From a virus, in IMG/VR virus record IMGVR_UViG_3300001598_000053, positions 1,029-65,028 of that record: a DNA stretch of 64,000 nt; one strand, given 5' to 3'. Numbering within the stretch: the stretch's first letter is position 1; the number at the start of each line of letters is the position of its first letter. Both the position numbers and the translations under genes were made by a program. Below the pieces are notes generated by a model that was not told the DNA's origin, did no database searches, and saw only the letters and a program-made list of their open reading frames with translations. Positions 1 through 64,000 of the stretch are shown one piece after another.

Positions 1-325
1 ATAGGAGAGTTAAACGAAATCTAGCTGTTTTCAGATCTGCATCTGTGTGCTAACACAGCCGCGCTCGCGCGGAACCAATACTCTTTTCTGGCTAACAATT
101 TTTTCGATTAACAAGATCTATATACAAGATCTATCTCTAAGATCCTATACTTAAAGCCTATATCCTATAGGTCTAGATCCTAGGGACTCATACCTAGGGA
201 CTCGGGTACTAGGGGGATAGGTACTAGGGACCCATATATATAACTCCCTACGCCTAGGCGCGCCCGCGTACGCACGCGTAGGGGAAGAGACCATAAACCG
301 AATCTGAAAATAAGGAGATTTCAAA

Positions 326-628
326 ATGAAGACATCTAGCATCAAGCCAATCATCAAGTGCCCACATTGCGGGTATGAGTATGCACCAAGCGAAGTATTC
401 CTGCCAGGGGAACTAATCGGAAGGTCAGACTCTGTAATCAAAGACGCATTAGGCAAAATACTATACATCGACTACGATGAAGGGGAAGAGCCAGAGCAAG
501 TAGAGCATTTCGAGTGCGAGGGCTGCGGCAAGCCTTTCATAGTAGAAGCTACTGTCACATACAAGACCAAGCCAGAGGAAGAGGAATTAGACTTCTCTGA
601 CACATCAGTCTCGCTATTAGACGACTAA
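326..628 (+). CDS. small zinc-ribbon protein (two CxxC pairs: CPHCG ... CEGCG)
   Basis: ORF with SD AAGGAGA 7 nt upstream of ATG; CxxC...CxxC motif pairs. Confidence 0.55.
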   Translation: MKTSSIKPIIKCPHCGYEYAPSEVFLPGELIGRSDSVIKDALGKILYIDYDEGEEPEQVEHFECEGCGKPFIVEATVTYKTKPEEEELDFSDTSVSLLDD

Positions 629-760
629 GCGCCGAAAATAGGGCGTTTTCGCCTGGGAGCCCGCCCCTACGGGTAGGCACGCGCGGAAATAGGGCGTTTT
701 CAATCCAAAACAGGTTGTTTTCGCCTTCATCTACCTATTTTCAAATCAAGGAGATTTCAA

Positions 761-2458
761 ATGATACATATTAGAGAGATATCGCCGCCAAGGAAGATCT
801 CTGGGCTGACAAGCTTCTTAGTGTCTTTCGACTACAATGAGAAGACCGTCAACACCATGAAGTCCTTGCCGACATACTACTACCATAAGAAAGATTACTC
901 TTGGGAGATTCCAGACAATGCGCTGAGCATGGCTCTGGATTCTTTAACTTTCCTAGACGACATCGACTTAACTATTCTGCCTACCGAAAACAGGGTATTT
1001 TCAGATGGGCTTACCGAAGAGGAGAAAGCCAAATTCAAGATGTCTCCATTCAAGCATCAGCTGGAAGCCATCAACTTCGGCATCGAGAAGAAGAAATGGC
1101 TTTTACTAGACTCCATGGGCCTAGGCAAGACCAACGAGATCATCTGGACTGCCGAGACTCTGAAGAGGAGAGGGTTGATCGACCACTGCCTGATAGTGTG
1201 CGGAGTAGATTCGCTGAGGCAGAACTGGAAGAAAGAGATCCAGAAGTTCTCTACTGAAGACTGCATCGTCTTAGGTGAGAAGGTCAGCAAGAAGGGGAGC
1301 ATCTCATACACGACTATCCCGGAGAGGGCGAAGCAGCTCAAAGAGCCTATAGAAGAATTCTTCATCATAGTAAACGCAGCGACTCTGAGGAGCGACAAGT
1401 TCATCGAAGCTTTCCAGAAGTCAGCTAACAGGATAGGGATGATCGCGGTAGACGAAGTCCACAAATTTGCGACTAAGACCTCTCAGCAGGGGTCGAATCT
1501 ACTAAAGCTCAAATCCGACTATAAGATCGCCGCGACAGGAACTCCAATCACAAATTCCCCAATTTCGATCTACGTGCCGTTGACCTGGACAGAGAACGAT
1601 TACTCGACTCTCACTACTTACAAATCACAATACTGCGAATTTGGAGGGTTCAACGACTCTCAGATCATAGGATACAAAAATTTGGATTTACTGAAAGAGG
1701 AGATCGACTCATGCTCGCTCAGAAGAACCTTAGATGAAGTCAGAGACGATATGCCAAGTAAAATGGTCACTACCGAGTTGGTGGAGATGTCGGACGATCA
1801 CAAGAAGTTCTATGAAGCGATCAAGAACGGCGTAAAGGAAGAAGCTGACAAGATCAACTTGAATTCTTCTAATTTACTAGCGCTCACGATCAGATTGAGA
1901 CAGGCGACATCCTGCCCTAGCATCCTCACAACCGAAGATATTACATCTAGTAAAGTTGAGCGTTGCGTAGAGCTTGTGGAAGAACTCTATTCCGCTGGGG
2001 AGAAAGTAGTCGTTATGTCATCTTTCAAAGAGCCAGTGTACATTCTAGCAAAATTGTTGGAGAAGTACAGCCCTCTTGTCTGCACAGGAGATATAGCCGA
2101 GACTCAGATCACAGACAATGTTACTAAATTCCAAAACGATCCAAATTCGAAAATCCTACTAGCGACTCATCAGAAGATGGGAACAGGACATACTCTCAAT
2201 GCTGCAAGCTACATGATTTGCTTAGACGAATTCTGGACTGCGGCTCAGAACAATCAGAGCTTCGACCGAATCTGGAGGGTAAACAATACTAGACCAGCAT
2301 TCATCACTGTCCTCATGTGTAAGGATACGATAGACGAGAGAGTTCACTACGTCGCTCAGAAGAAACAAGACCTTTCTGACTTCGTGATCGACGGGGTTGA
2401 GAACGAAGTGTCTGATTCGCTGAGAGCCGAAATGATGTCCGCGATCAGGGAGCTGTAG
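761..2458 (+). CDS. SNF2/DEAD-like superfamily-2 helicase
   Basis: Walker A LLLDSMGLGKT, motif II AVDEVHKF, C-terminal helicase domain (HQKMGTGHTLN); SD AAGGAGA. Confidence 0.85.
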   Translation: MIHIREISPPRKISGLTSFLVSFDYNEKTVNTMKSLPTYYYHKKDYSWEIPDNALSMALDSLTFLDDIDLTILPTENRVFSDGLTEEEKAKFKMSPFKHQLEAINFGIEKKKWLLLDSMGLGKTNEIIWTAETLKRRGLIDHCLIVCGVDSLRQNWKKEIQKFSTEDCIVLGEKVSKKGSISYTTIPERAKQLKEPIEEFFIIVNAATLRSDKFIEAFQKSANRIGMIAVDEVHKFATKTSQQGSNLLKLKSDYKIAATGTPITNSPISIYVPLTWTENDYSTLTTYKSQYCEFGGFNDSQIIGYKNLDLLKEEIDSCSLRRTLDEVRDDMPSKMVTTELVEMSDDHKKFYEAIKNGVKEEADKINLNSSNLLALTIRLRQATSCPSILTTEDITSSKVERCVELVEELYSAGEKVVVMSSFKEPVYILAKLLEKYSPLVCTGDIAETQITDNVTKFQNDPNSKILLATHQKMGTGHTLNAASYMICLDEFWTAAQNNQSFDRIWRVNNTRPAFITVLMCKDTIDERVHYVAQKKQDLSDFVIDGVENEVSDSLRAEMMSAIREL

Positions 2459-2459
2459 T

Positions 2460-2858
2460 ATGATACTGATCGGTAACATGCGGCTTCCAGATCTGGATTG
2501 CGTAGTTTACAGAGGATATACTTTGAATTTTTACTATGACCAAGCTGGGCAGATCTGCCTGGACCTAGGCGATAAGCATTACGAATTTGGGATGGACAAC
2601 GCCAATTACAGAGAAGATGCAAAGCTCATAGTAAACGAATTACTAGATACGATTGCGAGATTCCCAAATTTCCCAGGATCAAAGCTCGAATGGTTTGCCA
2701 ATGGGAATTTCAGGGATGTCAGGCTGATGTACAAAGGGAGAGTCGCAAAAGTGTATCTAGTAGGTATTCCACTAGAGAGCAAAAGCCTAAGCGATCTGTC
2801 AGAAGACGCAGTTAGAGTTCTGAAGCATATGGCGGAATCCGGCCAATATGACCAATAA
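2460..2858 (+). CDS. hypothetical protein
   Basis: ORF translationally coupled to upstream gene (TAGTATG), SD GGGAG. Confidence 0.5.
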   Translation: MILIGNMRLPDLDCVVYRGYTLNFYYDQAGQICLDLGDKHYEFGMDNANYREDAKLIVNELLDTIARFPNFPGSKLEWFANGNFRDVRLMYKGRVAKVYLVGIPLESKSLSDLSEDAVRVLKHMAESGQYDQ

Positions 2859-3035
2859 ATTAATAATTCAATAATTTAATAAATTAATAAGAATCTGTGC
2901 TGCGAAAATCGTATATTATTATGTGGCCAAACGAAAACAGAATATTTTCAAAATATTTTTTCGCAAAGCTATTTACAAAATATTGTAAGTGTGGTATAAT
3001 AATATCGTGCAAGAGCATAGAATCGAGGAAAATAT

Positions 3036-3464
3036 ATGAAAGTCAAATTTAATTTCAATTTTGAAGCTTGGTTAGACGGAGTCGAAGTAGAAGCAGACTC
3101 ATATGACGAAGCGGTAAACAAGCTTAATGGCATGAGCATGGAAGAAATGCTAGAGAGCGGATATATTAAACAAAGCGAAGTCACACAAGTAGACGGAACA
3201 GTAGTCGAACGCACGGTCAGAGCAGAAGCTTATAACATCAGCTACGACGTAACTGAATACGATGTTGACGTGACTGATGAAGACACTGACGAAGATGTTG
3301 AAAGAAAGATCAATGACGTGCTTTCTACTCTTCCAGACAAAGTCACTGTCGAAGTTGATGTGTCAGACGACGATGATTTAGAAGAAGCAATCGCAGACGA
3401 AATCACGAACAAAACAGATTGGTTAGTCAAAGATTTCAAATTCAGAATTATTGAAGAAAAATAA
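3036..3464 (+). CDS. acidic hypothetical protein
   Basis: ORF after TTTACA-N17-TGGTATAAT promoter; SD GAGGA; D/E-rich. Confidence 0.55.
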   Translation: MKVKFNFNFEAWLDGVEVEADSYDEAVNKLNGMSMEEMLESGYIKQSEVTQVDGTVVERTVRAEAYNISYDVTEYDVDVTDEDTDEDVERKINDVLSTLPDKVTVEVDVSDDDDLEEAIADEITNKTDWLVKDFKFRIIEEK

Positions 3465-3508
3465 TCATTTGTGTTTACAAATAGACAAAAACGTGGTATA
3501 ATATTACC

Positions 3509-4366
3509 ATGATGGAGGTAAGCATAGTGAAACCAATTATAAAATGGGTCGGAGGCAAAACGCAATTGCTTCCTGCCTTACGAAAATACTTTAATAAAGA
3601 AGATATGCGCGGACACACCCTCTATGAGCCTTTCATCGGAGGTGGAGCATTGACTCTTGACTTAGCACATGAGAGCACAGTCCTCAACGATTTGAACTCA
3701 GAGCTGATAAACATGTATGAAGTAGTCAGAGATTATCCAGATGAATTGATTCTGTTGTTAAAGCAATACAGAGATATGCACAGTGAGACTCTATATTATC
3801 ACTTGCGCAACCTAGACAGAGAAGAATCATTCAAAGATTTCTCAAAAGTCAGCAAAGCGGCAAGAACAATCTACCTCAACAAGACTTGCTTCAATGGATT
3901 ATACAGAGTAAATAGCAAAGGATACTTTAATTCCCCTATGGGAAAGACAGCGTCTGGAAAAACGCCTGAGATAGTCAATGAAGACCAAATTAAGGAGATT
4001 TCAAAATACCTTAAGACTGTGAGAATCGAAAACACCTCGTTTTCGGCTGCAGTCAAAGATGCAAAACAAGGCGATTTCGTCTTCTTCGACCCTCCGTATG
4101 ACCAAGATGAGGATATCAACTCAACTGGATTCGTAGGATATCAGAAGAACGGATGGACTAGAGACGATACCATCGCCCTTAAGAACCTTTGTGATGAACT
4201 TACTTCTAAAGGAGTTCATGTCGTACTGACGAATAACGACACTTCATATGTAAGAGAGCTTTTTGCTGATTATGAAATAGAAGCAGTAGACGTCAGACGT
4301 AACATAAACAGAAACGGTTCTGCGAGAAAAGGCAGAGAAGTCATCATTAGCAATAAGCTAAATTAA
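3509..4366 (+). CDS. dam: DNA adenine methyltransferase (Dam family)
   Basis: Motif I EPFIGGGA and motif IV FFDPPYD; probable true start GTG at 3526 (SD GGAGG 8 nt upstream). Confidence 0.85.
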   Translation: MMEVSIVKPIIKWVGGKTQLLPALRKYFNKEDMRGHTLYEPFIGGGALTLDLAHESTVLNDLNSELINMYEVVRDYPDELILLLKQYRDMHSETLYYHLRNLDREESFKDFSKVSKAARTIYLNKTCFNGLYRVNSKGYFNSPMGKTASGKTPEIVNEDQIKEISKYLKTVRIENTSFSAAVKDAKQGDFVFFDPPYDQDEDINSTGFVGYQKNGWTRDDTIALKNLCDELTSKGVHVVLTNNDTSYVRELFADYEIEAVDVRRNINRNGSARKGREVIISNKLN

Positions 4367-4489
4367 ACTGTATATTACTTTGGATGATATACACAATGCG
4401 CCTCAGATTGCGCATGTTGTTCATTTTAGTATATCGCACGCGAGACAGGAATCGTTTGCGGAATATCGAAAACTAACAGGAGAGCATAA

Positions 4490-4958
4490 AATGAAACACG
4501 TATTTTTATCAGAAAAACTAAACAAGTATTTCGAGTCTGAACTTGACTGCGTTAAAGCAGAGAAAGAACTCGAAGAAGCAGAAGCTAAGAAAAGAGAATT
4601 AGCCAATGCAAAGAAAGCCGAAGCAGCTAAAGTAGAAGATGCATTCAAGAAACTAAACGCTGCAAAGAAAAATTTAAATGAAGTAGCAGAAGCAGCTGGC
4701 AAAGCATATGTCGCTGCAGTTCGCGAAGCAAAGAAGATCTACGACGCCGCATTCGCAAATGCAAATAAGAGCAAAGAAGAGGCAGAAGCTGAATTCAACA
4801 AGCAATTAGAGATCTTCAACAAAGCACATCCAGAAGGATTCCATCTAACTCTCAGAGACGGCGATGTCGTTAAGACTTACTCAACCACTAGCAGAGTCGA
4901 TGCCTTCGAAGAGCTTAAGTCTTTAGAAGACAAACTCTGGAAAATGCTTTTGGGCTAA
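4490..4958 (+). CDS. K/A/E-rich coiled-coil hypothetical protein
   Basis: ORF; SD AGGAGA before ATG 4490 (longest ORF begins at 4380 without a ribosome-binding site). Confidence 0.5.
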
Positions 4959-5210
4959 AATAAAATAATTAAATTTTCTGAGGCAATTTAATTAAATTTA
5001 CAACCTATTTATTGTATAATATCTTAGGGAACAACAAAGCAGAATACATAAGCTTAGTTCTCCCGAATTCATAGTTCGTGGGAACTTCGCATATGTCCCA
5101 CACCTCCTTTCTGGAATACCGTGGTACGCATGATGTTAATCCTCCAGCATCCTGCGAGCAATGCCACGGTATTTTTTATTTAATGCGAGGAACTAAAGGA
5201 GAAATTTATT

Positions 5211-5636
5211 ATGGAAGAGAATCAAAATTTAAATAGAAGTCTAGATAATCTAGTAGAGTTAATGAAGACTGCTAATGAAGGAGAGCATGTAAGATTCCAT
5301 TTCATTAGAAACACGGCAGAGCTATCAGCAGTAAGACAGTTCAGAAGTAAGAATAAGAAAATTTCAAAAGCTTTTGGAAAGGTATTTAATACTGCACTAA
5401 AATCGTATAATGATATGGTGAAAGCTGGACGCGGACCAGTAGAAGATATAGTCGCAGTAAAGCAATTTGAGACCTGTAAGAACTATTATGCGGAAGAAGC
5501 CAGAATTTTAGATGATATGGTTGATGAGTACATGAATTATGTTCACAAAGGACACTTGATCGCCACCATCCTTAACATCTATCGCCCAGAAGAAGACCTA
5601 GTAGATTACAGAGATGGAGGATGGATCATATGGTAG
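5211..5636 (+). CDS. hypothetical protein
   Basis: ORF; SD AAAGGAGA. Confidence 0.55.
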   Translation: MEENQNLNRSLDNLVELMKTANEGEHVRFHFIRNTAELSAVRQFRSKNKKISKAFGKVFNTALKSYNDMVKAGRGPVEDIVAVKQFETCKNYYAEEARILDDMVDEYMNYVHKGHLIATILNIYRPEEDLVDYRDGGWIIW

Positions 5637-5872
5637 AGCCTAAAACCGAAAACGCCCTATCTTCATTGCTGACTCTTTACTCAGAGATGGATAAGCCACC
5701 GATCATAGAGCTGCAGAACATAGATCATAACCCAGTTGCGGCACTATACTTGGAGAGAATCAGAGGAGAGAAGATAGTAATCAGCGAAACAAACAACCAA
5801 GAACGATTCTACCTATATGTAAATGGCGTAGGAATCTACTTTTCTTTCTATAAGAAGATCAACCAGAAGTAG
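5621..5872 (+). CDS. hypothetical protein
   Basis: ORF overlapping upstream stop; SD GGAGG inside upstream gene. Confidence 0.4.
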   Translation: MDHMVEPKTENALSSLLTLYSEMDKPPIIELQNIDHNPVAALYLERIRGEKIVISETNNQERFYLYVNGVGIYFSFYKKINQK

Positions 5873-6025
5873 TTCCGAAAACTACCTATTTTCAAATGCA
5901 GAATATTGGCCGATCACAGGCCTTTTATACATTAAAAAATGCTAAATTAATTACCTACAAGCATAATAACTTTGTGGGAATAAACAGAGAGAATAACAGA
6001 TAACTGACTCTCGGAAGGAACACAT

Positions 6026-8218
6026 ATGAAAGTAATTAAACGCGACGGAACATCAGTCAGTTTTGACAGTTCCAAAATCAATTCAGCCATCTCAAAAGCC
6101 AACACTAGAAGCAATGAGATGACACCAGATGATATCGACCATATCGTTGATATCGTAGAAGCAAGATGCAATAGAAACACAGATAATCTATCAGTAGAGA
6201 TTATCCAAGACCTGGTTGAAAGAGCCTTACTCGCAAGTAAGTTCAAAGCAACCGCAAAACAGTATATCCTTTACAGAGACCAAAGAACTAGAATCAGACA
6301 GTCGAAGACGAAGATGATGCAAGAGATTCTAGAAATGGTAGAAGGAAATTCTGACTACTGGAACAATGAGAATTCAAACAAAGATGCAAAGGTAGTAACG
6401 ACACAGAGAGATTATTTAGCTGGAATTACTTCCACAGAGATCGCAGAGATGTCGCTGTTGCCATCGGATGTAGTAAGAGCTCACAAAGAAGGAATCATCC
6501 ACTTCCATGATATGGACTATTTCGCTCAAGCTGCACTTCACAATTGTGATTTGATTAACTTAGAAGATATGCTTCAGAATGGGACAATGATCAACGGAAT
6601 CAAGATCGATCGCCCACATTGGCTTAGTAAAGCAGCAACTATTTCTACTCAGATCATTACAGCCGTAGCTTCTTCACAGTACGGTGGTTGTACAATCACA
6701 TTAACTCACTTAGCGCCTTTTGTAAGAGACAGTTACAATAAGTATCTGGCAAAATACAAAAGAAGAGGATGCACAGAAGAAGATGTAGTAAAATTTGCTA
6801 AAGAGGATTTAGCCACAGAATTAGAGTCAGCTGTACAGACTTTCAATTACCAAATCAACTCAATGTCAACTACTAACGGTCAAGCACCATTCATCACAGT
6901 CGGTATGTACGTTGGCGAATCAGAAGAATATAAAGAAGAAACTGCTTTACTAATCGAGGAATTCTTGAAACAGAGAATCATCGGCATGAAGAATGAGAAA
7001 GGCGTTTACATTACGCCAGCATTCCCTAAGTTAGTTTATGTATTGGAAGAAGATAATATTAAACCTGATTCAAAATATTACTATTTGACAGAACTCGCTG
7101 CAAAATGCACCGCTAAGAGAATGGTTCCAGATTACGTTTCTGAGAAAGTCATGAAACAGTTGAAGTTCAATGCTGACGGAACATCTTCTTGCTATCCTCC
7201 AATGGGATGCAGATCATTCCTGACTCCTGACAGATTCTCAGATTTACTAGGAAACGTATCTAACGCAAAGGATTTCGTCCCTGGCAAACCAAAGTTCTAC
7301 GGAAGATTCAATCAAGGAGTCGTAACGATCAGCTTACCTGATGCTGCGTTATCTTCTGGTGGAGACTTTACTAAATTCTGGAAGATCATGGATGAGAGAT
7401 TAGAGCTTTGCCACAAAGCTTTGAGATGCAGACATGAAAGATTGCTAGGAAAATTCTCAGACATGGCACCAATCCTATGGCAGGACGGCGCGCTAGCAAG
7501 ATTAGATAAGCACGAGAAGATCGATAAGCTTCTGTACGGTGGATATTCTACTATTTCACTAGGATACGGCGGACTATATGAGTGCGTTAAATTTATGACA
7601 GGTCATTCTCATACAGATGGAGCAGAAGGAGAGAAGTTCGGACTTGAAGTAATGCAAAAGCTGAATGATGCTTGTGCAAAATGGAAGTCAGAAGAGAACA
7701 TCGACTACTCTGTCTATGGAACTCCGATGGAATCTACTACTTATAAATTTGCAAAGTGCTTGAAGAAGAGATTTGGAGTAATTGAGGGAATTACAGACAG
7801 AGATTACATCACAAACTCATATCACATTCCAGTATTCGAGGAAATTGACGCATTTTCAAAATTAGCGATCGAGTCTAAATTCCAAAAGCTTTCTCCAGGA
7901 GGAGCAATCAGCTACATCGAGACTTCTGACCTTACTGGAAATATCCCAGCAGTCATGTCAGTGATCCAATTCATCTACGATAATATCATGTATGCTGAGT
8001 TGAATACTAAATCAGACTACTGTCAAGCTTGTGGTTATGACGGAGAGATTCTAATTGACGATCATATGAATTGGTACTGCCCAAATTGCGGTTGTAAAGA
8101 TCATTCTTTACTAAATGTCGCTAGAAGAACTTGTGGTTACATCGGATCAAAGTTCTGGAACTACGGAAGAACCGAAGAGATCAAAGAGAGAGTTATCCAT
8201 CTTGGAGATGAGCAGTAA
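6026..8218 (+). CDS. nrdD: anaerobic ribonucleoside-triphosphate reductase (class III)
   Basis: N-terminal ATP-cone (VIKRDG), C-terminal zinc ribbon CQACG...CPNCG and glycyl-radical motif RRTCGYIG. Confidence 0.9.
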   Translation: MKVIKRDGTSVSFDSSKINSAISKANTRSNEMTPDDIDHIVDIVEARCNRNTDNLSVEIIQDLVERALLASKFKATAKQYILYRDQRTRIRQSKTKMMQEILEMVEGNSDYWNNENSNKDAKVVTTQRDYLAGITSTEIAEMSLLPSDVVRAHKEGIIHFHDMDYFAQAALHNCDLINLEDMLQNGTMINGIKIDRPHWLSKAATISTQIITAVASSQYGGCTITLTHLAPFVRDSYNKYLAKYKRRGCTEEDVVKFAKEDLATELESAVQTFNYQINSMSTTNGQAPFITVGMYVGESEEYKEETALLIEEFLKQRIIGMKNEKGVYITPAFPKLVYVLEEDNIKPDSKYYYLTELAAKCTAKRMVPDYVSEKVMKQLKFNADGTSSCYPPMGCRSFLTPDRFSDLLGNVSNAKDFVPGKPKFYGRFNQGVVTISLPDAALSSGGDFTKFWKIMDERLELCHKALRCRHERLLGKFSDMAPILWQDGALARLDKHEKIDKLLYGGYSTISLGYGGLYECVKFMTGHSHTDGAEGEKFGLEVMQKLNDACAKWKSEENIDYSVYGTPMESTTYKFAKCLKKRFGVIEGITDRDYITNSYHIPVFEEIDAFSKLAIESKFQKLSPGGAISYIETSDLTGNIPAVMSVIQFIYDNIMYAELNTKSDYCQACGYDGEILIDDHMNWYCPNCGCKDHSLLNVARRTCGYIGSKFWNYGRTEEIKERVIHLGDEQ

Positions 8219-8760
8219 TGAATTACTTAAAATTATATAAGAACACAGTAGCCGACGGTCCTGGCGTTAGAGTTTCGCTCTACGTCAGCGGCTGTAGGAA
8301 TCACTGTCCTGGATGTCACAACCCAGATTCATGGGATTTCTCCTCTGGATCTGAGATGACAGTTTCAGTAGTGAATGAATTACTAGAATCCATGGACAAA
8401 ACATGGATCGCAGGATTAACAATCTGCGGTGGTGAACCGATGGAACCTGAGAACCAAGAGTTCTTGGTAAATTTAGTAAAGTTGGTTCACACTAAATTCC
8501 CAACAAAGACGATCTGGTGTTACACAGGATACGAATTTGAAGATTTACTAGAAGGCGGCAGAAAACATACAGAATTTACAAACGACCTCCTAAGTCACAT
8601 AGATGTTGCAGTAGTAGGAAGATTCATACTAGAAAAAAGAAATATAACAGACGGTAACAGATGGAGAGGTTCTACGAATCAGAGAGTGATAGATGTTCAA
8701 GCTTCACTAAATTCTGGTAAAACAGTTCTGCTCGCTGAAATTCCAAATAACGAGATCTAA
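8218..8760 (+). CDS. nrdG: anaerobic RNR activating protein (radical SAM)
   Basis: GCRNHCPGCHN (CxxxCxxC) cluster; ATGA overlap with nrdD stop; 180 aa. Confidence 0.85.
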   Translation: MNYLKLYKNTVADGPGVRVSLYVSGCRNHCPGCHNPDSWDFSSGSEMTVSVVNELLESMDKTWIAGLTICGGEPMEPENQEFLVNLVKLVHTKFPTKTIWCYTGYEFEDLLEGGRKHTEFTNDLLSHIDVAVVGRFILEKRNITDGNRWRGSTNQRVIDVQASLNSGKTVLLAEIPNNEI

Positions 8761-8953
8761 GTTTAACGACTTAGATCTTTTTTTTATTCCACTGTGCCGA
8801 TTTACCCTATTATATATAATAATGATACACGTGCGCGTGTACGGGAGGTACTGCGGTACTAGAAAATATTTTTAAATTTTTTTATCAAAACAGTTTGCAA
8901 ACCATTTCTTATATGATATAATATTCTTGTAAGGTTAAGGAGGAATATAACCT

Positions 8954-9727
8954 ATGAAAAAGATTTTTGCAAAACAATTAGACTGTGAGTGCTTTGATTA
9001 TCGCGCTTATTATGACGAAGATATGGCCGTGGAAGATCAAGTATACATCGGAGGCAACAGAAACTTCTGTGGATTCAACGAAGACCTTCGCGCTAGTGTA
9101 GTTAAAGCATTTGAAGAATGTAGATATGATCTTGAGACAGTTGACAGTGATGTTGATGACGGAGAGATGACTGACGAAGAAGGAAACGCTCAAAGATTAG
9201 ATTTATGTAAGAATTACTTTGAAGGATTGAAAGGCAAAGAAGTAAAATTTTCTGATGAACAATACTTTAAGCTTGGAAGTCTAAGCCGCGAATTCTGGAC
9301 TTGCCGCTCATCTGATGAAAATGATTTAGTCTGTGAAGCACTTTCTATACTTCATAATAAAGAATTCGTGAACGGAACGATCAGAGGATGCTGTCAAGGC
9401 GACTGGAACAAGTATATTTGTCCTAAAGAAAGACAAGACTTCGTGACTGGATATGTCAAAGCGGTTTACTTTGCTACCGGTACTGAATTCCAAATCACTT
9501 GTGAACCTATCGAAGTTGATAGTGACGATGTAGATGAGATCGAGTCTAAATTCGAGGAGGCAGAAGTCTACTGTGATTATACTGACTTATGGAAAGACGA
9601 CGATATTAAAGAATGGATCGCAAAGAATTCTTCTTACGGCGACAAGCAATATACTAAAGACGATGTCGCTTTGATCACAATCAAAAGTTCGAGAATGGTG
9701 AAAGTCAATTCTTATGAATTAAAATAA
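8954..9727 (+). CDS. Cys-rich hypothetical protein
   Basis: ORF; SD AAGGAGG; first gene after early promoter 8895-8930. Confidence 0.6.
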   Translation: MKKIFAKQLDCECFDYRAYYDEDMAVEDQVYIGGNRNFCGFNEDLRASVVKAFEECRYDLETVDSDVDDGEMTDEEGNAQRLDLCKNYFEGLKGKEVKFSDEQYFKLGSLSREFWTCRSSDENDLVCEALSILHNKEFVNGTIRGCCQGDWNKYICPKERQDFVTGYVKAVYFATGTEFQITCEPIEVDSDDVDEIESKFEEAEVYCDYTDLWKDDDIKEWIAKNSSYGDKQYTKDDVALITIKSSRMVKVNSYELK

Positions 9728-9741
9728 AAAAAAATTCAAAA

Positions 9742-9776
9742 AGGCTATTTACAATGTAGCCTTTTTATGATATAAT
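9742..9776 (+). promoter_or_regulatory. fused terminator-promoter unit: hairpin AGGCTA-[TTTACAATG]-TAGCCT + T5, -35 TTTACA in the hairpin loop, extended -10 TGATATAAT
   Basis: 6-bp stem, loop contains -35, U-tract runs into -10; 17-nt spacer. Confidence 0.7.
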
Positions 9777-9806
9777 AATATTGTAAGTTAAGGAGGAAAC
9801 AAACTT

Positions 9807-10154
9807 ATGGAAAATTATGAAATTATCAGAGACGAACGCGAAGGCGTTTCAATCAAATCTAAATTAACTCATTTTGAATATGATCTTTTAGAAGGTAAAA
9901 GTCTTAATGGAAAGACAACTTCGGATATTTGTTTTATTATGATTAGCATCGCCGGCGTTGGCTATATCGGAGTGCTCAATTATTATTTTGGTGTAGACGA
10001 TGTAGAATCAGCTTTATATTACATTGAAGCATTTGAGAACAAAAAAGCTGGAGTCTTAGACAAACTAATGAGTCGCGAAGACTTTGATTTGAGCTCATTC
10101 GGCGACGAGCTTGAAGAAGCAATCAAGAAAGACCTAGAGAAATATTCTTGGTAA
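9807..10154 (+). CDS. hypothetical early protein
   Basis: SD AAGGAGG; early promoter unit 9742-9776 upstream. Confidence 0.6.
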   Translation: MENYEIIRDEREGVSIKSKLTHFEYDLLEGKSLNGKTTSDICFIMISIAGVGYIGVLNYYFGVDDVESALYYIEAFENKKAGVLDKLMSREDFDLSSFGDELEEAIKKDLEKYSW

Positions 10155-10171
10155 GAAAGGAAAATACATAT

Positions 10172-10483
10172 ATGAGATATTACATTCATCAATTACCTAT
10201 TAGTAATAACAACATTTTCAGAGACTATGATGAAGTTAGATTCGAATTTAATGATTACGTTCCAGTATGGACAGGCGAAGTAGAAACTATCGAAGTTTTG
10301 GATAATCCAGAAAAAGTGTTAGAAGAAATATTTGAAGAATTCAATATGCGTCATCCAGAGAATTATGCAGGACACTCATTGTCTACTAGCGACGTTGTCG
10401 AATTTGTAGATCTAGATATGAGAAAGAGAGTCAGTATGTATTACTGCGATTCATTCGGTTGGAAGAAAGTTGAGGCAAAATAG
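10172..10483 (+). CDS. hypothetical early protein
   Basis: ORF; SD AAAGGAAAA before ATG 10172 (longest ORF from 10148). Confidence 0.5.
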   Translation: MRYYIHQLPISNNNIFRDYDEVRFEFNDYVPVWTGEVETIEVLDNPEKVLEEIFEEFNMRHPENYAGHSLSTSDVVEFVDLDMRKRVSMYYCDSFGWKKVEAK

Positions 10484-10484
10484 T

Positions 10485-10664
10485 ATGACAAAAGAACAAT
10501 TAGTCGAAAGAATTTTAGCTGAATTAGAGACAGATGCAGAATGCGATAATGTCGACAGTATCTATGATTTATGCATAGAACTTGTCAAAGAAGCAAAAGT
10601 CAAAACGCTGAAGCGATTAGTAAAAGAATATTGCATCGAAGACGAAGATGAAGAGGAAGAATAG
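10485..10664 (+). CDS. hypothetical small protein
   Basis: TAGTATG stop-start coupling; ORF. Confidence 0.45.
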   Translation: MTKEQLVERILAELETDAECDNVDSIYDLCIELVKEAKVKTLKRLVKEYCIEDEDEEEE

Positions 10665-10665
10665 T

Positions 10666-10947
10666 ATGAGCACTTGGGCAAGAACATATGAATGGTGTTT
10701 TAATGACAATGATCAAGAGATGATTCAGAATGTATCATTCGCTTTATCAGAAGAAGAATGGCAAATTCTAGTAGAAGAGATCAAGTCACAGACCTGTCTT
10801 ACTTCTATCTACAGTGACTTAGCGGCTACAGAAGAGAAGGTAGATATAAACGAGTTCAATGACTCAATCAATATCTGTCTGAAAATCTTCGAGAAAAAAT
10901 ATGAAGAAATTTCTAAAAAAGATATTTACAAATCATTGAAAGCCTGA
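10666..10947 (+). CDS. hypothetical small protein
   Basis: TAGTATG stop-start coupling; ends with TGA. Confidence 0.45.
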   Translation: MSTWARTYEWCFNDNDQEMIQNVSFALSEEEWQILVEEIKSQTCLTSIYSDLAATEEKVDINEFNDSINICLKIFEKKYEEISKKDIYKSLKA

Positions 10948-10976
10948 TATAATATAACCATAAGGAGATAAGAGTT

Positions 10977-11186
10977 ATGAAAAAGACAAAAGAAGATTTC
11001 GAATATTTGGTTGGCAAGACAATCAGAATCATTGAATTGGCAGATCCATACGATAAGTATCGCGGAAGAGTTGGAACAGTTCTAGGCGTTGGAGAAGATG
11101 CTTGGCACGATGTCTATCTCAGCGGAACTTGGGGCGGAGTGAACGTCTATCCAGAAGTAGACACTTATGAAATCATAGAAGATTAA
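10977..11186 (+). CDS. hypothetical small protein
   Basis: SD AAGGAGA; ORF. Confidence 0.55.
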   Translation: MKKTKEDFEYLVGKTIRIIELADPYDKYRGRVGTVLGVGEDAWHDVYLSGTWGGVNVYPEVDTYEIIED

Positions 11187-11201
11187 TAGGAGGAAATTAA
11201 C

Positions 11202-11456
11202 ATGAATAAGAAAGCAAGAGTTGAAATGGTCAGAGCGATGGACACTATCGCTAGAAGCTGCAATGACGAAGAAGTACTTATGTATTGGCTTTCGCTAGGA
11301 GTTGCTGACGGCGACTGTGAAGGACCAGATGAAGATTTAGAGACTTACTTCGAAGATGATGAAGATTTCTCTGAATTGATGGGAACTTTCTTGAAGCTGA
11401 TGTCTTCTGCTAAGAAGTCTGGCGGATTATACTGTGACAGAGTTTGCAGCAAATAA
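11202..11456 (+). CDS. hypothetical acidic protein
   Basis: SD AGGAGG; ORF. Confidence 0.55.
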   Translation: MNKKARVEMVRAMDTIARSCNDEEVLMYWLSLGVADGDCEGPDEDLETYFEDDEDFSELMGTFLKLMSSAKKSGGLYCDRVCSK

Positions 11457-11538
11457 AATAAAAATATTTTCAAAAAGCCGTTTACAAAAGACGGCTTTTA
11501 TGTTATAATATAAATGTAAGATAAATGGAGGAAAAACT

Positions 11539-11871
11539 ATGAAATATTTATTATTACAATCAAGAGCTTCGCACGAAGGCGAAGAAAATCATGTAGAGTT
11601 AGAAGTGGTTAACTGCAATATTTTTAACACAATTTCAGAAATCAGAGAAGCAGTCGAAGAAGAGTTTGAGCAAGAGCGTGAATATTATTACGGCGACGAT
11701 GAAGAAGCCTTTGAGAGAGTGGCAAAGAATTTTAATCTTAATAGTCATATCAGCTCAAATAGCTTTGAAGGCAAGAGAATTGGAATCGAATATGAAATCG
11801 CTTCTTTCAAAGACGAAAGCTATGACTATCAAACAAATATCATTTGGACAGTAGTCAAGATTGGAGACTAA
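11539..11871 (+). CDS. hypothetical early protein
   Basis: promoter/terminator unit 11476-11512; SD GGAGG. Confidence 0.6.
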   Translation: MKYLLLQSRASHEGEENHVELEVVNCNIFNTISEIREAVEEEFEQEREYYYGDDEEAFERVAKNFNLNSHISSNSFEGKRIGIEYEIASFKDESYDYQTNIIWTVVKIGD

Positions 11872-11873
11872 TC

Positions 11874-12206
11874 ATGAAGACTTGGGATTCTAAGATCGTA
11901 GACTTTCTAGCAAACTACAATACTGTGCGCATTAAAGGAAAGTACGAATTCTGCCAGCTTGAGAAGATCATGAACTCTGTAGGACTTACATTGACAAGCA
12001 GAGAGACTTTCGAAGCTCGCTGTGCTTCTACTAAGAGATACTATGCAGAACACGGACAGAAATATGAATTAGCAGATGATGAGCTTATCTTAGAGTATGC
12101 TAATCACAAAGGAGTATGCGTTGGCTGGAGAAGTGCAGAAGAATCTAGAAATTGGTATGGAGTTGAGCCATTATCAGTTTATGATTTGATTTCTGATTTA
12201 AATTAA
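11874..12206 (+). CDS. hypothetical early protein
   Basis: ORF, SD GGAGA, start ATG 11874. Confidence 0.5.
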   Translation: MKTWDSKIVDFLANYNTVRIKGKYEFCQLEKIMNSVGLTLTSRETFEARCASTKRYYAEHGQKYELADDELILEYANHKGVCVGWRSAEESRNWYGVEPLSVYDLISDLN

Positions 12207-12287
12207 AATATTTTCAAAAAGAGGGTTTACAAAGCTCTCTTTTTCTGATATAATAAATATGTAAGTAAATGGAGGAACAAATTATTT

Positions 12288-12638
12288 ATGGAAACAATAC
12301 AAATCAACATGGATGAATTATGTAAGACTATAAGCTCAAGTACAGCTACTTTATTTGAGATGAAAGATGTCGGAGTCAAAGCTACTTTTTATTGGGATGC
12401 GCACGGTAAAAAGATCCCATGGGAACACAATGGAAAAAAGTCATTCAGCAGATACTTTAAGAATGTTAAGCTCACTTCTACTAAAAAGCAAGTCAAATGG
12501 AAATATATTGACAATGTGATAGAAGAAGAATACTGGCGTCTTGAAGCTGACGGCAATCGCATCGATTTAGGAGAAATTACTTCTTACAGCATCAATGGAA
12601 ACGAGATTAGACTCAAATGCTGTGTCGGAGCCGGTTAA
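12288..12638 (+). CDS. hypothetical early protein
   Basis: promoter unit upstream; SD GGAGG. Confidence 0.6.
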   Translation: METIQINMDELCKTISSSTATLFEMKDVGVKATFYWDAHGKKIPWEHNGKKSFSRYFKNVKLTSTKKQVKWKYIDNVIEEEYWRLEADGNRIDLGEITSYSINGNEIRLKCCVGAG

Positions 12639-12724
12639 AAATATTTTTAAAAAGTTTATCAAAACGGTTTACAAAATAAAAATAATATGATATAATAATA
12701 TTGTAAATGATGGAGGAAATAATC

Positions 12725-13156
12725 ATGAATAAAAAACAATTAGCAAGCGAAATAAAGAAAGCAGTCAGCTGGCTTAAAAAAGAAGACTGCGGATGCTCTA
12801 CAATCAAGTTAGATGACAAGTTGGCAGTATGTGTCGGTTGGTTAGATGGATATGATGAAGACGATTCAACTTGTGTTCACAGTAAGTCTGAGCCATCTTG
12901 GTGTATCAACGTCGGAATCAAAGTCCACATCTCTGACTCTATGAGAACAGACTACGAGTATATCAACGCACCTTATTTTGACAGTGGAGATGTCTGGTCT
13001 ACAGATGTGTCTATCTCTAAGAAAGAACGCTATATGGAATTGGCTAGTTATTTACTTGCTGAATATGAAGCGATGAAGAAATGTGTAATCGAGGATGACG
13101 GAAGAATTGACAACTTTCGTTCTCCAGAAGACTACTGCAGCGGACTAGCAGATTAA
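12725..13156 (+). CDS. hypothetical early protein
   Basis: SD GGAGG 8 nt before ATG 12725. Confidence 0.55.
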   Translation: MNKKQLASEIKKAVSWLKKEDCGCSTIKLDDKLAVCVGWLDGYDEDDSTCVHSKSEPSWCINVGIKVHISDSMRTDYEYINAPYFDSGDVWSTDVSISKKERYMELASYLLAEYEAMKKCVIEDDGRIDNFRSPEDYCSGLAD

Positions 13157-13172
13157 TTAGGAGGATACAGAT

Positions 13173-13577
13173 ATGCTTGGAAAAAAGACTACAGCAAATG
13201 CATTTGGCAGAAATGCACAAGGCAAATTAGCAAGAGACATCGATAAGTTCCTTACGAAGCATGAGCTTTGGGGAGATTGCTACATCTACGTCAACGGCAA
13301 GCGATTCACTAGAGAATACCATTGGGATGCAGACTACAAAATAAAGTTCGGCAAGATCGTAATGGAAGAAGACATGAATCCTAGAGACTATTTCGAGTTC
13401 GTTGGAGACAAGTTCCTTTGCATGAGCTTCGAAGGCGGTTTGTATGATGTGCTAAATCTTGGCTGGGAATTCTCTGGATACGAGAAGCTCGAGCAAGAGT
13501 TCTCTGATATACTAGAAAAGCATGGAAAGTATTACGAGCTTGGAAATGCTTGGAATCTAGCAGTTCACAACATTTAA
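13173..13577 (+). CDS. hypothetical early protein
   Basis: SD AGGAGG; ORF. Confidence 0.6.
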   Translation: MLGKKTTANAFGRNAQGKLARDIDKFLTKHELWGDCYIYVNGKRFTREYHWDADYKIKFGKIVMEEDMNPRDYFEFVGDKFLCMSFEGGLYDVLNLGWEFSGYEKLEQEFSDILEKHGKYYELGNAWNLAVHNI

Positions 13578-13674
13578 AAAAGTTTCAAAAAGCTATTTAC
13601 AAATTATTAATTGTGTGATATAATATATATATGTAAATAAAGAAAGAAGGTAATTTATTATAAAAAAAATTAGA

Positions 13675-13875
13675 GTGGCAGATGTAGAATACAATGACGA
13701 TGACGGCTATGACTGTCATGTGCTAATGGCAATAGACAACAATACAGATGAAGATGAATTGGTCAATCACTTATATGATGACTGCGGTTATGTATCTGTC
13801 TATGTCAATGAATTCACAACTGTAGAGTCTGATTTCGATTACGACAAGTTTGATGTAGTAGAAGTCTTAGACTAA
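13675..13875 (+). CDS. hypothetical acidic small protein
   Basis: ORF after promoter 13596-13630; start uncertain (no close SD). Confidence 0.35.
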   Translation: MADVEYNDDDGYDCHVLMAIDNNTDEDELVNHLYDDCGYVSVYVNEFTTVESDFDYDKFDVVEVLD

Positions 13876-13963
13876 AAAAAATTAAAATAATTTCAAAAAA
13901 CTATTTACAAATAATAAAATATATGTTATAATATATATGTAAATAAGTTAAGGAGGAAAACTT

Positions 13964-14407
13964 ATGGAAAACAAAACTTATAAACACCACAATGCTGAAG
14001 CAGTTCTTGAAAAACTTGACTTCTATATCGAGCGCGGATGCTCTATTCCAATGAGACAGGTCTACGACGATCTCTCAATCTTCGACTGGTGGACAGAAAC
14101 ACTCTCAGTATCTAAGATGAAGCAAATGAAGTCATTTATCGAAAACGCAATCCGTTTAGGCTATAAAGGCTATGTCTGTTTCAAGGTCGGTGCTTCTGGT
14201 TGTGCTAACGGAATGTGGGCAAGCACAGAAGAGTCAAAAGATGGATGCTCTCCAGACAATGGAAACACTCTTTACCGCTCATTCTCTCCAGACTACACTT
14301 ACTGGTCTGCTAATGTGAATGGCAAATGGTTTCCAGAAAACTCTAACCAAGCATACAATTCTTGTAAGACAATCAAGCAACTTGAAGAGTTAATTTCAAA
14401 AAATTAA
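13964..14407 (+). CDS. hypothetical early protein
   Basis: promoter unit; SD AAGGAGG. Confidence 0.6.
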   Translation: MENKTYKHHNAEAVLEKLDFYIERGCSIPMRQVYDDLSIFDWWTETLSVSKMKQMKSFIENAIRLGYKGYVCFKVGASGCANGMWASTEESKDGCSPDNGNTLYRSFSPDYTYWSANVNGKWFPENSNQAYNSCKTIKQLEELISKN

Positions 14408-14487
14408 AAAAAAATTATGCAAAAGGGTTTACAAAAGCCCCTTAGCATGATATAATATAATTGTAAAGATAAACGGAGGAAATTCAA

Positions 14488-14808
14488 ATGTCAGCTTTAT
14501 ATGGAACAGTTTACGGTATGTCCGACACCGCAGCTACGAGACGTGGCTCAAAGAATTCGGGAATCAAGGTAGCAGCTCAATCTTATGATGGTTCTGTTAT
14601 CGTCAGCTTAGACTATTTAGGCGATGATCAACTTCCAACAGTCACAGTCGGAACTAGCAAGAGTTCTTCGACTTGCTCAGATTGGTCTAGCCAAGACTTC
14701 AGAGGTTCAATTGAGGAATTCAATGAACTATTAAAGTTAGCGAATGACATCAAGACAGGCAAAGTCTCTGTCGTCCGCCATAGAACTCCTAGAGGAATCA
14801 AATCGTAA
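14488..14808 (+). CDS. hypothetical early protein
   Basis: promoter unit; SD GGAGG. Confidence 0.6.
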   Translation: MSALYGTVYGMSDTAATRRGSKNSGIKVAAQSYDGSVIVSLDYLGDDQLPTVTVGTSKSSSTCSDWSSQDFRGSIEEFNELLKLANDIKTGKVSVVRHRTPRGIKS

Positions 14809-14925
14809 AAGCTGGCGTAAATGCCAGTCTTTTGTGTAAAATTTCTCTAAAGGGTTAAAAATTACAAAGAATCTCATTGTATAATAATATGAGATAGTAG
14901 CAAAACTACAAAAGGAGAAAATTTT

Positions 14926-15165
14926 ATGAAATACATTGTAAAGGTAAATAAAGCAGTTCAAATTGACCAAAATAAATTTGTTGCTGAAATTGTTGGAGAA
15001 GAAATTCCAAAGCTTTATGTTTCTTATAGCCCAACTGACTATGTAGCAGACTGGTATGGACCAACACTCAATACGTCTAGCGATTACGTCGAAAGTCTTC
15101 TTAACAATAGAGATCTAATCGAAGCAATCAATGAAGCAATCAGTTCATTCAGCAGAGGTTATTAA
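14926..15165 (+). CDS. hypothetical early protein
   Basis: SD AAGGAGA; ORF. Confidence 0.55.
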   Translation: MKYIVKVNKAVQIDQNKFVAEIVGEEIPKLYVSYSPTDYVADWYGPTLNTSSDYVESLLNNRDLIEAINEAISSFSRGY

Positions 15166-15167
15166 TC

Positions 15168-15497
15168 ATGGAAGAAGTAATCACAATAGAAGAAAAAGAT
15201 TTGTGCCTAGATGAATTGGATGATTTTGATTTAGAAACGCCAGTTTATCAAGTCTGGGCATTAGGATACGACGAGAATGACTGCATTACTGACTTCAGCA
15301 AATTATTTGGAACGTTCAAAGATCCAGATACCGCGGTTAAGTATGCAGAGAACTTGAATCCTACTATTCCAACTGCGATCGCTTACGTTAGCTTAGAAGT
15401 AGAGACAGTAGTAGATGAGGACGGAGAAGAAGAGAATGTTGGCTCTATCTACAGAAGAATCATCATAAACAAAAATTATGATAAATTTGCAAATTAG
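15168..15497 (+). CDS. hypothetical acidic protein
   Basis: ORF coupled to upstream gene. Confidence 0.5.
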   Translation: MEEVITIEEKDLCLDELDDFDLETPVYQVWALGYDENDCITDFSKLFGTFKDPDTAVKYAENLNPTIPTAIAYVSLEVETVVDEDGEEENVGSIYRRIIINKNYDKFAN

Positions 15498-15563
15498 GGG
15501 TTTACAAACTCTGATTTGCATGATATAATATCTATGTAAGATAAATAAAGGAGAAAAACTATT

Positions 15564-15845
15564 ATGAGAAAATCAAAATTCGTTGGTAAAACATTTGACA
15601 ATGGCTGGACTTGCACAGGTTGCAACTTAGCAGCAAACTATGGACATGGAACTAGTCACAACCGCTATTGGTATGCATTCGAAAGAACTACATCCGACGG
15701 TCGCTGCGATAAGTGGATTCGTGTTGAAGGAGTCGAAGCAACTAAGATTTACAGAGGTTTAATTACTGTTGAATCTATCTGCTTAGCTCGCGAAGCAAAG
15801 AAACACAATAAGCAATATCACAGCATCAACTACAATTTCAAATAA
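15564..15845 (+). CDS. hypothetical early protein
   Basis: promoter unit; SD AAGGAGA. Confidence 0.6.
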   Translation: MRKSKFVGKTFDNGWTCTGCNLAANYGHGTSHNRYWYAFERTTSDGRCDKWIRVEGVEATKIYRGLITVESICLAREAKKHNKQYHSINYNFK

Positions 15846-15919
15846 TTATAAAAAAATATTTACAAAGGGCTTGCAAAAGCCCTATAATATTATCATGACG
15901 TTTAATGGAGGAATAAACT

Positions 15920-16804
15920 ATGAACTATATACAAGAAAGTTTTGAATTACAGGCTAAAAAAGTGCCTGATTATCAAAGAAATGTCAGAAACTCTGCACAA
16001 ATCACAGCTTGGGCTAACAAATACTGTGAATTAGTAGATGCATTGGCTTCTGACACTAATAATTATGAACTAGTCGAGCAAAGAGATTCTTACATCGCTG
16101 CTTTGATGCTTAAATTCTGGGATAAGATTAAGTATCTTTACGACAGCACTAGAACTATCGGAACTTATGAGTATGATGACTTCATCTCTGTTCTTTATGA
16201 TAGAATCAACTATGCTTGCAAATATCGTGCATGGCAAAAAGAAGGTTCTAAGACTAACGCTCAAGCCTGTATCAACCAAGCAATCAACACTGAAGTCCAA
16301 AATATGTTCTATGCAGCAAACTTAGACAAGAATAAGTGCAATGTTGCTTGCAACACCATCAGCTTAGATACTCCATTTGGAGATGACGAAGAATCTGGAA
16401 CTCTTGCTGACACTTTAGGCGAAGAAGTCGACCATTCTGGCCACGATACTGAATTTGCTATTCAATCTTTCATCAACAGCAACAAAGTTATCGAAGCAAT
16501 CATCTTCGATGTCATCGCTTTTAATGACTGCATGAAATACACTAAGGAAACTGTCAATGCAATCGACTCTGACGGTAATCCTTACAAGTATACAAAGAAT
16601 CATTCTGAATTCTGGCCATACAGATGCGTCCAAATCTTAAGCAAGTTGCCAGAAGACTACGGAAAATACTTCGCTCGCAAGTATAGAATCGCCAATGAGC
16701 CATTAGAAGCTTGTTTAGCGAAGATTCGCAGCTCAAACAACCAAAAGCTTTATAAGTATTTGGACGCGGCTAGAAATGACCTAAAATCATATCTAGCAGG
16801 TTAA
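15920..16804 (+). CDS. putative sigma-70-family sigma factor (phage-encoded)
   Basis: ISLDTPFGDDEESGTLADTLGEE matches the sigma-70 region-3 linker signature (SLDxPxGDDEDSxLxD); region-2-like FISVLYDRINYACKY; SD GGAGG. Confidence 0.45.
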   Translation: MNYIQESFELQAKKVPDYQRNVRNSAQITAWANKYCELVDALASDTNNYELVEQRDSYIAALMLKFWDKIKYLYDSTRTIGTYEYDDFISVLYDRINYACKYRAWQKEGSKTNAQACINQAINTEVQNMFYAANLDKNKCNVACNTISLDTPFGDDEESGTLADTLGEEVDHSGHDTEFAIQSFINSNKVIEAIIFDVIAFNDCMKYTKETVNAIDSDGNPYKYTKNHSEFWPYRCVQILSKLPEDYGKYFARKYRIANEPLEACLAKIRSSNNQKLYKYLDAARNDLKSYLAG

Positions 16805-16816
16805 TAGGAGGCAAAA

Positions 16817-17620
16817 ATGTATTTAGATATTCTAAGTCAAAGCAATTTCGTTTCTGTCAATAAAAAGCTAATCAAGACCGTTGGACTCAAGTCCGCGGTC
16901 TATTTAGCTGTATTGATGGATGTGTTGAAGCAAGTGCAGAAGAAAAAGAAATTCGATGCAGCAACTGGGTTTTTTACTTTAGACAGAAAGTACATGGAAG
17001 AAGAGACAGATCTTGATTTAGAGGATCAAGCCGCATGCGATATTATACTAAAGAAAGCAGGAGTCTTGGATACGGATGATTCCGATCCATATAAGCTTCG
17101 AGTATGTGCTGAGAAAGTAGTCGCGCTGATCACAGAGTCAGATCCAAAGCTATTAGCTGACATCGCTAAGAACTGCAAACTTACTAAAGAAGAAGCAGAA
17201 GCGATCAAGCGTAAGGTTAAGGAATCTGCTCCAGCCAAAAAGAAGAAAGAGCTTACTCCAGAAGAGAAAGCGGCGAAGCAGGCAGGATTAAGAACCGGAA
17301 TGAAGAACTTATGCGCCAATATAGTAGGAATTCCAGAGCTTATCGATGGATACGACCGTTGGGTTGATTCAATCTACGACATTCCTAGTGGAACAAAAGC
17401 AAAGAACTTCTTAACGAAAGCTGTGATCGAGAATTTCCATGCCACAATCTACTCGTTTACTAAAGACTTGAGAGTGTACAAGAAGATTCTTGAGATCGCT
17501 GCAATCCGTGGATACTCTGACCATCCTGAATGGGCGATTGATCAGTATAAGAGAAATCCACTACCGACGGTATCAGACCAGAAGGTAGCAGTTGAAGTCA
17601 GAGCGTTCAACGCAAATTAA
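16817..17620 (+). CDS. hypothetical lysine-rich protein
   Basis: SD AGGAGG; ORF. Confidence 0.55.
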   Translation: MYLDILSQSNFVSVNKKLIKTVGLKSAVYLAVLMDVLKQVQKKKKFDAATGFFTLDRKYMEEETDLDLEDQAACDIILKKAGVLDTDDSDPYKLRVCAEKVVALITESDPKLLADIAKNCKLTKEEAEAIKRKVKESAPAKKKKELTPEEKAAKQAGLRTGMKNLCANIVGIPELIDGYDRWVDSIYDIPSGTKAKNFLTKAVIENFHATIYSFTKDLRVYKKILEIAAIRGYSDHPEWAIDQYKRNPLPTVSDQKVAVEVRAFNAN

Positions 17621-17711
17621 AAAAAGTTGAAATATTTTCAAAAAAGCTATTTACAAAACAATATTTATATGATATAATTATCTTGTAAATGAATAAAGGA
17701 GAAATTAAACT

Positions 17712-18119
17712 ATGTCAAAAACATTTTACACAAAAAGATTCGGAAAAGTTGAATTAATCGCTCTTTTCGCCAAGGAAGCAGAAGGAACTGTCACAGCAGT
17801 CATCAAATACAAAACTGTTGAGCCTGATTTCATGATTACGACTTCTGGCCAAAAGTATCAAGTTGGAAGTTACAAGGTTGAACACACTGAAAAGCTTACA
17901 GCTCAGTTAGTCGGCGAAGACGAATTCGATAAATACGTTGGAGTTGCGTTAGCATTAACAAAACTTGACTTCGCTTCTAAGAATTCGTTCAGAAAAGCAA
18001 ATCACGTCAACAAATACATCACTTCTGAAGCAGCTGCATTACTTATGTCTTACGAAGGCTTCGGCAGCGAAAAAGAATTCATTGAATACGTTGATAAGAA
18101 CCTTGTTATCGTAAAATAA
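17712..18119 (+). CDS. hypothetical early protein
   Basis: promoter unit; SD AAGGAGA. Confidence 0.6.
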   Translation: MSKTFYTKRFGKVELIALFAKEAEGTVTAVIKYKTVEPDFMITTSGQKYQVGSYKVEHTEKLTAQLVGEDEFDKYVGVALALTKLDFASKNSFRKANHVNKYITSEAAALLMSYEGFGSEKEFIEYVDKNLVIVK

Positions 18120-18194
18120 TATATTTTCAAAATAGGTGTTTACAAAGCCCCTATTTTCTGATATAATATAACTATAAGATACGGAGGAAAAAAT

Positions 18195-18590
18195 ATGTAT
18201 TTTGATTACAAAGACGTTGACAGAGCAAACAAGGAACGCTGTCCATATTGGACTGGAGTCAAACAGCATGGAAGCAGAATGTCTTTCAGCATAACTGATA
18301 AGACAGCAGATGAGATTGCTAATAAGTATGCAGGAAGCAATCCATACAGCGACGGAACTACTGTGTGCATCTTCGAAGACGGAGCAATCATTATGATGAC
18401 TATGCACTACGATTACTACCATGAAGATTGGGTCGAAGAAGAAGACTTAGAATTCTTAGGAAAAGGAAAAGACCTAATTGTAGAAGCAATCAATGCTTGC
18501 TTGAAATACGCACCAGTTGCAGATTATGACAAATTACGTTTAAAAAGCGTAGATGATGTGATAGAATATTTAAAGAAAGGAAACTTCTAA
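18195..18590 (+). CDS. hypothetical early protein
   Basis: promoter unit; SD GGAGG. Confidence 0.6.
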   Translation: MYFDYKDVDRANKERCPYWTGVKQHGSRMSFSITDKTADEIANKYAGSNPYSDGTTVCIFEDGAIIMMTMHYDYYHEDWVEEEDLEFLGKGKDLIVEAINACLKYAPVADYDKLRLKSVDDVIEYLKKGNF

Positions 18591-18592
18591 TA

Positions 18593-18901
18593 ATGGAAAA
18601 ATTAAGACACAGAAAAGGATACTACAAAGGTTGTTATACCGACATCGAATCAAAGTCTTGGTCTTGCGGAGAGACAATGGTTTTAAAAGACGCACTAGAT
18701 TTATGGTGGAACTCTGTGAGAGTCAGAACTGAAGATGGAGTCGTGCTTTGCTATAAGAATGCTTATACTTGCGATGAACCTTACACAATAGGAGATCTTC
18801 CAAAGTCCGCATTAGCTAAATTAGTAAAGTTAGATGACTCATGGGACGAAGACGCAGACGGTTATCCAATTGTCTATGCTGAGTTCGTCTCTGAAAAATA
18901 A
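18593..18901 (+). CDS. hypothetical protein
   Basis: ORF coupled (TAATAATG). Confidence 0.5.
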   Translation: MEKLRHRKGYYKGCYTDIESKSWSCGETMVLKDALDLWWNSVRVRTEDGVVLCYKNAYTCDEPYTIGDLPKSALAKLVKLDDSWDEDADGYPIVYAEFVSEK

Positions 18902-18984
18902 TCAAAAAACTTTATCAAAAAGGTTTACAAAGTCTAAATTATATGATATAATATCTATGTAAATAAAAAAAGGAGAATTCAATC

Positions 18985-19200
18985 ATGAATGACAAAGAAT
19001 TATTTGAAGAAGTATTAGAGAGAGTTGCTGACTGGCACAAAATCGAAGTCAAGAGACCTTACGGTGATTGCTATGTCGAATTAGTCGATCGCAATGGCAA
19101 CAACTTAGGCGGTTTCAATTACTCTGGCCACAACTTATCCTACAACATCTGTCGCTTAGGAACACTTCTCGGCGAAAATGCCTCTGAACTTTATCGATAA
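18985..19200 (+). CDS. hypothetical small protein
   Basis: promoter unit; SD AAGGAGA. Confidence 0.55.
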   Translation: MNDKELFEEVLERVADWHKIEVKRPYGDCYVELVDRNGNNLGGFNYSGHNLSYNICRLGTLLGENASELYR

Positions 19201-19289
19201 TAAAAAAATCGAAAAAAGTTCATTTTAGGGGTTTACAACGATTCGAGTTTGCGTTATAATATTCTTGTAAATGAAAAGAGGTAAAAATT

Positions 19290-19496
19290 ATGAAAGTCAA
19301 ACTTAGAATCGTTGATAAAATATCAAAGAAAGGTCGCAGCACTCCTGGCGGTGTCGTGACCGTCATCGAGAAAGAATCTCGCAACCTTGAGCACTTTGAG
19401 GCTCAAAAGAAATTCCGTGCTCATATTTTCATAGACAGAAAGAAAAGAGCAAAGAATGGTTATCGCAAATATAAAAAGCCATTAGGCGAAGAATAA
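19290..19496 (+). CDS. hypothetical basic small protein
   Basis: promoter unit; SD AGAGGT. Confidence 0.5.
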   Translation: MKVKLRIVDKISKKGRSTPGGVVTVIEKESRNLEHFEAQKKFRAHIFIDRKKRAKNGYRKYKKPLGEE

Positions 19497-19510
19497 AGGA
19501 GAATATGTAT

Positions 19511-19801
19511 ATGGGAATTATTTTTTCTAACAAAGCAAACAAGACAACTGTCGGAGAAATGCTAAATAAAGGAAACTTTGGCAGAATGATCTTAGGAAGA
19601 CTTCAAGCTGGTCGAGTAGTCGACAATGGAGTCAACCGCCCTTACAGACTTAATGCTGAAGAACTTGAAAAGTTCAAAGACGAAGTCATCTTCTATGAAG
19701 CAAACGATGAAGGCATTTACTATGCCCACTTCGAAAAGCCAGTCAATGAAATCAGAGAAATCTTAGGACTTGCACCACAGAACCCATTTGATATTTTTTA
19801 A
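19511..19801 (+). CDS. hypothetical protein
   Basis: SD AAGGAGA 8 nt before ATG 19511. Confidence 0.5.
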   Translation: MGIIFSNKANKTTVGEMLNKGNFGRMILGRLQAGRVVDNGVNRPYRLNAEELEKFKDEVIFYEANDEGIYYAHFEKPVNEIREILGLAPQNPFDIF

Positions 19802-19891
19802 AAAAAATTAAAAAATATTTCATCAAAAGTGTTTACAAACCATGATTTGCATGGTATAATATATATGTAATTAAAAGGAGGAACCAAAACA

Positions 19892-20191
19892 ATGAAAAAA
19901 ATTAATTACATCGAATACAAACATTCAGTCGCACATGCCATCGAACCAAAGATGAAAGCACTCTGCTACAATGCTTTCATCGCTAAGAAGCCAATCAATT
20001 ACTGTTTTGCAATCGTCAAGAACGCAATCAACTCCAACGATGTCCGCTTCACTGAAAAAGAGCAATTAATCTACGATAACTTCAAAACAATCTCTGAACC
20101 TGCTCACTTGTATGCTTATGCGAAAGCAATCATCAGCAAAGCAGCTGAGACAGAAGTTTATGTTGATGATGACGGCGAATTAATCGCTTAG
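19892..20191 (+). CDS. hypothetical early protein
   Basis: promoter unit; SD AAGGAGG. Confidence 0.6.
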   Translation: MKKINYIEYKHSVAHAIEPKMKALCYNAFIAKKPINYCFAIVKNAINSNDVRFTEKEQLIYDNFKTISEPAHLYAYAKAIISKAAETEVYVDDDGELIA

Positions 20192-21049
20192 CATAGACAA
20201 TGGTTGGTAAACCAAGTCAAGCCGAGGGTTATGAGAAACTAACTTAGAGGCATTGCTAAAGCTTCCCTCCTTTCTGAATTAAATAATCTTACAGTGAGCA
20301 CAACGTAAAAGCGCTAACATACAAAGGCGGAACCGCACCTAGTCGACGAGGTATAGAAAGCGGGGCAACGCAACACCGGAACCTAAAGCTGACGATTGTC
20401 GCAACAAGTCGTTCGAACCGACGCTAATCATGGAATAGGCGAGTTGTGCCTGGTGTAAGGTTATTTAGTTAACCTGTTAACATTTTTCTTTACCTCCCTT
20501 TCTGAAAAGACCTCAACTTCAAGTTGGGGCCTTTTTATTTTCCATTGGAACTACAAACCAAAATCCTTCGCTGATCTTCGGTTCTGTCAGGATTACAATT
20601 CTAGTAAATTTTTACTGAGAAGAACAGAATCCAATGTACATGCACGATGTGCACGATCTGTACATTAACCCGCATGTGTAGTACATTTTTTCTAAATTTC
20701 TAATTGTGGATCAAAATTTAATATCTCACACTGTATTATATACTGTGAGTGCTCGAAGAGAGTATCCACCAGACGATACACTTTTCTCCTTTCGTCTGAA
20801 GAATCACAGGAACTCCTTTATTGCCGTTTGACTACGGCTGTAGACTCATGTTGAGTCTAATGACTCAAGTTTTCCTCCTTGCAAAAATACACTTAATAGA
20901 TTGTTTTTCATAATAACTGTGATTCAATTTGGGCATGACCATTTGGTTGTGCCTTTTTCTATTTTCTAAAATAATTTTATCAAAAGGATTTACAAAGGTA
21001 AGATTATATGATATAATATATATATGTAAAGATAAAGGAGATTACTAAT

Positions 21050-21292
21050 ATGTTTATTAAAGGCGATGTATTGAAAGTTAGACCTGAATGGTTAAGTGAA
21101 GAAGAAAAGAAAGATCCAAAATATGCCGAGATGGAATACTGTGTGAGAGACTGCTGGGACGGAAAAGTCGAAGTCATCTGTCAATCAAACACTTTCATCG
21201 GATACTCAATCTACACTTGGCCAGAATACACTATGTATAAAGTTGGTCATATCAGCCAAGAAGAGATTGAGAAAAGAATTTTCAAAAAATAA
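21050..21292 (+). CDS. hypothetical small protein
   Basis: promoter 20987-21020; SD AAGGAGA. Confidence 0.55.
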   Translation: MFIKGDVLKVRPEWLSEEEKKDPKYAEMEYCVRDCWDGKVEVICQSNTFIGYSIYTWPEYTMYKVGHISQEEIEKRIFKK

Positions 21293-21362
21293 TGCAAAAT
21301 GGTTTACAAACCGCAAAAAGCATGATATAATATACTTGTAAGAAGAAAAGAGGTAAATAAAT

Positions 21363-21611
21363 ATGGAAAACATGATTAAATCTTTAAATGAATTAGGAAT
21401 TAATGTGACTAACACTATCACAAACAATGAAGAATTTATGTTAGTCTGCAGAACTAAGAACGACAACATGATCGTCGTCGCTCACCAATTAGTAGACGAA
21501 TTCGAAGATGCTGGAATGCTATACACTCTCGATGTCTATAACGCAAATACCCTTAATTGTTTTGGTGAAGCAGAGCAATTGCTCGAAGCAGTCAAGAACT
21601 ATATTAAATAG
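21363..21611 (+). CDS. hypothetical small protein
   Basis: promoter; SD AGAGGT. Confidence 0.55.
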   Translation: MENMIKSLNELGINVTNTITNNEEFMLVCRTKNDNMIVVAHQLVDEFEDAGMLYTLDVYNANTLNCFGEAEQLLEAVKNYIK

Positions 21612-21625
21612 TGGAGGAAAGAAAG

Positions 21626-21973
21626 ATGAAGAAATATTTATTAATCGCAAATTATGCAGAAGCAGATTTTGACAATTATGATTTAGGAAACAACACAATT
21701 GTCATCGGAGACTTCGACACTGTTGCAGAAGTGGTAGAAGCAAGCAAAGCTGACTACACTTCAGCAATTGAAGAAGAAGCAGACTGTCGATTCGATGAAG
21801 ATGACACTGACGGTAGAAATGATTTCTTAGACGAACAGCTTAATTTGCTAACTGTCATTCCAGCAGAAGAAGACAAGATCGAAGTCGGCAAGAAAGAGAC
21901 TATCGCAAATGCTTACTACTGCGGCTACAGCAGAAAGACAGACACAGCTTACATGCTGATAAGAATTTTTTAA
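21626..21973 (+). CDS. hypothetical acidic protein
   Basis: SD GGAGGAAAG before ATG 21626. Confidence 0.55.
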   Translation: MKKYLLIANYAEADFDNYDLGNNTIVIGDFDTVAEVVEASKADYTSAIEEEADCRFDEDDTDGRNDFLDEQLNLLTVIPAEEDKIEVGKKETIANAYYCGYSRKTDTAYMLIRIF

Positions 21974-22051
21974 AAAAATTCATGTTGGCTATTTGCAAAC
22001 TTAAAAATGTGTGGTATAATATACCTGTAAAAATAAAGGAGAACAAAAATT

Positions 22052-22273
22052 ATGAAACTTAATGAAGTCAAATCATCTAATATCAAATCAGTTGGCTGGG
22101 AAAACAACACTCTCTATGTCCAATACAACAACGGCTTAACTTATTCTTACGCCGAAGTTAATGAAGAAACTTACAACAACTTGATGAATGCAGAATCTAA
22201 AGGTCGTTTCATCAACAGCGAAATCAAAGGCAAACACGCCTTCACTCGCTTACCGGAAATGAAGGGAGAATAA
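22052..22273 (+). CDS. hypothetical small protein
   Basis: promoter; SD AAGGAGA. Confidence 0.55.
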   Translation: MKLNEVKSSNIKSVGWENNTLYVQYNNGLTYSYAEVNEETYNNLMNAESKGRFINSEIKGKHAFTRLPEMKGE

Positions 22274-22275
22274 CC

Positions 22276-22551
22276 ATGGATGAAAAATTAAACAGACTTG
22301 CCGAAGTCATTTTCAATAAAATCAAAAACCAAAAGAAAAAAGCAGAACTCGAAAGCAAATTAGACAAAATCCGTGCTAAGATCTCGTTGCTAAACAAAGC
22401 TCAAGAAATAGTCAATGGCAGAGAGGCAGAAGACGGAATTGCCGAAGCTTGGTATAGACTTTCTTTAGAGGAAGTCAAGCTTCGCATCGAGCTAGCTAAT
22501 TTGAATTTAACAATCGCTAAAGAAGATTTAGCAGAATTGGAGGCAGAGTAA
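22276..22551 (+). CDS. hypothetical coiled-coil protein
   Basis: ORF coupled; SD GGGAGA. Confidence 0.5.
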   Translation: MDEKLNRLAEVIFNKIKNQKKKAELESKLDKIRAKISLLNKAQEIVNGREAEDGIAEAWYRLSLEEVKLRIELANLNLTIAKEDLAELEAE

Positions 22552-22553
22552 TC

Positions 22554-22862
22554 ATGACAGAAAGAAGAGCAGCAGAACTTGTTAATAAAATCAAATTCGT
22601 AAAGAACTTAGGAACTACTTTAGGTCAGTTTGACACTATCTGCGTTTCAGACTTGGATTATGAAGTCTTCTTGGGCGAAGGCAATGAAGTCGAAGCTGAA
22701 TACTTAGTGGTCACTTACAAAGGTGGAGCTATAGCAGCTAGATGCTGCAACGGCAATTCACTTTCAGCTATTTTCGACGAAGTTGCAAGATTATTCAACG
22801 GCGGTTATTATGATGAAGTCGATGAGTTAATCAGCTTCAGAAATAATTTCAAAAAAATGTAA
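22554..22862 (+). CDS. hypothetical protein
   Basis: ORF coupled; SD GGAGG. Confidence 0.5.
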   Translation: MTERRAAELVNKIKFVKNLGTTLGQFDTICVSDLDYEVFLGEGNEVEAEYLVVTYKGGAIAARCCNGNSLSAIFDEVARLFNGGYYDEVDELISFRNNFKKM

Positions 22863-22865
22863 TTT

Positions 22866-22900
22866 AAGGGGTTTGCAAAAAACCCTTTTTATGTTATAAT
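22866..22900 (+). promoter_or_regulatory. fused terminator-promoter unit: GGGTTT-GCAAA-AAACCC + T5, -35 TTTGCA, -10 TGTTATAAT
   Basis: same architecture; identical copy at 23725-23757. Confidence 0.7.
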
Positions 22901-22929
22901 AAATATGTAAATAAATGGAGGAAACAAAA

Positions 22930-23124
22930 ATGAAAGACGAAATCAAAACTTGTTGCATCTGCGGATGTCAATTCAGAGGTTGGGGAAACAACCCAGACGG
23001 AGCAATGTGGTTAGACCCAGAGACCAAAGAACCAGTTGTTGGAGAATTCAACACAGAAGACAGATGCTGCGACGACTGCAATTCGAGATATGTAATTCCA
23101 GGCAGAATGTTCCAATTGAGTTAA
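22930..23124 (+). CDS. small zinc-ribbon protein (CCICGC ... CCDDCN)
   Basis: SD GGAGG 9 nt before ATG 22930; Cys pairs. Confidence 0.5.
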   Translation: MKDEIKTCCICGCQFRGWGNNPDGAMWLDPETKEPVVGEFNTEDRCCDDCNSRYVIPGRMFQLS

Positions 23125-23163
23125 CATCGAAAAGAACAAGAATAATAATCAATCATAGAACTC

Positions 23164-23205
23164 GTCTAGAGGCTCATAGAAGTCATCTAGACGAGTTTTT
23201 TATTA
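23164..23205 (+). terminator. intrinsic terminator TCGTCTAGA(GG..)TCTAGACGA + T6
   Basis: perfect 9-bp stem then TTTTTT, ends early gene block before ORF-free island. Confidence 0.65.
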
Positions 23206-23784
23206 TTCCTTGATAATTTATATTAAAGTCTCTTAAAAGCCGTTAGAACGCGAATTTTGGCATTGTGTATTTATATGAACACAAATGCCTTTATGTAGGG
23301 AAATCCAAATGTCTTACAGCACATTTTCCAACAATACGATCGTGGGAAATTTAGGAGGATTCATATTCTGCTTTTACTAAATTTCTGCGAAACGGTTGCG
23401 GATACAGGTCGGTCATCCCAGAGTTCTTACCGTGCACTGTACATGTAGGGAAATCCAGATGTATTTACTTTACTAGAATTCAGAGGGGCAGATTTTTGGT
23501 GGTCTAGGGTATAACCAAAAATCTGCCTTGGTCCTAGTAAAAATTTACTAGAGATGTTAATATGATCCTTCCCCTAAGGGGAAGGATCATATTAAAGTTT
23601 TGATTCGGGTAGACAGTGACAAACGGTTGAGAATTTTACTGAGAAGAATTCATGTACACCATACAGATCCCCACATGTGACTGTCTTGGGTTAGATGAAA
23701 AAAATAAAAAAGTTTTAATTTAGGGGTTTGCAAAAAACCCTTTTTATGTTATAATATACTTGTAAAGATAAAGGAGAATAAAAT

Positions 23785-24138
23785 ATGAAATCAATCAACT
23801 TCAAAATCAAAGAAACAAACGGAAAGTGCTACAATGTCAAAATGAGTTTGACGAGAGACTTCTCTAAGACAGAGGTCTTAAACAGCAGAGCGACTCTAAT
23901 CGCCGATGTCAAGAAAGACTTTCCTAAAGCAGACACAATCGATATGCTTGTTCCAATCACTCAAAAGCGTTTCACGAAGAAACAGTTAGAGCAAGTCGGC
24001 ACCGAAGAAGCATCGACATGGGGAGCAGAATACCTAGGCCACACTTGCTATGAAAACTTCGTAGAGTTCAAAGCGATTGAATGCGGCGACAGATTTGTGT
24101 TCGACATGACTTACGACGACATTGCAAAGTCAATTTAA
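23785..24138 (+). CDS. hypothetical protein
   Basis: promoter unit 23719-23757; SD AAGGAGA. Confidence 0.6.
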   Translation: MKSINFKIKETNGKCYNVKMSLTRDFSKTEVLNSRATLIADVKKDFPKADTIDMLVPITQKRFTKKQLEQVGTEEASTWGAEYLGHTCYENFVEFKAIECGDRFVFDMTYDDIAKSI

Positions 24139-24213
24139 AAAACTGAAAAAAGAGGTCCTCAAAAACCTCTTTTTATCTTATAATATTACCAGTCAAAAAC
24201 AGGAGATACCGAA

Positions 24214-24654
24214 ATGAAGCAGAAGTTGTTTAGTTCGAAGATAATACGGTTGGCAATAGAAGAAGCGAAGAAAGTCAGAGTTCAGTCAGATTACAAGTTC
24301 TTTCAGTTGGGCGCAGTACTATTCACCAATAAGAAGATTATAGTAAGCGCATGCAACTCCAATAAGACTTCTCCTTCGCAGGCGAAATACAATACTTTCA
24401 GATTCGACTTCGACGGCTCAAACTTCAAGCCGTGCAACCATGCAGAGATCGCCGCAATCAGAAAGTTCACTAGACTGAAGTCAAATATCCGATCTTCAGA
24501 TCTCTGCGTCCTCGTCTACCGCGAACATGCAGACGGAAGTAAAGCACTTGCGCGACCGTGCCCGGCGTGTGAGAAAGCATTGAGAGATTTGGGAATCAAA
24601 TATGTCTACTACACTGGCGAGCATAAGATGGTTTTTGAAGAATACGAAGACTGA
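24214..24654 (+). CDS. CDA-fold zinc deaminase (TadA/ComEB-like cytidine/deoxycytidylate deaminase family)
   Basis: CNHAEIAAI (H-A-E zinc/catalytic motif) and PCPAC (PCxxC) motifs; SD AGGAGA. Confidence 0.6.
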   Translation: MKQKLFSSKIIRLAIEEAKKVRVQSDYKFFQLGAVLFTNKKIIVSACNSNKTSPSQAKYNTFRFDFDGSNFKPCNHAEIAAIRKFTRLKSNIRSSDLCVLVYREHADGSKALARPCPACEKALRDLGIKYVYYTGEHKMVFEEYED

Positions 24655-24744
24655 AAAAATATCTCAATTATTTATCAAAAAGGCATTTACAAATGAACGG
24701 TTATGTGATATAATATATATGTAATAAGGAGAGGTTAAGAGACT

Positions 24745-24960
24745 ATGAAAAAAAATACTGTTACATATTTACAAACTCGTGCGTTCGTTGGAGACGATAT
24801 GGTCATCTGCGAAGATGATTTAGACGGAGCATATTTCGACGAATTGGTTTTATCTGGCGATTATGATCGTGTGGAACACGGAAAGTTTTCCTGCAAATAC
24901 GACAAGAACGGCATTGAAATAGACGACGAGTTTGATATTAAGAAACTTTGGGAAATCTAG
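24745..24960 (+). CDS. hypothetical small protein
   Basis: promoter; SD AAGGAGAGG. Confidence 0.55.
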   Translation: MKKNTVTYLQTRAFVGDDMVICEDDLDGAYFDELVLSGDYDRVEHGKFSCKYDKNGIEIDDEFDIKKLWEI

Positions 24961-25073
24961 ACGACTTCAATGATTGATGGACGATAATACTTCAAAAAAC
25001 AAAAAGGGCTATTTACAAATGGCCTTTTTTATGTTATAATATACGTGTAATCGAAAGAGAGGTAAAAAAGATT

Positions 25074-25337
25074 ATGGAAAAAAGAAAGTTTATGGTTGTT
25101 GTTAGAGAAGTTGTAGTTGATGGTTTTGGTGGTAATTTTGATATTGTGTTGAAGAAGTTTGATGATAAGAGTGATAGTTATAAGATTGTTGAGAGAAGTG
25201 AAGTGTTTGATAATATTGGTGATTGTTTGAGTGAATTGTATGAAGTTGAATATGGTTGGTATGAGAAGTATGGAATTAGAAATAATGGTGGAGATGAGTT
25301 TAGAATTAAGATGGATGTTAAAGTTTGTAGAATGTAA
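25074..25337 (+). CDS. hypothetical protein encoded by a cytosine-free ORF
   Basis: ORF with SD AGAGAGG; promoter/terminator unit upstream; coding strand 25053-25388 has zero C; product lacks P, H, Q, A, T. Confidence 0.5.
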   Translation: MEKRKFMVVVREVVVDGFGGNFDIVLKKFDDKSDSYKIVERSEVFDNIGDCLSELYEVEYGWYEKYGIRNNGGDEFRIKMDVKVCRM

Positions 25338-25454
25338 ATAATTATAATAATGAAATAGTTTAAAAATATTTATAATTATGTTTAAAAACTATTTACAAAG
25401 TCTGGCATCTATGGTATAATATTATTGTAAATAAAGAAAGGAAAAAATCTAATT

Positions 25455-25916
25455 ATGGAAAAGAAATCATTTAATTGGCATGGAAAGACTTATTACTTTT
25501 TAGGAAAGGACAAAGGCGGAATAAACTATTACCTTCAACAACCAAGTTGGGACTGCGGTTGGTATTGGGGTTTTGGATACATTAACTCATTCACGAACAA
25601 CTCTGCTCCATCTTGCTCGAGAGACATCAGTTCTCATCAGCACTTTGACTCATTGTTCTTAAGCGGAGATTTGGACAGTTTCAAAAACATGTTCGAAGAA
25701 ACTCCGTTGAGCAAAAACGAAGTTTGGACTCTTATGGAATTGATGCAGACATTCTATGATTTGAGAAGAAGTGCAGAACTCTTCGGAAGAGGCGGAACTC
25801 ATATCGCTAACAACCCTCTCAAAGAACAGTTGAGAGACTCAGACTTTGCTAAGCACATCAATGAAGATTTGATTCCGCAAGTCACCGCGAAAGTCATTGA
25901 ACTCTTAACGAAATAA
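25455..25916 (+). CDS. hypothetical protein
   Basis: promoter 25392-25425; ORF. Confidence 0.55.
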   Translation: MEKKSFNWHGKTYYFLGKDKGGINYYLQQPSWDCGWYWGFGYINSFTNNSAPSCSRDISSHQHFDSLFLSGDLDSFKNMFEETPLSKNEVWTLMELMQTFYDLRRSAELFGRGGTHIANNPLKEQLRDSDFAKHINEDLIPQVTAKVIELLTK

Positions 25917-25999
25917 AAAAACAAAACAAGACCTTCTTGATTGAAGGTCTTTTTATTTTCTGCTTCGGCAGTTTTATCCAACTGTGCCTAGGGGAGGAT

Positions 26000-26365
26000 T
26001 CGCATGATTGAATTTAGTAAATAGTAAATTTTCGTTGAGCGCACAGATCTGTGGAAGGATTCAGGATGGGGCTGTACAGAAGATGAAGTAAATTTAGTAA
26101 AGCCTGTCAGAACGATCTGAATCTGGGAAACGGTTCTGACAGACCCTGCTGAACCGCAAATTTAGTAAACTGTAATCCTGACCAAAGCCGGATACTGTAC
26201 ATGAGACTGTACAGGTCTGTCGCATGATGCTTCACAGAATTTAGTAAACTCAGCATCAACCTGGAAAGGAGTCATGGAAAATTTGGGATGGGCCTAGGCT
26301 GATCGATCCATCTTGGATTTCTAGTAAACGCTTACTATGATGACATCCAAGAATCCTCCTCCCCG
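26000..26365 (+). repeat. array of five ~75-bp units each ending in AATTTAGTAAA, bracketed by an 11-nt long-range inverted repeat (GGGGAGGATTC ... GAATCCTCCTCCCC)
   Basis: core motif at 26019, 26092, 26159, 26238, 26315 (degenerate); internal hairpins CTGTCAGAAC/GTTCTGACAG, CTGTACA/TGTACAG. Confidence 0.6.
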
Positions 26366-26491
26366 GATCTGAACAAAGGAGGAGTTCTAAAAAATATTTT
26401 AATTATTTTCATAAAAGGTATTTGCAGAACTTATAATATATGTTATAATAATATTGTAAGAAGGATAAAGAAAGAATAGAGGTAAACGAAT

Positions 26492-26917
26492 ATGAAAATT
26501 AAATATTATACATTAAGCTATAGAACAATGAGATTTGAAGGCAAAGGCGAACCAGCAGGATTTAGTTATGACACTTATGTAAAGTCTACAAATAAAGCTG
26601 ATTGCATGGCTCTTGTTAGAAAACACAGTTTAGAATTGGTCGATGAACATGATGCTTATGCTGATGGCTTCGTAATCGACACTCATGAGATTGAGTTAGA
26701 TATTGTCACAGGAGAAGACAGATTGGTAAGACATGCACAAGAAGACGCACGCAAGCGCGCTGAATACGAAGCTGCTAAGAAAGCTCGTGAAGAAAGAAAA
26801 GCCCGCGGCGAGTTCAATTTCTTCGACTCAGAATTCTGGACAGCTGAAAGAGTAGCTGAGGCTAATAAGGAACTTAGTGCATTTGGAATTCATATCGTCA
26901 ACTGCGGCGGAAAATAG
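26492..26917 (+). CDS. hypothetical protein
   Basis: promoter 26418-26452; SD AGAGGT. Confidence 0.55.
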   Translation: MKIKYYTLSYRTMRFEGKGEPAGFSYDTYVKSTNKADCMALVRKHSLELVDEHDAYADGFVIDTHEIELDIVTGEDRLVRHAQEDARKRAEYEAAKKAREERKARGEFNFFDSEFWTAERVAEANKELSAFGIHIVNCGGK

Positions 26918-26934
26918 GATGGAGGCAAAATAGT

Positions 26935-27246
26935 ATGAGCGAATTCGTTTATAAGAAAGTAGTTAGATTGAAATTATCTGACAGCATTGGAAATCATCTA
27001 GACAAGTATGACTATATAGATGAGTTAGAATCAAAGTGCAAAGACTTATTCGGTTGGGGTCAACCAGGCAAGTTCGTAGTCGGAGGAACCGATAAAGATA
27101 CATACTTAGACTATGTGATTGACTATATTTACGGAAGCGATCGCGGCGAGTGTGAAAGATGTCGTAAGTTAAGTCTAAATGAATCTGAGAAATACCGCAG
27201 ACTGTTTAAAGACATGTTCAGCAAGGCTGGGTCGCAGCAATCATAG
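26935..27246 (+). CDS. hypothetical protein
   Basis: SD GGAGG; TAGTATG start. Confidence 0.55.
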   Translation: MSEFVYKKVVRLKLSDSIGNHLDKYDYIDELESKCKDLFGWGQPGKFVVGGTDKDTYLDYVIDYIYGSDRGECERCRKLSLNESEKYRRLFKDMFSKAGSQQS

Positions 27247-27375
27247 GAGTGGCTAACATCATAAGCGTGTCGCTGAGCCTGCGAAAAAAATTCTGAATAA
27301 ATTTCAAAAAAGCTATTTACATCTGCATACTAATATGATATAATATAGTTGTAAATAAAACAAGGAGAAAAAATT

Positions 27376-27843
27376 ATGTCAAGAGAAAATCAAAAAGTCA
27401 CAATCAAAGTCAATGGAAGCTTCTATGTCGGAGACATCTGCTATTGCTTGAAGAGCGAAGTATACCATGGAGTTTGGGGCGACAAATACCACTTTGAAGA
27501 CGGAGCGTTCACAGACCCTGAGACCAGACTCCAATTCGCTATCATGTCTACTGCTTATGGAGACGGTTGCTACTATGATACTGACGGACATGAATTCCCT
27601 GTCGATGCTGGAAATATCGGCATTGTCGACATGGGACTTGCTAAACGCTCAGCTGAAGAATTAAATGACAACTGCGGAGTCGTATTCAACTATGACGGCG
27701 AAGTGTCTATCGAATATGACCACGGAACAATCACAGTCGAATTCGGCGATGATGCTCTTGTGATTGAGACCAGCGACACAGAAGACGACTGGTATGATAC
27801 TGATTGGGAAGAACCAGAAAGCGAGGAAGACGAAGATGAATAA
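27376..27843 (+). CDS. hypothetical acidic protein
   Basis: promoter; SD AAGGAGA. Confidence 0.6.
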   Translation: MSRENQKVTIKVNGSFYVGDICYCLKSEVYHGVWGDKYHFEDGAFTDPETRLQFAIMSTAYGDGCYYDTDGHEFPVDAGNIGIVDMGLAKRSAEELNDNCGVVFNYDGEVSIEYDHGTITVEFGDDALVIETSDTEDDWYDTDWEEPESEEDEDE

Positions 27844-28015
27844 TACAACGCTTAAGAAAGTCGGCGTAATCATCGCACTGGCAGCTTCTGCATTCTGCAT
27901 CCTGAATCTGATCGTCAAGGCAGTAGACGGAGAAACGCTTACTTGGTTCAACTGGCTTGCAGCTGTCACAGGCATGCTTAACTTCGTCTTAATCCCTATC
28001 AACTTAAGAAAATAA
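27834..28015 (+). CDS. small hydrophobic membrane protein
   Basis: ORF overlapping upstream gene end; TM segment VGVIIALAASAFCILNLIV. Confidence 0.4.
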
Positions 28016-28199
28016 TTTGCAGCGAGGCTGTTAAAAAATAGCAGTCTCTACTGTATAATATATTATAAGGTATAACTTTGAGCTTAATGAAAGCTCAGTC
28101 TGATAAGTTATTCTTATCATGAGTCCTCCGGCTTAGGACTTGATATGAGCCAGAACACAGGTCGATTTCTAATGACCCGAAATACAAGGAGAAATTTAT

Positions 28200-28493
28200 A
28201 TGACAAACAAAGACTTAGAAAACTTAAACCACATGGGAAAAGCTTGGTTCGTTCTTCGCTACTACGCAGAACACCTTGACCCAACTGAGAAGAGACATCT
28301 CAACTGCACTTCTGAATCCCTAGCATCACGCAGAGAAAACAGATTTGCTGAGACCTCAAATGTTCATGCAGAGCTTCTGTTAGAAGTAATTTCAACCAGA
28401 AACTTGAAAGGCATCAACAGCAATAAGTTAGGAGTCACATCCGACGAAGTCATTGACATGGCTAAGAAATCAGTTCTTGCCTTAGTCAGATAA
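28200..28493 (+). CDS. hypothetical protein
   Basis: SD AAGGAGA; ORF. Confidence 0.55.
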   Translation: MTNKDLENLNHMGKAWFVLRYYAEHLDPTEKRHLNCTSESLASRRENRFAETSNVHAELLLEVISTRNLKGINSNKLGVTSDEVIDMAKKSVLALVR

Positions 28494-28697
28494 TAAACAT
28501 TCAACCTTTCTAAAAAATTCAAAATTCAACCCCCTAAAACAAAACCAGGTATTTAATCAGACGATGCCTGGTTTTTATATTTTTCATAATGTATAATATA
28601 ATAAGAGAATGCGTCCTAGATTGCATTTCTTTTGTCAGGCATATATTTTATCGATGCAGAAGAGAAAGCGTCCTAGAGCGCGAGAATCAGACTCTAA

Positions 28698-28988
28698 ATG
28701 AAGAAAGGAAGGTTAAGCTTATTTATGAATGAACAAGATTATCTTGAAGAGCAGAAGCTCATATTGAAGGAGTTTAAAAGCCTTGCCAAAAAGGAACTTG
28801 CTTTGGAAATCAGCAACGCTCTGCGCGAGCTTATAGATGCCACTTATGTCAGTGCGCTTACTTACGACTTATCGATGAAGCAGATCGAAGTCATGAGACA
28901 GGCGTACCGAACAGCTATATCCACAGTTTCGAATATACTAAAGAAGCAGTTGGCAGAAGATGAAGGAGGAATTTCTCATGATGACTGA
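28698..28988 (+). CDS. hypothetical protein
   Basis: ORF (alternative start ATG 28725 after AAAGGAAGG). Confidence 0.45.
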   Translation: MKKGRLSLFMNEQDYLEEQKLILKEFKSLAKKELALEISNALRELIDATYVSALTYDLSMKQIEVMRQAYRTAISTVSNILKKQLAEDEGGISHDD

Positions 28989-29271
28989 TCAGGTCATGTA
29001 CATCTTCGGCCCTAGTAAATTGCTTAAGGAGAAGCTAGGCATCGATCTGGAGGAATTCCAAAGGTACATTTCCCCAGACGGCAAGTTCATAGTAATCTGC
29101 TATGGGCAGGAGATGAAGGTACTGTTCAGTGCAGACATAGCAGAGAAGAAGCCAGAGTTCCAACTACATGACTTCGATCCGGTCTTCGTCCATACTGACT
29201 ACTGGTTCGACTTAGAAGATTTCATAAATTTCAAGGAGGTTAATGCATATGCTATTCAGAAAGAAGATTAG
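28978..29271 (+). CDS. hypothetical protein
   Basis: SD GGAGG before ATG 28978; overlaps upstream stop. Confidence 0.5.
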   Translation: MMTDQVMYIFGPSKLLKEKLGIDLEEFQRYISPDGKFIVICYGQEMKVLFSADIAEKKPEFQLHDFDPVFVHTDYWFDLEDFINFKEVNAYAIQKED

Positions 29272-29605
29272 CAAAGAAGACAGAATCAGATCGAAAGCTA
29301 CTGCTATCCTGATCAAATCCCTTAGTAAAGTCGCCAACAGAGATCGATTTTCTGTGATCGTGGAGGATGTAGCTTATGACCCAGACGCAGAAGTAGAGTT
29401 CTATGAATACAAAGTCAGGATCATCTTCGACAACAGGCTTTATACTTACCGCGGATTCACTTACGGAGACGAAGCATTCGACCTAGGGTTCCATGTGTTC
29501 AATCAGTTCTTATTGGAGAACTTCGTGATAGCAGACCGCAAGCAAGATGTCAGACACTGCCGCTGCTACAGATACAAATCAGACTTAGAAGTCAAAGGAG
29601 AATAA
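29249..29605 (+). CDS. hypothetical protein
   Basis: SD GGAGG 9 nt before ATG 29249. Confidence 0.5.
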   Translation: MLFRKKISKEDRIRSKATAILIKSLSKVANRDRFSVIVEDVAYDPDAEVEFYEYKVRIIFDNRLYTYRGFTYGDEAFDLGFHVFNQFLLENFVIADRKQDVRHCRCYRYKSDLEVKGE

Positions 29606-29608
29606 TAT

Positions 29609-29836
29609 ATGACAGACAAGAAGACAGAGACTTTCTACACAGTCGATTACAAGACGAACTACTCTTCAGCAGACTATTCGGTTACGATCCCAGCAGGATC
29701 GATCGTGACTGCTGACATAGTGAATGCTTACTACGCAGACGTTAAGTACAGCTTGGATTCATCCTCACTGGAAGAATGCAGATGCTACTATGCAGTAGAA
29801 GGAAATCCAACATTCACAGTAGGCGGAGGTAACTAA
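29609..29836 (+). CDS. hypothetical small protein
   Basis: SD AAGGAGA. Confidence 0.5.
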   Translation: MTDKKTETFYTVDYKTNYSSADYSVTIPAGSIVTADIVNAYYADVKYSLDSSSLEECRCYYAVEGNPTFTVGGGN

Positions 29837-29838
29837 CC

Positions 29839-30114
29839 ATGCCAGACAAGATCATGCAGAACCATTACCGACTAACATTTACTAAGGACAACGAAGGGTA
29901 CATCCAGCGCTGTCTGGAAACTGGAAGAACTCCTGACAGAGCAGATGCATTTGAGATCGATCAGTCAGTCGCGCTTACTAGAATGTTCTCTCAGCTAGAG
30001 ATGTCTATGTTCAACATGGAGAGTAGCAAGATTGTGGAGTCAGACTTCGACTCTATGTGCGCTAAGCTCAAGAGCGACCTCATCGCAAAAGGCTTTATCC
30101 AAAAGATTTATTAA
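29839..30114 (+). CDS. hypothetical protein
   Basis: SD GGAGG. Confidence 0.5.
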   Translation: MPDKIMQNHYRLTFTKDNEGYIQRCLETGRTPDRADAFEIDQSVALTRMFSQLEMSMFNMESSKIVESDFDSMCAKLKSDLIAKGFIQKIY

Positions 30115-30186
30115 TTATTTCTGCCAAGGCTATTTACATTTCGATATCCTTATGGTATAATATAGGTAGATAAGGAGATTGATACT

Positions 30187-30636
30187 ATGAAGATTTATTT
30201 AGCCAGTTCATTCGCGTATGAGGACAGAGCCTTGACAGAGGCTAGAAAGAAGACAATGGCAGAAGCTCAAGCTATGCTAGAGGGAAAAGGCTTCGATGTC
30301 TACAACCCTTCTACCTTGAAGATTGAGAATGCTTGGGATTATTCTATGTGGGACTGGGGAGACTTGGTTTATCAGGAAGACAAGAAGAACGTTGACAGTT
30401 CAGATTTGGTCGTCATGCTGTCTTACGGAAAAGAGAACAACGCTGGTTCTGCTTGGGAATGTGGATATGCAGCTGGAATAAATAAAGCTGTGATACTAGT
30501 GAGCATGAACCCTTCTCAGCCAGAGAGCTTGATGCTGGTCCATTCCGCGCATGCGTGCTTAGACGGATTAGATGGCTTGAGAGAGTATGACTTCAGCAAT
30601 ATGCCTAAGATGAGAATAGACAGAATTGAGAGTTGA
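30187..30636 (+). CDS. nucleoside 2-deoxyribosyltransferase-family protein
   Basis: N-terminal KIYLASSF and DLVVMLSYG...ECGYAAGINKAVILV resemble the NDT fold (IYFGAGWF; ELGYAL..GK.V); SD AAGGAGA. Confidence 0.5.
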   Translation: MKIYLASSFAYEDRALTEARKKTMAEAQAMLEGKGFDVYNPSTLKIENAWDYSMWDWGDLVYQEDKKNVDSSDLVVMLSYGKENNAGSAWECGYAAGINKAVILVSMNPSQPESLMLVHSAHACLDGLDGLREYDFSNMPKMRIDRIES

Positions 30637-30638
30637 TA

Positions 30639-30660
30639 ACTATTGCTAAATTCAATGTAG
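30639..30660 (+). promoter_or_regulatory. variant of late motif (CTATTGCTAAATTCAATGTAGG)
   Basis: downstream of NDT-like gene, upstream of NADAR gene. Confidence 0.3.
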
Positions 30661-30815
30661 GCAGCAAACAGATTATTATACCACCTCCATTCATGCGCGT
30701 CTACAAATATAATATGAGCCTAAGAGAAATCTTGGGTTCTTTTTATTTACAGAAGAGATATCTAAATTAAATACTGTATATTATATTGAACGTTTAATTA
30801 TAAGGAGAGTAGATT

Positions 30816-31382
30816 ATGATTTATAACAGAGAAGACATCGTTGCATTCTGGCAGACTGACAATACTCCGAACGCTATTTATTCACAGTGGTATAAAGCGC
30901 CATTCACTTATGACGGAATAGAATTCAGCTGCTGTGAGCAATTCATGATGTATTGCAAAGCAAAGGCTTTCGGCGACGATGAAAAAGCAGAGGTTATTCT
31001 GCAAGACACTAACCCGCACTACATGAAGCACCATGGCAGAGAGGTCGTTAATTTCAAACAAGATGTTTGGGATAGCATTAAGTTCAGCATCGTAGCAAAC
31101 GGCAATAAGGCTAAGTTCTCTCAGAATGAAGAACTCAAGAAAGCATTGATTGCGACAGGAGACAAGGTTATAGTAGAGGCAAGCCCATTTGATACTATCT
31201 GGGGAATCGGAATGCTAGAGAATAGTCCAGACATCGTAGATGACTCTAAGTGGCAAGGCCAGAATCTTCTAGGCAAAGCGCTAATGCAAGTAAGAGCTGA
31301 GCTCATCAAAGAAGCTGAGGCAGAAGCAGCTGCTGCGCCTAAGAGAAAGACCAGAGCTAAAAAGACTGCTGTAGCAGAATAA
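30816..31382 (+). CDS. NADAR-domain (YbiA/DUF1768-like) protein with K-rich tail
   Basis: QWYKAPFTYDGIEFSCCEQFMMYCKAKAFGD matches the NADAR family signature; SD AAGGAGAG. Confidence 0.6.
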   Translation: MIYNREDIVAFWQTDNTPNAIYSQWYKAPFTYDGIEFSCCEQFMMYCKAKAFGDDEKAEVILQDTNPHYMKHHGREVVNFKQDVWDSIKFSIVANGNKAKFSQNEELKKALIATGDKVIVEASPFDTIWGIGMLENSPDIVDDSKWQGQNLLGKALMQVRAELIKEAEAEAAAAPKRKTRAKKTAVAE

Positions 31383-31441
31383 GACATGACAGGCGATTAT
31401 GACAGTAGTCGCCTTTTGTTTAATGAAAGGAAAACTATATT

Positions 31442-32041
31442 ATGGGAAGACTGAAATTCTATTATGGGACCATGGGATGTTCTAAGACGGCTAATGCGCT
31501 GATGACTAGATTCCAGTATCAAGACAGAGGGCAGATCGTCTGGCTGATCAAACCTGCTACTGATACTAGAGATGATACGGTAGATGCCAATGGAATCACT
31601 CATTCAATCATCAAGTCCAGAGTCGGCATCAAGGCAGAAGCTGATGTAGTTGCTGAGACAGATAATCTCATAGAGCTGTTCGGCAAGCGCAATATCTGGT
31701 GCAACGTTATAATCTGTGACGAAGCGCAGTTCCTCACTGAGAAGCAGGTTGAGCAGCTGAAGGACATAGCCACAGTCTATGACACAGACGTTATTTGCTA
31801 CGGGCTAAGAACAGACTTCAAGACCAAGCTGTTCCCTGGTTCTCAGAGACTGTTTGAGCTGGCTGATAAGATAGTAGAGCTAAACAATGTCTGCGATTGT
31901 GGAAAGCCAGCTATGGTCAACGCCAGAATCGACAGCTTGGGAAGAGTGCTCGTCAAAGGAAGTCAAGTAGACATTGGCGGAGATGAGAAATACAAGGCTC
32001 TGTGCTGGAGCTGCTATAAGAAAAAGATAAGAACGATGTAG
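31442..32041 (+). CDS. tdk: thymidine kinase (TK1 type)
   Basis: P-loop GTMGCSKT, VIICDEAQFL, C-terminal zinc motif CDCGKPAMVNARI...CWSCY. Confidence 0.85.
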   Translation: MGRLKFYYGTMGCSKTANALMTRFQYQDRGQIVWLIKPATDTRDDTVDANGITHSIIKSRVGIKAEADVVAETDNLIELFGKRNIWCNVIICDEAQFLTEKQVEQLKDIATVYDTDVICYGLRTDFKTKLFPGSQRLFELADKIVELNNVCDCGKPAMVNARIDSLGRVLVKGSQVDIGGDEKYKALCWSCYKKKIRTM

Positions 32042-32075
32042 CTCAACCGCTGCATCTTTTTTATTTGCCTGCAGT

Positions 32076-32098
32076 ATATTTGCTAAATTATTTGATAT
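32076..32098 (+). promoter_or_regulatory. putative late promoter motif ATATTTGCTAAATTATTTGAT
   Basis: conserved motif 20-45 nt upstream of the ribosome-binding site of gene 32118. Confidence 0.5.
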
Positions 32099-32117
32099 GA
32101 CGCAAAGGAGATCGTTT

Positions 32118-33269
32118 ATGGATTTTAACAGTGCAATAGAAGAACTAAATAAATGCTCGCTTACCGAAGCTGCTGCATATACCCCTGTCACTGGATTGAC
32201 AGATGCTGAGAAGGCTACGGCTAAAGACTTGTTCGACCAAGCGGTTAAAGCAGGTTATATAGATATAGAGAATTTCCACAAAGCTTTCGATGACGGCATC
32301 GTGGCTGATGGTTTAGTAGATGTGTTCGGAGCAGATGGATACTTGATTGGATCTTACATCTACCCTAAGGTAAGGGATGTCAAGACGCTATCTGGCAGAG
32401 CCTGCAAAAAGCTATGGGTATACCAATTTGCTAAAGACGCTTCTCAGAAGCTAGTCAAGAGCAAGGCTGAATTCGACAATATCAAAGCTAAGGAGCAGGC
32501 AAAGTTAGACGCTGAGAAGAAAGCTGCAGAAGAGAAGAAGCTAAGGCTCGCTAATGTCAAAGCCAAAGCCGAGAAAGCAAATAGATTGTTAGATAAGCTA
32601 GGTGATAACCCAGAGTATGAAGACTTGTTGGGAAGATATGAAGAGGCAGTTGGCTCAAAGGCTAAGATGAAAATAGATGTTGGCAACGTGCAAGAAGACA
32701 CAGTGTATGTTAACATAATAGACCCAAAAGCAAATGACGGAAGATGCATTCAAAGAGCGGTTACAATATCAGAGAATGATGACCCAATGGATATCATCGA
32801 TAGAGTAATGGATAGAGTAACAAGCGCGCTAGAGCAAGACATCATTACTGCTAAGCAAAGAGCTGAAGCAGAGCATGCAGCCGACGTCAAGAAAGAGAAA
32901 TTGGCTCAGCAGCATTTGGAATTCCTACTTAACTCTGAATTTAAATATGAATTAAAAGATATGTCAACTGGAAAATTAGTACCAGAATTAATGTGGAAAG
33001 ACGAGTGCTTAGATGAGAAGTATAAAATTATTGCTGCGTATAAGACTACATCAAGCACTGGACGCTGCTATTATGACTACAAAGGATATTATAGCATCAT
33101 AAGTGACCTCACAACTCTCGATGAGCTTAAGTTAGACCTTACTAAAAATGGTCCATTCGGATCTATAACAAAAGTAGTAGACCCAGACCCTTCTGACAAC
33201 AGATATGTTAACAAGCCTCCATTCGACTTATTTGTATTTGATGAAGACGAGTGCGACTCAGGCGACTAA
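32118..33269 (+). CDS. hypothetical lysine-rich protein
   Basis: SD AAAGGAGA before ATG 32118; preceded by late motif 32076-32098. Confidence 0.55.
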   Translation: MDFNSAIEELNKCSLTEAAAYTPVTGLTDAEKATAKDLFDQAVKAGYIDIENFHKAFDDGIVADGLVDVFGADGYLIGSYIYPKVRDVKTLSGRACKKLWVYQFAKDASQKLVKSKAEFDNIKAKEQAKLDAEKKAAEEKKLRLANVKAKAEKANRLLDKLGDNPEYEDLLGRYEEAVGSKAKMKIDVGNVQEDTVYVNIIDPKANDGRCIQRAVTISENDDPMDIIDRVMDRVTSALEQDIITAKQRAEAEHAADVKKEKLAQQHLEFLLNSEFKYELKDMSTGKLVPELMWKDECLDEKYKIIAAYKTTSSTGRCYYDYKGYYSIISDLTTLDELKLDLTKNGPFGSITKVVDPDPSDNRYVNKPPFDLFVFDEDECDSGD

Positions 33270-33361
33270 TTAAATATCAAAAAAACAAAGAGCACCTTTA
33301 AACGAGGTGCTTTTTTATTGTATTCTATAATAGACTCAATTTTATATTGGAGGTAAATATT

Positions 33362-33898
33362 ATGAACAAATACATTTTCTTAGACGTCGATGGCGTATTG
33401 AATAGTGAGGCTTGGCTATTGAACACAAGAGACGAATATGCAATCAATGACTATGATGACATAGACGATAATTGTTTGGCTATGCTTGCGTCTATTGTAG
33501 ACAGAAACCCAGGAACTAGAATCGTGCTGAGCTCCAGCTGGAGACATGACATAGAATTCGAAGACGGAGAAGCTAAATCTGAAGATGTCTCTACTAAGAT
33601 TCTTTTGGATAAGCTCGATAAGCTCGGACTCAAGCTGTATGATAAGACTCCTACGTTCTTCTCAAAGTTCGCCCGCTTAGGTGTCAAGTGCAAATGGACG
33701 AGAGACTATGAGATTCTGAGCTATGTCGGAAGCCATTTAGAAGACGGCGACTCATTTGTAATCTTTGACGACGAGAATATCGATACACATAAAGTGTTCA
33801 ATAAGAGATTCATAAGAACTAAGTTCAGCACTGGCTTGACTAGAGAAGACGCTGACTTAGCTTGCGAGATCCTCAATATCCATTGGGAAAGAGAATAA
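33362..33898 (+). CDS. HAD-superfamily hydrolase (putative nucleotidase/phosphatase)
   Basis: HAD motif I FLDVDGVLN; SD GGAGGT 8 nt before ATG 33362. Confidence 0.55.
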   Translation: MNKYIFLDVDGVLNSEAWLLNTRDEYAINDYDDIDDNCLAMLASIVDRNPGTRIVLSSSWRHDIEFEDGEAKSEDVSTKILLDKLDKLGLKLYDKTPTFFSKFARLGVKCKWTRDYEILSYVGSHLEDGDSFVIFDDENIDTHKVFNKRFIRTKFSTGLTREDADLACEILNIHWERE

Positions 33899-33899
33899 T

Positions 33900-34547
33900 A
33901 TGGCTAGGCATCTAAACACTCTAGTATCAGGAATATTGTCTGGTGTGCTGATCGCTATAGGCGGGACGGCATTCTTACTGACTAAGCAGTATAGCGTAGT
34001 AGTTGCGAGCTTCATGTTCTCTATAGGCTTGTTCGCCATCATAGCACTTAAGCTGAATCTCTACACCGGCAAGATTGGATATGCTTTTGCGAATAAGAAA
34101 TCATACATACTAGACTTATTGATTATCTATCTTGGCAATGCCATTGGAGTTTTCATGTGCGGGCTATTCGCATATTTGGCTAAATTGCCGTTTAGTGAAA
34201 TAGCCAATGAGGTCTGTGCCACAAAGCTGTCTGACGTATCTTATTTAGGATTGGCAGTGAAAAGCGTAGGATGCGGCATATTGATATTCTTAGCCGTTGA
34301 GCTGCAGAAGAGAGACCTAGATGCCATATGGAAACTGTTTGGCATAGTGGTTTGTATCATGGCTTTTATCCTATCTGGATTTGAGCATTGCATCGCCGAC
34401 ATGTTCTATCTATTTGCTGCAGGATGCTATTCGGCCAAAGCAGTTGTTTTCATTGCGGTAGTCACATTAGGCAATAGCATAGGGTCTATTATTTTTAGAC
34501 AGGCGCTCGACTTATTGTCTAAAACTAGCAAAAGCAATATTGTATAA
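33900..34547 (+). CDS. polytopic membrane protein (possible small-molecule/nucleoside transporter)
   Basis: 6-7 predicted hydrophobic helices; sits in nucleotide-salvage cluster. Confidence 0.45.
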   Translation: MARHLNTLVSGILSGVLIAIGGTAFLLTKQYSVVVASFMFSIGLFAIIALKLNLYTGKIGYAFANKKSYILDLLIIYLGNAIGVFMCGLFAYLAKLPFSEIANEVCATKLSDVSYLGLAVKSVGCGILIFLAVELQKRDLDAIWKLFGIVVCIMAFILSGFEHCIADMFYLFAAGCYSAKAVVFIAVVTLGNSIGSIIFRQALDLLSKTSKSNIV

Positions 34548-34585
34548 TATTATAGAATTATAATAGCAAGAAAGGATTTTTATAG

Positions 34586-34927
34586 ATGATGACAGAAGAA
34601 GAATTCAAAGCGCTTACTTTATCTCTTGAAGAAGAAAAGCAGAAGAGAGCTAAGGCACAAGCAATCAAAGATAACATAGAAGAATTGAAAGAGATATTAA
34701 TAAAAGACAATCCATTTGAATACATTGATTTCTCTACATTGATCGTCCACAGAACAGTGTGCATGGACAGCGCAGGAAAGAGAAGCAGAACTGAGAAGCA
34801 CGGTATTGAGTTTGATAAGGAAGATACTAGAAGACTCATTGCTTGGCAGATCGCGACATTGACAGTCAAGTTAGCAGAATTGGAAGGCGGAGACAGCGGT
34901 GAAAAAGATAGCGACGATAACAACTAA
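34586..34927 (+). CDS. hypothetical protein
   Basis: SD AAAGGA; ORF. Confidence 0.5.
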   Translation: MMTEEEFKALTLSLEEEKQKRAKAQAIKDNIEELKEILIKDNPFEYIDFSTLIVHRTVCMDSAGKRSRTEKHGIEFDKEDTRRLIAWQIATLTVKLAELEGGDSGEKDSDDNN

Positions 34928-35201
34928 GGTATTAGCAAAGAGCTATGACACAATCGATTTGCTGATAACGAGAACGCATGATACTTCGACATCGCTAATC
35001 AATTACCAACTCATTAAAAAATACATTGAGTGCTTCAGAGATTCTGCTCAGAGATATAACAGCGGAGATGAAGGCCTTCATACAGTAGAGGTGCTGCTTC
35101 ATTCTGCTACATGGATAACTCTTTACCAAGGTCCAAGCGATAATGTAGATTATGTCGGCTTAGTCAAGACAATGAAAGACTGGCTGAGCAGAAAGGAATA
35201 A
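34899..35201 (+). CDS. hypothetical protein
   Basis: overlapping ORF, start uncertain. Confidence 0.35.
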   Translation: MKKIATITTKVLAKSYDTIDLLITRTHDTSTSLINYQLIKKYIECFRDSAQRYNSGDEGLHTVEVLLHSATWITLYQGPSDNVDYVGLVKTMKDWLSRKE

Positions 35202-35205
35202 CCGC

Positions 35206-35802
35206 ATGGGAGTAATTATTGGAATATCAGTATTAGGCATCTTATTAGTCGCGGCAGTTATCTTTGCTTATTTCATATTATCAAAAGACAAGGCAAGAGC
35301 AAATAAAAAGAATGTCACCGCAAAGAGAACCATTGATACAAATGAAGAACACTTCGAGACATATAATTTTCTTGATGAGCCAGTGCTTACTTCAAATAAA
35401 AGCGAAACAATTAAAGAAGAAGACCAAGCACCAGTCATTGCAGTTGAGGTTGATTCAGCTGAAGACCTAATTAAATCTATTAACCTTGAAGAAATAGATA
35501 GAATAGTAAATGAAGTCATGTGCTCTTTAAAAGATCAGATAGATACTGAAGCGGCTAGGATAAAAAAAGAAATAGACGAAAACGAATATGTAGTAGTCAG
35601 AAACAAGCTTAAGGTATTGAGCCGCAATGCAGCAGTGGTCAATGGCATGACAAAACTATACTTGAGTGTGAAAGACGAATTCACAGGAAGAAGAGAAGAA
35701 GTCGAAGTGCCAGAAGATATCTACTGGTCATATGGAAAAGCTGGATATTATGAGTCTGATTTGTTCACTCATACAGCAGTTCAAAAGAAAAAAGCAAAAT
35801 AA
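35206..35802 (+). CDS. membrane-anchored hypothetical protein
   Basis: N-terminal TM GVIIGISVLGILLVAAVIFAYFIL; SD AAAGGAA. Confidence 0.55.
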   Translation: MGVIIGISVLGILLVAAVIFAYFILSKDKARANKKNVTAKRTIDTNEEHFETYNFLDEPVLTSNKSETIKEEDQAPVIAVEVDSAEDLIKSINLEEIDRIVNEVMCSLKDQIDTEAARIKKEIDENEYVVVRNKLKVLSRNAAVVNGMTKLYLSVKDEFTGRREEVEVPEDIYWSYGKAGYYESDLFTHTAVQKKKAK

Positions 35803-35843
35803 TACCAAATGCCTTCTAATTAAATGAAGGCTTTTATTTATTA

Positions 35844-35865
35844 TCATTTGCTAAATTATATGATA
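35844..35865 (+). promoter_or_regulatory. putative late promoter motif ATCATTTGCTAAATTATATGAT
   Basis: upstream of Gly-rich structural gene; follows terminator GCCTTC..GAAGGC. Confidence 0.5.
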
Positions 35866-35891
35866 ATTAAAAAAAATAGGAGGTAATCTCT

Positions 35892-37253
35892 ATGGCAACG
35901 GTTATTAATCCAAATGTAAGTACATCAGACGCCGGTGGCGGCGGCGGAAGTGCCTATAGCTCAGGCACAGGCTCACTCGTTTATACACCATCAAATTTTA
36001 AGTCAGGTTCTAAGGACTTAGCTGACATTGTTAGGCTTGTCGATGATTACAATAACATAAGCATTACTGATTCTAGCATTTTTAAAACATTAGAATCATA
36101 CAAATTAAGTTCTAATACAATCGATTATATAGTTAATACTGCAAGTACTAGTGGCGGAGGATATGCTTGGGGAAATGAGACTGTAAGCACAAATTATCGT
36201 TACGGTTCAGATGATCTGATCCCATTTGTGTCAAAAGCATCTACTCCTTGCATAAAGACTTCATCATATGCTCCTGGGTATGTTTACTGTGCAAAGTTAG
36301 AAGTAGGCAATAATTATTGGCTTAGATATGTACAGCCAACATCCACAGAGGAGTGCAAAATACAGTATTCAATAGTAAGCAGCACACCATCTTGGACAAC
36401 CGTGTCTACTGGTGCACATGGCGTATTTTTGTTGTTACAAGGCGCTGGTGGTGCTGGTGGCAGCGGCGATTTTGAGGGTGTAGTATTTGCAAATGGTCGT
36501 AACCAAGGAGGTGCAGGTGGCGGTGGAGGCGGATGTGTGCTAGCTTATATTAATTTAAAAAAATACTATGAAAATTGTTCAGACTCAGACCCATATGCAT
36601 ACATAAGCATCGGTGTTGGCGGCTCATACAATAGTAGCAAAAAAACACCAGGAAGCTATGGCGGAAGCACTTCTGTGACTATCGGCGACTCTATTGATAA
36701 TTATCACAAAATAGTAGCCACTGGCGGACGAGGCGGAGATTGTGGCTCTTATGGCCGTGGTACACGTGTTGATGCAACTGGCGGCTCAGGTGGCTATTCT
36801 TCTGAATCTGGCGCTGGCAATCTATTCTCTAATCCAATTAACAGATGCATGCATATTGTTGCTACTTGTGACGGCGAAAAAGGTGGAGACAGTGGGTATG
36901 TTTCACAAACTGGTAATAATTCTTCTAACGGTGACGCAAGTACTTCTGTTGATAGTCTAGCCCCAAAATATTTTAATGGTAGCATCGCTAAGAGCTATTA
37001 TCAGGTTGGCAGCTATTGTTATGGAAAAGGCACTTATGCTCTTAAGTATGGTTCTGACCCAACAGAATCTGGCGGCGGTGGAGGCGGTGCTTCTTTCTGT
37101 GGAGGCGCAATATTATCTGTATCAAGTGATCAAGCTTCACGAATAGGTTATGGAATGGGTGGCCAAGGCGCCAGAACTAATAGAGAAAAAATCGCATGCG
37201 CTGGCACAGCTGGCCAAAATGGTGTTTGCTATATTCTAAAAAATTATATATAA
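35892..37253 (+). CDS. glycine-rich (poly-G tracts) putative structural protein
   Basis: SD AGGAGGT; late motif 35844-35865 upstream; repeated GGGGG/GAGGAGG tracts. Confidence 0.55.
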   Translation: MATVINPNVSTSDAGGGGGSAYSSGTGSLVYTPSNFKSGSKDLADIVRLVDDYNNISITDSSIFKTLESYKLSSNTIDYIVNTASTSGGGYAWGNETVSTNYRYGSDDLIPFVSKASTPCIKTSSYAPGYVYCAKLEVGNNYWLRYVQPTSTEECKIQYSIVSSTPSWTTVSTGAHGVFLLLQGAGGAGGSGDFEGVVFANGRNQGGAGGGGGGCVLAYINLKKYYENCSDSDPYAYISIGVGGSYNSSKKTPGSYGGSTSVTIGDSIDNYHKIVATGGRGGDCGSYGRGTRVDATGGSGGYSSESGAGNLFSNPINRCMHIVATCDGEKGGDSGYVSQTGNNSSNGDASTSVDSLAPKYFNGSIAKSYYQVGSYCYGKGTYALKYGSDPTESGGGGGGASFCGGAILSVSSDQASRIGYGMGGQGARTNREKIACAGTAGQNGVCYILKNYI

Positions 37254-37270
37254 TTTTTACAATTATTAAT

Positions 37271-37311
37271 TTAGACCTGATTATTCAGGTCTTTTTTATT
37301 GTATAATATAT
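37271..37311 (+). promoter_or_regulatory. terminator (GACCTGATTATTCAGGTC + T6) followed by -35-less extended -10 TTATTGTATAATAT (second promoter class)
   Basis: TGTATAATAT recurs at 28051, 33317, 34538, 40040, 53687, 63296, 63813. Confidence 0.55.
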
Positions 37312-37332
37312 TAGACTATTTGGAGGTTTAAT

Positions 37333-38750
37333 ATGAATACTTTAATTAAATTCAGCAATTTCATCACAGCCATTTTTGCTTCTAATAGCAGATTATACAA
37401 AGAGGCAGTATTAAAAGAATATTCAAATGACAATGATATTAAGTATCTTCTTAATTTCTTATTGAATCCGTATATCACAACTGGCATCTCAGATAAAAAG
37501 TTCTTAAAAATGGAGCTTATGCCAAACAGAGAGATTCTTATTCCAGACGCGTCTTTATTCAATCTATTAGATTACATAAAGACTCATAATACTGGTGCTG
37601 ACAATTATTTAGAGACAGTTGCAAACTATTATCATAGACATGAATTAAATACTTCATTTCTATTGCCAATATTCAGAGGCTTGATAACGAAGAATCTGCC
37701 GTTAGGAATAGATGCTAAGACTGTCAATAAGATTATTCCTGGCCTAATTCCGACCTTCAATGTTCAGTTGGCCAATAAGTATTTCGATAATCCAAAAATC
37801 GTAGAAGGAAAGAAATTCGCATTGACGACGAAAATCGACGGCGGCAGAATCATAGCCATCAAGAAAAATGGCACAGCGAAATTCTATACAAGACAGGGCC
37901 AAGAATATGAAGGACTTGTAGATTTAAAAGAAGAGATGGAAAGATATATGCCAGATAATATTTGCTTAGATGGCGAAATAACTTTGCTAAATCCATACAT
38001 TCCAGCATTCGATTTTATAGCAGGAGTTGAGAGCACGAAAAAATTATCTTCAAAAGAACAATATAAAGAGACTATGAAGATAACTAGAAAAGACGGTGAA
38101 AAGCATGGCGTTAAAATGCTGGTGTTTGACTATATGACAGCAGATGAGTTTGAAGCCCAAACATGTGATAAGCCATACGGTCAACGCAGACAGATGCTTC
38201 AAGCTATTTGGGGAAAGCACTATGTTAAGCATAGAGCATTTCAATGTGGCGGACAGGATAAGCTAGTCAGCATGCAATTAGGCGCAATAGATGAAAGCAT
38301 CATGAAAACAGCATTTAATTTTTTGAGATTCTTCCTTTGCTTTATATAGGCGATGACACATCAGAGATTTTGAAATTATTAGATACTAATATCAAAGCCG
38401 GTGAAGAAGGCATAATGATCAACATTTTGGATGCGCCATATGAATTCAAGCGAACAAACAATCTATTGAAGGTCAAGAAAATGAATGATTTAGATTTAGA
38501 AGTAGTTGGATTCGAAGAAGGCTCAAATCGCCATTCTGGACGTCTAGGAGCACTTCTCGTAGACTATAAAGGAAATATTGTAAAAGTAGGTTCTGGTTTC
38601 TCAGACGAGCTCAGAGATGAAATCTGGAAGCATCAAGATGAATGGCTTGGAAGAACAATCGTAGTTCAATATTTCGAGGAAACCACGAATGACCAAGGCG
38701 GAATATCTCTTAGATTTCCTGTATATTTAGACTACAGAACAGATAAATAA
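37333..38750 (+). CDS. ATP-dependent DNA ligase, reading frame split at T6 homopolymer (38319-38324)
   Basis: Motif I KIDGGR in ORF 37333-38349; motif IV/V EGIMINIL, LLKVKK and OB domain in ORF 38337-38750; one extra T would fuse the frames. Confidence 0.7.
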
Positions 38751-38833
38751 TTAAAAAATTAACTAATATTAACGTATATTATAATGTGATTAATTAAACG
38801 AAAGGAATATTTAAATATGGATTATTAATTGCA

Positions 38834-39964
38834 ATGATTGTTATAGGCGTGCTTGCACTATTGGCTGGCGTAGGCATTGGAATCTATAACTTAGTTGAAA
38901 ATGAAACTGGCAAAGGTTTTGCCGCATGTGCTGGAGTCATTCTTGTTCCAGTCATGCTATTATTTGGAAGCTTCAGATCTGTTGGAGCAAATCAGGTTGG
39001 TATTGTCTATGACGACCGATATGGTATTGTTGATGCTACTTATGGAGAAGGTTTTGGCACAAAGTCAATCTTTGAGCATATCACTACAATCAGCACAACA
39101 AATAGAACTGCCACAGTTACTACCACAGGTCAAACAAACGACGGTCAATACGCTACATTTGATTTGTCTTTAATTTATAAGATTGAAAAAGAAAACGCCG
39201 GCAAATTCTATCGAGTTACAGGCGATAAAGATATTGGAAAAGAAGATTTGGATTCACTAGTTAAAAAGTGCTTACAATCTTCTACAATTAATTATGATAT
39301 CTTCGCTTTACTATCAGAAGGGTTAGAAACTGCTCGTCTTGATTTCTACGATGATTTAAAAGCAGATATCTATGATGGACATAGATCTGACTACGAAAAC
39401 CAAAGAACACCATTAGAAAATAAGTTGAATACAGATAAAACGTTAACTGTCGAAGATATTTCAGAAATTAATAAGCAAATTATTAATAAGCAAATTAAAG
39501 ATTTAGATAGTAAAATTGAAACTGCCTCTGGATATTATATTACACTAGTGTCTGTATCATTTGATGATGTAGACGGCGGTGAGAAAGTAGAAGCAATTTT
39601 ACAAGCAAAAGCTGAAGCTGAACAGAGAATTCAGATTGCACAAAAAGAAGCAGAAGCTGCGATGATTACCGCTCAAAATCAAGCAGAAATTCAAAAGTTA
39701 TTAGCTGACGCTGCCGCTTATGCGACAAGAGTAGAAGGTGAAGCTAACGGTGAAGCTGCTAGTGCTTATGTTGATAAGATTATGGCAATGATTGATGACT
39801 TATATACAAATATGTCTGGAACATTGACTTATGAACAATGTGCACAAATTGTATTATCAATTATCTTCTATGATACTTGGGACGGCAAGTTACCAGAAGT
39901 TATGACTGGCGATGCTTTTGAGGGCTTGATTGGCGGCTTAATTGCTGGCACTGGTTCTTCTTGA
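38834..39964 (+). CDS. SPFH/band-7 (HflK/stomatin-like) membrane protein
   Basis: N-terminal TM, then SFRSVGANQVGIVYD SPFH-like core and C-terminal AEAEQRIQIAQKEAEAA coiled-coil typical of HflK/C. Confidence 0.5.
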   Translation: MIVIGVLALLAGVGIGIYNLVENETGKGFAACAGVILVPVMLLFGSFRSVGANQVGIVYDDRYGIVDATYGEGFGTKSIFEHITTISTTNRTATVTTTGQTNDGQYATFDLSLIYKIEKENAGKFYRVTGDKDIGKEDLDSLVKKCLQSSTINYDIFALLSEGLETARLDFYDDLKADIYDGHRSDYENQRTPLENKLNTDKTLTVEDISEINKQIINKQIKDLDSKIETASGYYITLVSVSFDDVDGGEKVEAILQAKAEAEQRIQIAQKEAEAAMITAQNQAEIQKLLADAAAYATRVEGEANGEAASAYVDKIMAMIDDLYTNMSGTLTYEQCAQIVLSIIFYDTWDGKLPEVMTGDAFEGLIGGLIAGTGSS

Positions 39965-40079
39965 GATTCAGGCTCTGGCTCAGGCGACTAGTTAAAAAAT
40001 TACAAAAGATCTGCAAAAGCAGGTCTTTTTATTTTATCTTTATTGTATAATATAATATAAAACAAAGGAGATTTGTATT

Positions 40080-40388
40080 ATGATTAGATATGATTTAATT
40101 TATACAACAGTAGATCATGATGGCAGAGTTGTTGTAGTGGATTTCAATGTTACAAAAGTAAATGACCAATCGGAGAGCCAAGCTGAGATGTTAGATAGAA
40201 AAGCTTTAGATAAAGCTAATGGCATGTATAGACTTAAATATTATATTAGCAAAAATGAGTCTATTGCAACCACAGCAACAAGAGCATATAGACTTGTGAC
40301 AGACCATATGCTTTTTGGAGATATTGAGTCAGATATTAAATCGATATATGTAGATGATACAGATGTCGTTGAATGGAGAGCAAAATAA
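40080..40388 (+). CDS. hypothetical protein
   Basis: SD AAAGGAGA. Confidence 0.55.
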   Translation: MIRYDLIYTTVDHDGRVVVVDFNVTKVNDQSESQAEMLDRKALDKANGMYRLKYYISKNESIATTATRAYRLVTDHMLFGDIESDIKSIYVDDTDVVEWRAK

Positions 40389-40403
40389 TATAGGAGACAA
40401 TAA

Positions 40404-40739
40404 ATGAAATTATATAAGATTATTGATTGCAAAACATCTGTGCAGAATGAAAAAGTAACTGTCGTAAAGGTTACAATTTTAGATATGCGAGATAGCTATG
40501 AAACTTATGAAGCTGTCGGAAAAGCTTTTAAGCATCCAAACGATTCATTTAGTGATAAAGTTGGATATCGACTTGCTAGAGCGAGAGCAATTAGATCTGC
40601 CCTTAAGAAAATGCGCGCAGATTATAAATGGAGAGTAGCTAGAGCATATGAAGTGCTTGACTTGGCTAATGACTTAAATCGTCAAATTGCAGACCAAGAA
40701 GATTTCATCAACATTCTAGCTGACAGACAGGAGAAGTAG
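40404..40739 (+). CDS. hypothetical protein
   Basis: SD AGGAGA. Confidence 0.55.
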   Translation: MKLYKIIDCKTSVQNEKVTVVKVTILDMRDSYETYEAVGKAFKHPNDSFSDKVGYRLARARAIRSALKKMRADYKWRVARAYEVLDLANDLNRQIADQEDFINILADRQEK

Positions 40740-40848
40740 ACATGGATATAATTATCTTATCTATAATTAGCATTGTTCTAGCTTCTGCTTCTCTATGCTT
40801 GCTTGTTGCCAATGCTATTTTAAGAATGAAAATTGAGGGCAAAAAATA

Positions 40849-41079
40849 ATGGAATATCTTGAAATTGATGATAAAACAGTAGAAGAATTAAAAACCATTA
40901 TTAAAAAATCAGATGAATATTTACCTTTAACAAGCAGAGAAATAAGCATGTTATTTTTTTGGTCAAGAAACCGAGACAATCCTAGTTTGGAAGAAGTAAC
41001 CAATTTTGCCAATAAGTTAGAAAAATCACATAAGCAAAAAAGAAAATATTATTTTAGGAGAAAAAAGAATAGTGAGTGA
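40849..41079 (+). CDS. hypothetical protein
   Basis: SD GAGGG. Confidence 0.45.
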   Translation: MEYLEIDDKTVEELKTIIKKSDEYLPLTSREISMLFFWSRNRDNPSLEEVTNFANKLEKSHKQKRKYYFRRKKNSE

Positions 41080-41287
41080 AACAAAAGTAAAAGCTATAGC
41101 AGCATATTCTGCTAGCATAGTATTTACAATTCAAATTGCTTTTATTATTTTAAAATTAATCAATATCATAAACTGGGCATGGTATATTGTATTATTGCCA
41201 ACTATAATAGTTGGGTGCTTGGCATTATGCTTGTTTATACTTGCCATGTTTTGTGTAATGATTGCAGCTGGAAGGAGCGATAATTAA
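41072..41287 (+). CDS. small hydrophobic membrane protein
   Basis: GTG start overlapping upstream; two TM helices. Confidence 0.4.
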   Translation: MSETKVKAIAAYSASIVFTIQIAFIILKLINIINWAWYIVLLPTIIVGCLALCLFILAMFCVMIAAGRSDN

Positions 41288-41550
41288 TGGAAAACACAGA
41301 AGAAAAAAGAATTAAAAAACTAACACAGGATGCTTTAGATTATATTATTTCTAAGATCGATTCTTGTGCAGCGGACGATTCAAAATTAACAGAAGCATAC
41401 AATTTAGTTAAAGATGCTATTGATGCTTTACCTGAACCAAATCAGACTCTTGTAAAGATTTATATGCCTACAGACGTGTATGAATTGCCAGAGGTTAAAG
41501 AGGCATTCAACAATCTAAGTGAATCTCTTAATCGTGAGCCAGAGGAGTAG
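41287..41550 (+). CDS. hypothetical protein
   Basis: SD GGAAGGAG; ATGA-type overlap. Confidence 0.5.
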   Translation: MENTEEKRIKKLTQDALDYIISKIDSCAADDSKLTEAYNLVKDAIDALPEPNQTLVKIYMPTDVYELPEVKEAFNNLSESLNREPEE

Positions 41551-41555
41551 AATGC

Positions 41556-42026
41556 ATGAAAATTATTAAAGATGGAAAAGATTTTCGAACAGAGATAGTT
41601 AATAACTATAAGTTAGTCTGTGATAATTGTGATTGCGAGTTTGAGTTCACGCGCGCTGACGCTGAGTCTTTGTCTAAGATGATCAATGGAGGCTGAACTG
41701 TTCGATGCCCATATTGTGGCAAAATATTAGGATTTTCAAAAGCAAATGAGATCGGCACATCAGAAGAAAAAATTAAAATTCAAAAATTTACAAAAATAAA
41801 CTTACAATTGCAGCCTACTGTTGAGCCTTACACCTATCTTAACCCATATAAGAAAAATCATTGTACTGATTGTCCAAATAATCCAGCAAATGGTTCAAAT
41901 CATTTGACAATTGGAGATTCTCCATGTCAGTGGTGTCAATATGGAACGAGACCAACTTGCATAACAAATGAATCTAGCCAAACAGCATGCAATAATTTAT
42001 TAGATAAGTATGATTCAGAATTATAA
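41556..42026 (+). CDS. zinc-ribbon protein interrupted by in-frame TGA (41694-41696)
   Basis: SD AGAGGAG; CDNCDC before and CPYCGK after the TGA, in the same frame; no start/ribosome-binding site after the TGA. Confidence 0.45.
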
Positions 42027-42347
42027 TTGGAGATTTATGAAAATATGAAATTATATGAAGTTATTTTTCAAGACGAATACAATAATTTGTACCAATTAGG
42101 TTATTACAAATCTCTTTCTGACTCTATTAATGATATCAATAGCGAATTAGATTCTTATGGGGTAGCTATTAATGCAGACGATTTAGTGGAGTATCCAAGC
42201 ACATTTAACATGTGTTTTGATGCTTGCATTGGAGATTTAGTCGATGAAAAGATTTTAGACGAACATGAAGAAGTTTCTAGTTTGTATATTAGAGGATTTA
42301 TATTAGATTCTGACAGTTTATTAGAGGTTATTAATAATGGTAATTAA
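42027..42347 (+). CDS. hypothetical protein
   Basis: ORF (start possibly ATG 42045). Confidence 0.45.
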   Translation: MEIYENMKLYEVIFQDEYNNLYQLGYYKSLSDSINDINSELDSYGVAINADDLVEYPSTFNMCFDACIGDLVDEKILDEHEEVSSLYIRGFILDSDSLLEVINNGN

Positions 42348-42798
42348 TTGGGATGAATATTTTTTAGGCGTAGCGAAATTATCTGCGCTTAGGTCAAAGG
42401 ATCCTAATACACAAGTAGGAGCTTGTATCATAAATAATAGAAAGAAAATTGTTGGTGTTGGATATAATGGTTTTCCTACTGGCTGTGCAGACTCAATCTT
42501 TCCGTGGTCAAATCAGGGAGATAGAATCAATACAAAGTATCCGTACGTTGTCCATGCTGAAATGAATGCTATTCTAAATTCAACAACATCTCTAGAAAAT
42601 GGAACTATATATGTTACTTTATTTCCATGTTGCGAGTGTGCAAAAGCAATTATCCAAACAGGGATAAAAGAAGTAGTGTATTGCAGAAATTATAAAGATG
42701 ACGAGAGTAATTTTGCTTCTAAGAAGATGTTTGACGCAGCCGGAGTCAAATATAGAAAAATTAATGAAATCGAAATTGAGCTGCTAAAAAAAGAATAA
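42337..42798 (+). CDS. dCMP deaminase
   Basis: GYNGFPTG, HAEMNAI and PCCECAKAI zinc-binding motifs. Confidence 0.85.
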   Translation: MVINWDEYFLGVAKLSALRSKDPNTQVGACIINNRKKIVGVGYNGFPTGCADSIFPWSNQGDRINTKYPYVVHAEMNAILNSTTSLENGTIYVTLFPCCECAKAIIQTGIKEVVYCRNYKDDESNFASKKMFDAAGVKYRKINEIEIELLKKE

Positions 42799-42894
42799 AA
42801 ATAAGCTGAGAAATCAGCTTTTTATTTTACTAGTTTTATATATTAAAACTGTATATTATAATAGAACCACTACTTATTTAGGAGGAATGTTATT

Positions 42895-43134
42895 ATGATG
42901 TCTTTGGATACTCTTGTCAATTCAATCAGGGCACAAGAAAAAATTGAATTTAATGGAAAAGAATACGTGCTAAAAAATGTTATCGTTGCATCTGACTCAA
43001 ACGTTTTGCGTGCAAATTTGCATTTAAGCTCATGCGAATTTCCAAATGTTGACATGTATGTTGAGATTGTTTCGGTAGTCAGAGAGAACACAAATTTTCA
43101 TTTAGATCAAATTTCTTGCAGAGTGGAGAAATAA
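42895..43134 (+). CDS. hypothetical protein
   Basis: SD AGGAGG. Confidence 0.55.
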   Translation: MMSLDTLVNSIRAQEKIEFNGKEYVLKNVIVASDSNVLRANLHLSSCEFPNVDMYVEIVSVVRENTNFHLDQISCRVEK

Positions 43135-43137
43135 ATT

Positions 43138-43374
43138 ATGTATGGATTAGATATAAAAATTTCGCTTGCAGCTAGGAAGTTAGAAGAATTAGCAGATAAA
43201 GTGCTATCACTTGAGGAGTTAAAAAAAGAAAACAAATTAGATTCTGAAGGTGAAAAAATGCTCATCTCTTTGAAGGAAGAAAAAGAAGCTGTAAGCAAGG
43301 AATTTGATTATTATTATAAGCTTATGGCTGAGGAAGCAGATTTTATTGCGGCTGCTGCCGATTGTTTTGAATAA
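43138..43374 (+). CDS. hypothetical coiled-coil protein
   Basis: SD GGAGA; coupled. Confidence 0.5.
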   Translation: MYGLDIKISLAARKLEELADKVLSLEELKKENKLDSEGEKMLISLKEEKEAVSKEFDYYYKLMAEEADFIAAAADCFE

Positions 43375-43639
43375 TTTATTTAAAATATATAAAAAAATAT
43401 AAATTATATCGTATATTAATAATGTGAGGCGATAACACATAACACCAAATAGAGAACCTAGACTTATTTCTTCATACAAATAATAGGAAATTAATTATCA
43501 ATTTGTCCTTCACCGCAGTTGAGCAAATTGAATGAAACTAGTTAGGTCGATTATGTCATTTAGCGTTAGCGGTTCGTAAAAGCACTAAATGATTATAATC
43601 CATCAGTCTCTAAGTTGATTAAAGAAGGAGAATCAATTT

Positions 43640-45583
43640 ATGACAAATTTAGTAAACATTTTAACAGCAAGACACTATGTAGTTAATGGAAAGCAAGCAG
43701 ATAAGACAACTGCTGCCTATTTTAATGCATATCTTTTATCTAACTTTGGTATTGTTTTAGACAAGCCAGATTATGCTGACCACAAGGTTGTTGAAGCAAT
43801 TGCTAAGACTTATAATCTTACTGTTCCAGCATCATTTTATAAAAACCCACAAGATACAAAATATTTCACAAAGAGTGAACTTTTTGTTGAGCAATTAGTT
43901 TCTTATTTTGTCTATGAAATGGGAAATTATGATGTTGCAAGACTCGAGGTCTTTAAGAAAGATTTACCAGAATACACAAAAGGCAATGAACTTGTTTTAC
44001 GTGAATTCAAGGTATTAACATCCGATGAAGAGATTTCTACAGTATTAAAAGACATAGTTTCTGCTTATTGCGCTTACACTAGACCTTTTGGTTTAGATGA
44101 GTTAGAAGAATTTACATATTTATATGATAATGGTTTCTATTCTGATGAATATGTTGCATGTAAAGATAATGCTATTTCTATGCTTGACAAAAGTGTTAAA
44201 TTTGCAAGATTCTTAGACAAGAAGGACCTTGTTAAGCTGTCTGTTAAGTCTTTTGGTGAAAGAAAAGAATTAGATTCTTTTGTTGCGGCAGACAAGAAGA
44301 GCTTAGCTTTAATCAAAGCTTGCATGCCACTTGTAAAAGACTGTGCTATGTCTAAAAAGCAAGCAAAGTACTACAACAAGTTAGCTGCTATGTGTAGATA
44401 TGATGTTAAGAAAGCAACAAATGTTGAGTCTCCTTATAGATTAGCTAAGATTGCTTTAGATAATGGAAATATTCTTGAAGCGGCTAAAATCTATGCTGAT
44501 AATGGTTCTTTATTAGAAAGAAACATCAAAATGCTTTTATCAAGAGCTAATCCATTTGAAGCTGTTGAGATTTTAAATATGCTTCCAGCAAAAAATCCAA
44601 TTGCATTATATCAAATGGTTTCTGCTTTATCTGAAGATGATGGCTCAGCTAGAACTTTTACATTCACAAAGAATAATAAAGTTAAAAAGCATGTTGAGAC
44701 TGAATTTGAGGCTAAGTATAGAAAGTCTAATTTAAATGACTCTACAAGAAAGTTTTTACATGATACTTGTTTTGACAAGATTGATAGCTACTATTCTTCA
44801 TTAGAGTCATTAGGTAAGATTTATTTATCTGAAGACTTCTATAACTTAGGCGTTCCAACAAACACATCTGCTGGTGGAAAAGGAATTGATACTTTGCCTA
44901 CTGGTTCAAGAATCAAATGTCCATTTAAAAATATCAGATCTTTCGTTTATTGGAAAAACGTTTTCGATATAGATGCATCATTGACATTGGTTTATGCAAA
45001 TGGAAGAACTGAAATTGTTTATTTTGGTAACTATGCTCATAGCATGTCAAATGCTATCAGATTCTCTGGCGATGACCGCAGGTCATCTGGAGCAGAATAT
45101 TATGATTTAAACTTAGACCTTCTTGAAAAAGCTGGTATTAAGCAAGTATTATTCCACTTCAATGGCTTTGGCGGAAAGTTAAACCAAGGTGAAATCTACT
45201 GTGGTTATCAAAATAAAGCAGACTTAGATACAGAAGCTTGGGATCCAAAGAATATTGCTATGCAAATTCACGTTAAAGGTGATTCTCGCGCAGCTTTAGG
45301 TTTTGCAGTTGACTTAGCAACACGCGAAGTCGTTGTAATTAATCAAATGCTCGAATCTGGTGGTAGAGTTATGAATCCTGCAGACATTGATGTAGTTAAG
45401 AAAGTAATGTCTAGCTCATTCTTAGAATTGAACATGGGCAGAATCTTAGCTCACCGCGGCGAACTTGTTTCTTCTCCTGAAGAAGCAGATATCGTCTTTG
45501 ACGATTCTTATAAGCCAACTGAAGGCCAAAGTGTTGTAAGAACTTACGAGCTTGAAAAACTCGTAAGCTTCACAAATGCTTAA
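43640..45583 (+). CDS. large hypothetical protein (647 aa)
   Basis: SD AAGGAGA; no motif recognised. Confidence 0.6.
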   Translation: MTNLVNILTARHYVVNGKQADKTTAAYFNAYLLSNFGIVLDKPDYADHKVVEAIAKTYNLTVPASFYKNPQDTKYFTKSELFVEQLVSYFVYEMGNYDVARLEVFKKDLPEYTKGNELVLREFKVLTSDEEISTVLKDIVSAYCAYTRPFGLDELEEFTYLYDNGFYSDEYVACKDNAISMLDKSVKFARFLDKKDLVKLSVKSFGERKELDSFVAADKKSLALIKACMPLVKDCAMSKKQAKYYNKLAAMCRYDVKKATNVESPYRLAKIALDNGNILEAAKIYADNGSLLERNIKMLLSRANPFEAVEILNMLPAKNPIALYQMVSALSEDDGSARTFTFTKNNKVKKHVETEFEAKYRKSNLNDSTRKFLHDTCFDKIDSYYSSLESLGKIYLSEDFYNLGVPTNTSAGGKGIDTLPTGSRIKCPFKNIRSFVYWKNVFDIDASLTLVYANGRTEIVYFGNYAHSMSNAIRFSGDDRRSSGAEYYDLNLDLLEKAGIKQVLFHFNGFGGKLNQGEIYCGYQNKADLDTEAWDPKNIAMQIHVKGDSRAALGFAVDLATREVVVINQMLESGGRVMNPADIDVVKKVMSSSFLELNMGRILAHRGELVSSPEEADIVFDDSYKPTEGQSVVRTYELEKLVSFTNA

Positions 45584-45592
45584 GGTGATCGT

Positions 45593-45760
45593 ATGAGCGA
45601 AGCAGTAGAAACATTAATTCTTCTAAATAGAAGAGTTGAAAGATTGAACGAAGAGTATCTAACTGATGCTCCAAGTATAGTTAAGGAATTAGAGCTTAAA
45701 CTCATCATAGATGAATGTGAAAAGCTCTTAAATAGATTGCAAAAATCTAAAAATAAGTAA
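45593..45760 (+). CDS. small hypothetical protein (55 aa)
   Basis: ORF below track threshold; SD AAGGTGA. Confidence 0.35.
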   Translation: MSEAVETLILLNRRVERLNEEYLTDAPSIVKELELKLIIDECEKLLNRLQKSKNK

Positions 45761-45780
45761 TTTAAAAAGGGAGAAAACAG

Positions 45781-46137
45781 ATGTTTAAATTAGTTAGAGA
45801 CAACATTCCAGAAATCATGGCAAAAGAAGGCCAAGTCTGTGACGTAGCAGTTGCTCAATCAGACGAATTTTTCTTAAAATTATTAAATGGCAAATTAGTT
45901 GAAGAAGTAAATGAATATTTCTCTTCTCTTGCTGACGCTGACAAAGCATTAAATGAGTTAGTTGATATCATGACTGTCATTGGTGCATTAGCTGTAGCAA
46001 CTGGCCACACTCAAGAAGAATTCCAAGAAGCATATGCTGCAAAAATGAAAGAACGCGGCGGTTTCTCAAAGCGTTTAATCGGTTTCTTCCCTGACCAAGC
46101 ACCAGCTAAACAAGCTCAATCAGAACAAGAAAATTAA
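45781..46137 (+). CDS. MazG-like nucleotide pyrophosphohydrolase
   Basis: MFKLVRDNIPEI N-terminus and all-alpha EExxE-type region typical of the MazG/HisE family; SD GGGAGA. Confidence 0.6.
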   Translation: MFKLVRDNIPEIMAKEGQVCDVAVAQSDEFFLKLLNGKLVEEVNEYFSSLADADKALNELVDIMTVIGALAVATGHTQEEFQEAYAAKMKERGGFSKRLIGFFPDQAPAKQAQSEQEN

Positions 46138-46190
46138 TTACAATAGATAGACAAAACTGACGCCTAATAAGGCGTCTTTTTTACTATATA

Positions 46191-47183
46191 GTGGATACAG
46201 ATGGATTAAAAGAATCTTTAGACACTATTGTAGATGAGCTTGGCGGTGAATCGCCAGCACTTCCATCAAGAGATAGACTAAAGGATTATTTAGATGTAAT
46301 TATTGAGTGTCTTCAGCACGGCGGTGGTGGAGGAGAAGGAACCGTTGTTATTGCAAACCCAACTCTAGATGGTAGCGAAGACAGCCTAATTGGAATTAAG
46401 ATTGCTGGAACAAAATATAAAGTATCAGCTTCTCAACCTATTCCAACAAATTTGGTAACAACTGATTCTGTGCAAGAAATAACCGCAGAAAAAACATTTT
46501 CAGCTGGTGCAAAAACAAATGAGTTATTAGCCGGTGATTATTATATCAGTGGGAATGATCTTGCAGTAAAACGTCCTAATTCTGATGAGTTCGATGTCAT
46601 TATTAATGATATATCAGAGACAGAGCAAACAACTTTTGGACACATGTTTAACGACACCACAAATACAGCTTATATTGGTGGTGATACTGAAAATCCAAAA
46701 TATGTAACTCAAGAAGGTGAAGAAACAAAAATATATGATATCGCGTTAAAATCAGATTTACCAGACGTGTCTACTTTTGTAACAAAAGATACGGATAGCC
46801 TAACAAATTATACTAAAACTATTGACCTATCAATAGTCGCAACATCTGGCTCATACAATGATTTAGCTGACAAGCCAACAATCCCATCGATTGAAGGTCT
46901 TGCGACAGAAACATATGTAAATGAATATCATGACGGCACAAAACAGGATATTATTGATGCAGCTCACAAATTAGATTATTCTTTGCTTTCTAATACTCCA
47001 ACGATTACAGCTGTTGAGGCAAATCCAACTGCTGAAGCTACAGCTGAGTTAAGTAAATTAAAGGTTGGTGACAGCGTTTATAGACTCTCAGGCGGCGGCC
47101 AAACAGACATTGGGTTATCTATTGTCGACGGCTTAATATGCTGTACATATGAAGAAGCCTCAGAAGAAGGAGGTAATGAATAA
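46191..47183 (+). CDS. putative tail fibre/structural protein
   Basis: ORF (GTG start); GGGGGEG tract; adjacent to collagen-like fibre genes. Confidence 0.45.
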   Translation: MDTDGLKESLDTIVDELGGESPALPSRDRLKDYLDVIIECLQHGGGGGEGTVVIANPTLDGSEDSLIGIKIAGTKYKVSASQPIPTNLVTTDSVQEITAEKTFSAGAKTNELLAGDYYISGNDLAVKRPNSDEFDVIINDISETEQTTFGHMFNDTTNTAYIGGDTENPKYVTQEGEETKIYDIALKSDLPDVSTFVTKDTDSLTNYTKTIDLSIVATSGSYNDLADKPTIPSIEGLATETYVNEYHDGTKQDIIDAAHKLDYSLLSNTPTITAVEANPTAEATAELSKLKVGDSVYRLSGGGQTDIGLSIVDGLICCTYEEASEEGGNE

Positions 47184-47788
47184 TGGCACAAGTAACAAAA
47201 CCAATTTTATTAAATGAAACTGGTATCTCAATTAAAGAACAATTAGAAGCGCCTGTTCAAAAAGCCATTGTTCTTAGAGGTCCAAAAGGTGATACTGGAA
47301 CAAGTATCACAAAAATAGAAAAAACATCCACAGAAGGATTAATAGACACATATACAATAACCTTTTCGGACAATACAACAACCACTTTTACGGTTGCAAA
47401 TGGCGAAAAAGGCGACAAAGGTGACACTGGAGATAAAGGCGAAACTGGTGAAACAGGTCCTCAAGGTCCAGTGCCACTTGCTATTTATCGTAATTTCATT
47501 GACACACGTGAAATAGGCGCGACCGTAACAATTTCATTAAATACATTTAATAGAACTCCTATTATTGGAGATATGGCAATGAATGTTGATGGCAGTGGAA
47601 ATTTCTGCACATGGCTAGTTATTGATGTAACAGCAACTAATGCTACTATAGAATTAAAAGCAATGATTAGTATTAAGGGTCCAAAAGGCGATAAAGGTGA
47701 TCCAGGTATGACAAAAGCAGAAATAGAGTCTTATATTGGTGCTTATATTTCTACCCACTATGAAGATGCAGATAAAGGAGCTTATTAA
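47183..47788 (+). CDS. collagen-like repeat (G-X-Y) tail fibre protein
   Basis: GEKGDKGDTGDKGETGETGPQGP and GPKGDKGDPG repeats; SD AGGAGGT. Confidence 0.6.
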   Translation: MAQVTKPILLNETGISIKEQLEAPVQKAIVLRGPKGDTGTSITKIEKTSTEGLIDTYTITFSDNTTTTFTVANGEKGDKGDTGDKGETGETGPQGPVPLAIYRNFIDTREIGATVTISLNTFNRTPIIGDMAMNVDGSGNFCTWLVIDVTATNATIELKAMISIKGPKGDKGDPGMTKAEIESYIGAYISTHYEDADKGAY

Positions 47789-47790
47789 TT

Positions 47791-49557
47791 ATGAAAGACA
47801 AAGCATTTATTAGCACTTCACACTTAGTTTTAATCGGAGACGCAATTAGACTAAAGGAACAGTCAACTGAAGCTGTGCCAGTTTCTGAAATGGCTGATAG
47901 AATAAAGAATATAAAGACCGCAGCTGGCTTACAAATCATAATGAATGATCACATAGACGAAGATGGCAAATGGCAAAAACCTGCTGATTGGGATGATATT
48001 GAGAGCATGGACCTTACTGGTCAAAATGTCTGTTATATTTTATGCGGCACTAAATTGCTGGCCAACTCATATGCAGAATTTTATACTGATTACGAAGGAA
48101 CTTGCAAGGGTTCTTATGGACACATATCTGATGGAGTATTTACAATTTATCCCGGCACAGAAGAAACAGTGATCAATAGCTCAACAAAGAGATATGGCGT
48201 AGACCTTGAGACATTGCAGCCAACAGACGACTATATTGTTGTAAAAATTGAAAGCACTGGTGCACTAAAACAGGTCAAAACTTCAAATTCAACAGAATTA
48301 TCAGGCAGTAAGCCATACACTACCGCGAACACATGCTGTGTATTGATGAGATACGCAAGATTTACAAAAGCAAACAACTTATGTTTTAATAGCTATTTCC
48401 TAGAAAGTGATAGACTTGTTGATTGTGGTATAGATATTAGAGATACAACAAATGTTATAACAATGTCTGGAATGTACCAAAACAACTATCATTTACAGCG
48501 TATTGATTGGGGCGATTTTAACCCAGCTAGACATAAAATAACATCATTTAATTATATGTTTGCAAGTTGTTATCACCTTACTGATGTTCCAGACCCACTA
48601 AATATGACGGGCTGGGTAACATCGAACTGTACAAAATTAGATTCAATGTTCCAGAACTGCTTCTGTTTAAAATCAGAACTAATTGTTAAGAACTGGGATG
48701 TTACAAAAGTTACAAGTATGCAATCTTTTTTAAATAACGCTAGAAGCGTTTCTAAATTAACTGGTTTTGATACTTGGACTACAGCTCCAGTCTGCACAAC
48801 AATTGCAAACTTCGCAACCAATGCATACAGCATATCCGGAATACTAGATTTTTCAAAATTAGCGTTTACAGATAAGTTATCTTGCTCATTAGCAAGTGCA
48901 TTCGTATACACTTACAGATTGGATAAGATTATCTTTAATAAATGTAATTTTTCTAATATTACAAGTATGGGAAGCGTATTCCAATATTCAGGAGTAAAAG
49001 AAGTAGTTTGGGATACAGACTTTATTGCCCCTGGTGCAAAATGCGCAACATTTGGAACAATGTTCGCTTCGTGCACTTGAATAAAAGAAGTTATATTTGA
49101 CGGATGGAACTTCTCTTATGCAACAGGCAGTAGAACATTAGGCAATATGGTCAGCGGTGCACATAGTATGGATAAGATAGTATTCAAAAATAATATTTAT
49201 CCTACCGCTTATAAAGATGATGGAGCCAATGCTAGCCCATTATATCAATGTACAACAATGATATATGCTGATTTTTCAGAATTTGATATGAACACTTGCA
49301 CAACAAAAACAAATATGCATCTATCTCTTGTTGATAGCTGCACAATGTTGCAAGAATTTTATCCACCACAGCATTTAAGCAAAAGCATAAAATTAAGTGC
49401 ATCAACAATGTTATCACATGATTCTCTAATTAGGGTAATAAACAATCTCGATACTGTTACGACTGCCACAACATTAACATTAGGAGCAATAAATCTTGCT
49501 AAACTTACAGATGAAGAAAAAGCAATGGCAACAACGAAAGGATGGACGTTAGCATAA
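47791..49557 (+). CDS. repeat-containing (LRR/BspA-like) tail protein with in-frame TGA at 49078-49080
   Basis: ORFs 47791-49080 and 49147-49557 share one frame; the periodic MFxxC...W repeat continues across the TGA; no ribosome-binding site for the downstream part. Confidence 0.5.
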
Positions 49558-49765
49558 TATGAAAACACGTGAAACAAAATACTTTATAGAGTTGTCGCCA
49601 GCTGTTGGCATGAGACTTACAAATAAAGAAAAAACAGAGGTATATGAATCAAATATATATATATCTACCAAAAAACGCGGCTTTATATACAAATATAGAT
49701 AGTTATATAGAGATTACAGAAGAAGAAGCACAGCAAATTATTGCTACTATTGAAGGAGAGTAACT

Positions 49766-52700
49766 ATGGCACAGATAACAAAACCAATAATGCTCGATGA
49801 AACCGGAAAAGATATAGTTGAGCAATTAGAACAATTGAACAACGTAGCCGTAGGAGTAAAAGGTGACAAGGGCGATAAAGGAGATGCCGGCGCTGATGGC
49901 AAGTCTCCACATATAGATGAGTCTACAGGCCACTGGTTTATTGGAACTGAAGACACTGGAGTAGTTGCAAAAGGTGAAAAAGGTGATAAGGGTGACAATG
50001 GCTCTGAAGTGTCAGCTAGCGATACAGGCACAAGTACAACAGTTGCAAAATATATAACAATTGATGATACAGAATATAAATTAGGTGGAAGTGGTGAGAT
50101 GTCAAAATCTGACATGGAAGCTAAAGGTATGGTATCATCAGTAAATGGTATTAATCCAGTTAGTGGCAATGTGACTATTGAAGTATCTAGCGGAGGAATA
50201 TCCGATGCAAAGAAAAAAGCTGAGCTATCTTATTACCGTTATATGGAAAACACAGCTGGTGATACAGTTAAGCCATATATGAAAGCATTGAGAAATGCGA
50301 CATTAGATATGGATGAATTTAAAAAATTAGGCTCTGGTCTATTTATTCACTGGGGTGTTTATTCAGTGCCAGCTGGAACATATACGGGTCCAAAAGTTGA
50401 AACTGCAACAACGACCACGACAAAAATGACAAGAAACTGCGAATGGGCGTTGAGAGACATGGGAATTCCTCTAGATACATATAGAAATTTTCAAGATCAA
50501 TTTACAGGAACTGAATTTGACCCAGAAGAAATAACTCAAATGGCAGTTGACTGTGGTATGAAATATATCATTATTACTGCAAAACACCATGAAGGATTCT
50601 CACTATATCCAACAAATTATGGACAGTGGGATATTAGAGAATCAGCCTGTAGAACAACAATTTTAGATGAATTAAAAGCTGCTTGCGATGCAAGAGGCCT
50701 AAAATTTGGTGTTTATTATTCACAATATTGGGACTGGGAGGCTGTCGGTGGATATGGATTAAATCATGGTGGCAAATGGACGACAACCGATCCATACACA
50801 TCTGCTCAACACTCAAAATTTATAGCAGACGTTGCTAATCAGGTTGAAGAAATCGTTGAGAAATATGATCCATATATCTTATGGTGGGATCCAGGAACGA
50901 AGTATACTGATGGATGCCAAGAAACTTTGAGAGCCGCTGAAAATGCAAGATGGCCTCAAGTTATCACTAACGATCGTTTAGATTATAATAGAGACTATGG
51001 CGACTATGGAACGGGTGAAAGAACCATTTATTTAAAAGATAGTGGAACTAGACAATTAGATTAGGGCGAATCTTGCTTTACGTTAAATAATACTTGGGGC
51101 TATTCACAAAATAACGAAACAGAGTCTTGGTATTATACACCAGAAAAAATATTTAAAGAATTCTGGCTATACACTATTTCAAATGGCCAAAACTGTTTAA
51201 TGAATATTGGACCTAAACCAGATGGTTCTATTCCTGATTTAACTAAAACAAGATGAAATCAAATGAAAACATTCATTCAAAATTATAGTAGTGGTAGCTT
51301 CTATAATTATAAGAAAATGTTCAAAACTACTCGTCCAACTTGGGGATATGCAGTAGGTTTCCCAAATAACAGCGTATATTGTTATGTTATCTCTACTAAC
51401 AATACATTAAGTGCTGAGACAATAATTGACGGTGTTGATACGACTGGACTAAAAACAACAAATCCAATTGAGATTTTAACTCCAGGAACAAATGCATCAT
51501 ACGAGATATTAGATAATTATAGAATCAAAATTACAAATCTAGCTCTTGATACAACAACTAAAATTGGTGTGGTCAAGTTAAACTATGCGGCTGACCCACT
51601 ATTAGTAGATGCTGTAGCCATGACTGATTCATATAGAATCCCAATGTCAGTATTTATTCCAAATTATTCATTCAAAGATTCATATACTGTAGCAAGCAAA
51701 CAGTATTCTTTAGGAAAAGGAAAGACGTTATCAAGCAATCCTGAAATTATTTTGGTAGACGACGATATGTATTGCAGTGCTAGACTTGATATTAACTATA
51801 GTGCAAATCAAACTGGCTCATATATTACTGAAATAACAATTACTGATAAAGCAGATTCTACAAATACAAGCACATTAACAATAAATTGTCCATCTAAAAC
51901 AGCTATTGTAAAAGAAAGTACTGATGTATTCCATTTTGAAAATGGACATAGATATAGTATTACTTATAAAACTTCTTCGTCAAGTACTGATACGACAGCA
52001 GCTACACACATGGCATTTACATTCTTCAAGAATGAAGACGCAGCAGTAACAGGTGTAACGCTTGCTCCAGACACAGCAGAAATGAACCCTGGAGATGAAG
52101 GTGTTATTTATACAGCAACAGTAGCGCCAGCAAACGCAGCCAATAAAAACGTAACATTCTCTTGTGAAAATGCAAATGTAACGTTAACACCTATTGGCCA
52201 AAATCAAGTAAAAGCGGTTGGAACAGGATATCAACAAATTAATACTACTATAAAAGTTACTACAGAAGATGGTGGATTTGAAGCAACATCTGCATTTAGC
52301 TACAATGTAACATTAGCAGAAACAGTTACGGTATCCCCAAATGGATTAACATTACCAATTAATTCAGCCGATGCCGCTACATTGACAGCCACAGTTGCTC
52401 CCGAAACAGCATCATTCAAAGAAGTTAATTGGTCAACAAGCAATGCGGCTGTAGCTACAGTAAATAATGGCGTAATCAACACATTAGCTGAAGGAACGGC
52501 TACTATCACAGCAACATCAAAAGACGGAGCTGCTAGCGGAACAGCCAATATAGCAGTTCAAGATATTCAAGTCATTCCAGTCGATAGCGTATCATTAGAT
52601 GTAAATACATTAGATTTAATGGAATGTGAATTAGCAACACTAAATGCAACTGTATTACCAGCTAATGCAACATTTAAAGCATTGACTTGGGAATCTAATA

Positions 52701-53620
52701 ATGATAATGTAAAGGTAATTGTAGACCCTGATGATGATACAAAAGCACAACTTGTCGTATTAGAAGGTGCGCCTACTGGAACAGCTACTATTACTGTAAA
52801 GACGACTCATCATGAAGAGGGCGAGGCAGCTAAACAAGCAACTTGCTCAATAAATGTAGAAGCCGAAGTTGTTAATAAATTATATGCAGCAAGCACTTTA
52901 AGTGGTTTGAAAGATGATGATAGCATTGAAGAACCATCATTATATCCATTTAGTGATGATGAACTTAACTGGACGATATTCGCTTGGGCATTTGGTTCAG
53001 CTAACCCAGCCACAGCGAGTGGCGTAGAAACAGGCACTGCAGGTCCTAATGATACAAACGCGACATTATTCCAATGTGTTAAGAATGCTTCAAGCTGGAA
53101 CGGATTTAGAGTCGACGCTGATACAAATACTGTAAAGCCTAGTACTACAAATCCATCAGGCTTGAGACCTAGATGGAATGCCTCAACTAATTTATATATG
53201 AACCCGCAGACAAAAGAGACTAGCACATCTTCTATAAATGTTAGTGGACCTACAAGTACGACTGTAGTGCATCCAATCTATTTGTCTAGAAAAACTGCAG
53301 ATGGTGCTGCTTGGAATCAATCAACATATTGGTGGTCTTGGGATGGTGTAAGCTGGAATCAATACAATGTAAGCACATCAACTTCTGGTGGAACAGGCGA
53401 ATTACGCAATATCAACGCGCCACTTACTGTATTCTATGACCTCCAAAGAAGCAGTGGACAGCTTACAAGCAACAAGTATCGTTTCTTAAAGACTGCTGGA
53501 TTACCAGACGAGCGTGCTTGTGTTGCATTCACTATACAAGCTCATTATAAGTTTGCAAAGCAATTGAAGACTTATGACAGAGAAGTAAAACAGGCTTATG
53601 ATACAGCTTTAAACAGCTAG
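49766..53620 (+). CDS. tail fibre: collagen-like N-terminus, GH29 alpha-L-fucosidase-like domain, Big_2 Ig-like repeats; in-frame TAG (51062) and TGA (51254)
   Basis: Single frame 49766-53620. GH29 motifs FIHWGVYSVPA, KYIIITAKHHEGFSLY, ILWWDPG, then after the TAG: WGYSQNNE ... NCLMNIGPKPDGSIP (GH29 C-terminal consensus). Big_2-like VTLAPDTAEMNPGDEGVIYTATVAPANAANKNVTFS repeats. Confidence 0.55.
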
Positions 53621-53716
53621 TTAAGTGTTAAAAACAATTATGCCGGCATAAAAAGTCGGCCTAATTGTATTTTTATTGAGATAAATATTGTATAATAGAA
53701 TAAAGGTGGTGAGATA

Positions 53717-53905
53717 GTGAAAATCGTTCGCAGAGAAAATGAATCAACTGAAGATTTATTAAGAAGATTTAAGACTTGGTATAAGAAATCAGGAATTAAA
53801 GAAGAATGTAGAAAACGCGAGTATTTCTTGAAAAAGTCTTTAAGATTAAAAGAAAAATCTAAGCAAGCAAGAATTAGAAACAAAAAGAAAAGCAGAGCTA
53901 ATTAG
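53717..53905 (+). CDS. rpsU: ribosomal protein bS21 homolog (phage-encoded)
   Basis: VKIVRRENESTEDLLRRFKTWYKKSGIKEECRKREYFLKKS...RIRNKKK matches the bS21 consensus (VRENE..D.ALRRFK....G.L.E.RRREFYEKP); GTG start after SD AAAGGTGG; own promoter TTGAGA-N17-TGTATAAT. Confidence 0.65.
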   Translation: MKIVRRENESTEDLLRRFKTWYKKSGIKEECRKREYFLKKSLRLKEKSKQARIRNKKKSRAN

Positions 53906-53952
53906 GCCCTGCTTTTTTAATAGATTTAATAAATAAAAATATTATTCTACTA

Positions 53953-53973
53953 TTATTTGCTAAATTAATTGAT
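53953..53973 (+). promoter_or_regulatory. putative late promoter motif TTATTTGCTAAATTAATTGAT
   Basis: upstream of tail fibre gene 54011. Confidence 0.5.
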
Positions 53974-54010
53974 TAAAATTAAAATTTAATGCAAAGGAGA
54001 TTATGATAGT

Positions 54011-56041
54011 ATGGCAAGTAACTATAAATTAAAATTTTCTGGCGCACAAGTTGATGCTAGATTAACGCAAGTAAGCACCAACTCCGAGAATTTAGCAAAA
54101 TTAGAAACAAAGGTAAATTCAAATAAAACAGAACTTAGTGACAATATTAGTAATGCACTACAATCAGCAAAAAACTATACAGATGAAGAAATAAATAATC
54201 TAGATGCCACACGAAGTCAAGATGCTTCAAGTGATAACGGATACTTACAACTATCTATTACTGAAGTCGATGGCAAGGTCACTAGTATTTCTGGAAGTAT
54301 CAGTCACACAGAAGCAGTGCAGTCAGCGAAAGACTATGCAGACGCTAAAATTGCTGATTTAGACACAACACAGAACCAAGACGCTTCAGACGATAACGGA
54401 CATTTACAGTTATCTATTACTGAAGAAGATGGCAAAATTACTAGCATTTCTGGTAGTGTAAGTCATACGGAGGCGATAGAGTCAGCAAAAACTTATGCAG
54501 ATACAAAATCAACTCAAGCTCAGAATGCAGCAATTTATAATGCACATACATACACAGATGATGCAGTAAAAGGGCATAAGATAGTGCTTACAAGACATGA
54601 GCCAACTAGTTATGCAGAACTTGATCAAACTACTATTGGCGATAAGAATGCTATATTCACAGAAGAAGGAACATACAAAATAAGTATTGATTGCCTTAAG
54701 CAATTTGCATTGGCATTAGCTTTACCGAAGTTTAAAGGACCAACGTATGATCTATATTTCAGAGTTCAATGTCCTATCAGCGATACACTTGATATCTTAA
54801 TATTTGGTCTAGCCGTAGAGAACGGAGATATATATTCAATTTATGTAGAATCAGACCACCAAGGAACAATTTATGAGTGGAATTGTGGAACTACTTATAG
54901 TGATGAACTTTCAAACTATATTATTACTAACACCAGTTCAAGTATATCTAATTATGACTTCAGGTTTTATGATAACGGCGAGTATTTCACTGATATTATA
55001 AATGATTCTTCTGATCCAGATGAAAGAGCAAAGACTTTTATAAAAGTTTGCCCATTCTATAAGGTTATAGGAGTTCAAGCAATACCAAATGAAAATAATA
55101 TCCTACATTTAAATAAATCATATTTAGAAAGTCCAGATAATTATATAGATGCGGCACATTTATCAAAAACACATTGTAATAACGATTCTCATGTAGCTAT
55201 TGGCGAGTACAATAGACCATTATTAAATAATGACCAAGCGATTAGTGATGAGCGTCAGCTTTTAACTGTTGGTAACGGTAGCTCTGACTCAAATGTTAGC
55301 AATATTCTTGATGTAACGACAGATAGAGTGTGTATCGGCCCTACTTCTGATAACAATTATTTATTCACTGTGGCAAAACAAGGCGAAAAAGATAGTGAAA
55401 CACTTCTTGGCGTCAATAAAAATGAAGAGTATGTATTTGCTAAGAGATTAACTATTGACAGATCTGCATCAACAGGAGAAGAAAATGAAGTAGCAACGCA
55501 TGGAGATATTCACAGCATCATTGATGATAAAATTTCTTCTTTAGATGCTACAAAATCACAAACAGCTTCTAGCTCAAACGGATACTTAGCTTTATCTGTA
55601 GCTGAAACTGATGGCAAAATCACTAGTATCTCAGGTTCTGTAGACTCATCTAAATATCAATCAAAATTAGTAAGCGGAACTAATATTAAAACAGTCAATG
55701 GAAATAGCATTTTAGGCACTGGTAATATAGAAGTTTCAGGTGGTTCAGGTGGATTGTACATACATTATGTACAGTTTAAGCAAACAAATGGTATCTTGAC
55801 TAGAACATATTTTTATTGTAGTAAAGATACACCTTTTACGAATATTGACGAATTAAAAGGATATATTTTTGAGAAAAATCCTACATATAGTTATGTTACA
55901 CTTGCTTGTTCGGGTCTTAACCAAAACGGTCTATCTATTAGTCATATAACTGTTTCTACTAGTGATGTATCTATTACTTATAATAGTGCAGATACATTCA
56001 TTGTAACCTCAATATATTCTAGTGCTTGTTACAAAGTATAA
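54011..56041 (+). CDS. tail fibre protein with ~50-aa internal repeats
   Basis: Repeats DATRSQDASSDNGYLQLSITEVDGKVTSISGS(I/V)SHTEA x3; late motif 53953-53973; strong terminator 56161-56203. Confidence 0.6.
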   Translation: MASNYKLKFSGAQVDARLTQVSTNSENLAKLETKVNSNKTELSDNISNALQSAKNYTDEEINNLDATRSQDASSDNGYLQLSITEVDGKVTSISGSISHTEAVQSAKDYADAKIADLDTTQNQDASDDNGHLQLSITEEDGKITSISGSVSHTEAIESAKTYADTKSTQAQNAAIYNAHTYTDDAVKGHKIVLTRHEPTSYAELDQTTIGDKNAIFTEEGTYKISIDCLKQFALALALPKFKGPTYDLYFRVQCPISDTLDILIFGLAVENGDIYSIYVESDHQGTIYEWNCGTTYSDELSNYIITNTSSSISNYDFRFYDNGEYFTDIINDSSDPDERAKTFIKVCPFYKVIGVQAIPNENNILHLNKSYLESPDNYIDAAHLSKTHCNNDSHVAIGEYNRPLLNNDQAISDERQLLTVGNGSSDSNVSNILDVTTDRVCIGPTSDNNYLFTVAKQGEKDSETLLGVNKNEEYVFAKRLTIDRSASTGEENEVATHGDIHSIIDDKISSLDATKSQTASSSNGYLALSVAETDGKITSISGSVDSSKYQSKLVSGTNIKTVNGNSILGTGNIEVSGGSGGLYIHYVQFKQTNGILTRTYFYCSKDTPFTNIDELKGYIFEKNPTYSYVTLACSGLNQNGLSISHITVSTSDVSITYNSADTFIVTSIYSSACYKV

Positions 56042-56160
56042 CATTCTCGCATTCACTCGTTGCCTATTGCCTAGGTGGAAATCGCACTAGCAAAGTGCCA
56101 TCTCGGACAAGAGTTGATTACTCCATACAAGTAATTGAGTGAATCTTGAATATAAATGAA

Positions 56161-56203
56161 AACACACTCTCGACCATATAGGTCATATGAGAGTGTGTTT
56201 TCT
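56161..56203 (+). terminator. intrinsic terminator: 11-bp perfect stem AACACACTCTC / GAGAGTGTGTT + T-tract
   Basis: follows tail fibre gene stop (56041). Confidence 0.7.
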
Positions 56204-56232
56204 TGTGCTAAAAGGTAATAAGGAAATGACAA

Positions 56233-56264
56233 GCCGAAGAGTAAAGGAGGGAAACCTCTTCGGC
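56233..56264 (-). terminator. hairpin GCCGAAGAG / CTCTTCGGC, terminator for minus-strand ORF 56269-56964 (bidirectional pair with 56161-56203)
   Basis: 9-bp stem immediately after the minus-strand ORF stop. Confidence 0.55.
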
Positions 56265-56268
56265 AATA

Positions 56269-56964
56269 TTATTTTAACATATCGATGAGCATTGTTACAA
56301 TAGTAGCCGTTTCTTGCCGGTCGAAATTGCAAGAGCCTTGGAAGAACATAGTCAATAAATCACGATACTCCACAGATTGTTTATACGATTGAATGATTAG
56401 CTTATTATGTCGGTCATTGACATACAATTGTAATCTATTAGGGTCGAAGAGACCATCGTACTTTTCAATCCATACTCGATAGTCCTCTTTGTGCATCTTG
56501 TCCCAATAAATCCAAAATGACAGGGTGATGTCATTGTAGCCTAGTCGATACCAAAGATGAGTTTGTCTTGGTTTCTCGATGATTTCATATCTGTCTTTTG
56601 TGAGTACCTTGTTGTTGTAGTGATACTCTGCATATGTTGTGCCTTGTGTCCACCGATAGAGAGGTGTTTCTTCTTCCAGTTTTAGCAACTCTTCTTTGGT
56701 TGGGCATTTCTCGACATACAAGCCTCGATTTCTGTCTATGTATGACTTCTCAAACTCTGGAATGTTGAAATAGGTGATGTATGGCATAAACAAGTCGAGA
56801 TTATTGGACAAGAGGAACAACTTGTAATCCTTCCTAGTTCGTGTGATCGTTGAGACCAACTCCAAGAGATGATGTGGTTCATCCTTGAGGTAGTGCTTAT
56901 TCGAACCTCTCATCAAGCCGACTTCATCATAGATGATGTATTGGTCTCGAACGTAAAAAAGCAA
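56269..56964 (-). CDS. hypothetical protein (only sizeable minus-strand ORF); Walker-B-like IIYDEVG, possible truncated P-loop ATPase
   Basis: ORF bounded by bidirectional hairpin terminators; no Walker A found upstream (in-frame stop 8 codons before start). Confidence 0.4.
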   Translation of the reverse strand: MLFYVRDQYIIYDEVGLMRGSNKHYLKDEPHHLLELVSTITRTRKDYKLFLLSNNLDLFMPYITYFNIPEFEKSYIDRNRGLYVEKCPTKEELLKLEEETPLYRWTQGTTYAEYHYNNKVLTKDRYEIIEKPRQTHLWYRLGYNDITLSFWIYWDKMHKEDYRVWIEKYDGLFDPNRLQLYVNDRHNKLIIQSYKQSVEYRDLLTMFFQGSCNFDRQETATIVTMLIDMLK

Positions 56965-56975
56965 GCGGTTGGGTA

Positions 56976-57584
56976 ATGCCTGGCAATCCTATTGGAGGTA
57001 GTTTTGATCATGATGGAAATTTAGCACCTCTGATTGCACTTACGCATGACGACAGTGAAAAATATAATGGCTATGAGAAATGGGCTGTATATAGAGAACT
57101 AACAACCTCGCAGCGCGTTCACCAAATAGGTAGTGAAATTTTAAGTTCCTTTAGAGATTTTGCTATATATATAGACGTTCCGGCAATTTTATATAATACT
57201 ACAAATAAAGATAAAATACCAAGCGGCTATGAATTTACTCTAACTTATAAGTCAAACTTTTCATACGATAAGGGTCTTGGAGAAGGCCAATTCACTTATA
57301 TGGATCATGACGCACTAAGGTCAGAGTCTGCCTATGCTCAAACTATTGATTATACGGCACAGCCAGATTTTACTGGTCATGTATCTGCTAGAAAATCCAT
57401 TCATTCGCAAACGCAAAATGGATATATTGGGCACAATGCTAAAGAAAGATTTAGATTTGCCTTATATAAAAAAGTATATACATCAGAAAATTCTGCTAAA
57501 TTAATTAGAATATCTGAATATTCAGCAGAATTATGTATAGAGATGATTAGAAAAGGAAGTTATAAAGCTTCGGTAAAACGTTAA
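56976..57584 (+). CDS. hypothetical protein
   Basis: ORF, weak ribosome-binding site. Confidence 0.4.
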   Translation: MPGNPIGGSFDHDGNLAPLIALTHDDSEKYNGYEKWAVYRELTTSQRVHQIGSEILSSFRDFAIYIDVPAILYNTTNKDKIPSGYEFTLTYKSNFSYDKGLGEGQFTYMDHDALRSESAYAQTIDYTAQPDFTGHVSARKSIHSQTQNGYIGHNAKERFRFALYKKVYTSENSAKLIRISEYSAELCIEMIRKGSYKASVKR

Positions 57585-57752
57585 TATATAATAATTTGTT
57601 TCTTTTGCCCCAGTAATTTCGTTGCCATTAGACGCGATATGTAATTTACTTGAGACTACTCGGTATATTTATTGCCTTAGAAGCTATTCGAGGCATGTGG
57701 GAGTTTTATATTTATACTAAAAATGCAGTCAGTTTAGGCTGCTTTTTTATTA

Positions 57753-57773
57753 CTATTTGCTAAATTAATTGAT
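57753..57773 (+). promoter_or_regulatory. putative late promoter motif CTATTTGCTAAATTAATTGAT
   Basis: upstream of phoH; identical 19/21 to the 53953 copy. Confidence 0.5.
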
Positions 57774-57818
57774 AGAATTTATCTATCTAGATTGAAAAAT
57801 AGGAGATATATTATAGTG

Positions 57819-58748
57819 ATTGATCAAACAACTTACACTGGTTGGAGAAAATGGACTCCAACGTCAGACGAGTGGGTTCAGTTCTACACTGACGGACTAC
57901 CACCATTTGAAATGTATGAAAACGAATACCTCATGGTATTAGCAGACGGAGGAAGCACTTCTTATTACTGCTTTGAGAATGGCAAACTCAGAAAATTTAG
58001 TGGAGGATCAATAAAAACTACAGTAGAAAATAGCTCTGAAGAAGAGCCTATTGAGTCTGGTGATGAAAAATATCGCAATAAGTCAAAGAGCCCAAAAGCT
58101 TCAAAAAAGAAATTTGCAAAAGGCAAATCAGTCGTAATCAACCCTAGAAACGATGAGCAGACTTGTGCATTTGACTTAATCAAAGATTCTGATAAGACAA
58201 TCAAAGTTATAACTGGAACTTGGGGAACAGGAAAGACAATGATACTTGTTTCAGCGGCTCTAGAAGCTTTAAAACATGGTAGATTCGAAAGAATCATTTG
58301 GATTAGAAACAATGTCGATGTTAAAGATACAAAAGATTTAGGAGCACTTCCTGGCGATGTAATTGAGAAATTATTGCCATATCTTGGCCCATTTAGAGAC
58401 CATGCTGGAGACCATAGCGTAAAGACAATGATTGAAAAAGGAACACTTGTTGTCGAGCCTTTGCAGTCTCTTAGAGGAAGAAATTTTGAAAATTCAATTA
58501 TCATGTGCTCTGAGTGCGAGAATTTGACAAAAGAACATTTACAGTTAATTATAGCACGTGCTGCTGAGGGGTCAGAAGTATGGCTAGATGGCGATACTAG
58601 ACAAAGAGACAGAGCAGCATTTGAGAGATCAAAAGGCATTGAAACTCTGATTGATAGATTTAAAGGCAAGCCTTTATTTGGCTATGTGCATTTAACAAAG
58701 TCAGAGCGCTCCAACACTGCTGCGATGGCAGATTTATTAAACGACTAA
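57819..58748 (+). CDS. phoH: PhoH-like ATPase
   Basis: Walker A GTWGTGKT; GTG start after SD TAGGAGA; Walker B region degenerate (IIMCSECEN instead of hhhhDEAQN). Confidence 0.75.
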   Translation: MDQTTYTGWRKWTPTSDEWVQFYTDGLPPFEMYENEYLMVLADGGSTSYYCFENGKLRKFSGGSIKTTVENSSEEEPIESGDEKYRNKSKSPKASKKKFAKGKSVVINPRNDEQTCAFDLIKDSDKTIKVITGTWGTGKTMILVSAALEALKHGRFERIIWIRNNVDVKDTKDLGALPGDVIEKLLPYLGPFRDHAGDHSVKTMIEKGTLVVEPLQSLRGRNFENSIIMCSECENLTKEHLQLIIARAAEGSEVWLDGDTRQRDRAAFERSKGIETLIDRFKGKPLFGYVHLTKSERSNTAAMADLLND

Positions 58749-58818
58749 TTGTAAAAATTTTTATGATAAAACTGTATATTAAAATATGAAAAATAAAAGG
58801 ATAAGGAACAGATAAAAT

Positions 58819-59511
58819 ATGTCATTAGTTATAGCTATTAAAGATAAAGATAGAGTCGTATTTGGCTCTGATAAGCAAAGTTCAGTGATGGGAAGCAAAG
58901 ACCACACATCAACAAAGATTTGGGAATTATCTGACTTACCTGGTGCAATTATGGGAAGTGTTGGTCATTCGCGCGCATCTCAAATAATTCAGTATTCAGG
59001 CATAATTGATAAGAATGAAATTGGAAGCGATATTGATACTGAATTTATAGTCAGATCATTGGCTCCAACGTTAGCTACTGCATTGAAAGCTAACGGAATG
59101 AAATTAGAGGACGAAGATTCAAGATGTCTTATGATGCCAAACGATTTCCTGTTCGCTTATGGCGATAAAGCTTGGATGATTTGGCGTGACTTAAGCGTAT
59201 CAGAGATTGATAACTATCTAGTTATTGGCTCTGGCTCAGAAGTAGCAAGAGGCGTATTATTTGCGACAGAGGATAAAAATCCTTTTGAAAGAATTGTTAC
59301 TTGTATTGATGCTGCTGCAGAATCTACATTATACGTTGATGACGGTGTAGATATTCTTGCTACTAGCTATCGTGAGTTAGACAAAAAGTTAATTGCAAAA
59401 GTCTTAGGTTTTGAAATTGAAGAACCAAAACAAACTGAGGAAGTAAAACCTTCTGAAGAAAAACCAAAGAAGAAAGCAAAAAAGACTGAAAAAAACTCTG
59501 AAAATAAATAA
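58819..59511 (+). CDS. proteasome beta/HslV-like Ntn-hydrolase family protein with K-rich C-terminal tail
   Basis: N-terminal SLVIAIKDKDRVVFGSDKQSS resembles TTIVGVKFKDGVVLAADTRAT; GSGSEVARG resembles GSGSxYAYG. Confidence 0.55.
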   Translation: MSLVIAIKDKDRVVFGSDKQSSVMGSKDHTSTKIWELSDLPGAIMGSVGHSRASQIIQYSGIIDKNEIGSDIDTEFIVRSLAPTLATALKANGMKLEDEDSRCLMMPNDFLFAYGDKAWMIWRDLSVSEIDNYLVIGSGSEVARGVLFATEDKNPFERIVTCIDAAAESTLYVDDGVDILATSYRELDKKLIAKVLGFEIEEPKQTEEVKPSEEKPKKKAKKTEKNSENK

Positions 59512-59678
59512 TCTTAGAAATATAGCCCTCTTCCAATGAGGGCTTTTATTTTTAATAAATATAGATGAATTAAATAATTAAATGCTAAATTATTAACATA
59601 GATGATTGCATAAATATTATAAAATTTTAAAATATAAACTGTATATTATCTTGTAAGCAAAACCTTGCTTATACTCTT

Positions 59679-59754
59679 GGGAGCTTAGCTCAGCTGGGAG
59701 AGCGCCACCCTTACAAGGTGGATGTCACAGGTTCGAGCCCTGTAGTTCCCACCA
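59679..59754 (+). tRNA. tRNA-Val (anticodon UAC)
   Basis: Cloverleaf: acceptor GGGAGCT/AGTTCCC, D-arm GCTCAGCTGGGAGAGC, anticodon loop CTTACAA, T-loop GGTTCGAGCC, CCA encoded. Confidence 0.85.
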
Positions 59755-59870
59755 TTCATCTTATATTTAGGTGATAATAGAGTAGATACCTCCATAAGGT
59801 TGAGATGCCTTATACCGACTGCAGCGCGTAAAGTCCACTTAGGTACGGAGTGAAGACATCGTACAAACTT

Positions 59871-59946
59871 GCCGCCTTAGCTCAATTGGCAGAGCAACGC
59901 ACTTGTAATGCGTAGGTTAATGGTTCGATTCCGTTAGGCGGCACCA
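59871..59946 (+). tRNA. tRNA-Thr (anticodon UGU)
   Basis: acceptor GCCGCCT/AGGCGGC, anticodon stem ACGCA/TGCGT loop CTTGTAA, T-loop GGTTCGATTCC, CCA. Confidence 0.85.
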
Positions 59947-60090
59947 TTCCAATGATTGCCGCTTGTTAGCGTGGAAACAGGAAAGTAGAGATAATAGCAA
60001 TCTTACCTAAATGCTAGGAAAATAGAGCTTATACTTATTTCTTAACAACTGACAAAATGAATAAAATTAGTTAAGCCAAGCATTCAATTT

Positions 60091-60166
60091 ACACCCGTAG
60101 CTCAGTAGGTTAGAGCAGGCTCCTTATAAGGGCAAGGTCGTTGGTTCAAATCCAACCAGGTGTACC
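60091..60166 (+). tRNA. tRNA, anticodon loop CTTATAA (UAU, Ile-AUA reading; assignment tentative)
   Basis: D-arm TAGCTCAGTAGGTTAGAGC, T-arm GTTGGTTCAAATCCAAC, acceptor ACACCCG/CAGGTGT, CCA. Confidence 0.65.
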
Positions 60167-60262
60167 AGTCGACAAGTATGAAGGTCGTTAAACACATACA
60201 CTAGAGCCTATACTTATTTCATTTTTATAGGAAAAAGCAAAAAATCAGTTAGGCCAATTTAT

Positions 60263-60338
60263 TGGGGTGTAGCCAAGTGGTAAGGCAACAGACTTTGACT
60301 CTGTCATTTCGCTGGTTCGATCCCAGCCACCCCAGCCA
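60263..60338 (+). tRNA. tRNA-Gln (anticodon UUG)
   Basis: acceptor TGGGGTG/CACCCCA, anticodon stem ACAGA/TCTGT loop CTTTGAC, T-arm GCTGGTTCGATCCCAGC, CCA. Confidence 0.8.
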
Positions 60339-60770
60339 TTGGAAGGAAAACCAATCAAACCAGTAAAGTTAAGGTGCTACAATAACTATTAGGCTTGACC
60401 AAGTGGTAGTTAAATGAAGTAAAAAGTTAACAGCCTTAGCTTAAATATCTTCTGAATAACACCTTAGCAAGTGGAACTAGATGTGGTATGATGCTGACCA
60501 ACCTCCTATATAAGAACCTTATAAGGCATTAGGACGACCACTACTGAAATTGACGCGAGATAAAACTGAGATGGTGTCTCGGGGTAAGAAGCAAAAACAG
60601 AAGGGAACTGTAAACCTGGTGATTCTCAGCCATATAAATGTGGAAGCTTTAGAATTAGGCAGTACTAGATAACACCATTAAGTTAGTAGCGACAAGGAAC
60701 CGTCGTGAAACCAATATAGGAACCTTGTAGAGGTCGAGAAGGCAAGTAAAATAAGACTTGGCCCTCAAAT

Positions 60771-61088
60771 GCGGGACTGGCGAAATAGGTAGACGCAAGG
60801 GACTTTATTCCAAAATTTTCAAAAAAGAGTGCCAGAAGAGAAATCTTCTGAGTAGAATCTGGCTAACTCGGTTAACATCCTAATCGGAATACATTAGGAC
60901 AATCCCGAACTAAATCAGCAACATGCTGTAAATGCGTAGAGAGCATAGACCAGACGCCTAAATCTAATTTGACATGGCGATAATGTGCTCCAGACTACAA
61001 CATCTTAGATGGCTATAGCAATATAGAGTAGTAGGAAACTCCCTCGGGCGATGAGCCCGTGCCGGTTCGAGTCCGGCGTCCCGCACCA
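60771..61088 (+). tRNA. tRNA-Leu (anticodon UAA) interrupted by ~230-nt intron (60806-61035) between anticodon positions 34 and 35
   Basis: 5' half GCGGGAC-TG-GCGAAATAGGTAGACGC-A-AGGGA-CTT; 3' half AAAC-TCCCT + long variable arm CGGGCGATGAGCCCG + T-arm GCCGGTTCGAGTCCGGC + GTCCCGC-A-CCA; acceptor and anticodon stems pair perfectly across the two halves. Confidence 0.75.
60806..61035 (+). ncRNA. candidate group I intron in tRNA-Leu(UAA) anticodon loop
   Basis: Follows U34 of 5' exon, ends with G before A35; no ORF; contains CAGACTA (P7/R-like); size like known tRNA-Leu(UAA) group I introns. Confidence 0.5.
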
Positions 61089-61294
61089 GCTGCCATGAAA
61101 GTAAGCACCTACACAATTAATTCTAGACGAAAGTGAAAGGCTGAAATCTGAAATAAACCAAATCAGTGCTATTTGGCCACGATTATTAGACGTGGATAGG
61201 ATACGTAGTGGATACCCTAGAATCAAGTTGCAACTTGACTAATATTAAAATACAAATATGCCGATAAGGCATATTTTTTAATTAGAGGCTATAT

Positions 61295-61678
61295 ATGCGA
61301 TATGTATGTTTTACTCTGCATAATAAACAATACGCAAATTGTCTTAAAGCAGTAGTTGACATGTTCTATAAAATATGTCCAAAAGGTTTATTCACAAATA
61401 CATATTTAACTAATGACTTCCTAAAAAACAGCAAGCAAATGTTCTGCGATTTATTATATGATATTATATATCTGCAGTATGAAATGTTTATGTTACATGC
61501 CAACAGCTTAGAGCTTGACTATGCTAATAGTAGCATAAGCAATTTAAAAACCTATATAGATAATAATTTTGATATGTTTTTAACTGATTGGTTTTGTGTT
61601 AAACCAGCAGGAAATAGCATATATTTAGATTTAGAAACTATTTGCTTTACTGGAAATCCTGTAATATATCTAGCTTAA
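61295..61678 (+). CDS. hypothetical protein
   Basis: ORF after tRNA cluster; SD AGAGG. Confidence 0.45.
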   Translation: MRYVCFTLHNKQYANCLKAVVDMFYKICPKGLFTNTYLTNDFLKNSKQMFCDLLYDIIYLQYEMFMLHANSLELDYANSSISNLKTYIDNNFDMFLTDWFCVKPAGNSIYLDLETICFTGNPVIYLA

Positions 61679-61886
61679 TTGTAGCACCACTTGATTGTGG
61701 TGCTTTTTATTTATCTGTATTGCACAAATTATTTGTATAGTTTGCACAAAAAATAAACAAACTAAAAAATTAAATTATAAAAATATTTTTTATATGTTCA
61801 AGCTAAAGTATTGTGAGTGGCGGATAAATCATACGCATGCTAGCTGCGATGTATTTGTTTGACTGCTTATTATATATATTTAAGGA

Positions 61887-62412
61887 GATTAAAATTATGG
61901 TTATTGATGGACACAATGTAGCTGGAAATGGCACAACCGCGCTTGGCATTATTGGAACTGTTTTAGGTGGAGCTGCACTCGCTATGAATGGAACAAACGG
62001 AGTATTAAATCTTACTGGAAGCCAAAATAAATCAGCAACCAGTTTTGAAAACACACCAACATGCATGCATGATTTAGATGTTGCAAGAGAGCTTGCTGAG
62101 AAAGACGCCAAGATTGCTAAGCTAGAATCAGATATGCATACTGATGCTGCAAAAGCTTCAATGAAAGACTATACAGACAGAGCAGTAATAGACGTGTATA
62201 GAGAACTTAAAGCAGACATCAATGGAATCAAATCTGATAACGCTGCAACTACAGCGGCACAAGCCGTTGTAAATGCAAATTTATCTGGTGCTATTACAAC
62301 TTTACAGGGACAAGTAACATCAACAGCGAGCTTGGTAGCAGGTATAACAAAGACAGCTGTTCCAAAATCAGCTATCTGCAATTTTGGCTGTAGCGGATGT
62401 GGAAATGACTAA
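61887..62412 (+). CDS. hypothetical protein (G/A/T-rich, C-terminal Cys cluster)
   Basis: SD AAGGAGA before ATG 61887. Confidence 0.55.
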
Positions 62413-62445
62413 TACTGATCATTGCTAAGAAAGAGTGGTCGTATT

Positions 62446-62883
62446 ATGAAATTTGCACAATATACTAATAGTTCAGTAGCAGCAACCGCTGCAAACCTAG
62501 CGCGGCCAATAGGAATATTGACACAGAAATGTATGTTTGATGGATGTAGCTATGCAACAATCACTTCTGGAACTTCTGGAGCAAACACAATAAGTATAAA
62601 TGAAGCGGGTAAGTATAGAATAACTTATGTTGCATCATTAGCAGCATCAGCTGCTGGCAATGTAGCCGTTTCCCTTAATGTGAATGGAAATACCGCCATG
62701 ACTTATTCTGACACTTCAGCAGCAATAGATGATTTTGTCACAGTAGTTATTGATTATGTTATTAGAGTGAGTGATAATTGCAGCTCAATCAGCAACAATC
62801 TACCTGCAAATATACAATTTGTCCTTGGGGCAGTCGGCGTTAATTCAGGCATATCAAATTTAATAATTGAAAAGATAGGATAA
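62446..62883 (+). CDS. hypothetical protein
   Basis: ORF, start ATG 62446. Confidence 0.5.
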   Translation: MKFAQYTNSSVAATAANLARPIGILTQKCMFDGCSYATITSGTSGANTISINEAGKYRITYVASLAASAAGNVAVSLNVNGNTAMTYSDTSAAIDDFVTVVIDYVIRVSDNCSSISNNLPANIQFVLGAVGVNSGISNLIIEKIG

Positions 62884-62896
62884 AAGGTTATAGCGT

Positions 62897-63226
62897 ATGA
62901 TAGCAACAATAGAACAAGTTCAGCGAGGAGTAAGTGCATTTGTAGAAAATGAAATAGGTAGACGTTCAATAGGCCTTATGAAATTCAGTGTCTATTTTAT
63001 GCTACCAGCGTTACCTAAGATAATACTAAATAAACTGCAGTCGTTATTAACTCTTCCTGGTTTTGATGATATTTTCGATAGTGCTGGTAATGTTCAATTA
63101 GACGCGGCCTATGCACGAGCAAAAGAAGCCATGAATAAAATAGGAAAATTAGAGCTATCTCAATATCATATTACAATGGAATCTGCAGATTTAGATACAC
63201 TTTACAATTATATAAAAAATGCATAA
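62897..63226 (+). CDS. hypothetical protein
   Basis: SD AAAAGG; ORF. Confidence 0.5.
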   Translation: MIATIEQVQRGVSAFVENEIGRRSIGLMKFSVYFMLPALPKIILNKLQSLLTLPGFDDIFDSAGNVQLDAAYARAKEAMNKIGKLELSQYHITMESADLDTLYNYIKNA

Positions 63227-63364
63227 ATACATTTCTGGGACAGATAATGTCCCAGTTTTTATTTTTCATGAAATATATTAAAAAAATTATTTTTATATTG
63301 TATAATATATTAGTTGATGAGTTAAAAATCAATAAATTATTAATTTATCAATAATTAGCAAAAA

Positions 63365-63385
63365 TTATTTGCTAAATTTAATAAG
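63365..63385 (+). promoter_or_regulatory. putative late promoter motif TTATTTGCTAAATTTAATAAG
   Basis: upstream of ORF 63427. Confidence 0.45.
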
Positions 63386-63426
63386 CACGCACGAGTGCAG
63401 TATTACTTAACAAAGGAGACGCTATT

Positions 63427-63612
63427 ATGGCTAAGTTTAACAGAATTAATTCACTTAATATGTCAGCAAACTACGATAATGCCGGTCGTGGATGTTTTAG
63501 TCATGCAGCAGAACCTAAATGGGAAGACGGCATTTCATATAGAAGAGATACATTCTCGCTCGAGACTGTTAGAATTTGTGATGAGAAGTTAGATCCAGAT
63601 ATATGTGGATAA
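63427..63612 (+). CDS. hypothetical small protein
   Basis: SD AAAGGAGA; late motif 63365-63385 upstream. Confidence 0.5.
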   Translation: MAKFNRINSLNMSANYDNAGRGCFSHAAEPKWEDGISYRRDTFSLETVRICDEKLDPDICG

Positions 63613-63688
63613 TCATACAATTATAACAATTTGATAACAGAACCGAGCGGAGATTGAAAAATCTTCGCTTTTATTTTTGTAACCGATT

Positions 63689-63762
63689 ACAGGCGTAGTT
63701 CAATGGCAGAACGCCACCTTGCCAAGGTGGTCATGCGAGTTCGATTCTCGTCGCCTGCTCCA
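63689..63762 (+). tRNA. tRNA-Gly (anticodon GCC)
   Basis: D-stem GTTC/GAAC, anticodon stem CCACC/GGTGG loop TTGCCAA, T-arm GCGAGTTCGATTCTCGT, acceptor (A)CAGGCG/CGCCTG(C), disc U, CCA. Confidence 0.75.
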
Positions 63763-63830
63763 TGGAAAATAAAAATTTTCCAAAAAAAATATTTACAATG
63801 CAAAAAACGCACTGTATAATATATAGTTGT

Positions 63831-63906
63831 GGAGCGTTGGTGTAGCGGTAAACATGCTTGCCTGTCACGCAAGAGATCACAGGTTCGAATCCCGTACGCT
63901 CCGCCA
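63831..63906 (+). tRNA. tRNA-Asp (anticodon GUC)
   Basis: acceptor GGAGCGT/ACGCTCC, anticodon stem CTTGC/GCAAG loop CTGTCAC, T-loop GGTTCGAATCC, CCA; own TTTACA-N17-TGTATAAT promoter 63793-63821. Confidence 0.85.
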
Positions 63907-63907
63907 C

Positions 63908-63957
63908 TTTGGGCCAGTAGCTCAACTGGGAGAGCGCGAATATAGCTAGTCCATTTG
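63908..63957 (+). other. tRNA-like 5' fragment (acceptor + D-arm identical to tRNA-Val D-arm) closing into a short helix; possibly another split/intron-containing tRNA truncated by window end
   Basis: GGGCCAG-TA-GCTCAACTGGGAGAGC then no T-arm before TTGGCCC. Confidence 0.25.
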
Positions 63958-64000
63958 GCCCCGTCGACAAGCGGTTAAGTCACCGCCCTTTCACGGCGGG

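Follow-up and report, generated by a model that had tools for sequence, protein, structure and literature searches.

In a large uncultured phage, three genes contain TGA and TAG codons within reading frames that are otherwise open, and we give an even chance to the explanation that these nonsense codons are tolerated through suppression or readthrough, a sparse condition, possibly transitional, of a lineage prone to recoding. The code of the analyzed DNA is not reassigned. The readthrough explanation is built on the reality of the stops, the single-gene nature of the frames, the lack of re-initiation signals, the lack of decay downstream and the existence of recoded relatives. The window, that is, the whole stretch of 64 kb that was analyzed, is probably part of a genome of more than 200 kb; about 30% of this genome is visible and more than two thirds lies outside. 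The host is anaerobic and uses Shine-Dalgarno (SD) sequences, and all that is known of the lineage comes from one sample and one population. Logan contigs from run SRR1221442, the same run as the JGI contig of the window, served as a second assembly for comparison. The relevant features are the following.

41556..42026, + strand: Zn-ribbon gene, 156 codons, in which an in-frame TGA (41694-41696) separates two CxxC knuckles
45593..57584, + strand: variable fibre module, which includes the DUF285 and fibre genes, two of the three with internal stops
47791..49557, + strand: DUF285 repeat protein gene, 588 codons, with an in-frame TGA (49078-49080)
49766..53620, + strand: fibre-like protein gene, 1284 codons, with an in-frame TAG and an in-frame TGA
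51062..51064, + strand: in-frame TAG of the fibre gene, present in both assemblies, between the presumed GH29 nucleophile D375 and general acid/base E435
51254..51256, + strand: in-frame TGA of the fibre gene in the window (JGI contig), TGG in Logan from the same run
53618..53620, + strand: genuine TAG terminator of the fibre gene, the C-terminus being aligned with that of ortholog P0122
59679..60338, + strand: tRNA cluster 1 (Val-UAC, Thr-UGU, Ile-UAU, Gln-UUG), found by ARAGORN and Rfam, with no suppressor anticodon
63689..64000, + strand: tRNA cluster 2 (Gly-GCC, Asp-GUC, then a tRNA 5' half fused to a truncated tRNA-Glu)

Translation confirmed the four internal stops of the original prediction, TGA at 41694-41696, 49078-49080 and 51254-51256 and TAG at 51062-51064, in frames that are otherwise open over 156, 588 and 1284 codons. 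Their extent was assessed by considering each stop codon of the + strand and requiring at least 45 open codons on either side. Across the 64 kb window, real reading frames are interrupted by TGA or TAG at these four positions only, and the other genes, roughly 100, are free of such interruptions, in line with the original claim; the remaining matches of the scan are TAA codons between neighbouring genes or off-frame sites within larger genes. Concerning a possible assembly error, TGA 41694 (Logan contig L006), TGA 49078 (contig L014, identical over the DUF285 region) and TAG 51062 are reproduced in Logan contigs identical to the window at these places. Since the same three stops are found in two assemblies, such an error is excluded for them. 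The fourth stop, at 51254, is polymorphic or assembler-dependent: position 51256 is a G in Logan, producing TGG (Trp), and this site is the sole mismatch between L014 and the window in 6646 bp. ORF calls in the fibre gene differ accordingly, with 432 and 785 aa in JGI versus 806 aa in Logan. All three TGA codons are followed by an A.

Judging from its orthologs, each interrupted frame is one gene in related phages, as had been proposed, and homology continues past the stops in all three cases. The Zn-ribbon gene, preceded by AGGAG upstream of its ATG at 41556, shows a weak match to Pfam Zn_ribbon_9; its full-length homologs of 134-180 aa cover both halves, including a C-terminal GDSPCxWC motif. 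The column of the TGA is variable among them (A, K, P, L, Q, G, R, Y, M, I). This gene adjoins that of dCMP deaminase, away from the structural genes, and nothing marks it as late or structural; the statement that only late structural genes are interrupted is not borne out. The DUF285 protein (Pfam DUF285, E 5e-16) has uninterrupted orthologs of 594 aa in L015 and 588 aa in L016, both with GGA (Gly) at the TGA column. The regions upstream and downstream of this TGA are equally conserved, and relative-rate counts downstream of the stop are symmetric (12 vs 12).

The fibre-like protein comprises a collagen-like N-terminus, a GH29 alpha-L-fucosidase domain, Big_2 domains and a conserved C-terminal domain. 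The Pfam Alpha_L_fucos match (E 5e-57) extends over residues 182-507 as one stretch spanning both stops, and the orthologs, of 1022-1293 aa, are colinear and continuous over both. Alignment with AlfC places its D200 on D375 of the fibre and its E274 on E435, which we take to be the nucleophile and the general acid/base, respectively. As the nucleophile precedes the TAG and the acid/base Glu follows it, the activity of the enzyme would require readthrough. Eight orthologs carry Y, Y, V, V, Y, V, Y and Y at the TAG column (TAC in L015, TAT in L016); the canonical GH29 Trp, originally thought to coincide with the TAG, belongs one residue further, where this phage family has Gly. The column of TGA 51254 is Trp (TGG) in P0122, the closest ortholog, and Leu in the others. 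Over the 63 codons from TAG to TGA, identity with the closest ortholog amounts to 87%. Relative-rate counts for the fibre downstream of its stops are symmetric (88/83/80 vs 91/85/80). The P0122 gene likewise ends in TAG, and the next in-frame stop past the fibre terminator is a TAA, 24 codons on. Ortholog residues differ among the stops (Gly/Gly, Trp/Leu and a variable column for TGA, Tyr/Val for TAG), and one amino acid per codon does not fit. The occurrence of a TGA at a Gly conserved in both DUF285 orthologs, as opposed to Trp/Leu elsewhere, speaks against readthrough in the same sense, no single amino acid being suitable.

The module that holds the DUF285 and fibre genes also contains PHROG tail-fibre matches at 47183-47788. 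It is missing between a conserved 647-aa gene and PhoH in some relatives: in L010-L013, a 652-aa homolog of the 647-aa gene is directly followed by PhoH and an HslV-like gene. The DUF285 and GH29 genes are kept as a pair across relatives. TGA is not used as a terminator in the 45.6-57.6 kb module, which has only about 11 genes.

An SD core of at least 4 nt precedes 25 of 31 well-supported starts, including those of the three interrupted genes (AGGAG), whereas it is found at none of the four candidate restart codons after the stops (41808, a TTG in the Zn-ribbon gene, 49147, 51200 and 51263). The absence of ribosome-binding sites past the stops, as initially noted, is thereby confirmed. Split genes with separate initiation are very improbable on these grounds and because all orthologs are continuous. 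RNA folding 3' of the stops gave no significant structure (z-scores 0.72, -0.36, -1.93 and -1.36), and Rfam returned no SECIS or other element. Cis-programmed readthrough and selenocysteine insertion are likewise very improbable for want of a structured downstream element, orthologs carrying sense codons at the stop positions.

Suppressor tRNAs were sought with ARAGORN, under default and relaxed settings, and with Rfam. Anticodons UCA and CUA are absent from the tRNAs of the 64 kb, about 30% of the genome, in agreement with the earlier observation. The count of seven tRNAs is to be amended to six complete, one broken and one truncated at the contig end. Cluster 2 shows no suppressor anticodon up to that end; Logan contig L020 departs from the window at 63936 and has a complete tRNA-Ala(UGC), so that the window contig is misjoined inside a tRNA and the cluster is cut off there. 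Neither a release factor nor a Trp or Gln tRNA synthetase was seen in the window, and no RF-like Pfam match was obtained among the ORFs tested. The lack of suppressor tRNA, release factor and Trp/Gln synthetase in the visible 30% weighs against readthrough. According to published surveys, suppressor tRNAs are detected in only 35-40% of recoded phages.

The lineage includes truly recoded members. L003 and L004 have the 647-aa gene in common with the window, at 57% and 48% identity, respectively, and gain ORF coverage (ORFs of at least 450 nt) when TGA is read as sense (0.64 to 0.88 for L003, 0.69 to 0.90 for L004); their recoded genes hold 4-13 in-frame TGA and 0-4 TGG, and their other genes no TGA. 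In L016 and L039, the orthologs of the fibre (6-17 codons) and DUF285 (9 codons) genes contain in-frame TAG read as Gln, three of the six TAG in the L016 fibre being aligned with Gln. In-frame TAG totals reach 52 in 17 kb for L016 and 180 in 23 kb over 14 genes for L039, and TAG is absent as a terminator from the genes examined in both. None of the recoded relatives found here has two recoded stop codons. In the window, the corresponding coverage goes from 0.55 under the standard code to 0.61 when TGA, and to 0.60 when TAG, is taken as sense. The three interrupted genes contain 3 TGA versus 35 TGG and 1 TAG versus 56 CAA/CAG, an in-frame stop density 10-50x below that of the recoded relatives. 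Terminators of the approximately 107 ORFs are distributed as 74 TAA, 22 TAG and 11 TGA. Both the fibre gene and the adjacent bS21 gene end in TAG, which counts against readthrough, as does the need to suppress two different stops, since the recoded relatives found here and the recoded phages of the publications consulted change only one.

Under suppression or readthrough, the Zn-ribbon, DUF285 and fibre genes would have gained single-nucleotide nonsense codons, one or two per gene, and their full-length translation would persist, with an efficiency that is reduced or dependent on the late phase. Trp would probably be inserted at UGA and Gln at UAG, by a tRNA encoded in the part of the genome outside the window or through leaky termination in the host. 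The phage would then follow the standard code while being stop-tolerant, in a sparse and possibly transitional form of the full late-gene recoding of its relatives.

Late-gene stop recoding has been described in gut and rumen phages including Lak, crAss-like, Agate, Jade and other clades, where TAG is reassigned to Gln (code 15) or TGA to Trp (code 4) (bioRxiv 10.1101/2021.08.26.457843; PMC7886860; PMC9523058), and in jumbo phages (PMC13037316). The phage studied here shares with the gut and rumen phages in-frame TGA or TAG in fibre and structural-type genes, a large, low-GC, TAA-biased and tRNA-rich genome, replication and nucleotide-metabolism genes that are clean, and close relatives differing in code. 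It differs from them by its lower stop density, by the presence of both TGA and TAG in frame, even inside one gene, by the continued use of both codons as terminators, including in an interrupted gene, by a window devoid of suppressor tRNA and release factor, and by one TGA/TGG site. According to the published model of how recoding arises, suppressors are gained first, by TAA-biased relatives of low GC, and in-frame stops appear afterwards, structural and lysis genes being affected first (bioRxiv 10.1101/2021.08.26.457843). This model of Borges et al. predicts standard-code relatives whose earliest in-frame stops arise in structural genes after suppressor gain, with which the present case agrees. 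Bacterial in-frame stops under purifying selection have been interpreted as the outcome of frequent readthrough (Belinky et al. 2021, PMC7918605); as here, these are isolated nonsense codons in conserved genes with intact downstream regions and no dedicated recoding signal, but they concern cellular genomes and are conserved across species, whereas one population is known here.

Comparison also extends to classical phage genetics. Amber and opal mutants such as the T4 am mutants, rescued by suppressor tRNAs such as the T4 psu tRNAs, similarly carry single-nucleotide nonsense codons in structural genes whose function hangs on a suppressor in trans; those of T4 were made in the laboratory, whereas several such codons form the consensus of a natural population here. 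Programmed UGA readthrough, exemplified by the Q-beta A1 protein, and selenocysteine insertion resemble the present genes in having coding sequence after an in-frame UGA, but our cases display neither a conserved downstream RNA element nor stops conserved in orthologs, and the stops fall inside folded domains rather than at the boundary between short and extended products.

Recent loss of function, by which ordinary nonsense mutations in dispensable accessory genes, namely host-range fibres and a small Zn-ribbon protein, would have become fixed or frequent in one population, is the principal alternative, though less likely; translation would end at the stops and leave young pseudogenes. A single nucleotide change separates each stop from the codon that the closest ortholog has there (GGA to TGA, TGG to TGA, TAC to TAG), which is also the pattern of plain nonsense mutations and to that extent argues against readthrough. 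The TGA/TGG site at 51254 lies downstream of a fixed TAG, where a second mutation would be neutral; it likewise fits early neutral decay and to that extent weighs against readthrough. TAG and TGA are normal terminators across the window, fibre gene included, suppressor machinery was not found in it, the fibre module is a variable insert and, with stops inside domains, truncated products would be inactive. Against this, all four disruptions are nonsense codons and none a frameshift or deletion. Nonsense changes make up 3.6-5.2% of random substitutions in the three genes, and the probability that four of four disruptions are nonsense is about 0.001-0.09 at indel-to-substitution ratios of 0.05-0.2, which are generic values. 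No frameshift or further stop occurs in the 109, 158, 63 and 787 codons downstream of the four stops, and divergence there is not in excess. Three separate genes are affected together and none of the other roughly 100, and the conservation of the DUF285 and GH29 pair suggests that both genes presumably matter. Of the marks of pseudogenes, disruption of frames that are intact in orthologs is present; relaxed constraint is not, as frameshifts are absent and rates symmetric, the only possible second change being TGA 51254. The genes may be very young pseudogenes.

A mixed situation appears unlikely: UGA would be leaky or suppressed and the Zn-ribbon and DUF285 genes functional, the amber codon being a true knock-out of the GH29 fibre with the downstream TGA/TGG site drifting. 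Of the stop codons UGA leaks most, and some Firmicutes read it as Trp at a low level. This leakiness, the A following each TGA, the polymorphism downstream of the TAG and the recoding of TGA but not TAG in relatives with the 647-aa gene are favourable to it; however, the fibre shows no decay past its TAG, its orthologs in relatives recode TAG, and four sites are too few to separate this possibility from the others.

Full late-gene reassignment, in which both TGA and TAG would be sense codons read late in infection by suppressor tRNAs of the phage, in the manner of Lak or crAss-like phages, is very improbable and already contradicted by the codon counts of the window, even though relatives are truly recoded in the same gene families. 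The stop density is too low compared with the 52 and 180 TAG of L016 and L039, coding density barely shifts under alternative codes, 11 ORFs end in TGA and 22 in TAG, the fibre gene among the latter, and the recoded relatives found here each change only one stop. The recoding idea of the original prediction is thus retained for real stops, single genes and recoded relatives; its late-specific reassignment of two stops fails on the density, the fibre terminator and the TGA/TGG site. Least probable of all are an assembly or sequencing artefact (one of four stops differs between assemblers and the contig end is misjoined, but three stops are identical in both), split genes that re-initiate (past the stops there is neither SD nor suitable start codon, and orthologs are unsplit) and cis-programmed readthrough or selenocysteine insertion (z-scores of 0.7 to -1.9, no SECIS, no conservation of the stops).

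Returning to suppression or readthrough as the preferred explanation, the stops of these three genes would mark the beginnings of the recoding that the relatives of the phage display; otherwise, they would be very recent knock-out mutations.

Translating the three interrupted genes confirmed four internal stop codons at the predicted positions:

41694, plus strand: TGA in the 156-codon frame of a Zn-ribbon gene (41556-42026)
49078, plus strand: TGA in the 588-codon frame of a DUF285 repeat gene (47791-49557)
51062, plus strand: TAG in the 1284-codon frame of a GH29 fibre-like gene (49766-53620)
51254, plus strand: TGA in the same 1284-codon fibre-like frame

The window carries about 107 ORFs, nearly all on the plus strand, which terminate in 74 TAA, 22 TAG and 11 TGA codons. 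A scan of each plus-strand stop codon with at least 45 open codons on either side returned these four as the only TGA or TAG hits in real reading frames of the 64-kb window, in line with the earlier statement that other genes are uninterrupted. The remaining hits were TAA codons separating neighbouring genes (next start 0-9 nt on) or lay off-frame inside larger genes.

The stops are real and lie inside domains of single genes. A single Pfam Alpha_L_fucos match (aa 182-507 of the fibre-like protein) spans both fibre stops, and solved GH29 structures likewise align across them. The fibre orthologs found by protein search (P0122-P0127, 1022-1293 aa, 47-60% identity) are colinear with the frame, their alignments starting in the N-terminal region and reaching the final residues. 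The DUF285 frame has uninterrupted orthologs of 594 aa and 588 aa on contigs L015 and L016, respectively, and Zn-ribbon homologs of 134-180 aa extend over the two halves and contain the C-terminal GDSPCxWC motif. The Pfam match and the continuous orthologs thus uphold the view that the sequence past the stops continues the same gene. A Shine-Dalgarno core of at least 4 nt was present at 25 of 31 well-supported starts, and AGGAG precedes the starts of all three interrupted genes; past the stops, such a core is lacking at all four candidate restart codons, in line with the lack of ribosome-binding sites noted earlier. No significant RNA structure and no Rfam match were detected 3' of the four stops, and selenocysteine insertion or cis-programmed readthrough was rejected on these grounds.

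The window lies on a 65,028-bp JGI contig, which was compared with contigs from Logan, an independent assembly of run SRR1221442, that cover positions 33640-47431, 47404-54049, 54028-59712 and 61142-63983. Three point differences were encountered across the ~29 kb compared:

46191: window GTG, Logan ATG; initiation codon of a gene encoding 330 aa
51256: window A, Logan G; makes the stop at 51254 TGG (Trp)
63438: window T, Logan C

Because none of them falls on TGA 41694, TGA 49078 or TAG 51062, these three stops are reproduced by the second assembly. The fourth is not: Logan has TGG there, and an 806-aa ORF is called. The stops are therefore not assembly errors, and one is polymorphic. Base-modification miscalls were also rejected as their source, since the four changes share no direction. 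Two of the three point differences, each an A/G change, hit translation signals, one a start codon and the other a stop; the 330-aa gene concerned lies upstream of a collagen-like fibre protein.

The window does not use a reassigned code. The three genes contain 3 TGA versus 35 TGG codons and 1 TAG versus 56 CAA/CAG codons, window coding density is nearly unchanged under alternative codes, 33 ORFs are terminated by TGA or TAG, and TAG terminates the fibre gene as well as the bS21 gene beside it. These counts and the terminal TAG of the fibre gene contradict the original prediction of a late-gene reassignment of TGA and TAG. The confinement of the stops to late structural genes is itself an assumption, because the Zn-ribbon gene adjoins a dCMP deaminase gene and not structural genes. 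The possibility that the host uses code 25 or 4 was rejected, as TGA ends 11 ORFs and TGG far outnumbers TGA.

In the 64-kb window no tRNA with a UCA or CUA anticodon was found, and no release factor among the ORFs searched with Pfam; the lack of a suppressor tRNA noted earlier held with ARAGORN under default and relaxed settings and with Rfam. Relaxed ARAGORN produced 31 calls, most of them within genes; an antisense 'tRNA-SeC(tca)' over tRNA-Ile was taken as a false positive. Six complete tRNAs are present (Val-UAC, Thr-UGU, Ile-UAU, Gln-UUG, Gly-GCC and Asp-GUC) with broken ones at the end, instead of the seven first counted. There the JGI sequence and Logan contig L020 part at 63936, within a tRNA D-arm, and L020 stops at 63983. 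L020 encodes a complete tRNA-Ala(UGC) at 2769-2842; window positions 63909-64000 join its 5' half to a tRNA-Glu(UUC) running off the end. The window end is probably a misjoin between tRNA genes, and since the two assemblies diverge within a tRNA, the inventory at the contig end is unreliable. The tRNA-Ile(UAU), whose anticodon is an uncommon way of reading AUA, is common to the tRNA clusters of the phage and its relatives (window 60091-60167; 12190-12266 in L001; 14171-14247 in L005).

Orthologs occupy the four positions as follows:

TAG 51062: Y, Y, V, V, Y, V, Y, Y; codon TAC (L015), TAT (L016)
TGA 51254: Trp in P0122, the closest fibre ortholog, Leu elsewhere; codon TGG (L015)
TGA 49078: Gly in both orthologs; codon GGA (L015 and L016)
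TGA 41694: variable column

Sense codons thus stand at these positions, and TGG, the example offered originally, at TGA 51254 only. The stop is one substitution away from the ortholog codon at all three of the four sites for which ortholog DNA was compared, and no one amino acid suits all TGA sites. The TAG does not replace the conserved GH29 Trp as first thought: its ortholog column is Tyr or Val, and the canonical Trp position is a Gly just after the TAG in this phage family. Alignment with AlfC places the nucleophile D200 at D375 before the TAG, and the acid/base E274 at E435, two residues past it. With one catalytic residue on either side, fucosidase activity would need readthrough of the TAG.

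The phage belongs to a lineage in which genetic codes vary. Homologs of its 647-aa gene (43640-45583) number more than 500, and many of their contigs measure 200-237 kb; identity to the two nearest is 65% and 60%, so the lineage is known from one sample only. Two relatives of 29-30% GC, L003 (IMGVR_UViG_3300021400_000048) and L004 (IMGVR_UViG_3300028797_000094), have certain genes with 4-13 in-frame TGA and 0-4 TGG codons and others without TGA. Reading TGA as sense raises coding density from 0.64 to 0.88 in L003 and from 0.69 to 0.90 in L004. A blastp search for the amino acid inserted at TGA in these contigs gave only antisense-frame artefacts over nrdD; a Trp reading is favoured because TGA and TGG are complementary between genes. 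Around the conserved 647-aa gene, genes with apparent TGA-to-Trp recoding alternate with standard-code ones, the TGA-rich genes directly adjoining genes that lack TGA and have normal TGG. Contigs L016 (logan SRR9184938_29272; 52 in-frame TAG) and L039 (logan SRR9184936_870, 220 kb; 180 in-frame TAG in 14 genes) carry TAG-recoded fibre and DUF285 orthologs. TAG terminates none of the genes examined there and often falls on Gln columns; recoding of TAG to Gln is heavy in both contigs. The ortholog of the window's GH29 fibre is found in both, and L039 also encodes a 2002-aa protein and has a crAss_MUZ muzzle-protein domain match in one gene. Orthologs in L015 and L022 follow the standard code without in-frame stops. 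Mixed codes among close relatives agree with published accounts, including a proposed suppressor-acquisition route (Borges et al., bioRxiv 10.1101/2021.08.26.457843). The low coding density of L001 and L005 was rejected as recoding, being due to a 23-tRNA cluster; within this cluster in L005, a 201 kb relative, ARAGORN calls a tRNA with a two-base anticodon 'ca' (17474-17549). Megablast of 43640-53620 against INPHARED phages, a sequence search of the 647-aa protein against the PDB and an exact-pattern scan of viral contigs for the contig end gave no match; scanning metagenome contigs with a PhoH query gave three short relatives only, whose tRNA regions were not useful.

Two of the interrupted genes lie in a variable cassette (45593-57584) encoding a collagen-like protein, the DUF285 and GH29 fibre proteins, bS21, a 676-aa protein and a gp16-like ATPase:

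53717-53905, plus strand: bS21 homolog, 62 aa (Pfam PF01165, E 8e-11; GTG start, TAG stop)
56269-56964, minus strand: homolog of the phi29-type DNA encapsidation ATPase gp16 (PF05894, E 1.4e-17)

We regard this module (45.6-57.6 kb) as an insert because it is absent from contigs L010-L013, where a 652-aa homolog of the 647-aa gene is followed directly by PhoH and an HslV-like peptidase. The bS21 gene, directly 3' of the interrupted fibre gene, places a phage-encoded translation component beside genes whose translation is in question; the ATPase gene is the sole clear minus-strand gene of the window. Elsewhere, auxiliary genes at 33347-34547, 38834-39964 and 6026-8760 encode a HAD_SAK_2 protein, a formate/nitrite transporter (PF01226, E 2e-29), an SPFH/Band 7 protein and NrdD. 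Jointly, and including the anaerobic ribonucleotide reductase NrdD, their predicted products point to an anaerobic host.

The 109, 158, 63 and 787 codons following the stops contain no frameshift or further stop. The stretch of 63 codons from TAG to TGA shares 87% identity with P0122 and is better conserved than any other part of the protein. Five outgroups (P0123-P0127) were used for relative-rate counts, which over fibre aa 498-1284 gave 88/83/80 against 91/85/80 with P0124-P0126, 97 against 75 with P0123 and 79 against 72 with P0127; DUF285 aa 431-588 gave 12 against 12. None indicates a longer window branch downstream of the stops. Only 3.6-5.2% of random substitutions in the three genes would create a stop. 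With generic indel-to-substitution ratios of 0.05-0.2, all four disruptions would be nonsense codons, with no frameshift among them, with a probability of 0.001-0.09. This all-nonsense pattern and the lack of decay past the stops are the main argument for a specific tolerance of in-frame stops.

A mixed case of leaky UGA and a true amber knock-out is a minor reading, and so are an artefact, split genes and cis-programmed readthrough. Very recent nonsense knock-outs are a stronger rival, which we hold possible and somewhat doubtful. They would account for stops one step from ortholog codons, for the inconsistent amino-acid fit, for TGA and TAG both serving as terminators, for the missing suppressor (in a window representing ~30% of the genome) and for a TGA/TGG polymorphism downstream of a fixed TAG. 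Tolerance through suppression or readthrough, which would be a sparse, perhaps transitional version of the recoding in relatives, is a reading to which we would give about an even chance; it is favoured because the disruptions are all nonsense without frameshift, because the downstream sequence is intact without a restart signal, and because the lineage is recoding-prone with the same genes recoded in relatives. It is unlikely, if conceivable, that UGA and UAG are both decoded ambiguously, at low density and late in infection, making the phage a living intermediate where TGA- and TAG-recoded sister lineages branch apart. Under this scheme, ordinary nonsense mutation would be creating in-frame stops where they are tolerated, and sense codons would still segregate alongside them, with neither TGA nor TAG yet abandoned as a terminator.

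Plain knock-outs would make this an ordinary finding, though still a useful caution against calling sparse stops near recoded lineages recoding on sight. Changes in the genetic code are usually inferred from their end states. If the stops are read through, this phage would be a rare snapshot of the ambiguous-intermediate stage: an otherwise standard-code genome whose few in-frame stops occur solely in fibre-type genes, with one stop still segregating against TGG, among relatives that completed the change in two directions. The order of suppressor gain, first in-frame stops and loss of the codon as a terminator would then become testable.

Follow-up and report, generated by a model that had tools for sequence, protein, structure and literature searches.

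What does a gene for a ribosomal protein do among the tail-fibre genes of a large phage, and has it anything to do with the stop codons that interrupt some of the late genes around it? The question is raised by the stretch of viral DNA analysed here, 64,000 nucleotides long and called the window in what follows. Its genes lie nearly all on the + strand and include those of a helicase, an anaerobic RNR (NrdD and its activase), two dCMP deaminases, a thymidine kinase, a Dam methylase, an ATP-dependent ligase, NADAR, a YodL-like protein, PhoH, an HslV-like peptidase and six tRNAs. Neither a capsid gene nor an intact terminase gene is present in the 64 kb, and the genome must therefore be larger than the window. 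Two metagenome scans and one viral scan by DNA gave no sequence beyond it, a PhoH-based scan for an extension of the genome returned only a 4.9-kb contig, and the look-up of the last ORFs led to a matching contig that ends inside the window. For a minus-strand ORF resembling a packaging ATPase, a continuation upstream through a recoded stop was rejected because that frame holds many stops. Helicase relatives with 61-65% identity occur in IMG/VR contigs of up to 233 kb, and the nearest cultured ones are found in phages of Bacillus, Clostridium and Streptococcus (34-38% identity). Megablast of the 51-57 kb region against GenBank phages gave no match, and an IMG/VR scan with the fibre gene gave no relatives. 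The Shine-Dalgarno (SD) sites, the sigma-A-like early promoters, the anaerobic RNR and the helicase relatives in Bacillota phages all point to a host that is presumably a member of the Bacillota.

This large phage of gut Bacillota encodes its own full-length homologue of bS21 (rpsU). Such an identity had been proposed for the 62-aa product by a sequence-only reading, together with a profile HMM search (Ribosomal_S21) as a check, and the search bears it out. The Pfam profile PF01165 matches the ORF with E=8e-11 and 41.9 bits (gathering cut-off 27) over positions 2-54 of 55, and the NCBIfam equivalog TIGR00030 with 43.8 bits (cut-off 28.95) over positions 3-58 of 58, both above their curated cut-offs and with nearly whole-model coverage. 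The PHROG family phrog_21469, “ribosomal protein S21”, matches as well (E=1.7e-5), and the best sequence matches among solved structures are the ribosomal bS21 proteins of S. aureus, B. subtilis and L. lactis (E 2e-9 to 2e-8). When aligned with phage and cellular bS21, the protein preserves the family core LRRFK ... RKRE[FY][FY] ... KS; in the same alignment F18, E35 and K47 are invariant and R17, K19, E30, R34, R44 and A51 nearly so. Its length is within the family norm of about 55-70 aa and its C-terminal helix is basic. The assignment of the gene is solid. Its GTG is the earliest possible start downstream of an in-frame TAG at 53696-98, and it follows an SD sequence, AAAGGTGG, as had been claimed. 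On the minus strand an ORF at 53638-53883 overlaps the gene; the HMM support belongs to the + strand frame.

The context of the gene is that of a phage and not of an rpsU locus, with helicase, NrdD, ligase, tail-fibre genes and tRNA arrays (Table 1), and none of RsmE, MtaB, DeoC, YbeY and Era, which flank native rpsU, was found in the window or in the phage loci. Its position inside a tail-fibre module, also part of the earlier reading, is confirmed by the fibre-like genes (collagen-like, DUF285/LRR, GH29-Big_2) that follow one another from 43.6 to 56 kb; the flanks hold collagen-like repeats, Big_2, DUF285/LRR and PHROG tail-fibre families. The downstream neighbour itself matches one PHROG only, and weakly, a family to which no function is assigned.

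Table 1. Features of the bS21 locus, of the late genes with in-frame stops and of the tRNA arrays (window coordinates)
Feature	Position	Strand	Remarks
Cys-rich (zinc-ribbon-like) gene	41556..42026	+	156 codons; in-frame TGA 41694-96
DUF285/LRR fibre-like gene	47791..49557	+	in-frame TGA 49078-80
Upstream neighbour: collagen-like / GH29 fucosidase / Big_2 fibre gene	49766..53620	+	1284 codons; in-frame TAG 51062-64 and TGA 51254-56
Upstream hairpin, terminator-like, then AUUUUUAUU	53634..53668	+	after the TAG of the fibre gene; dG -16.4 kcal/mol, z = -3.9
TGTATAATA, “class 2” promoter-like motif	53689..53697	+	no -35 element; TG abuts TATAAT
Shine-Dalgarno AAAGGTGG	53702..53709	+	pairing extends into GGUGA; 7 nt 5′ of bS21 start
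bS21 (rpsU homologue) CDS	53717..53905	+	62 aa; GTG start, TAG stop
Terminator-like hairpin enclosing the bS21 stop	53886..53918	+	U-run at end; dG -14.8 kcal/mol, z = -4.2
ATTTGCTAAATTAATTGAT, “class 3” promoter-like motif	53955..53973	+	precedes next fibre-like gene; boundary of the bS21 unit, not part of it
Downstream neighbour: repeat-containing fibre-like protein	54011..56041	+	676 aa; from the ORF list
tRNA array Val-TAC, Thr-TGT, Ile-TAT, Gln-TTG	59679..60338	+	class 2 motif at 59640
Second tRNA array Gly-GCC, Asp-GTC	63689..63906	+	runs on to window end

Judged from its signals, bS21 looks like a transcription unit of its own, a monocistronic cassette between two tail-fibre genes. The order of its parts would be a terminator hairpin, a -35-less TGTATAAT promoter-like motif, an extended strong SD, the GTG, the ORF and a second terminator hairpin. 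The upstream hairpin, whose stability was equalled by 0/200 shuffles and which is followed by a U-rich run, sets bS21 apart from the preceding fibre gene. The downstream terminator is succeeded at once by a copy of the class 3 motif; the terminator scan also lists this second hairpin, but on the opposite strand. The predicted pairing of the bS21 SD with the extended anti-SD amounts to -13.5 kcal/mol, which ranks 3 among 99 ORFs. The phage as a whole is strongly SD-dependent, an SD at or below -6 kcal/mol being found for 63% of the window ORFs vs 6% of random positions.

The promoter calls for a different description from the one first given. It had been read as TTGAGA-N17-TATAAT, and the two elements are indeed there, at 53676-81 and 53691-96, which leaves a spacer of 9 nt and not 17; a consensus promoter scan of the window did not return the site. 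An extended -10 (TGnTATAAT) was also discarded for bS21, where TG abuts TATAAT directly and which is absent from the 34 TGNTATAAT matches of the window (5.5 expected). What stands of the claim that the gene has its own promoter is the class 2 promoter-like motif, and not the -35/N17/-10 layout. This motif, TGTATAWTA, has 18 copies in the window, 16 of them on the + strand, vs 2.5 (2.51) expected on both strands together; the enrichment is about sevenfold and strand-biased, and 0/100 shuffles reached this copy number. Further copies are found in front of the ligase gene (37300), of both tRNA arrays (59640, 63813) and of several genes in the middle region. Moreover, TGTATAWT lies 5′ of bS21 in two related loci (L002, L012), and in two others (L009, L010) bS21 is preceded by GCTAAATTAATT. 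The early-type promoters (class 1; TTTACA-N17-TATAAT with TGn) account for 27 of those 34 matches, on the + strand, all intergenic, from 2992 to 30161, and the class 3 motif ATTTGCTAAATTAWWTGAT has 4 exact + strand copies (32078, 35846, 53955, 57755) and 6 matches within 3 mismatches vs 0.49 expected. The gene at 32097 may be leaderless. By statistics and comparison, the class 2 motif probably acts as the promoter of bS21. The putative promoter of bS21 is of the type found at the tRNA arrays and the ligase, neither of the early type nor of the type of the adjacent fibre gene, and this common motif class suggests that bS21 may be co-expressed with other translation functions.

Where did the phage acquire this gene? 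Relatives were collected by an exhaustive HMMER search, as a word-index protein search returned the identical protein only; 254 representatives were obtained at E <= 0.001, two alone at E <= 1e-10. With tblastn against GenBank phages, bS21 gave weak partial matches alone, in unannotated records of Staphylococcus and Listeria phages. The closest relatives (48-66% identity) have E[FY]FLKKSL in common, and EKPSV, the usual sequence of cellular bS21, occurs in 97 of the top 150 representatives. The contigs read for six of them (P0005, P0006, P0003, P0007, P0010 and the identical copy P0001/L001) all present phage-like contexts, in which the neighbours of bS21 vary from one phage to another: clamp loader, topoisomerase, Pnkp/RNA ligase, CCA-adding enzyme, peptide deformylase or runs of small ORFans. 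That bS21 stays intact in phage contigs with such different neighbours indicates that its retention is under selection.

A scan of GTDB, with one genome per species and the clade profile as query, found nine Bacilli MAGs from gut or rumen (L055-L063; Erysipelotrichaceae, Faecalibacillus and unclassified Bacilli) whose bS21 is of the FFLK(K/T)xL type. In all nine, rpsU lies downstream of RsmE-MtaB-DeoC, or of DeoC alone on the short contig L058, and in five YbeY and Era follow it. Since these FFLK-type genes are at native loci and their products share 48-56% identity with the window protein, the phage clade most likely derives from gut Erysipelotrichales-like Bacilli, and this group is also our best guess for the host range. 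A neighbour-joining tree of bS21 was drawn on 58 columns, with no support values. Phage and native proteins are of the same length class, have the motif ECRKREFFLK(K/T)xL in common where other Bacillota have EKPSV, and a strong extended SD of the GGAGGUGA type precedes the gene in both. They differ in location, the cellular gene being part of the RsmE-MtaB-DeoC-rpsU-YbeY-Era locus and the window gene lying between phage fibre genes, in helix 1 (DLLRRFKTWYKKSG in the phage vs DALRRFKRQVNKAG in native Bacilli) and in the C-terminal tail (KSKQARIRNKKKSRAN vs KSENARRKNRK).

The predicted structure may add a further difference from cellular bS21. An AF2 (AlphaFold) model built from ten clade sequences reached a pLDDT of 91, and all 12 Foldseek matches in the PDB (12/12) are bS21 chains, with E-values of 0.095 or higher, not significant for a protein this small. 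About 34 N-terminal residues of the model superpose on PDB bS21 at 0.8-1.0 A, and the full-length rmsd is about 9 A, with the C-terminal helix modelled straight: residues 27-61 form a single unbroken helix in the isolated model vs kinked helices in ribosome-bound bS21. The phage clade has “LKKSL” where cellular bS21 has the “EKPSV” turn. From this replacement and the straight helix of the model, the geometry of binding to the 30S might differ from that of cellular bS21.

How could such a protein serve the phage? bS21 is described as a late-assembling, exchangeable platform protein beside the anti-SD, required to initiate natural mRNAs (cited in PMC6375957, PMC7162821). In Francisella, a swap of bS21 paralogues alters leader preference (PMC9578407), and a bS21-dependent control of SD use is reported in Flavobacterium (PMC9976891). 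Because the protein is exchangeable, is placed by the anti-SD and alters the choice of leaders when swapped, we think it probable that the phage bS21, of probable Bacilli origin and carried on a cassette, replaces or supplements host bS21 and keeps or biases initiation for the phage. It would be produced in large amounts, bind the 30S platform beside the 3′ end of 16S rRNA, where the anti-SD lies, and take the place of the easily exchanged, late-assembling host bS21 or be added to it; on the 30S, it would then keep or bias initiation for the strongly SD-led mRNAs of the phage during infection. We only infer its time of expression, its incorporation into ribosomes and its effect on translation. 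Phage bS21 does join E. coli 70S ribosomes, and in the one functional test in the literature ribosomes with pelagiphage bS21 were nearly inactive in E. coli in vitro, at ~5% of wild type (PMC6375957); the phage protein could thus act in either direction, and need not boost translation.

Two other explanations of the gene have to be weighed against a replacement or supplementation of host bS21. The anatomy of the cassette, with its own promoter-like motif and terminators between two fibre genes, resembles that of a moron, and perhaps the gene is a passenger, a copy of a host rpsU that tops up an abundant host protein or stays idle, with no bias towards phage messages. Its position, different in every relative, and its closeness to the native Bacilli type (48-56% identity) would agree with this. 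Nonetheless, phages with other neighbours around the gene and with a bS21 of only 48-66% identity to that of the window have kept it intact and at full length, helix 1 and the C-terminal tail have diverged from cellular bS21 with the family core preserved, the translation signal is very strong, and viral bS21 is under purifying selection with a mean pN/pS of 0.10 (PMC6375957); a mere passenger appears unlikely. A use off the ribosome, as a small basic RNA-binding protein of phage RNAs, tRNAs or an RNP, is brought to mind by the loss of the conserved EKP turn, by the single long basic helix that is predicted, by relatives in which bS21 adjoins Pnkp/RNA ligase, a CCA-adding enzyme or a suppressor tRNA, and by the finding of bS21 as a component of the OLE RNP in Bacillota (PMC12054373). 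However, native Erysipelotrichales-like rpsU is also without EKP (FFLKTGL / FFLKKSL) and lies in the canonical rpsU locus, so this signature is compatible with ribosomal function, and the ribosome-contacting core motifs are kept in the phage protein. Such a re-use is very improbable in our view, and the exchange or supplementation of host bS21 on the 30S is the role that we think most probable.

The second part of the question concerns the interrupted late genes. A scan for in-frame stops with coding-like sequence over 30 codons on each side yielded seven sites: three TAA, and in addition TGA 41694, TGA 49078, TAG 51062 and TGA 51254. Each TAA site has an in-frame start just downstream, preceded in two cases by a clear SD (-6.4 kcal/mol), whereas no restart signal was found downstream of the four TGA/TAG sites, which sit in three otherwise intact late genes. 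In the fibre gene upstream of bS21, a single Alpha_L_fucos (GH29) Pfam match (residues 182-507, E=5e-57) crosses both the TAG and the TGA, and PDB GH29 alignments cross both stops as well. Homologues of the DUF285/LRR gene are single proteins with a conserved C-terminal domain after the repeats, i.e. beyond the TGA, and no SD was found before the downstream ATG. The homologues of the Cys-rich gene, 127-156 aa long, align across its TGA with invariant Cys on both sides. The contexts of the stops (x = stop site) are MFASCT-x-IKEVIFDGWNF, RQLD-x-GESCFTLNNTWGY, DLTKTR-x-NQMK and MINGG-x-TVRCPYCGK. Moreover, the Logan contig L001 (SRR1221442) equals window positions 47404-54049 (6646 nt) save one base, by which TGA 51254-56 becomes TGG.

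The recoding that had been suspected in the neighbouring genes is thus upheld as to the four in-frame stops, which are real, but they are sparse, the window is otherwise of standard code and a suppressor tRNA is lacking. Among its 114 ORFs, 13 end at TGA and 24 at TAG, and both bS21 and the stop-interrupted fibre gene have such terminators. Coverage of the + strand is 0.80, and 0.85 with TGA or TAG read through vs 0.92 with TAA; there is no code-specific gain in coding density over the window, the rises with TGA and TAG being small and about equal. In contrast, coverage in the related locus L032 goes from 0.78 to 0.97 with TAG. ARAGORN and Rfam detected no suppressor tRNA in the 64-kb window, which is part of an incomplete genome with a tRNA array running off its end. 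In our estimate, decoding of the TGAs, by whatever means, is somewhat probable and that of the TAG somewhat less likely than not; the alternative is that these are recent nonsense lesions in redundant fibre genes. A host that uses code 4 (the Mollicutes link) was dismissed: native genes of the candidate host MAGs are without in-frame TGA, and the use of TGA in the window is not broad.

Recoding is plainer in relatives of the phage. In L013, whose helicase is 64% identical, two positions of invariant Trp are occupied by TGA, and in L032, the same contig as L008, an invariant Gln is replaced by TAG. ORF statistics show clear TAG recoding in L025, L029 and L032; the metrics of coding density and mean ORF length are too blunt for AT-rich loci (L002, L004) and were used for these three only. 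At three loci a suppressor tRNA is found near bS21, at 230 nt in L002 (UCA), 3 kb in L008 (CUA) and 9 kb in L040 (UCA). Those of L002 and L008 have a long variable arm and G73, and possibly insert serine at stops, which would be an unusual reassignment.

Could bS21 then be one arm of a coordinated takeover of translation, as the sequence-only reading had it? Phage suppressor tRNAs would then decode TGA and TAG in late genes, and bS21 would retune the ribosome for that phase. The observations above lend it some substance: four in-frame stops are flanked by coding sequence and lack a restart, which the TAA junctions do possess in the form of starts, homologues are single proteins at all four sites, and the sole difference between window and L001 is TGA vs TGG at one of them. 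In relatives, TGA stands at invariant Trp (L013) and TAG at invariant Gln (L032), suppressor tRNAs lie within 10 kb of bS21 at three related phage loci (L002, L008, L040), and in the window one promoter motif class is common to bS21 and the tRNA arrays. Set against this are the lack of a suppressor tRNA in the 64 kb, the ordinary use of TGA and TAG as terminators, bS21 and the fibre gene included, and a coding density that rises little and about equally with either codon. To read TGA plus TAG, two suppressors would be required, and the recoding signal is absent at most of the bS21-bearing loci examined. The 30S platform, where bS21 binds, is remote from the site of decoding and termination on the ribosome, and therefore no direct mechanism would join bS21 to termination. 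In the literature, we found no paper linking bS21 with stop-codon recoding. A takeover of this kind is decidedly unlikely. The same doubt applies to a broader version, which concerns a group of gut Bacillota jumbo phages: there, bS21 would be part of a mobile “translation cassette” that moves along with suppressor tRNAs, the phage of the window would be at a stage of incipient or low-density dual TGA and TAG suppression in late genes, and one promoter class would turn on bS21 and tRNA arrays together, so that ribosomes are reprogrammed for that phase; this, too, is improbable. That sparse in-frame stops accompany bS21, and that relatives of the phage are recoded and bear suppressor tRNAs, is only a co-occurrence, to be taken as a lead. 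If the stops prove to be decoded, the locus would lend itself to a joint study of code switching and of the replacement of a ribosomal protein.

When compared with the recoded phages of the gut in which suppressor tRNAs are encoded (TAG to Gln, TGA to Trp; PMC11210395, PMC10879173), the window has its in-frame stops in the late region only. Its relatives resemble those phages, being recoded with TGA as Trp (L013) or with TAG in a Gln-like manner (L025, L029, L032), some of them with suppressor tRNAs. The window itself is unlike them (PMC11210395, PMC10879173), with four in-frame stops of two kinds in 64 kb, no suppressor tRNA, TGA and TAG retained as terminators and no genome-wide gain in coding density.

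As to bS21 itself, its occurrence in phages is already well documented and the window gene adds to a known type. The earlier statement that it is known in a few marine and crAss-like phages falls short, since bS21 is the commonest phage-encoded ribosomal protein and the most frequent viral ribosome component: it was reported in 1310 viral genomes or contigs and accounts for 88% of viral ribosomal proteins in metagenomic data, 90% of reported viral bS21 being aquatic (PMC6375957). Huge phages (PMC7162821) and freshwater phages of Bacteroidetes (PMC9723584) have been described with it as well. In the latter, the gene lies within structural-gene regions and is transcribed in situ, with a tie to late-stage replication (PMC9723584); bS21 can thus sit among structural or late genes, as here. 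With pelagiphage HTVC008M and about 1300 uncultivated contigs, the window has in common a single small rpsU homologue in a large phage of lytic type that carries tRNAs too, and the proposed role, the replacement of host bS21, is also the same (PMC6375957, PMC7162821, PMC9723584). The lineage is different: the window bS21 is related to that of gut Bacillota (Erysipelotrichales-like) and not of the aquatic Proteobacteria or Bacteroidetes types, and it is without the N-terminal extension that many huge-phage bS21 proteins have (PMC7162821). The sequestration of the anti-SD by Tyr54 described for Bacteroidia (PMC7797042, PMC9723584) is not expected to apply here, because the predicted host is SD-dependent. 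The principle invoked is that of the Francisella and Flavobacterium systems, namely that a change in the bS21 present on the 30S, in which one or whether any, changes which leaders are translated; those systems are cellular and from other phyla. What the window gene adds is a Bacillota-type bS21 lineage with an identifiable donor group, from a phage whose presumed hosts, SD-dependent gut Bacillota, have been studied less in this respect than aquatic ones, together with a compact cassette of clear limits that is suited to transfer into a Bacillus or Erysipelotrichaceae host.

Altered genetic codes are in use among relatives of the window phage. TGA stands at two invariant Trp positions of the helicase in L013, a related phage contig, an invariant Gln position is TAG in L032, and under a TAG-sense reading L025, L029 and L032 display 11–15 TAG junctions or large ORF gains. 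In L002, a contig carrying a phage bS21 gene, public gene calls at 15039–15977, 19009–19560 and 19570–19857 run across in-frame TGA codons, and therefore the source pipeline used a TGA-sense code for this contig, which fits the UCA suppressor tRNA lying beside its bS21 gene. In-frame TGA codons are as sparse in L002 as they are in the window, where three late genes are intact apart from four in-frame stops and restart signals are absent. The stop at 51254–56 is replaced by TGG in L001, a near-identical contig from SRR1221442, this being the sole difference across the 6646 nt compared.

Suppressor tRNAs were located at a distance of 0.2–9 kb from the phage bS21 gene in L002, L008 (the same contig as L032) and L040. 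As read from the sequence, those of L002 and L008 have a long variable arm, the discriminator G73 and an encoded CCA; since these features make up a serine-like identity set, Ser, and not Trp or Gln, might be inserted.

Coordinates of the features discussed
Feature	Location	Position	Details
Motif ATTTGCTAAATTAWWTGAT	window	32078, 35846, 53955, 57755; 63367	3 mismatches at 63367
Formate/nitrite transporter family protein	window	33900–34547	PF01226, E=2.4e-29
In-frame stops	window	41694–96, 49078–80, 51062–64, 51254–56	3 TGA, 1 TAG
tRNA-Ile	window	60091–60167	anticodon TAT
Suppressor tRNA	L002	10414–10509	anticodon UCA
Suppressor tRNA	L008	6777–6867	anticodon CUA
Suppressor tRNA	L040	18908–18982	anticodon UCA
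Recoded relative	L013	5687–7414	
Recoded relative	L032	10001–11665	
Recoded relatives	L025, L029		
Native rpsU	L055–L063	~3970–4170 in each	

Nearly all small early genes are each preceded by their own copy of a TTTACA-N17-TGnTATAAT promoter. We identified 27 strong, near-identical promoters at window 2992–30161 (+), in which TTTACA is followed by a 17-nt spacer, TGnTATAAT, ATAtaTGTAA and a GGAGG Shine-Dalgarno site; no + strand copy of this early type was found beyond 30161 in the window. The motif ATTTGCTAAATTAWWTGAT probably represents a further promoter class. Its copy at 32078–32096 directly adjoins the ATG of a 390-aa ORF at 32097, and thus this ORF may be expressed from a leaderless mRNA. 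A resembling motif, GCTAAATTAATT, lies upstream of bS21 in L009 and L010 and is also present in L012, all three being contigs with phage bS21.

The only sizeable minus-strand ORF in the window, 56269–56964 (-), encodes a product matching positions 114–323 of the 331 of Podovirus_Gp16 (E=1.4e-17) as well as phrog_2150 "terminase". The match covers the C-terminal two thirds of a phi29-type packaging ATPase; the N-terminal part is absent and the frame upstream is crowded with stops. This ORF is a truncated packaging-ATPase remnant, perhaps derived from another mobile element. The formate/nitrite transporter family gene is an unusual auxiliary gene for a phage. At window 63907–64000, a tRNA array continues past the window edge, with a fragment resembling a tRNA 5′ half (~63910–63937) and, after it, the beginning of a tRNA, by eye with anticodon TTC (Glu), that is interrupted by the edge.

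Finally, the native rpsU genes of Erysipelotrichaceae, Faecalibacillus and other gut Bacilli MAGs (L055–L063), most of which have very strong extended Shine-Dalgarno sites of -17 to -18 kcal/mol, are devoid of the EKPSV turn widespread in cellular bS21, with FFLKTGL or FFLKKxL in its place.

Follow-up and report, generated by a model that had tools for sequence, protein, structure and literature searches.

A tRNA-Leu(UAA) gene split by a predicted group I intron in a phage-like genome, probably of a gut Clostridia phage

Within the stretch of 64,000 nucleotides analysed here (the window), we found a tRNA-Leu(UAA) gene interrupted by a 230-nt insert, and comparative sequence evidence identifies this insert as a group I intron. 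We consider it very probable that the window comes from a phage-like genome, likely that of a phage of gut Clostridia, in which the tRNA-Leu(UAA) gene of a tRNA array is split at U34/A35 by an ORF-less group I intron. The intron is of a known type and reveals no new mechanism; its setting, a phage tRNA gene, is under-reported.

The gene consists of two exons on the + strand, as are the parts of the intron and the putative transcription unit described below. Exon 1 (60771-60805) holds the acceptor 5' strand, the D arm, the 5' strand of the anticodon stem and C32 U33 U34. Exon 2 (61036-61088) begins with A35 A36 A37 C38, the 3' strand of the anticodon stem and the long variable arm, and continues with the T arm, the acceptor 3' strand, A73 and an encoded CCA. 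Joined, the exons form a perfect 88-nt type-II tRNA-Leu(UAA) with acceptor stem GCGGGAC/GTCCCGC, anticodon stem AGGGA/TCCCT, anticodon loop CTT-AAAC (the hyphen marking the junction), a 5-bp variable-arm stem CGGGC/GCCCG and T arm GCCGG/CCGGC. When 60806-61035 was removed, ARAGORN reported an 88-nt tRNA-Leu(taa) with every stem perfect, and all stems listed in the initial annotation were present. An ARAGORN search in intron mode also recovered the split gene in place from the unspliced DNA, with an intron of 230 nt. In this mode the boundaries sat one base to the left, and because of this placement the gene was labelled Phe(gaa). We assign it to Leu(UAA) because of its type-II body, the U/G boundary rule and its uninterrupted homologues. 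Default ARAGORN and Rfam at the gathering score both missed the gene and its intron, which surfaced only under relaxed thresholds.

The 27-nt 5' half was identical in 138 other tRNA-Leu(UAA) genes, of which 118 were uninterrupted and 20 were interrupted at the same point. The uninterrupted genes read GGGACTT-AAAATCCCT, that is, CTT-AAAA across the proposed junction. In this type-II tRNA-Leu(UAA) the insertion therefore separates U34 from A35, the canonical position claimed for it earlier, and this agrees with the 34/35 site that is usual for group I introns in bacterial tRNA-Leu genes (PMC13011429).

The window intron was aligned over the full Rfam model RF00028 at 60796-61028, with 23.2 bits and an E value of 9e-4. 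This is below the gathering score of 50 bits, so that no match was returned at that threshold. Homologues of the window gene (nhmmer E 1e-25 to 1e-17) exceeded it, with scores of 54.3 (L051), 54.4 (L092), 77.4 (L084), 62.7 (L229) and 60.5 bits (L225). The covariance-model search recommended in the initial annotation was thus passed by the relatives (54-77 bits) but not by the window intron at 23.2 bits. We attribute the low score to compensatory changes in P7 (GACUAU/AUAGUC to GAGCAU/GUGCUC), whose altered 3' strand was left unaligned by Rfam. The family model R1 scored the window intron at 195.8 bits; in the "type B" relatives (Lak, L019, L198, L010), P4-P5 could not be aligned to its counterpart in the window, and this region was excluded from the model seed.

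Across 27 distinct family members, 94.3% of cells were paired, compared with 72.8% in shuffles and 31-46% with the partners slid, and both-side changes occurred in 37 of the 47 pairs, including the P3/P7 pseudoknot. The paired fractions were 93.8% for P3, 91.3% for P4, 93.2% for P5, 95.0% for P7 and 99.0% for P8, with both-side changes in all five helices; P7 reached its value although the alignment model did not include it. In plain MAFFT alignments, P3, P7, P8 and P9 paired in every sequence. The minimum free energy (MFE) fold recovered P2-P6, P8 and the P9 domain (z = -2.5). The covariation-supported core, together with close relatives that pass RF00028, indicates that the insert is a group I intron. 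The lack of a group I core fold, named earlier as grounds for rejecting this identity, was not observed, since P3-P8 and the P3/P7 pseudoknot are supported comparatively.

The intron spans 60806-61035. As noted at first reading, U60805 is the last base of exon 1 and G61035, the omega-G, is the last base of the intron; this G was kept at the intron end in 15 of 16 delimited relatives. The apparently degenerate relative L011 has C at this position, and in L255 the insert at the same tRNA position is just 78 nt long and its last base is not G. No ORF lies wholly within the 230 nt, in keeping with the earlier reading. Short TTG-started ORFs of 41-73 aa overlap the intron edges only and had no Pfam match. 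No endonuclease ORF was found in or beside the intron, and the flanking ORFs contain neither an endonuclease domain nor a maturase; the window's intron thus lacks the intron-encoded endonuclease that defines a homing intron.

P1 is formed by exon sequence GGGACUU (60799-60805, read from the sequence) and the internal guide sequence GAGUGCC (60827-60833), which is GAGUGC or GAGCAC in all relatives. It comprises four contiguous pairs (ACUU/GAGU), one G.G mismatch and two G-C pairs, and the same arrangement is found in relatives with the GAGUGC guide. The U60805-G60827 wobble characteristic of a group I P1 lies at the 5' splice site. A P10 could not be convincingly assigned in the window intron. 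P2 is the hairpin CAGAAGA-GAAA-UCUUCUG (60833-60850), with its GAAA tetraloop at 60840-43; it is present in the MFE fold, and all seven of its pairs change on both sides across the family. P3 pairs UCUGG (60858-60862) with CCAGA (60950-60954), based on MAFFT pairing and covariation: all five pairs form in the 7 MAFFT-aligned sequences (5 different sequences), and all five covary. A second CCAGA (60991-95) was considered as the P3 3' strand, and covariation favoured the first.

Covariation and the MFE fold support both P4 (UCGG/CCGA, 60868-71 and 60905-08) and P5 (UCCUAAU/AUUAGGA, 60878-84 and 60893-99), which with J4/5 and J5/4 make up the region 60868-60908. The window P4 has four Watson-Crick pairs and two mismatches, whereas the closest relatives have six pairs. 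The P6 hairpin CAGC-AACAU-GCUG (60916-60928) comes from the MFE fold, and relatives hold hairpins of other sequence in its place (GGACA/UGUUC, CCUC/GAGG, UGAAC/GUUCA). Helices other than P4 are intact in the window intron, and the joining segments are conserved.

In P7, the 5' strand G(A)GAGCAU (60939-60946), with bulged A60940, forms seven of seven pairs with the 3' strand GUGCUCC (60985-60991), as supported by MAFFT pairing and covariation. The relatives have G(A)GACUAU/AUAGUCC; in the window, two pairs are changed on both sides and one has become a wobble, while the family consensus G(A)G.../...CC is preserved at G60939-C60991, bulged A60940 and G60941-C60990. The MFE fold instead pairs the changed P7 3' strand with the guide sequence, a modelled pairing that could represent a misfold. 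P8 is a CGCC/GGCG stem (60955-60979), four of four pairs all covarying. The CCUAAA...CAUGG that it holds is a variant form of the 11-nt receptor for GAAA tetraloops, whose canonical sequence CCUAAG...UAUGG occurs in Lak-B1 and several relatives. In the 3' domain (60992-61035), ACUAC (60994-98) pairs with GUAGU (61028-32), followed by AGG with the omega-G, and the enclosed hairpins are CAUC-UUA-GAUG (61001-11) and CUAUA-GCAA-UAUAG (61013-26). The domain is 98-100% paired, and both it and its hairpins are supported by covariation and the MFE fold. The initial annotation had taken CAGACTA (60992-60998) for a P7-like element. This assignment was incorrect: the motif is located downstream of P7 and its partner is the GUAGU that shortly precedes the terminal G, CAGACUAC being the 5' strand of the stem that closes the P9 domain, and Lak-B1 together with more than 20 relatives places P7 at 60939-46/60985-91.

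Given this anatomy, the window intron is predicted to be self-splicing. The tRNA array would be transcribed as a single unit and the intron would fold through P1-P9, with the L2 GAAA loop docking on the receptor-like P8 and with P3 and P7 forming a pseudoknotted core. Free guanosine or GTP would bind the G60941-C60990 pair of P7, the presumed guanosine-binding site, beside bulged A60940, and would attack the bond after U60805, held in P1 as the U.G wobble with G60827. The terminal G61035 would subsequently enter the same site, and the 3'-OH of U60805 would attack after G61035, joining U34 to A35 with the junction GGGACUU-AAACUCCC, the exons being aligned by the re-formed anticodon stem AGGGA/UCCCU. 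Ordinary end-processing would yield the 88-nt tRNA with its encoded CCA. This tRNA would read UUA, which accounts for 40% of Leu codons and is the most used Leu codon in the window's genes.

An unlikely but credible variant of this reading is that the intron is genuine but splices efficiently only with a protein helper, such as a host or phage RNA chaperone or a maturase-like factor. Many group I introns require protein cofactors in vivo, and the short P1, the weak P4 and the possible competing fold would be consistent with such a need. Against this, the intron and its immediate surroundings hold no maturase or endonuclease ORF, and small bacterial tRNA introns built in this way (Anabaena, Azoarcus) self-splice in vitro, as does the Nostoc control intron (PMC13011429).

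Less likely still, the intron could be in decay and no longer able to splice, and the tRNA-Leu(UAA) gene a pseudogene carried in the array. The sub-threshold RF00028 score, the two P4 mismatches where relatives pair, the competition of the guide for the P7 3' strand and the apparent degeneration of L011 and L255 would all fit such decay. However, the P7 changes on the two strands compensate each other, which would be unexpected unless the helix were under selection. Every other helix, the U.G wobble, the omega-G, bulged A60940 with its adjacent G-C pairs and the joining segments are also unaltered, and the exons give a flawless cloverleaf with perfect stems; these are signs of maintained function. 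In addition, UUA is the commonest Leu codon in the window and no second tRNA-Leu was found in the 64 kb.

The gene belongs to a 7-gene tRNA array of A/U-ending codon readers. A putative transcription unit (59593-61276) includes tRNA-Val, -Thr, -Ile-UAU and -Gln, a 432-nt spacer and the split tRNA-Leu; it would run from a promoter-like site (59593-59620) to a terminator-like hairpin (61254-61276), both of which are consensus matches only. The spacer (60339-60770) gave no Rfam match for another RNA, and its fold had z = -0.12. The rest of the window encodes a phi29-type packaging ATPase/terminase, tail-fibre-like proteins with Ig domains, an NrdD closest to those of Enterocloster phages, DNA ligase, PhoH, an SNF2 helicase and many small unknown ORFs, with nearly all larger ORFs on one strand. 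This gene content bears out the phage setting assumed at the outset, and it suggests a phage-like genome, probably of a phage of gut Clostridia. We regard it as very unlikely that the locus is instead bacterial, a chromosomal or island-borne tRNA array with another bacterial tRNA-Leu intron. In favour of it are the occurrence of the same intron family in bacterial assemblies, including the cultured Massiliimalia and Soleaferrea, the failure to identify a capsid or portal gene in the window, and the lack of a near-identical phage record among those searched. These points are outweighed by the packaging, tail-fibre-like and other phage-type genes, by the one-sided layout of the ORFs with a 7-gene tRNA array, and by at least 24 IMG/VR viral contigs and Lak phages that hold the same kind of split tRNA. 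Beyond the gene being split, nothing favours two unrelated tRNA fragments, a bulge-helix-bulge (protein-spliced) intron or a group II intron, and their probability is negligible: chance pairing of the halves is excluded by the perfect tRNA they make, by homologous split genes in dozens of independent contigs and by the 118 uninterrupted genes; a bulge-helix-bulge intron by the insertion at 34/35 rather than 37/38, the 230-nt length and the covarying group I core; and a group II intron by a length far too short and the lack of a group II match in Rfam.

Members of the intron family occupy the same site in Lak megaphages and in at least 24 IMG/VR viral contigs. They are also present in gut Bacteroidales and Clostridia, in tRNA-Leu(UAA) or tRNA-Lys(UUU) genes, with the insertion in both gene types always after C32-U33-U34. 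Cultured bacteria with the family are Massiliimalia massiliensis (NZ_FUHT01000003.1) and Ca. Soleaferrea massiliensis (NZ_CCYH01000048.1), and Prevotellaceae MAGs also hold tRNA-Leu(UAA) introns of this family. A resolvase adjoins the Massiliimalia gene; otherwise nothing phage-like lies near the bacterial homologues, and their prophage context is ambiguous. The gut Clostridia and Bacteroidales tRNA-Leu(UAA) introns are whole-gene homologues of the window's (nhmmer E 1e-21), with the same site and the same helices; these copies pass RF00028, and the Clostridia copies encode CCA as the window gene does. They are lone tRNA genes, whereas the window's gene is one of an array in a phage-like genome. 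Some Bacteroidales and phage copies of about 685-772 nt, such as L071 (772 nt), carry an HNH-type endonuclease ORF, unlike the window's intron, and HNH-bearing tRNA-Leu(UAA) introns are on record in Bacteroidota (PMC13011429). As the window's intron has no endonuclease gene, it was probably inherited together with its tRNA gene, and it may have been exchanged by recombination with host tRNA-Leu genes carrying the same family. A BLAST search of 50,697 phage records found no cultured phage with this intron, the only tRNA-associated matches being in Lak MAGs; one query also matched a few unrelated phage loci. A megablast search of 20 kb of the window against the same records gave tRNA matches only, with no close relative of the window among them.

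The window intron resembles the small bacterial tRNA introns and is putatively IC3-like, judging from its architecture and from the Azoarcus and Anabaena sequences. Traits in keeping with IC3 are the L2 GAAA (60840-43), the variant receptor CCUAAA/CAUGG in P8, the GCAA loop (61018-21) and the lack of a P5 extension. The Azoarcus intron segment ...GUAGAGACUA...ACCUAAG...UAUGGUGAAGGCAUAGUCC... would come close to matching the consensus of the window intron family, which we take as a lead only. The Azoarcus tRNA-Ile(CAU) intron (IC3; PMC13168695) is likewise a compact insertion of about 200 nt in the anticodon loop and shares the P2 GAAA loop, the 11-nt-receptor-type P8, a GNRA loop in the P9 domain and the bulged A in P7. 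It differs in its tRNA and site, in P7 (GACUAU/AUAGUC rather than the window's GAGCAU/GUGCUC) and in its receptor, which in the window is CCUAAA/CAUGG. The tRNA-Leu(UAA) group I introns of bacteria and plastids (Xu et al. 1990; Kuhsel et al. 1990, as cited in PMC3984707), exemplified by Anabaena/Nostoc PCC 7120, share with the window's intron the gene, the U34/A35 point, the small size, the lack of an ORF, the U before the 5' splice site, the terminal G and a P1 built from the anticodon-stem 5' strand. Unlike the cyanobacterial and plastid introns, the window's sits in a gut phage-like genome, and its 3' domain is a three-way junction in which ACUAC/GUAGU encloses two hairpins.

The classical phage introns (T4 td, nrdB and nrdD, Twort, SPO1) are phage-borne group I ribozymes, as the window's is by prediction; all are in protein-coding genes, mostly of subgroup IA and often with homing endonucleases, whereas the window's lies in a tRNA gene. 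According to a review (PMC3984707), group I introns of phages are confined to protein-coding genes and none had been seen in a tRNA gene, even though phages have many of these, yet relatives of the window intron sit in tRNA genes of dozens of viral contigs. Our literature search, which covered openly accessible papers, found no description of a group I intron in a phage tRNA gene. The earlier remark that phage tRNA introns are rare holds for published reports, which are scarce (PMC3984707, PMC6784885), but not for metagenomic phage contigs, where they are only rarely recognised. Phage tRNA inventories are under-counted, as standard finders miss the gene or name it Phe(GAA). The shared family also indicates gene flow, and phages may carry intron-bearing tRNA genes from one gut bacterium to another. 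These compact natural ribozymes (206-250 nt), with their natural compensatory variation, are useful for folding studies. A broader and rather doubtful idea is that phage tRNA genes regularly contain group I introns, which has so far gone unrecognised, that these introns pass between phages and gut Bacteroidales and Clostridia, and that they are kept for a benefit to the phage. If so, they may break the DNA site targeted by tRNA-gene-specific endonucleases or spacers, or may tie the supply of rare-codon tRNAs to GTP level or infection stage, and part of the "enigmatic" Lak tRNA introns would be explained.

Lak megaphages also have phage tRNA introns, which were called enigmatic and left unclassified by Devoto et al. 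2019 (PMC6784885); the intron-containing tRNAs listed there are Phe-GAA, Gly, Thr and Tyr, with only one intron counted in Lak-B genomes. The present family offers a concrete hypothesis for these unexplained introns, since the tRNA-Leu(UAA) of Lak-B1 itself holds a homologue of the window intron. By analogy with the window gene, we conjecture that the Lak Phe(GAA) label is the same one-base ARAGORN mis-call. Some phages carry several such introns, and Lak-B1 has two in one tRNA-Leu gene.

The split gene at 60771-61088 consists of two halves separated by a 230-nt insert, and removal of the insert gives a perfect 88-nt tRNA-Leu, as the initial annotation had claimed. With 60806-61035 removed, ARAGORN detected an 88-nt tRNA called tRNA-Leu(taa), with acceptor (7 bp), D (3 bp), anticodon (5 bp), variable-arm (5 bp) and T (5 bp) stems free of mismatches, A73 present and CCA encoded. 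The gene was missed by the default tRNA scan and by Rfam at gathering thresholds. An intron-mode search with ARAGORN detected it in place with a 230-nt intron, under the label Phe(gaa) because both boundaries were set 1 base to the left. Group I introns follow a 5' exon whose last base is U and have G as their own last base. Exon 1 indeed ends in U (U60805) and the intron in A-G-G with terminal G61035, and this boundary rule, together with the type-II body and the uninterrupted homologues, identifies the gene as Leu(UAA).

We scanned a 27-nt piece of exon 1 against IMG/VR and a metagenome collection. The results showed 138 tRNA-Leu(UAA) genes with this piece, 118 of them uninterrupted (GGGACTT followed directly by AAAATCCCT) and the remaining 20 interrupted exactly after CTT. 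This presence or absence of the intron fixes the insertion point at U34/A35, where it had been placed initially. Most of the interrupted genes carried the same intron family, with TTTGAGCAC as guide, a P2 hairpin capped by GAAA, and GTGAATGG. A viral tRNA-Leu(UAA) gene with the same 27-nt 5' half (L255, 4777-4942, minus strand) was likewise interrupted at exactly 34/35, though by no more than 78 nt; this insert ended in C and its length was insufficient for a group I core. It could be the remnant of a deletion or an element of another kind.

Helices were assigned by comparison with the megaphage Lak-B1 (MK250020.1) and compact relatives. P1 pairs GGGACUU with GAGUGCC (60799-60805/60827-60833), P2 is CAGAAGA-GAAA-UCUUCUG (60833-60850), and P3 pairs UCUGG with CCAGA (60858-60862/60950-60954). 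These are followed by P4 (UCGG/CCGA, 60868-60871/60905-60908), P5 (UCCUAAU/AUUAGGA, 60878-60884/60893-60899), P6 (CAGC/GCUG, 60916-60919/60925-60928), P7 (G(A)GAGCAU/GUGCUCC, 60939-60946/60985-60991) and P8 (CGCC...GGCG, containing CCUAAA...CAUGG, 60955-60979). The 3' domain (60994-61032) consists of ACUAC/GUAGU around two hairpins, and GCAA forms the loop of one of them. Every nested helix was recovered when the intron was folded by itself by free energy (-53.8 kcal/mol, z = -2.5). P3, P7, P8 and the outer stem of the 3' domain were paired in all sequences of plain MAFFT alignments despite differing sequence, with P3 occurring as UCUGG/CCAGA, GGUGG/CCACC, UCUCG/CGAGA, UCUCC/GGAGA and CCUCU/AGAGG.

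A covariance model seeded with four compact family members produced 30 matches, distributed over 24 IMG/VR contigs, Lak-B1 and the window, which scored 195.8 bits. In its alignment, standard pairs were formed in 94.3% of cells, compared to 72.8% in column shuffles and 31-46% in structures slid by 1-3 columns, and 37 of 47 pairs had changed on both sides. P7 forms a pseudoknot with P3 and is for this reason absent from the model; the alignment was thus not fitted to it, yet P7 was 95% paired. These results indicate that the insert is very likely a group I intron in a tRNA-Leu(UAA) gene, which upholds the initial reading of the split gene and of the insert, with a different placement of P7.

The covariance search proposed with the initial annotation had a divided outcome. 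RF00028 aligned full-length to 60796-61028 at 23.2 bits (E 9e-4 for a 551-nt stretch), below the gathering score of 50 and with the consensus "S" element, the P7 3' strand, unaligned, while three viral relatives passed (L084, 77.4; L092, 54.4; L051, 54.3 bits). The low score of the window intron results from its altered P7 strands. Compared with the family consensus (G(A)GACUAU/AUAGUCC), two pairs of its P7 are altered on both strands and a further one is now a wobble. The bulged A and the two G-C pairs that flank it (the outer pair and the one after the bulge), which correspond to the guanosine-binding site of solved group I introns, are unaltered. Judged from this comparison, the compensatory changes speak for selection on the helix. 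The motif CAGACTA, initially regarded as P7-like, lies just 3' of P7 and was rejected as P7; it forms the 5' side of the stem closing the P9 domain.

In the proposed pathway, the tRNA array would be transcribed from a promoter-like site (59593-59620) to a terminator-like hairpin (61254-61276). The pre-tRNA would fold, guanosine would bind P7 and attack the bond that follows U60805, the U of the P1 U.G wobble, G61035 would take the place of guanosine, and joining of the exons would restore the anticodon loop CUUAAAC. Tertiary clamps are established in the Azoarcus intron. By analogy, the P2 GAAA loop, the receptor-like P8 and the GCAA loop of the P9 domain suggest such clamps here. We predict that the window intron is probably splicing-competent. 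Its P4 has 4 pairs and 2 mismatches and is thus weaker than the 6 pairs of relatives, its P1 is short, and the guide GAGUGC (60827-60832) is able to base-pair with GUGCUC (60985-60990) of the P7 3' strand. This pairing, possible only because of the P7 substitutions of the window, is used in the MFE fold and could act as a kinetic trap or switch. With these features, splicing may be slow or helper-dependent; they would also fit a decayed intron, which is less likely. No endonuclease ORF was found within the intron or close to it, and the intron is therefore not independently mobile by homing.

A 15-mer of the 3' part, CCAGACTACAACATC, common to the window and Lak megaphages, was scanned through IMG/VR. 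With the window's gene as query, nhmmer matched more than 20 of the resulting viral loci, L051 best (E 1e-25), and ARAGORN intron mode revealed tRNA genes split within the anticodon loop. After intron boundaries were corrected by homology, 12 relatives were typed as tRNA-Leu(UAA) (introns of 206-772 nt) and three as tRNA-Lys(UUU), all interrupted directly after C32-U33-U34. The tRNA-Lys(UUU) cases (viral L044, 9260-9456; L198, 760-987; L084, 3769-4014; bacterial L230 and L219) imply that the family moved between two tRNAs with a common CUU 5' context. Several viral contigs had two model matches each (L092, 8259-8416 and 8755-8957; L019, 3083-3288 and 4343-4573; L063, 579-887 and 1222-1370) and may each have multiple tRNA genes interrupted by such introns. 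The 772-nt tRNA-Leu(UAA) intron of L071, a 245-kb viral contig (region 696-1540), has an ORF in the P1-P2 region with an HNH-like motif (...CENCGH...HHIDGD...CPNCH...), and by this motif is likely a homing endonuclease version of the family. ROOL RNA (296 bits) and permuted tmRNAs (68-69 bits) were located near tRNA arrays of intron-bearing viral contigs (L092, 4991-5605; L071, 1775-2030; L010, 3067-3353).

When 185,579 species genomes were scanned once for a gapped pattern of 21 bases, 28 loci emerged, the majority in Prevotellaceae, Bacteroidaceae or Bacteroidales MAGs and several in Clostridia, including cultured Massiliimalia massiliensis and Candidatus Soleaferrea massiliensis. These introns (214-255 nt or ~685 nt) were at 34/35 of tRNA-Leu(UAA), with two cases in tRNA-Lys(UUU), and two Clostridia copies passed RF00028 (62.7 and 60.5 bits). 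In M. massiliensis (L229, 4428-5048), a serine-recombinase (resolvase) gene directly precedes the intron-bearing tRNA-Leu(UAA), which suggests that a mobile element integrated beside the latter. Bacterial tRNA introns were surveyed in 2026, with phages outside the scope; the survey gave 34/35 in tRNA-Leu as a usual site and mentioned HNH-bearing tRNA-Leu(UAA) introns in Bacteroidota, with which the long versions here agree (PMC13011429).

The larger ORFs of the window are nearly all on the + strand and include genes for SNF2 helicase, DNA methyltransferase, ATP-dependent DNA ligase, PhoH, tail-fibre-like and Ig-domain proteins and a phi29-gp16-type packaging ATPase/terminase. Capsid and portal genes were not found in the window, and the phage record collection has no close relative of it; that the window is a phage is very likely, not proven. 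Its NrdD is 64% identical to that of an Enterocloster phage, and the NrdD relatives and nearest bacterial intron homologues point to gut Clostridia as the likely host group. Seven tRNA genes, mostly readers of A/U-ending codons, were found. The window has a G+C content of 37%, and UUA makes up 40% of its leucine codons, so tRNA-Leu(UAA) is useful to it. The anticodon UAU, uncommon in bacteria, occurs in the array tRNA at 60091-60167 (Ile, reading AUA, 24% of Ile codons). Between tRNA-Gln and the split gene lies a 432-nt non-coding spacer (60339-60770) with no Rfam match and ordinary folding energy.

Group I introns at 34/35 of tRNA-Leu(UAA) are well known from cyanobacteria, plastids and many bacterial phyla; the phage setting is unusual. 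The family is widespread in phage contigs yet hidden from routine annotation. In the literature searched, no phage tRNA gene is described as having a group I intron, though further papers could exist, and Lak tRNA introns were termed "enigmatic" and "not reported previously" (PMC6784885), in line with the rarity initially noted. For Lak-B genomes that paper counted a single tRNA intron, in tRNA-Tyr (PMC6784885). We observed in Lak-B1 a tRNA-Leu(UAA) gene (866-1609) with apparently two group I introns, the first in the D loop (exon ending in GGAATTGGT, intron ~886-1193, exon resuming with AGACACGAGGGACTT; RF00028 40.5 bits, E 1e-8, at 1012-1186) and the second in the anticodon loop (1210-1557). 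Rfam tRNA matches of 139-156 nt (L198, 1830-1985; L071, 3123-3275; L052, 127-265) marked more phage tRNA genes with unexplained inserts of ~70-80 nt, which recall the 'enigmatic' Lak introns.
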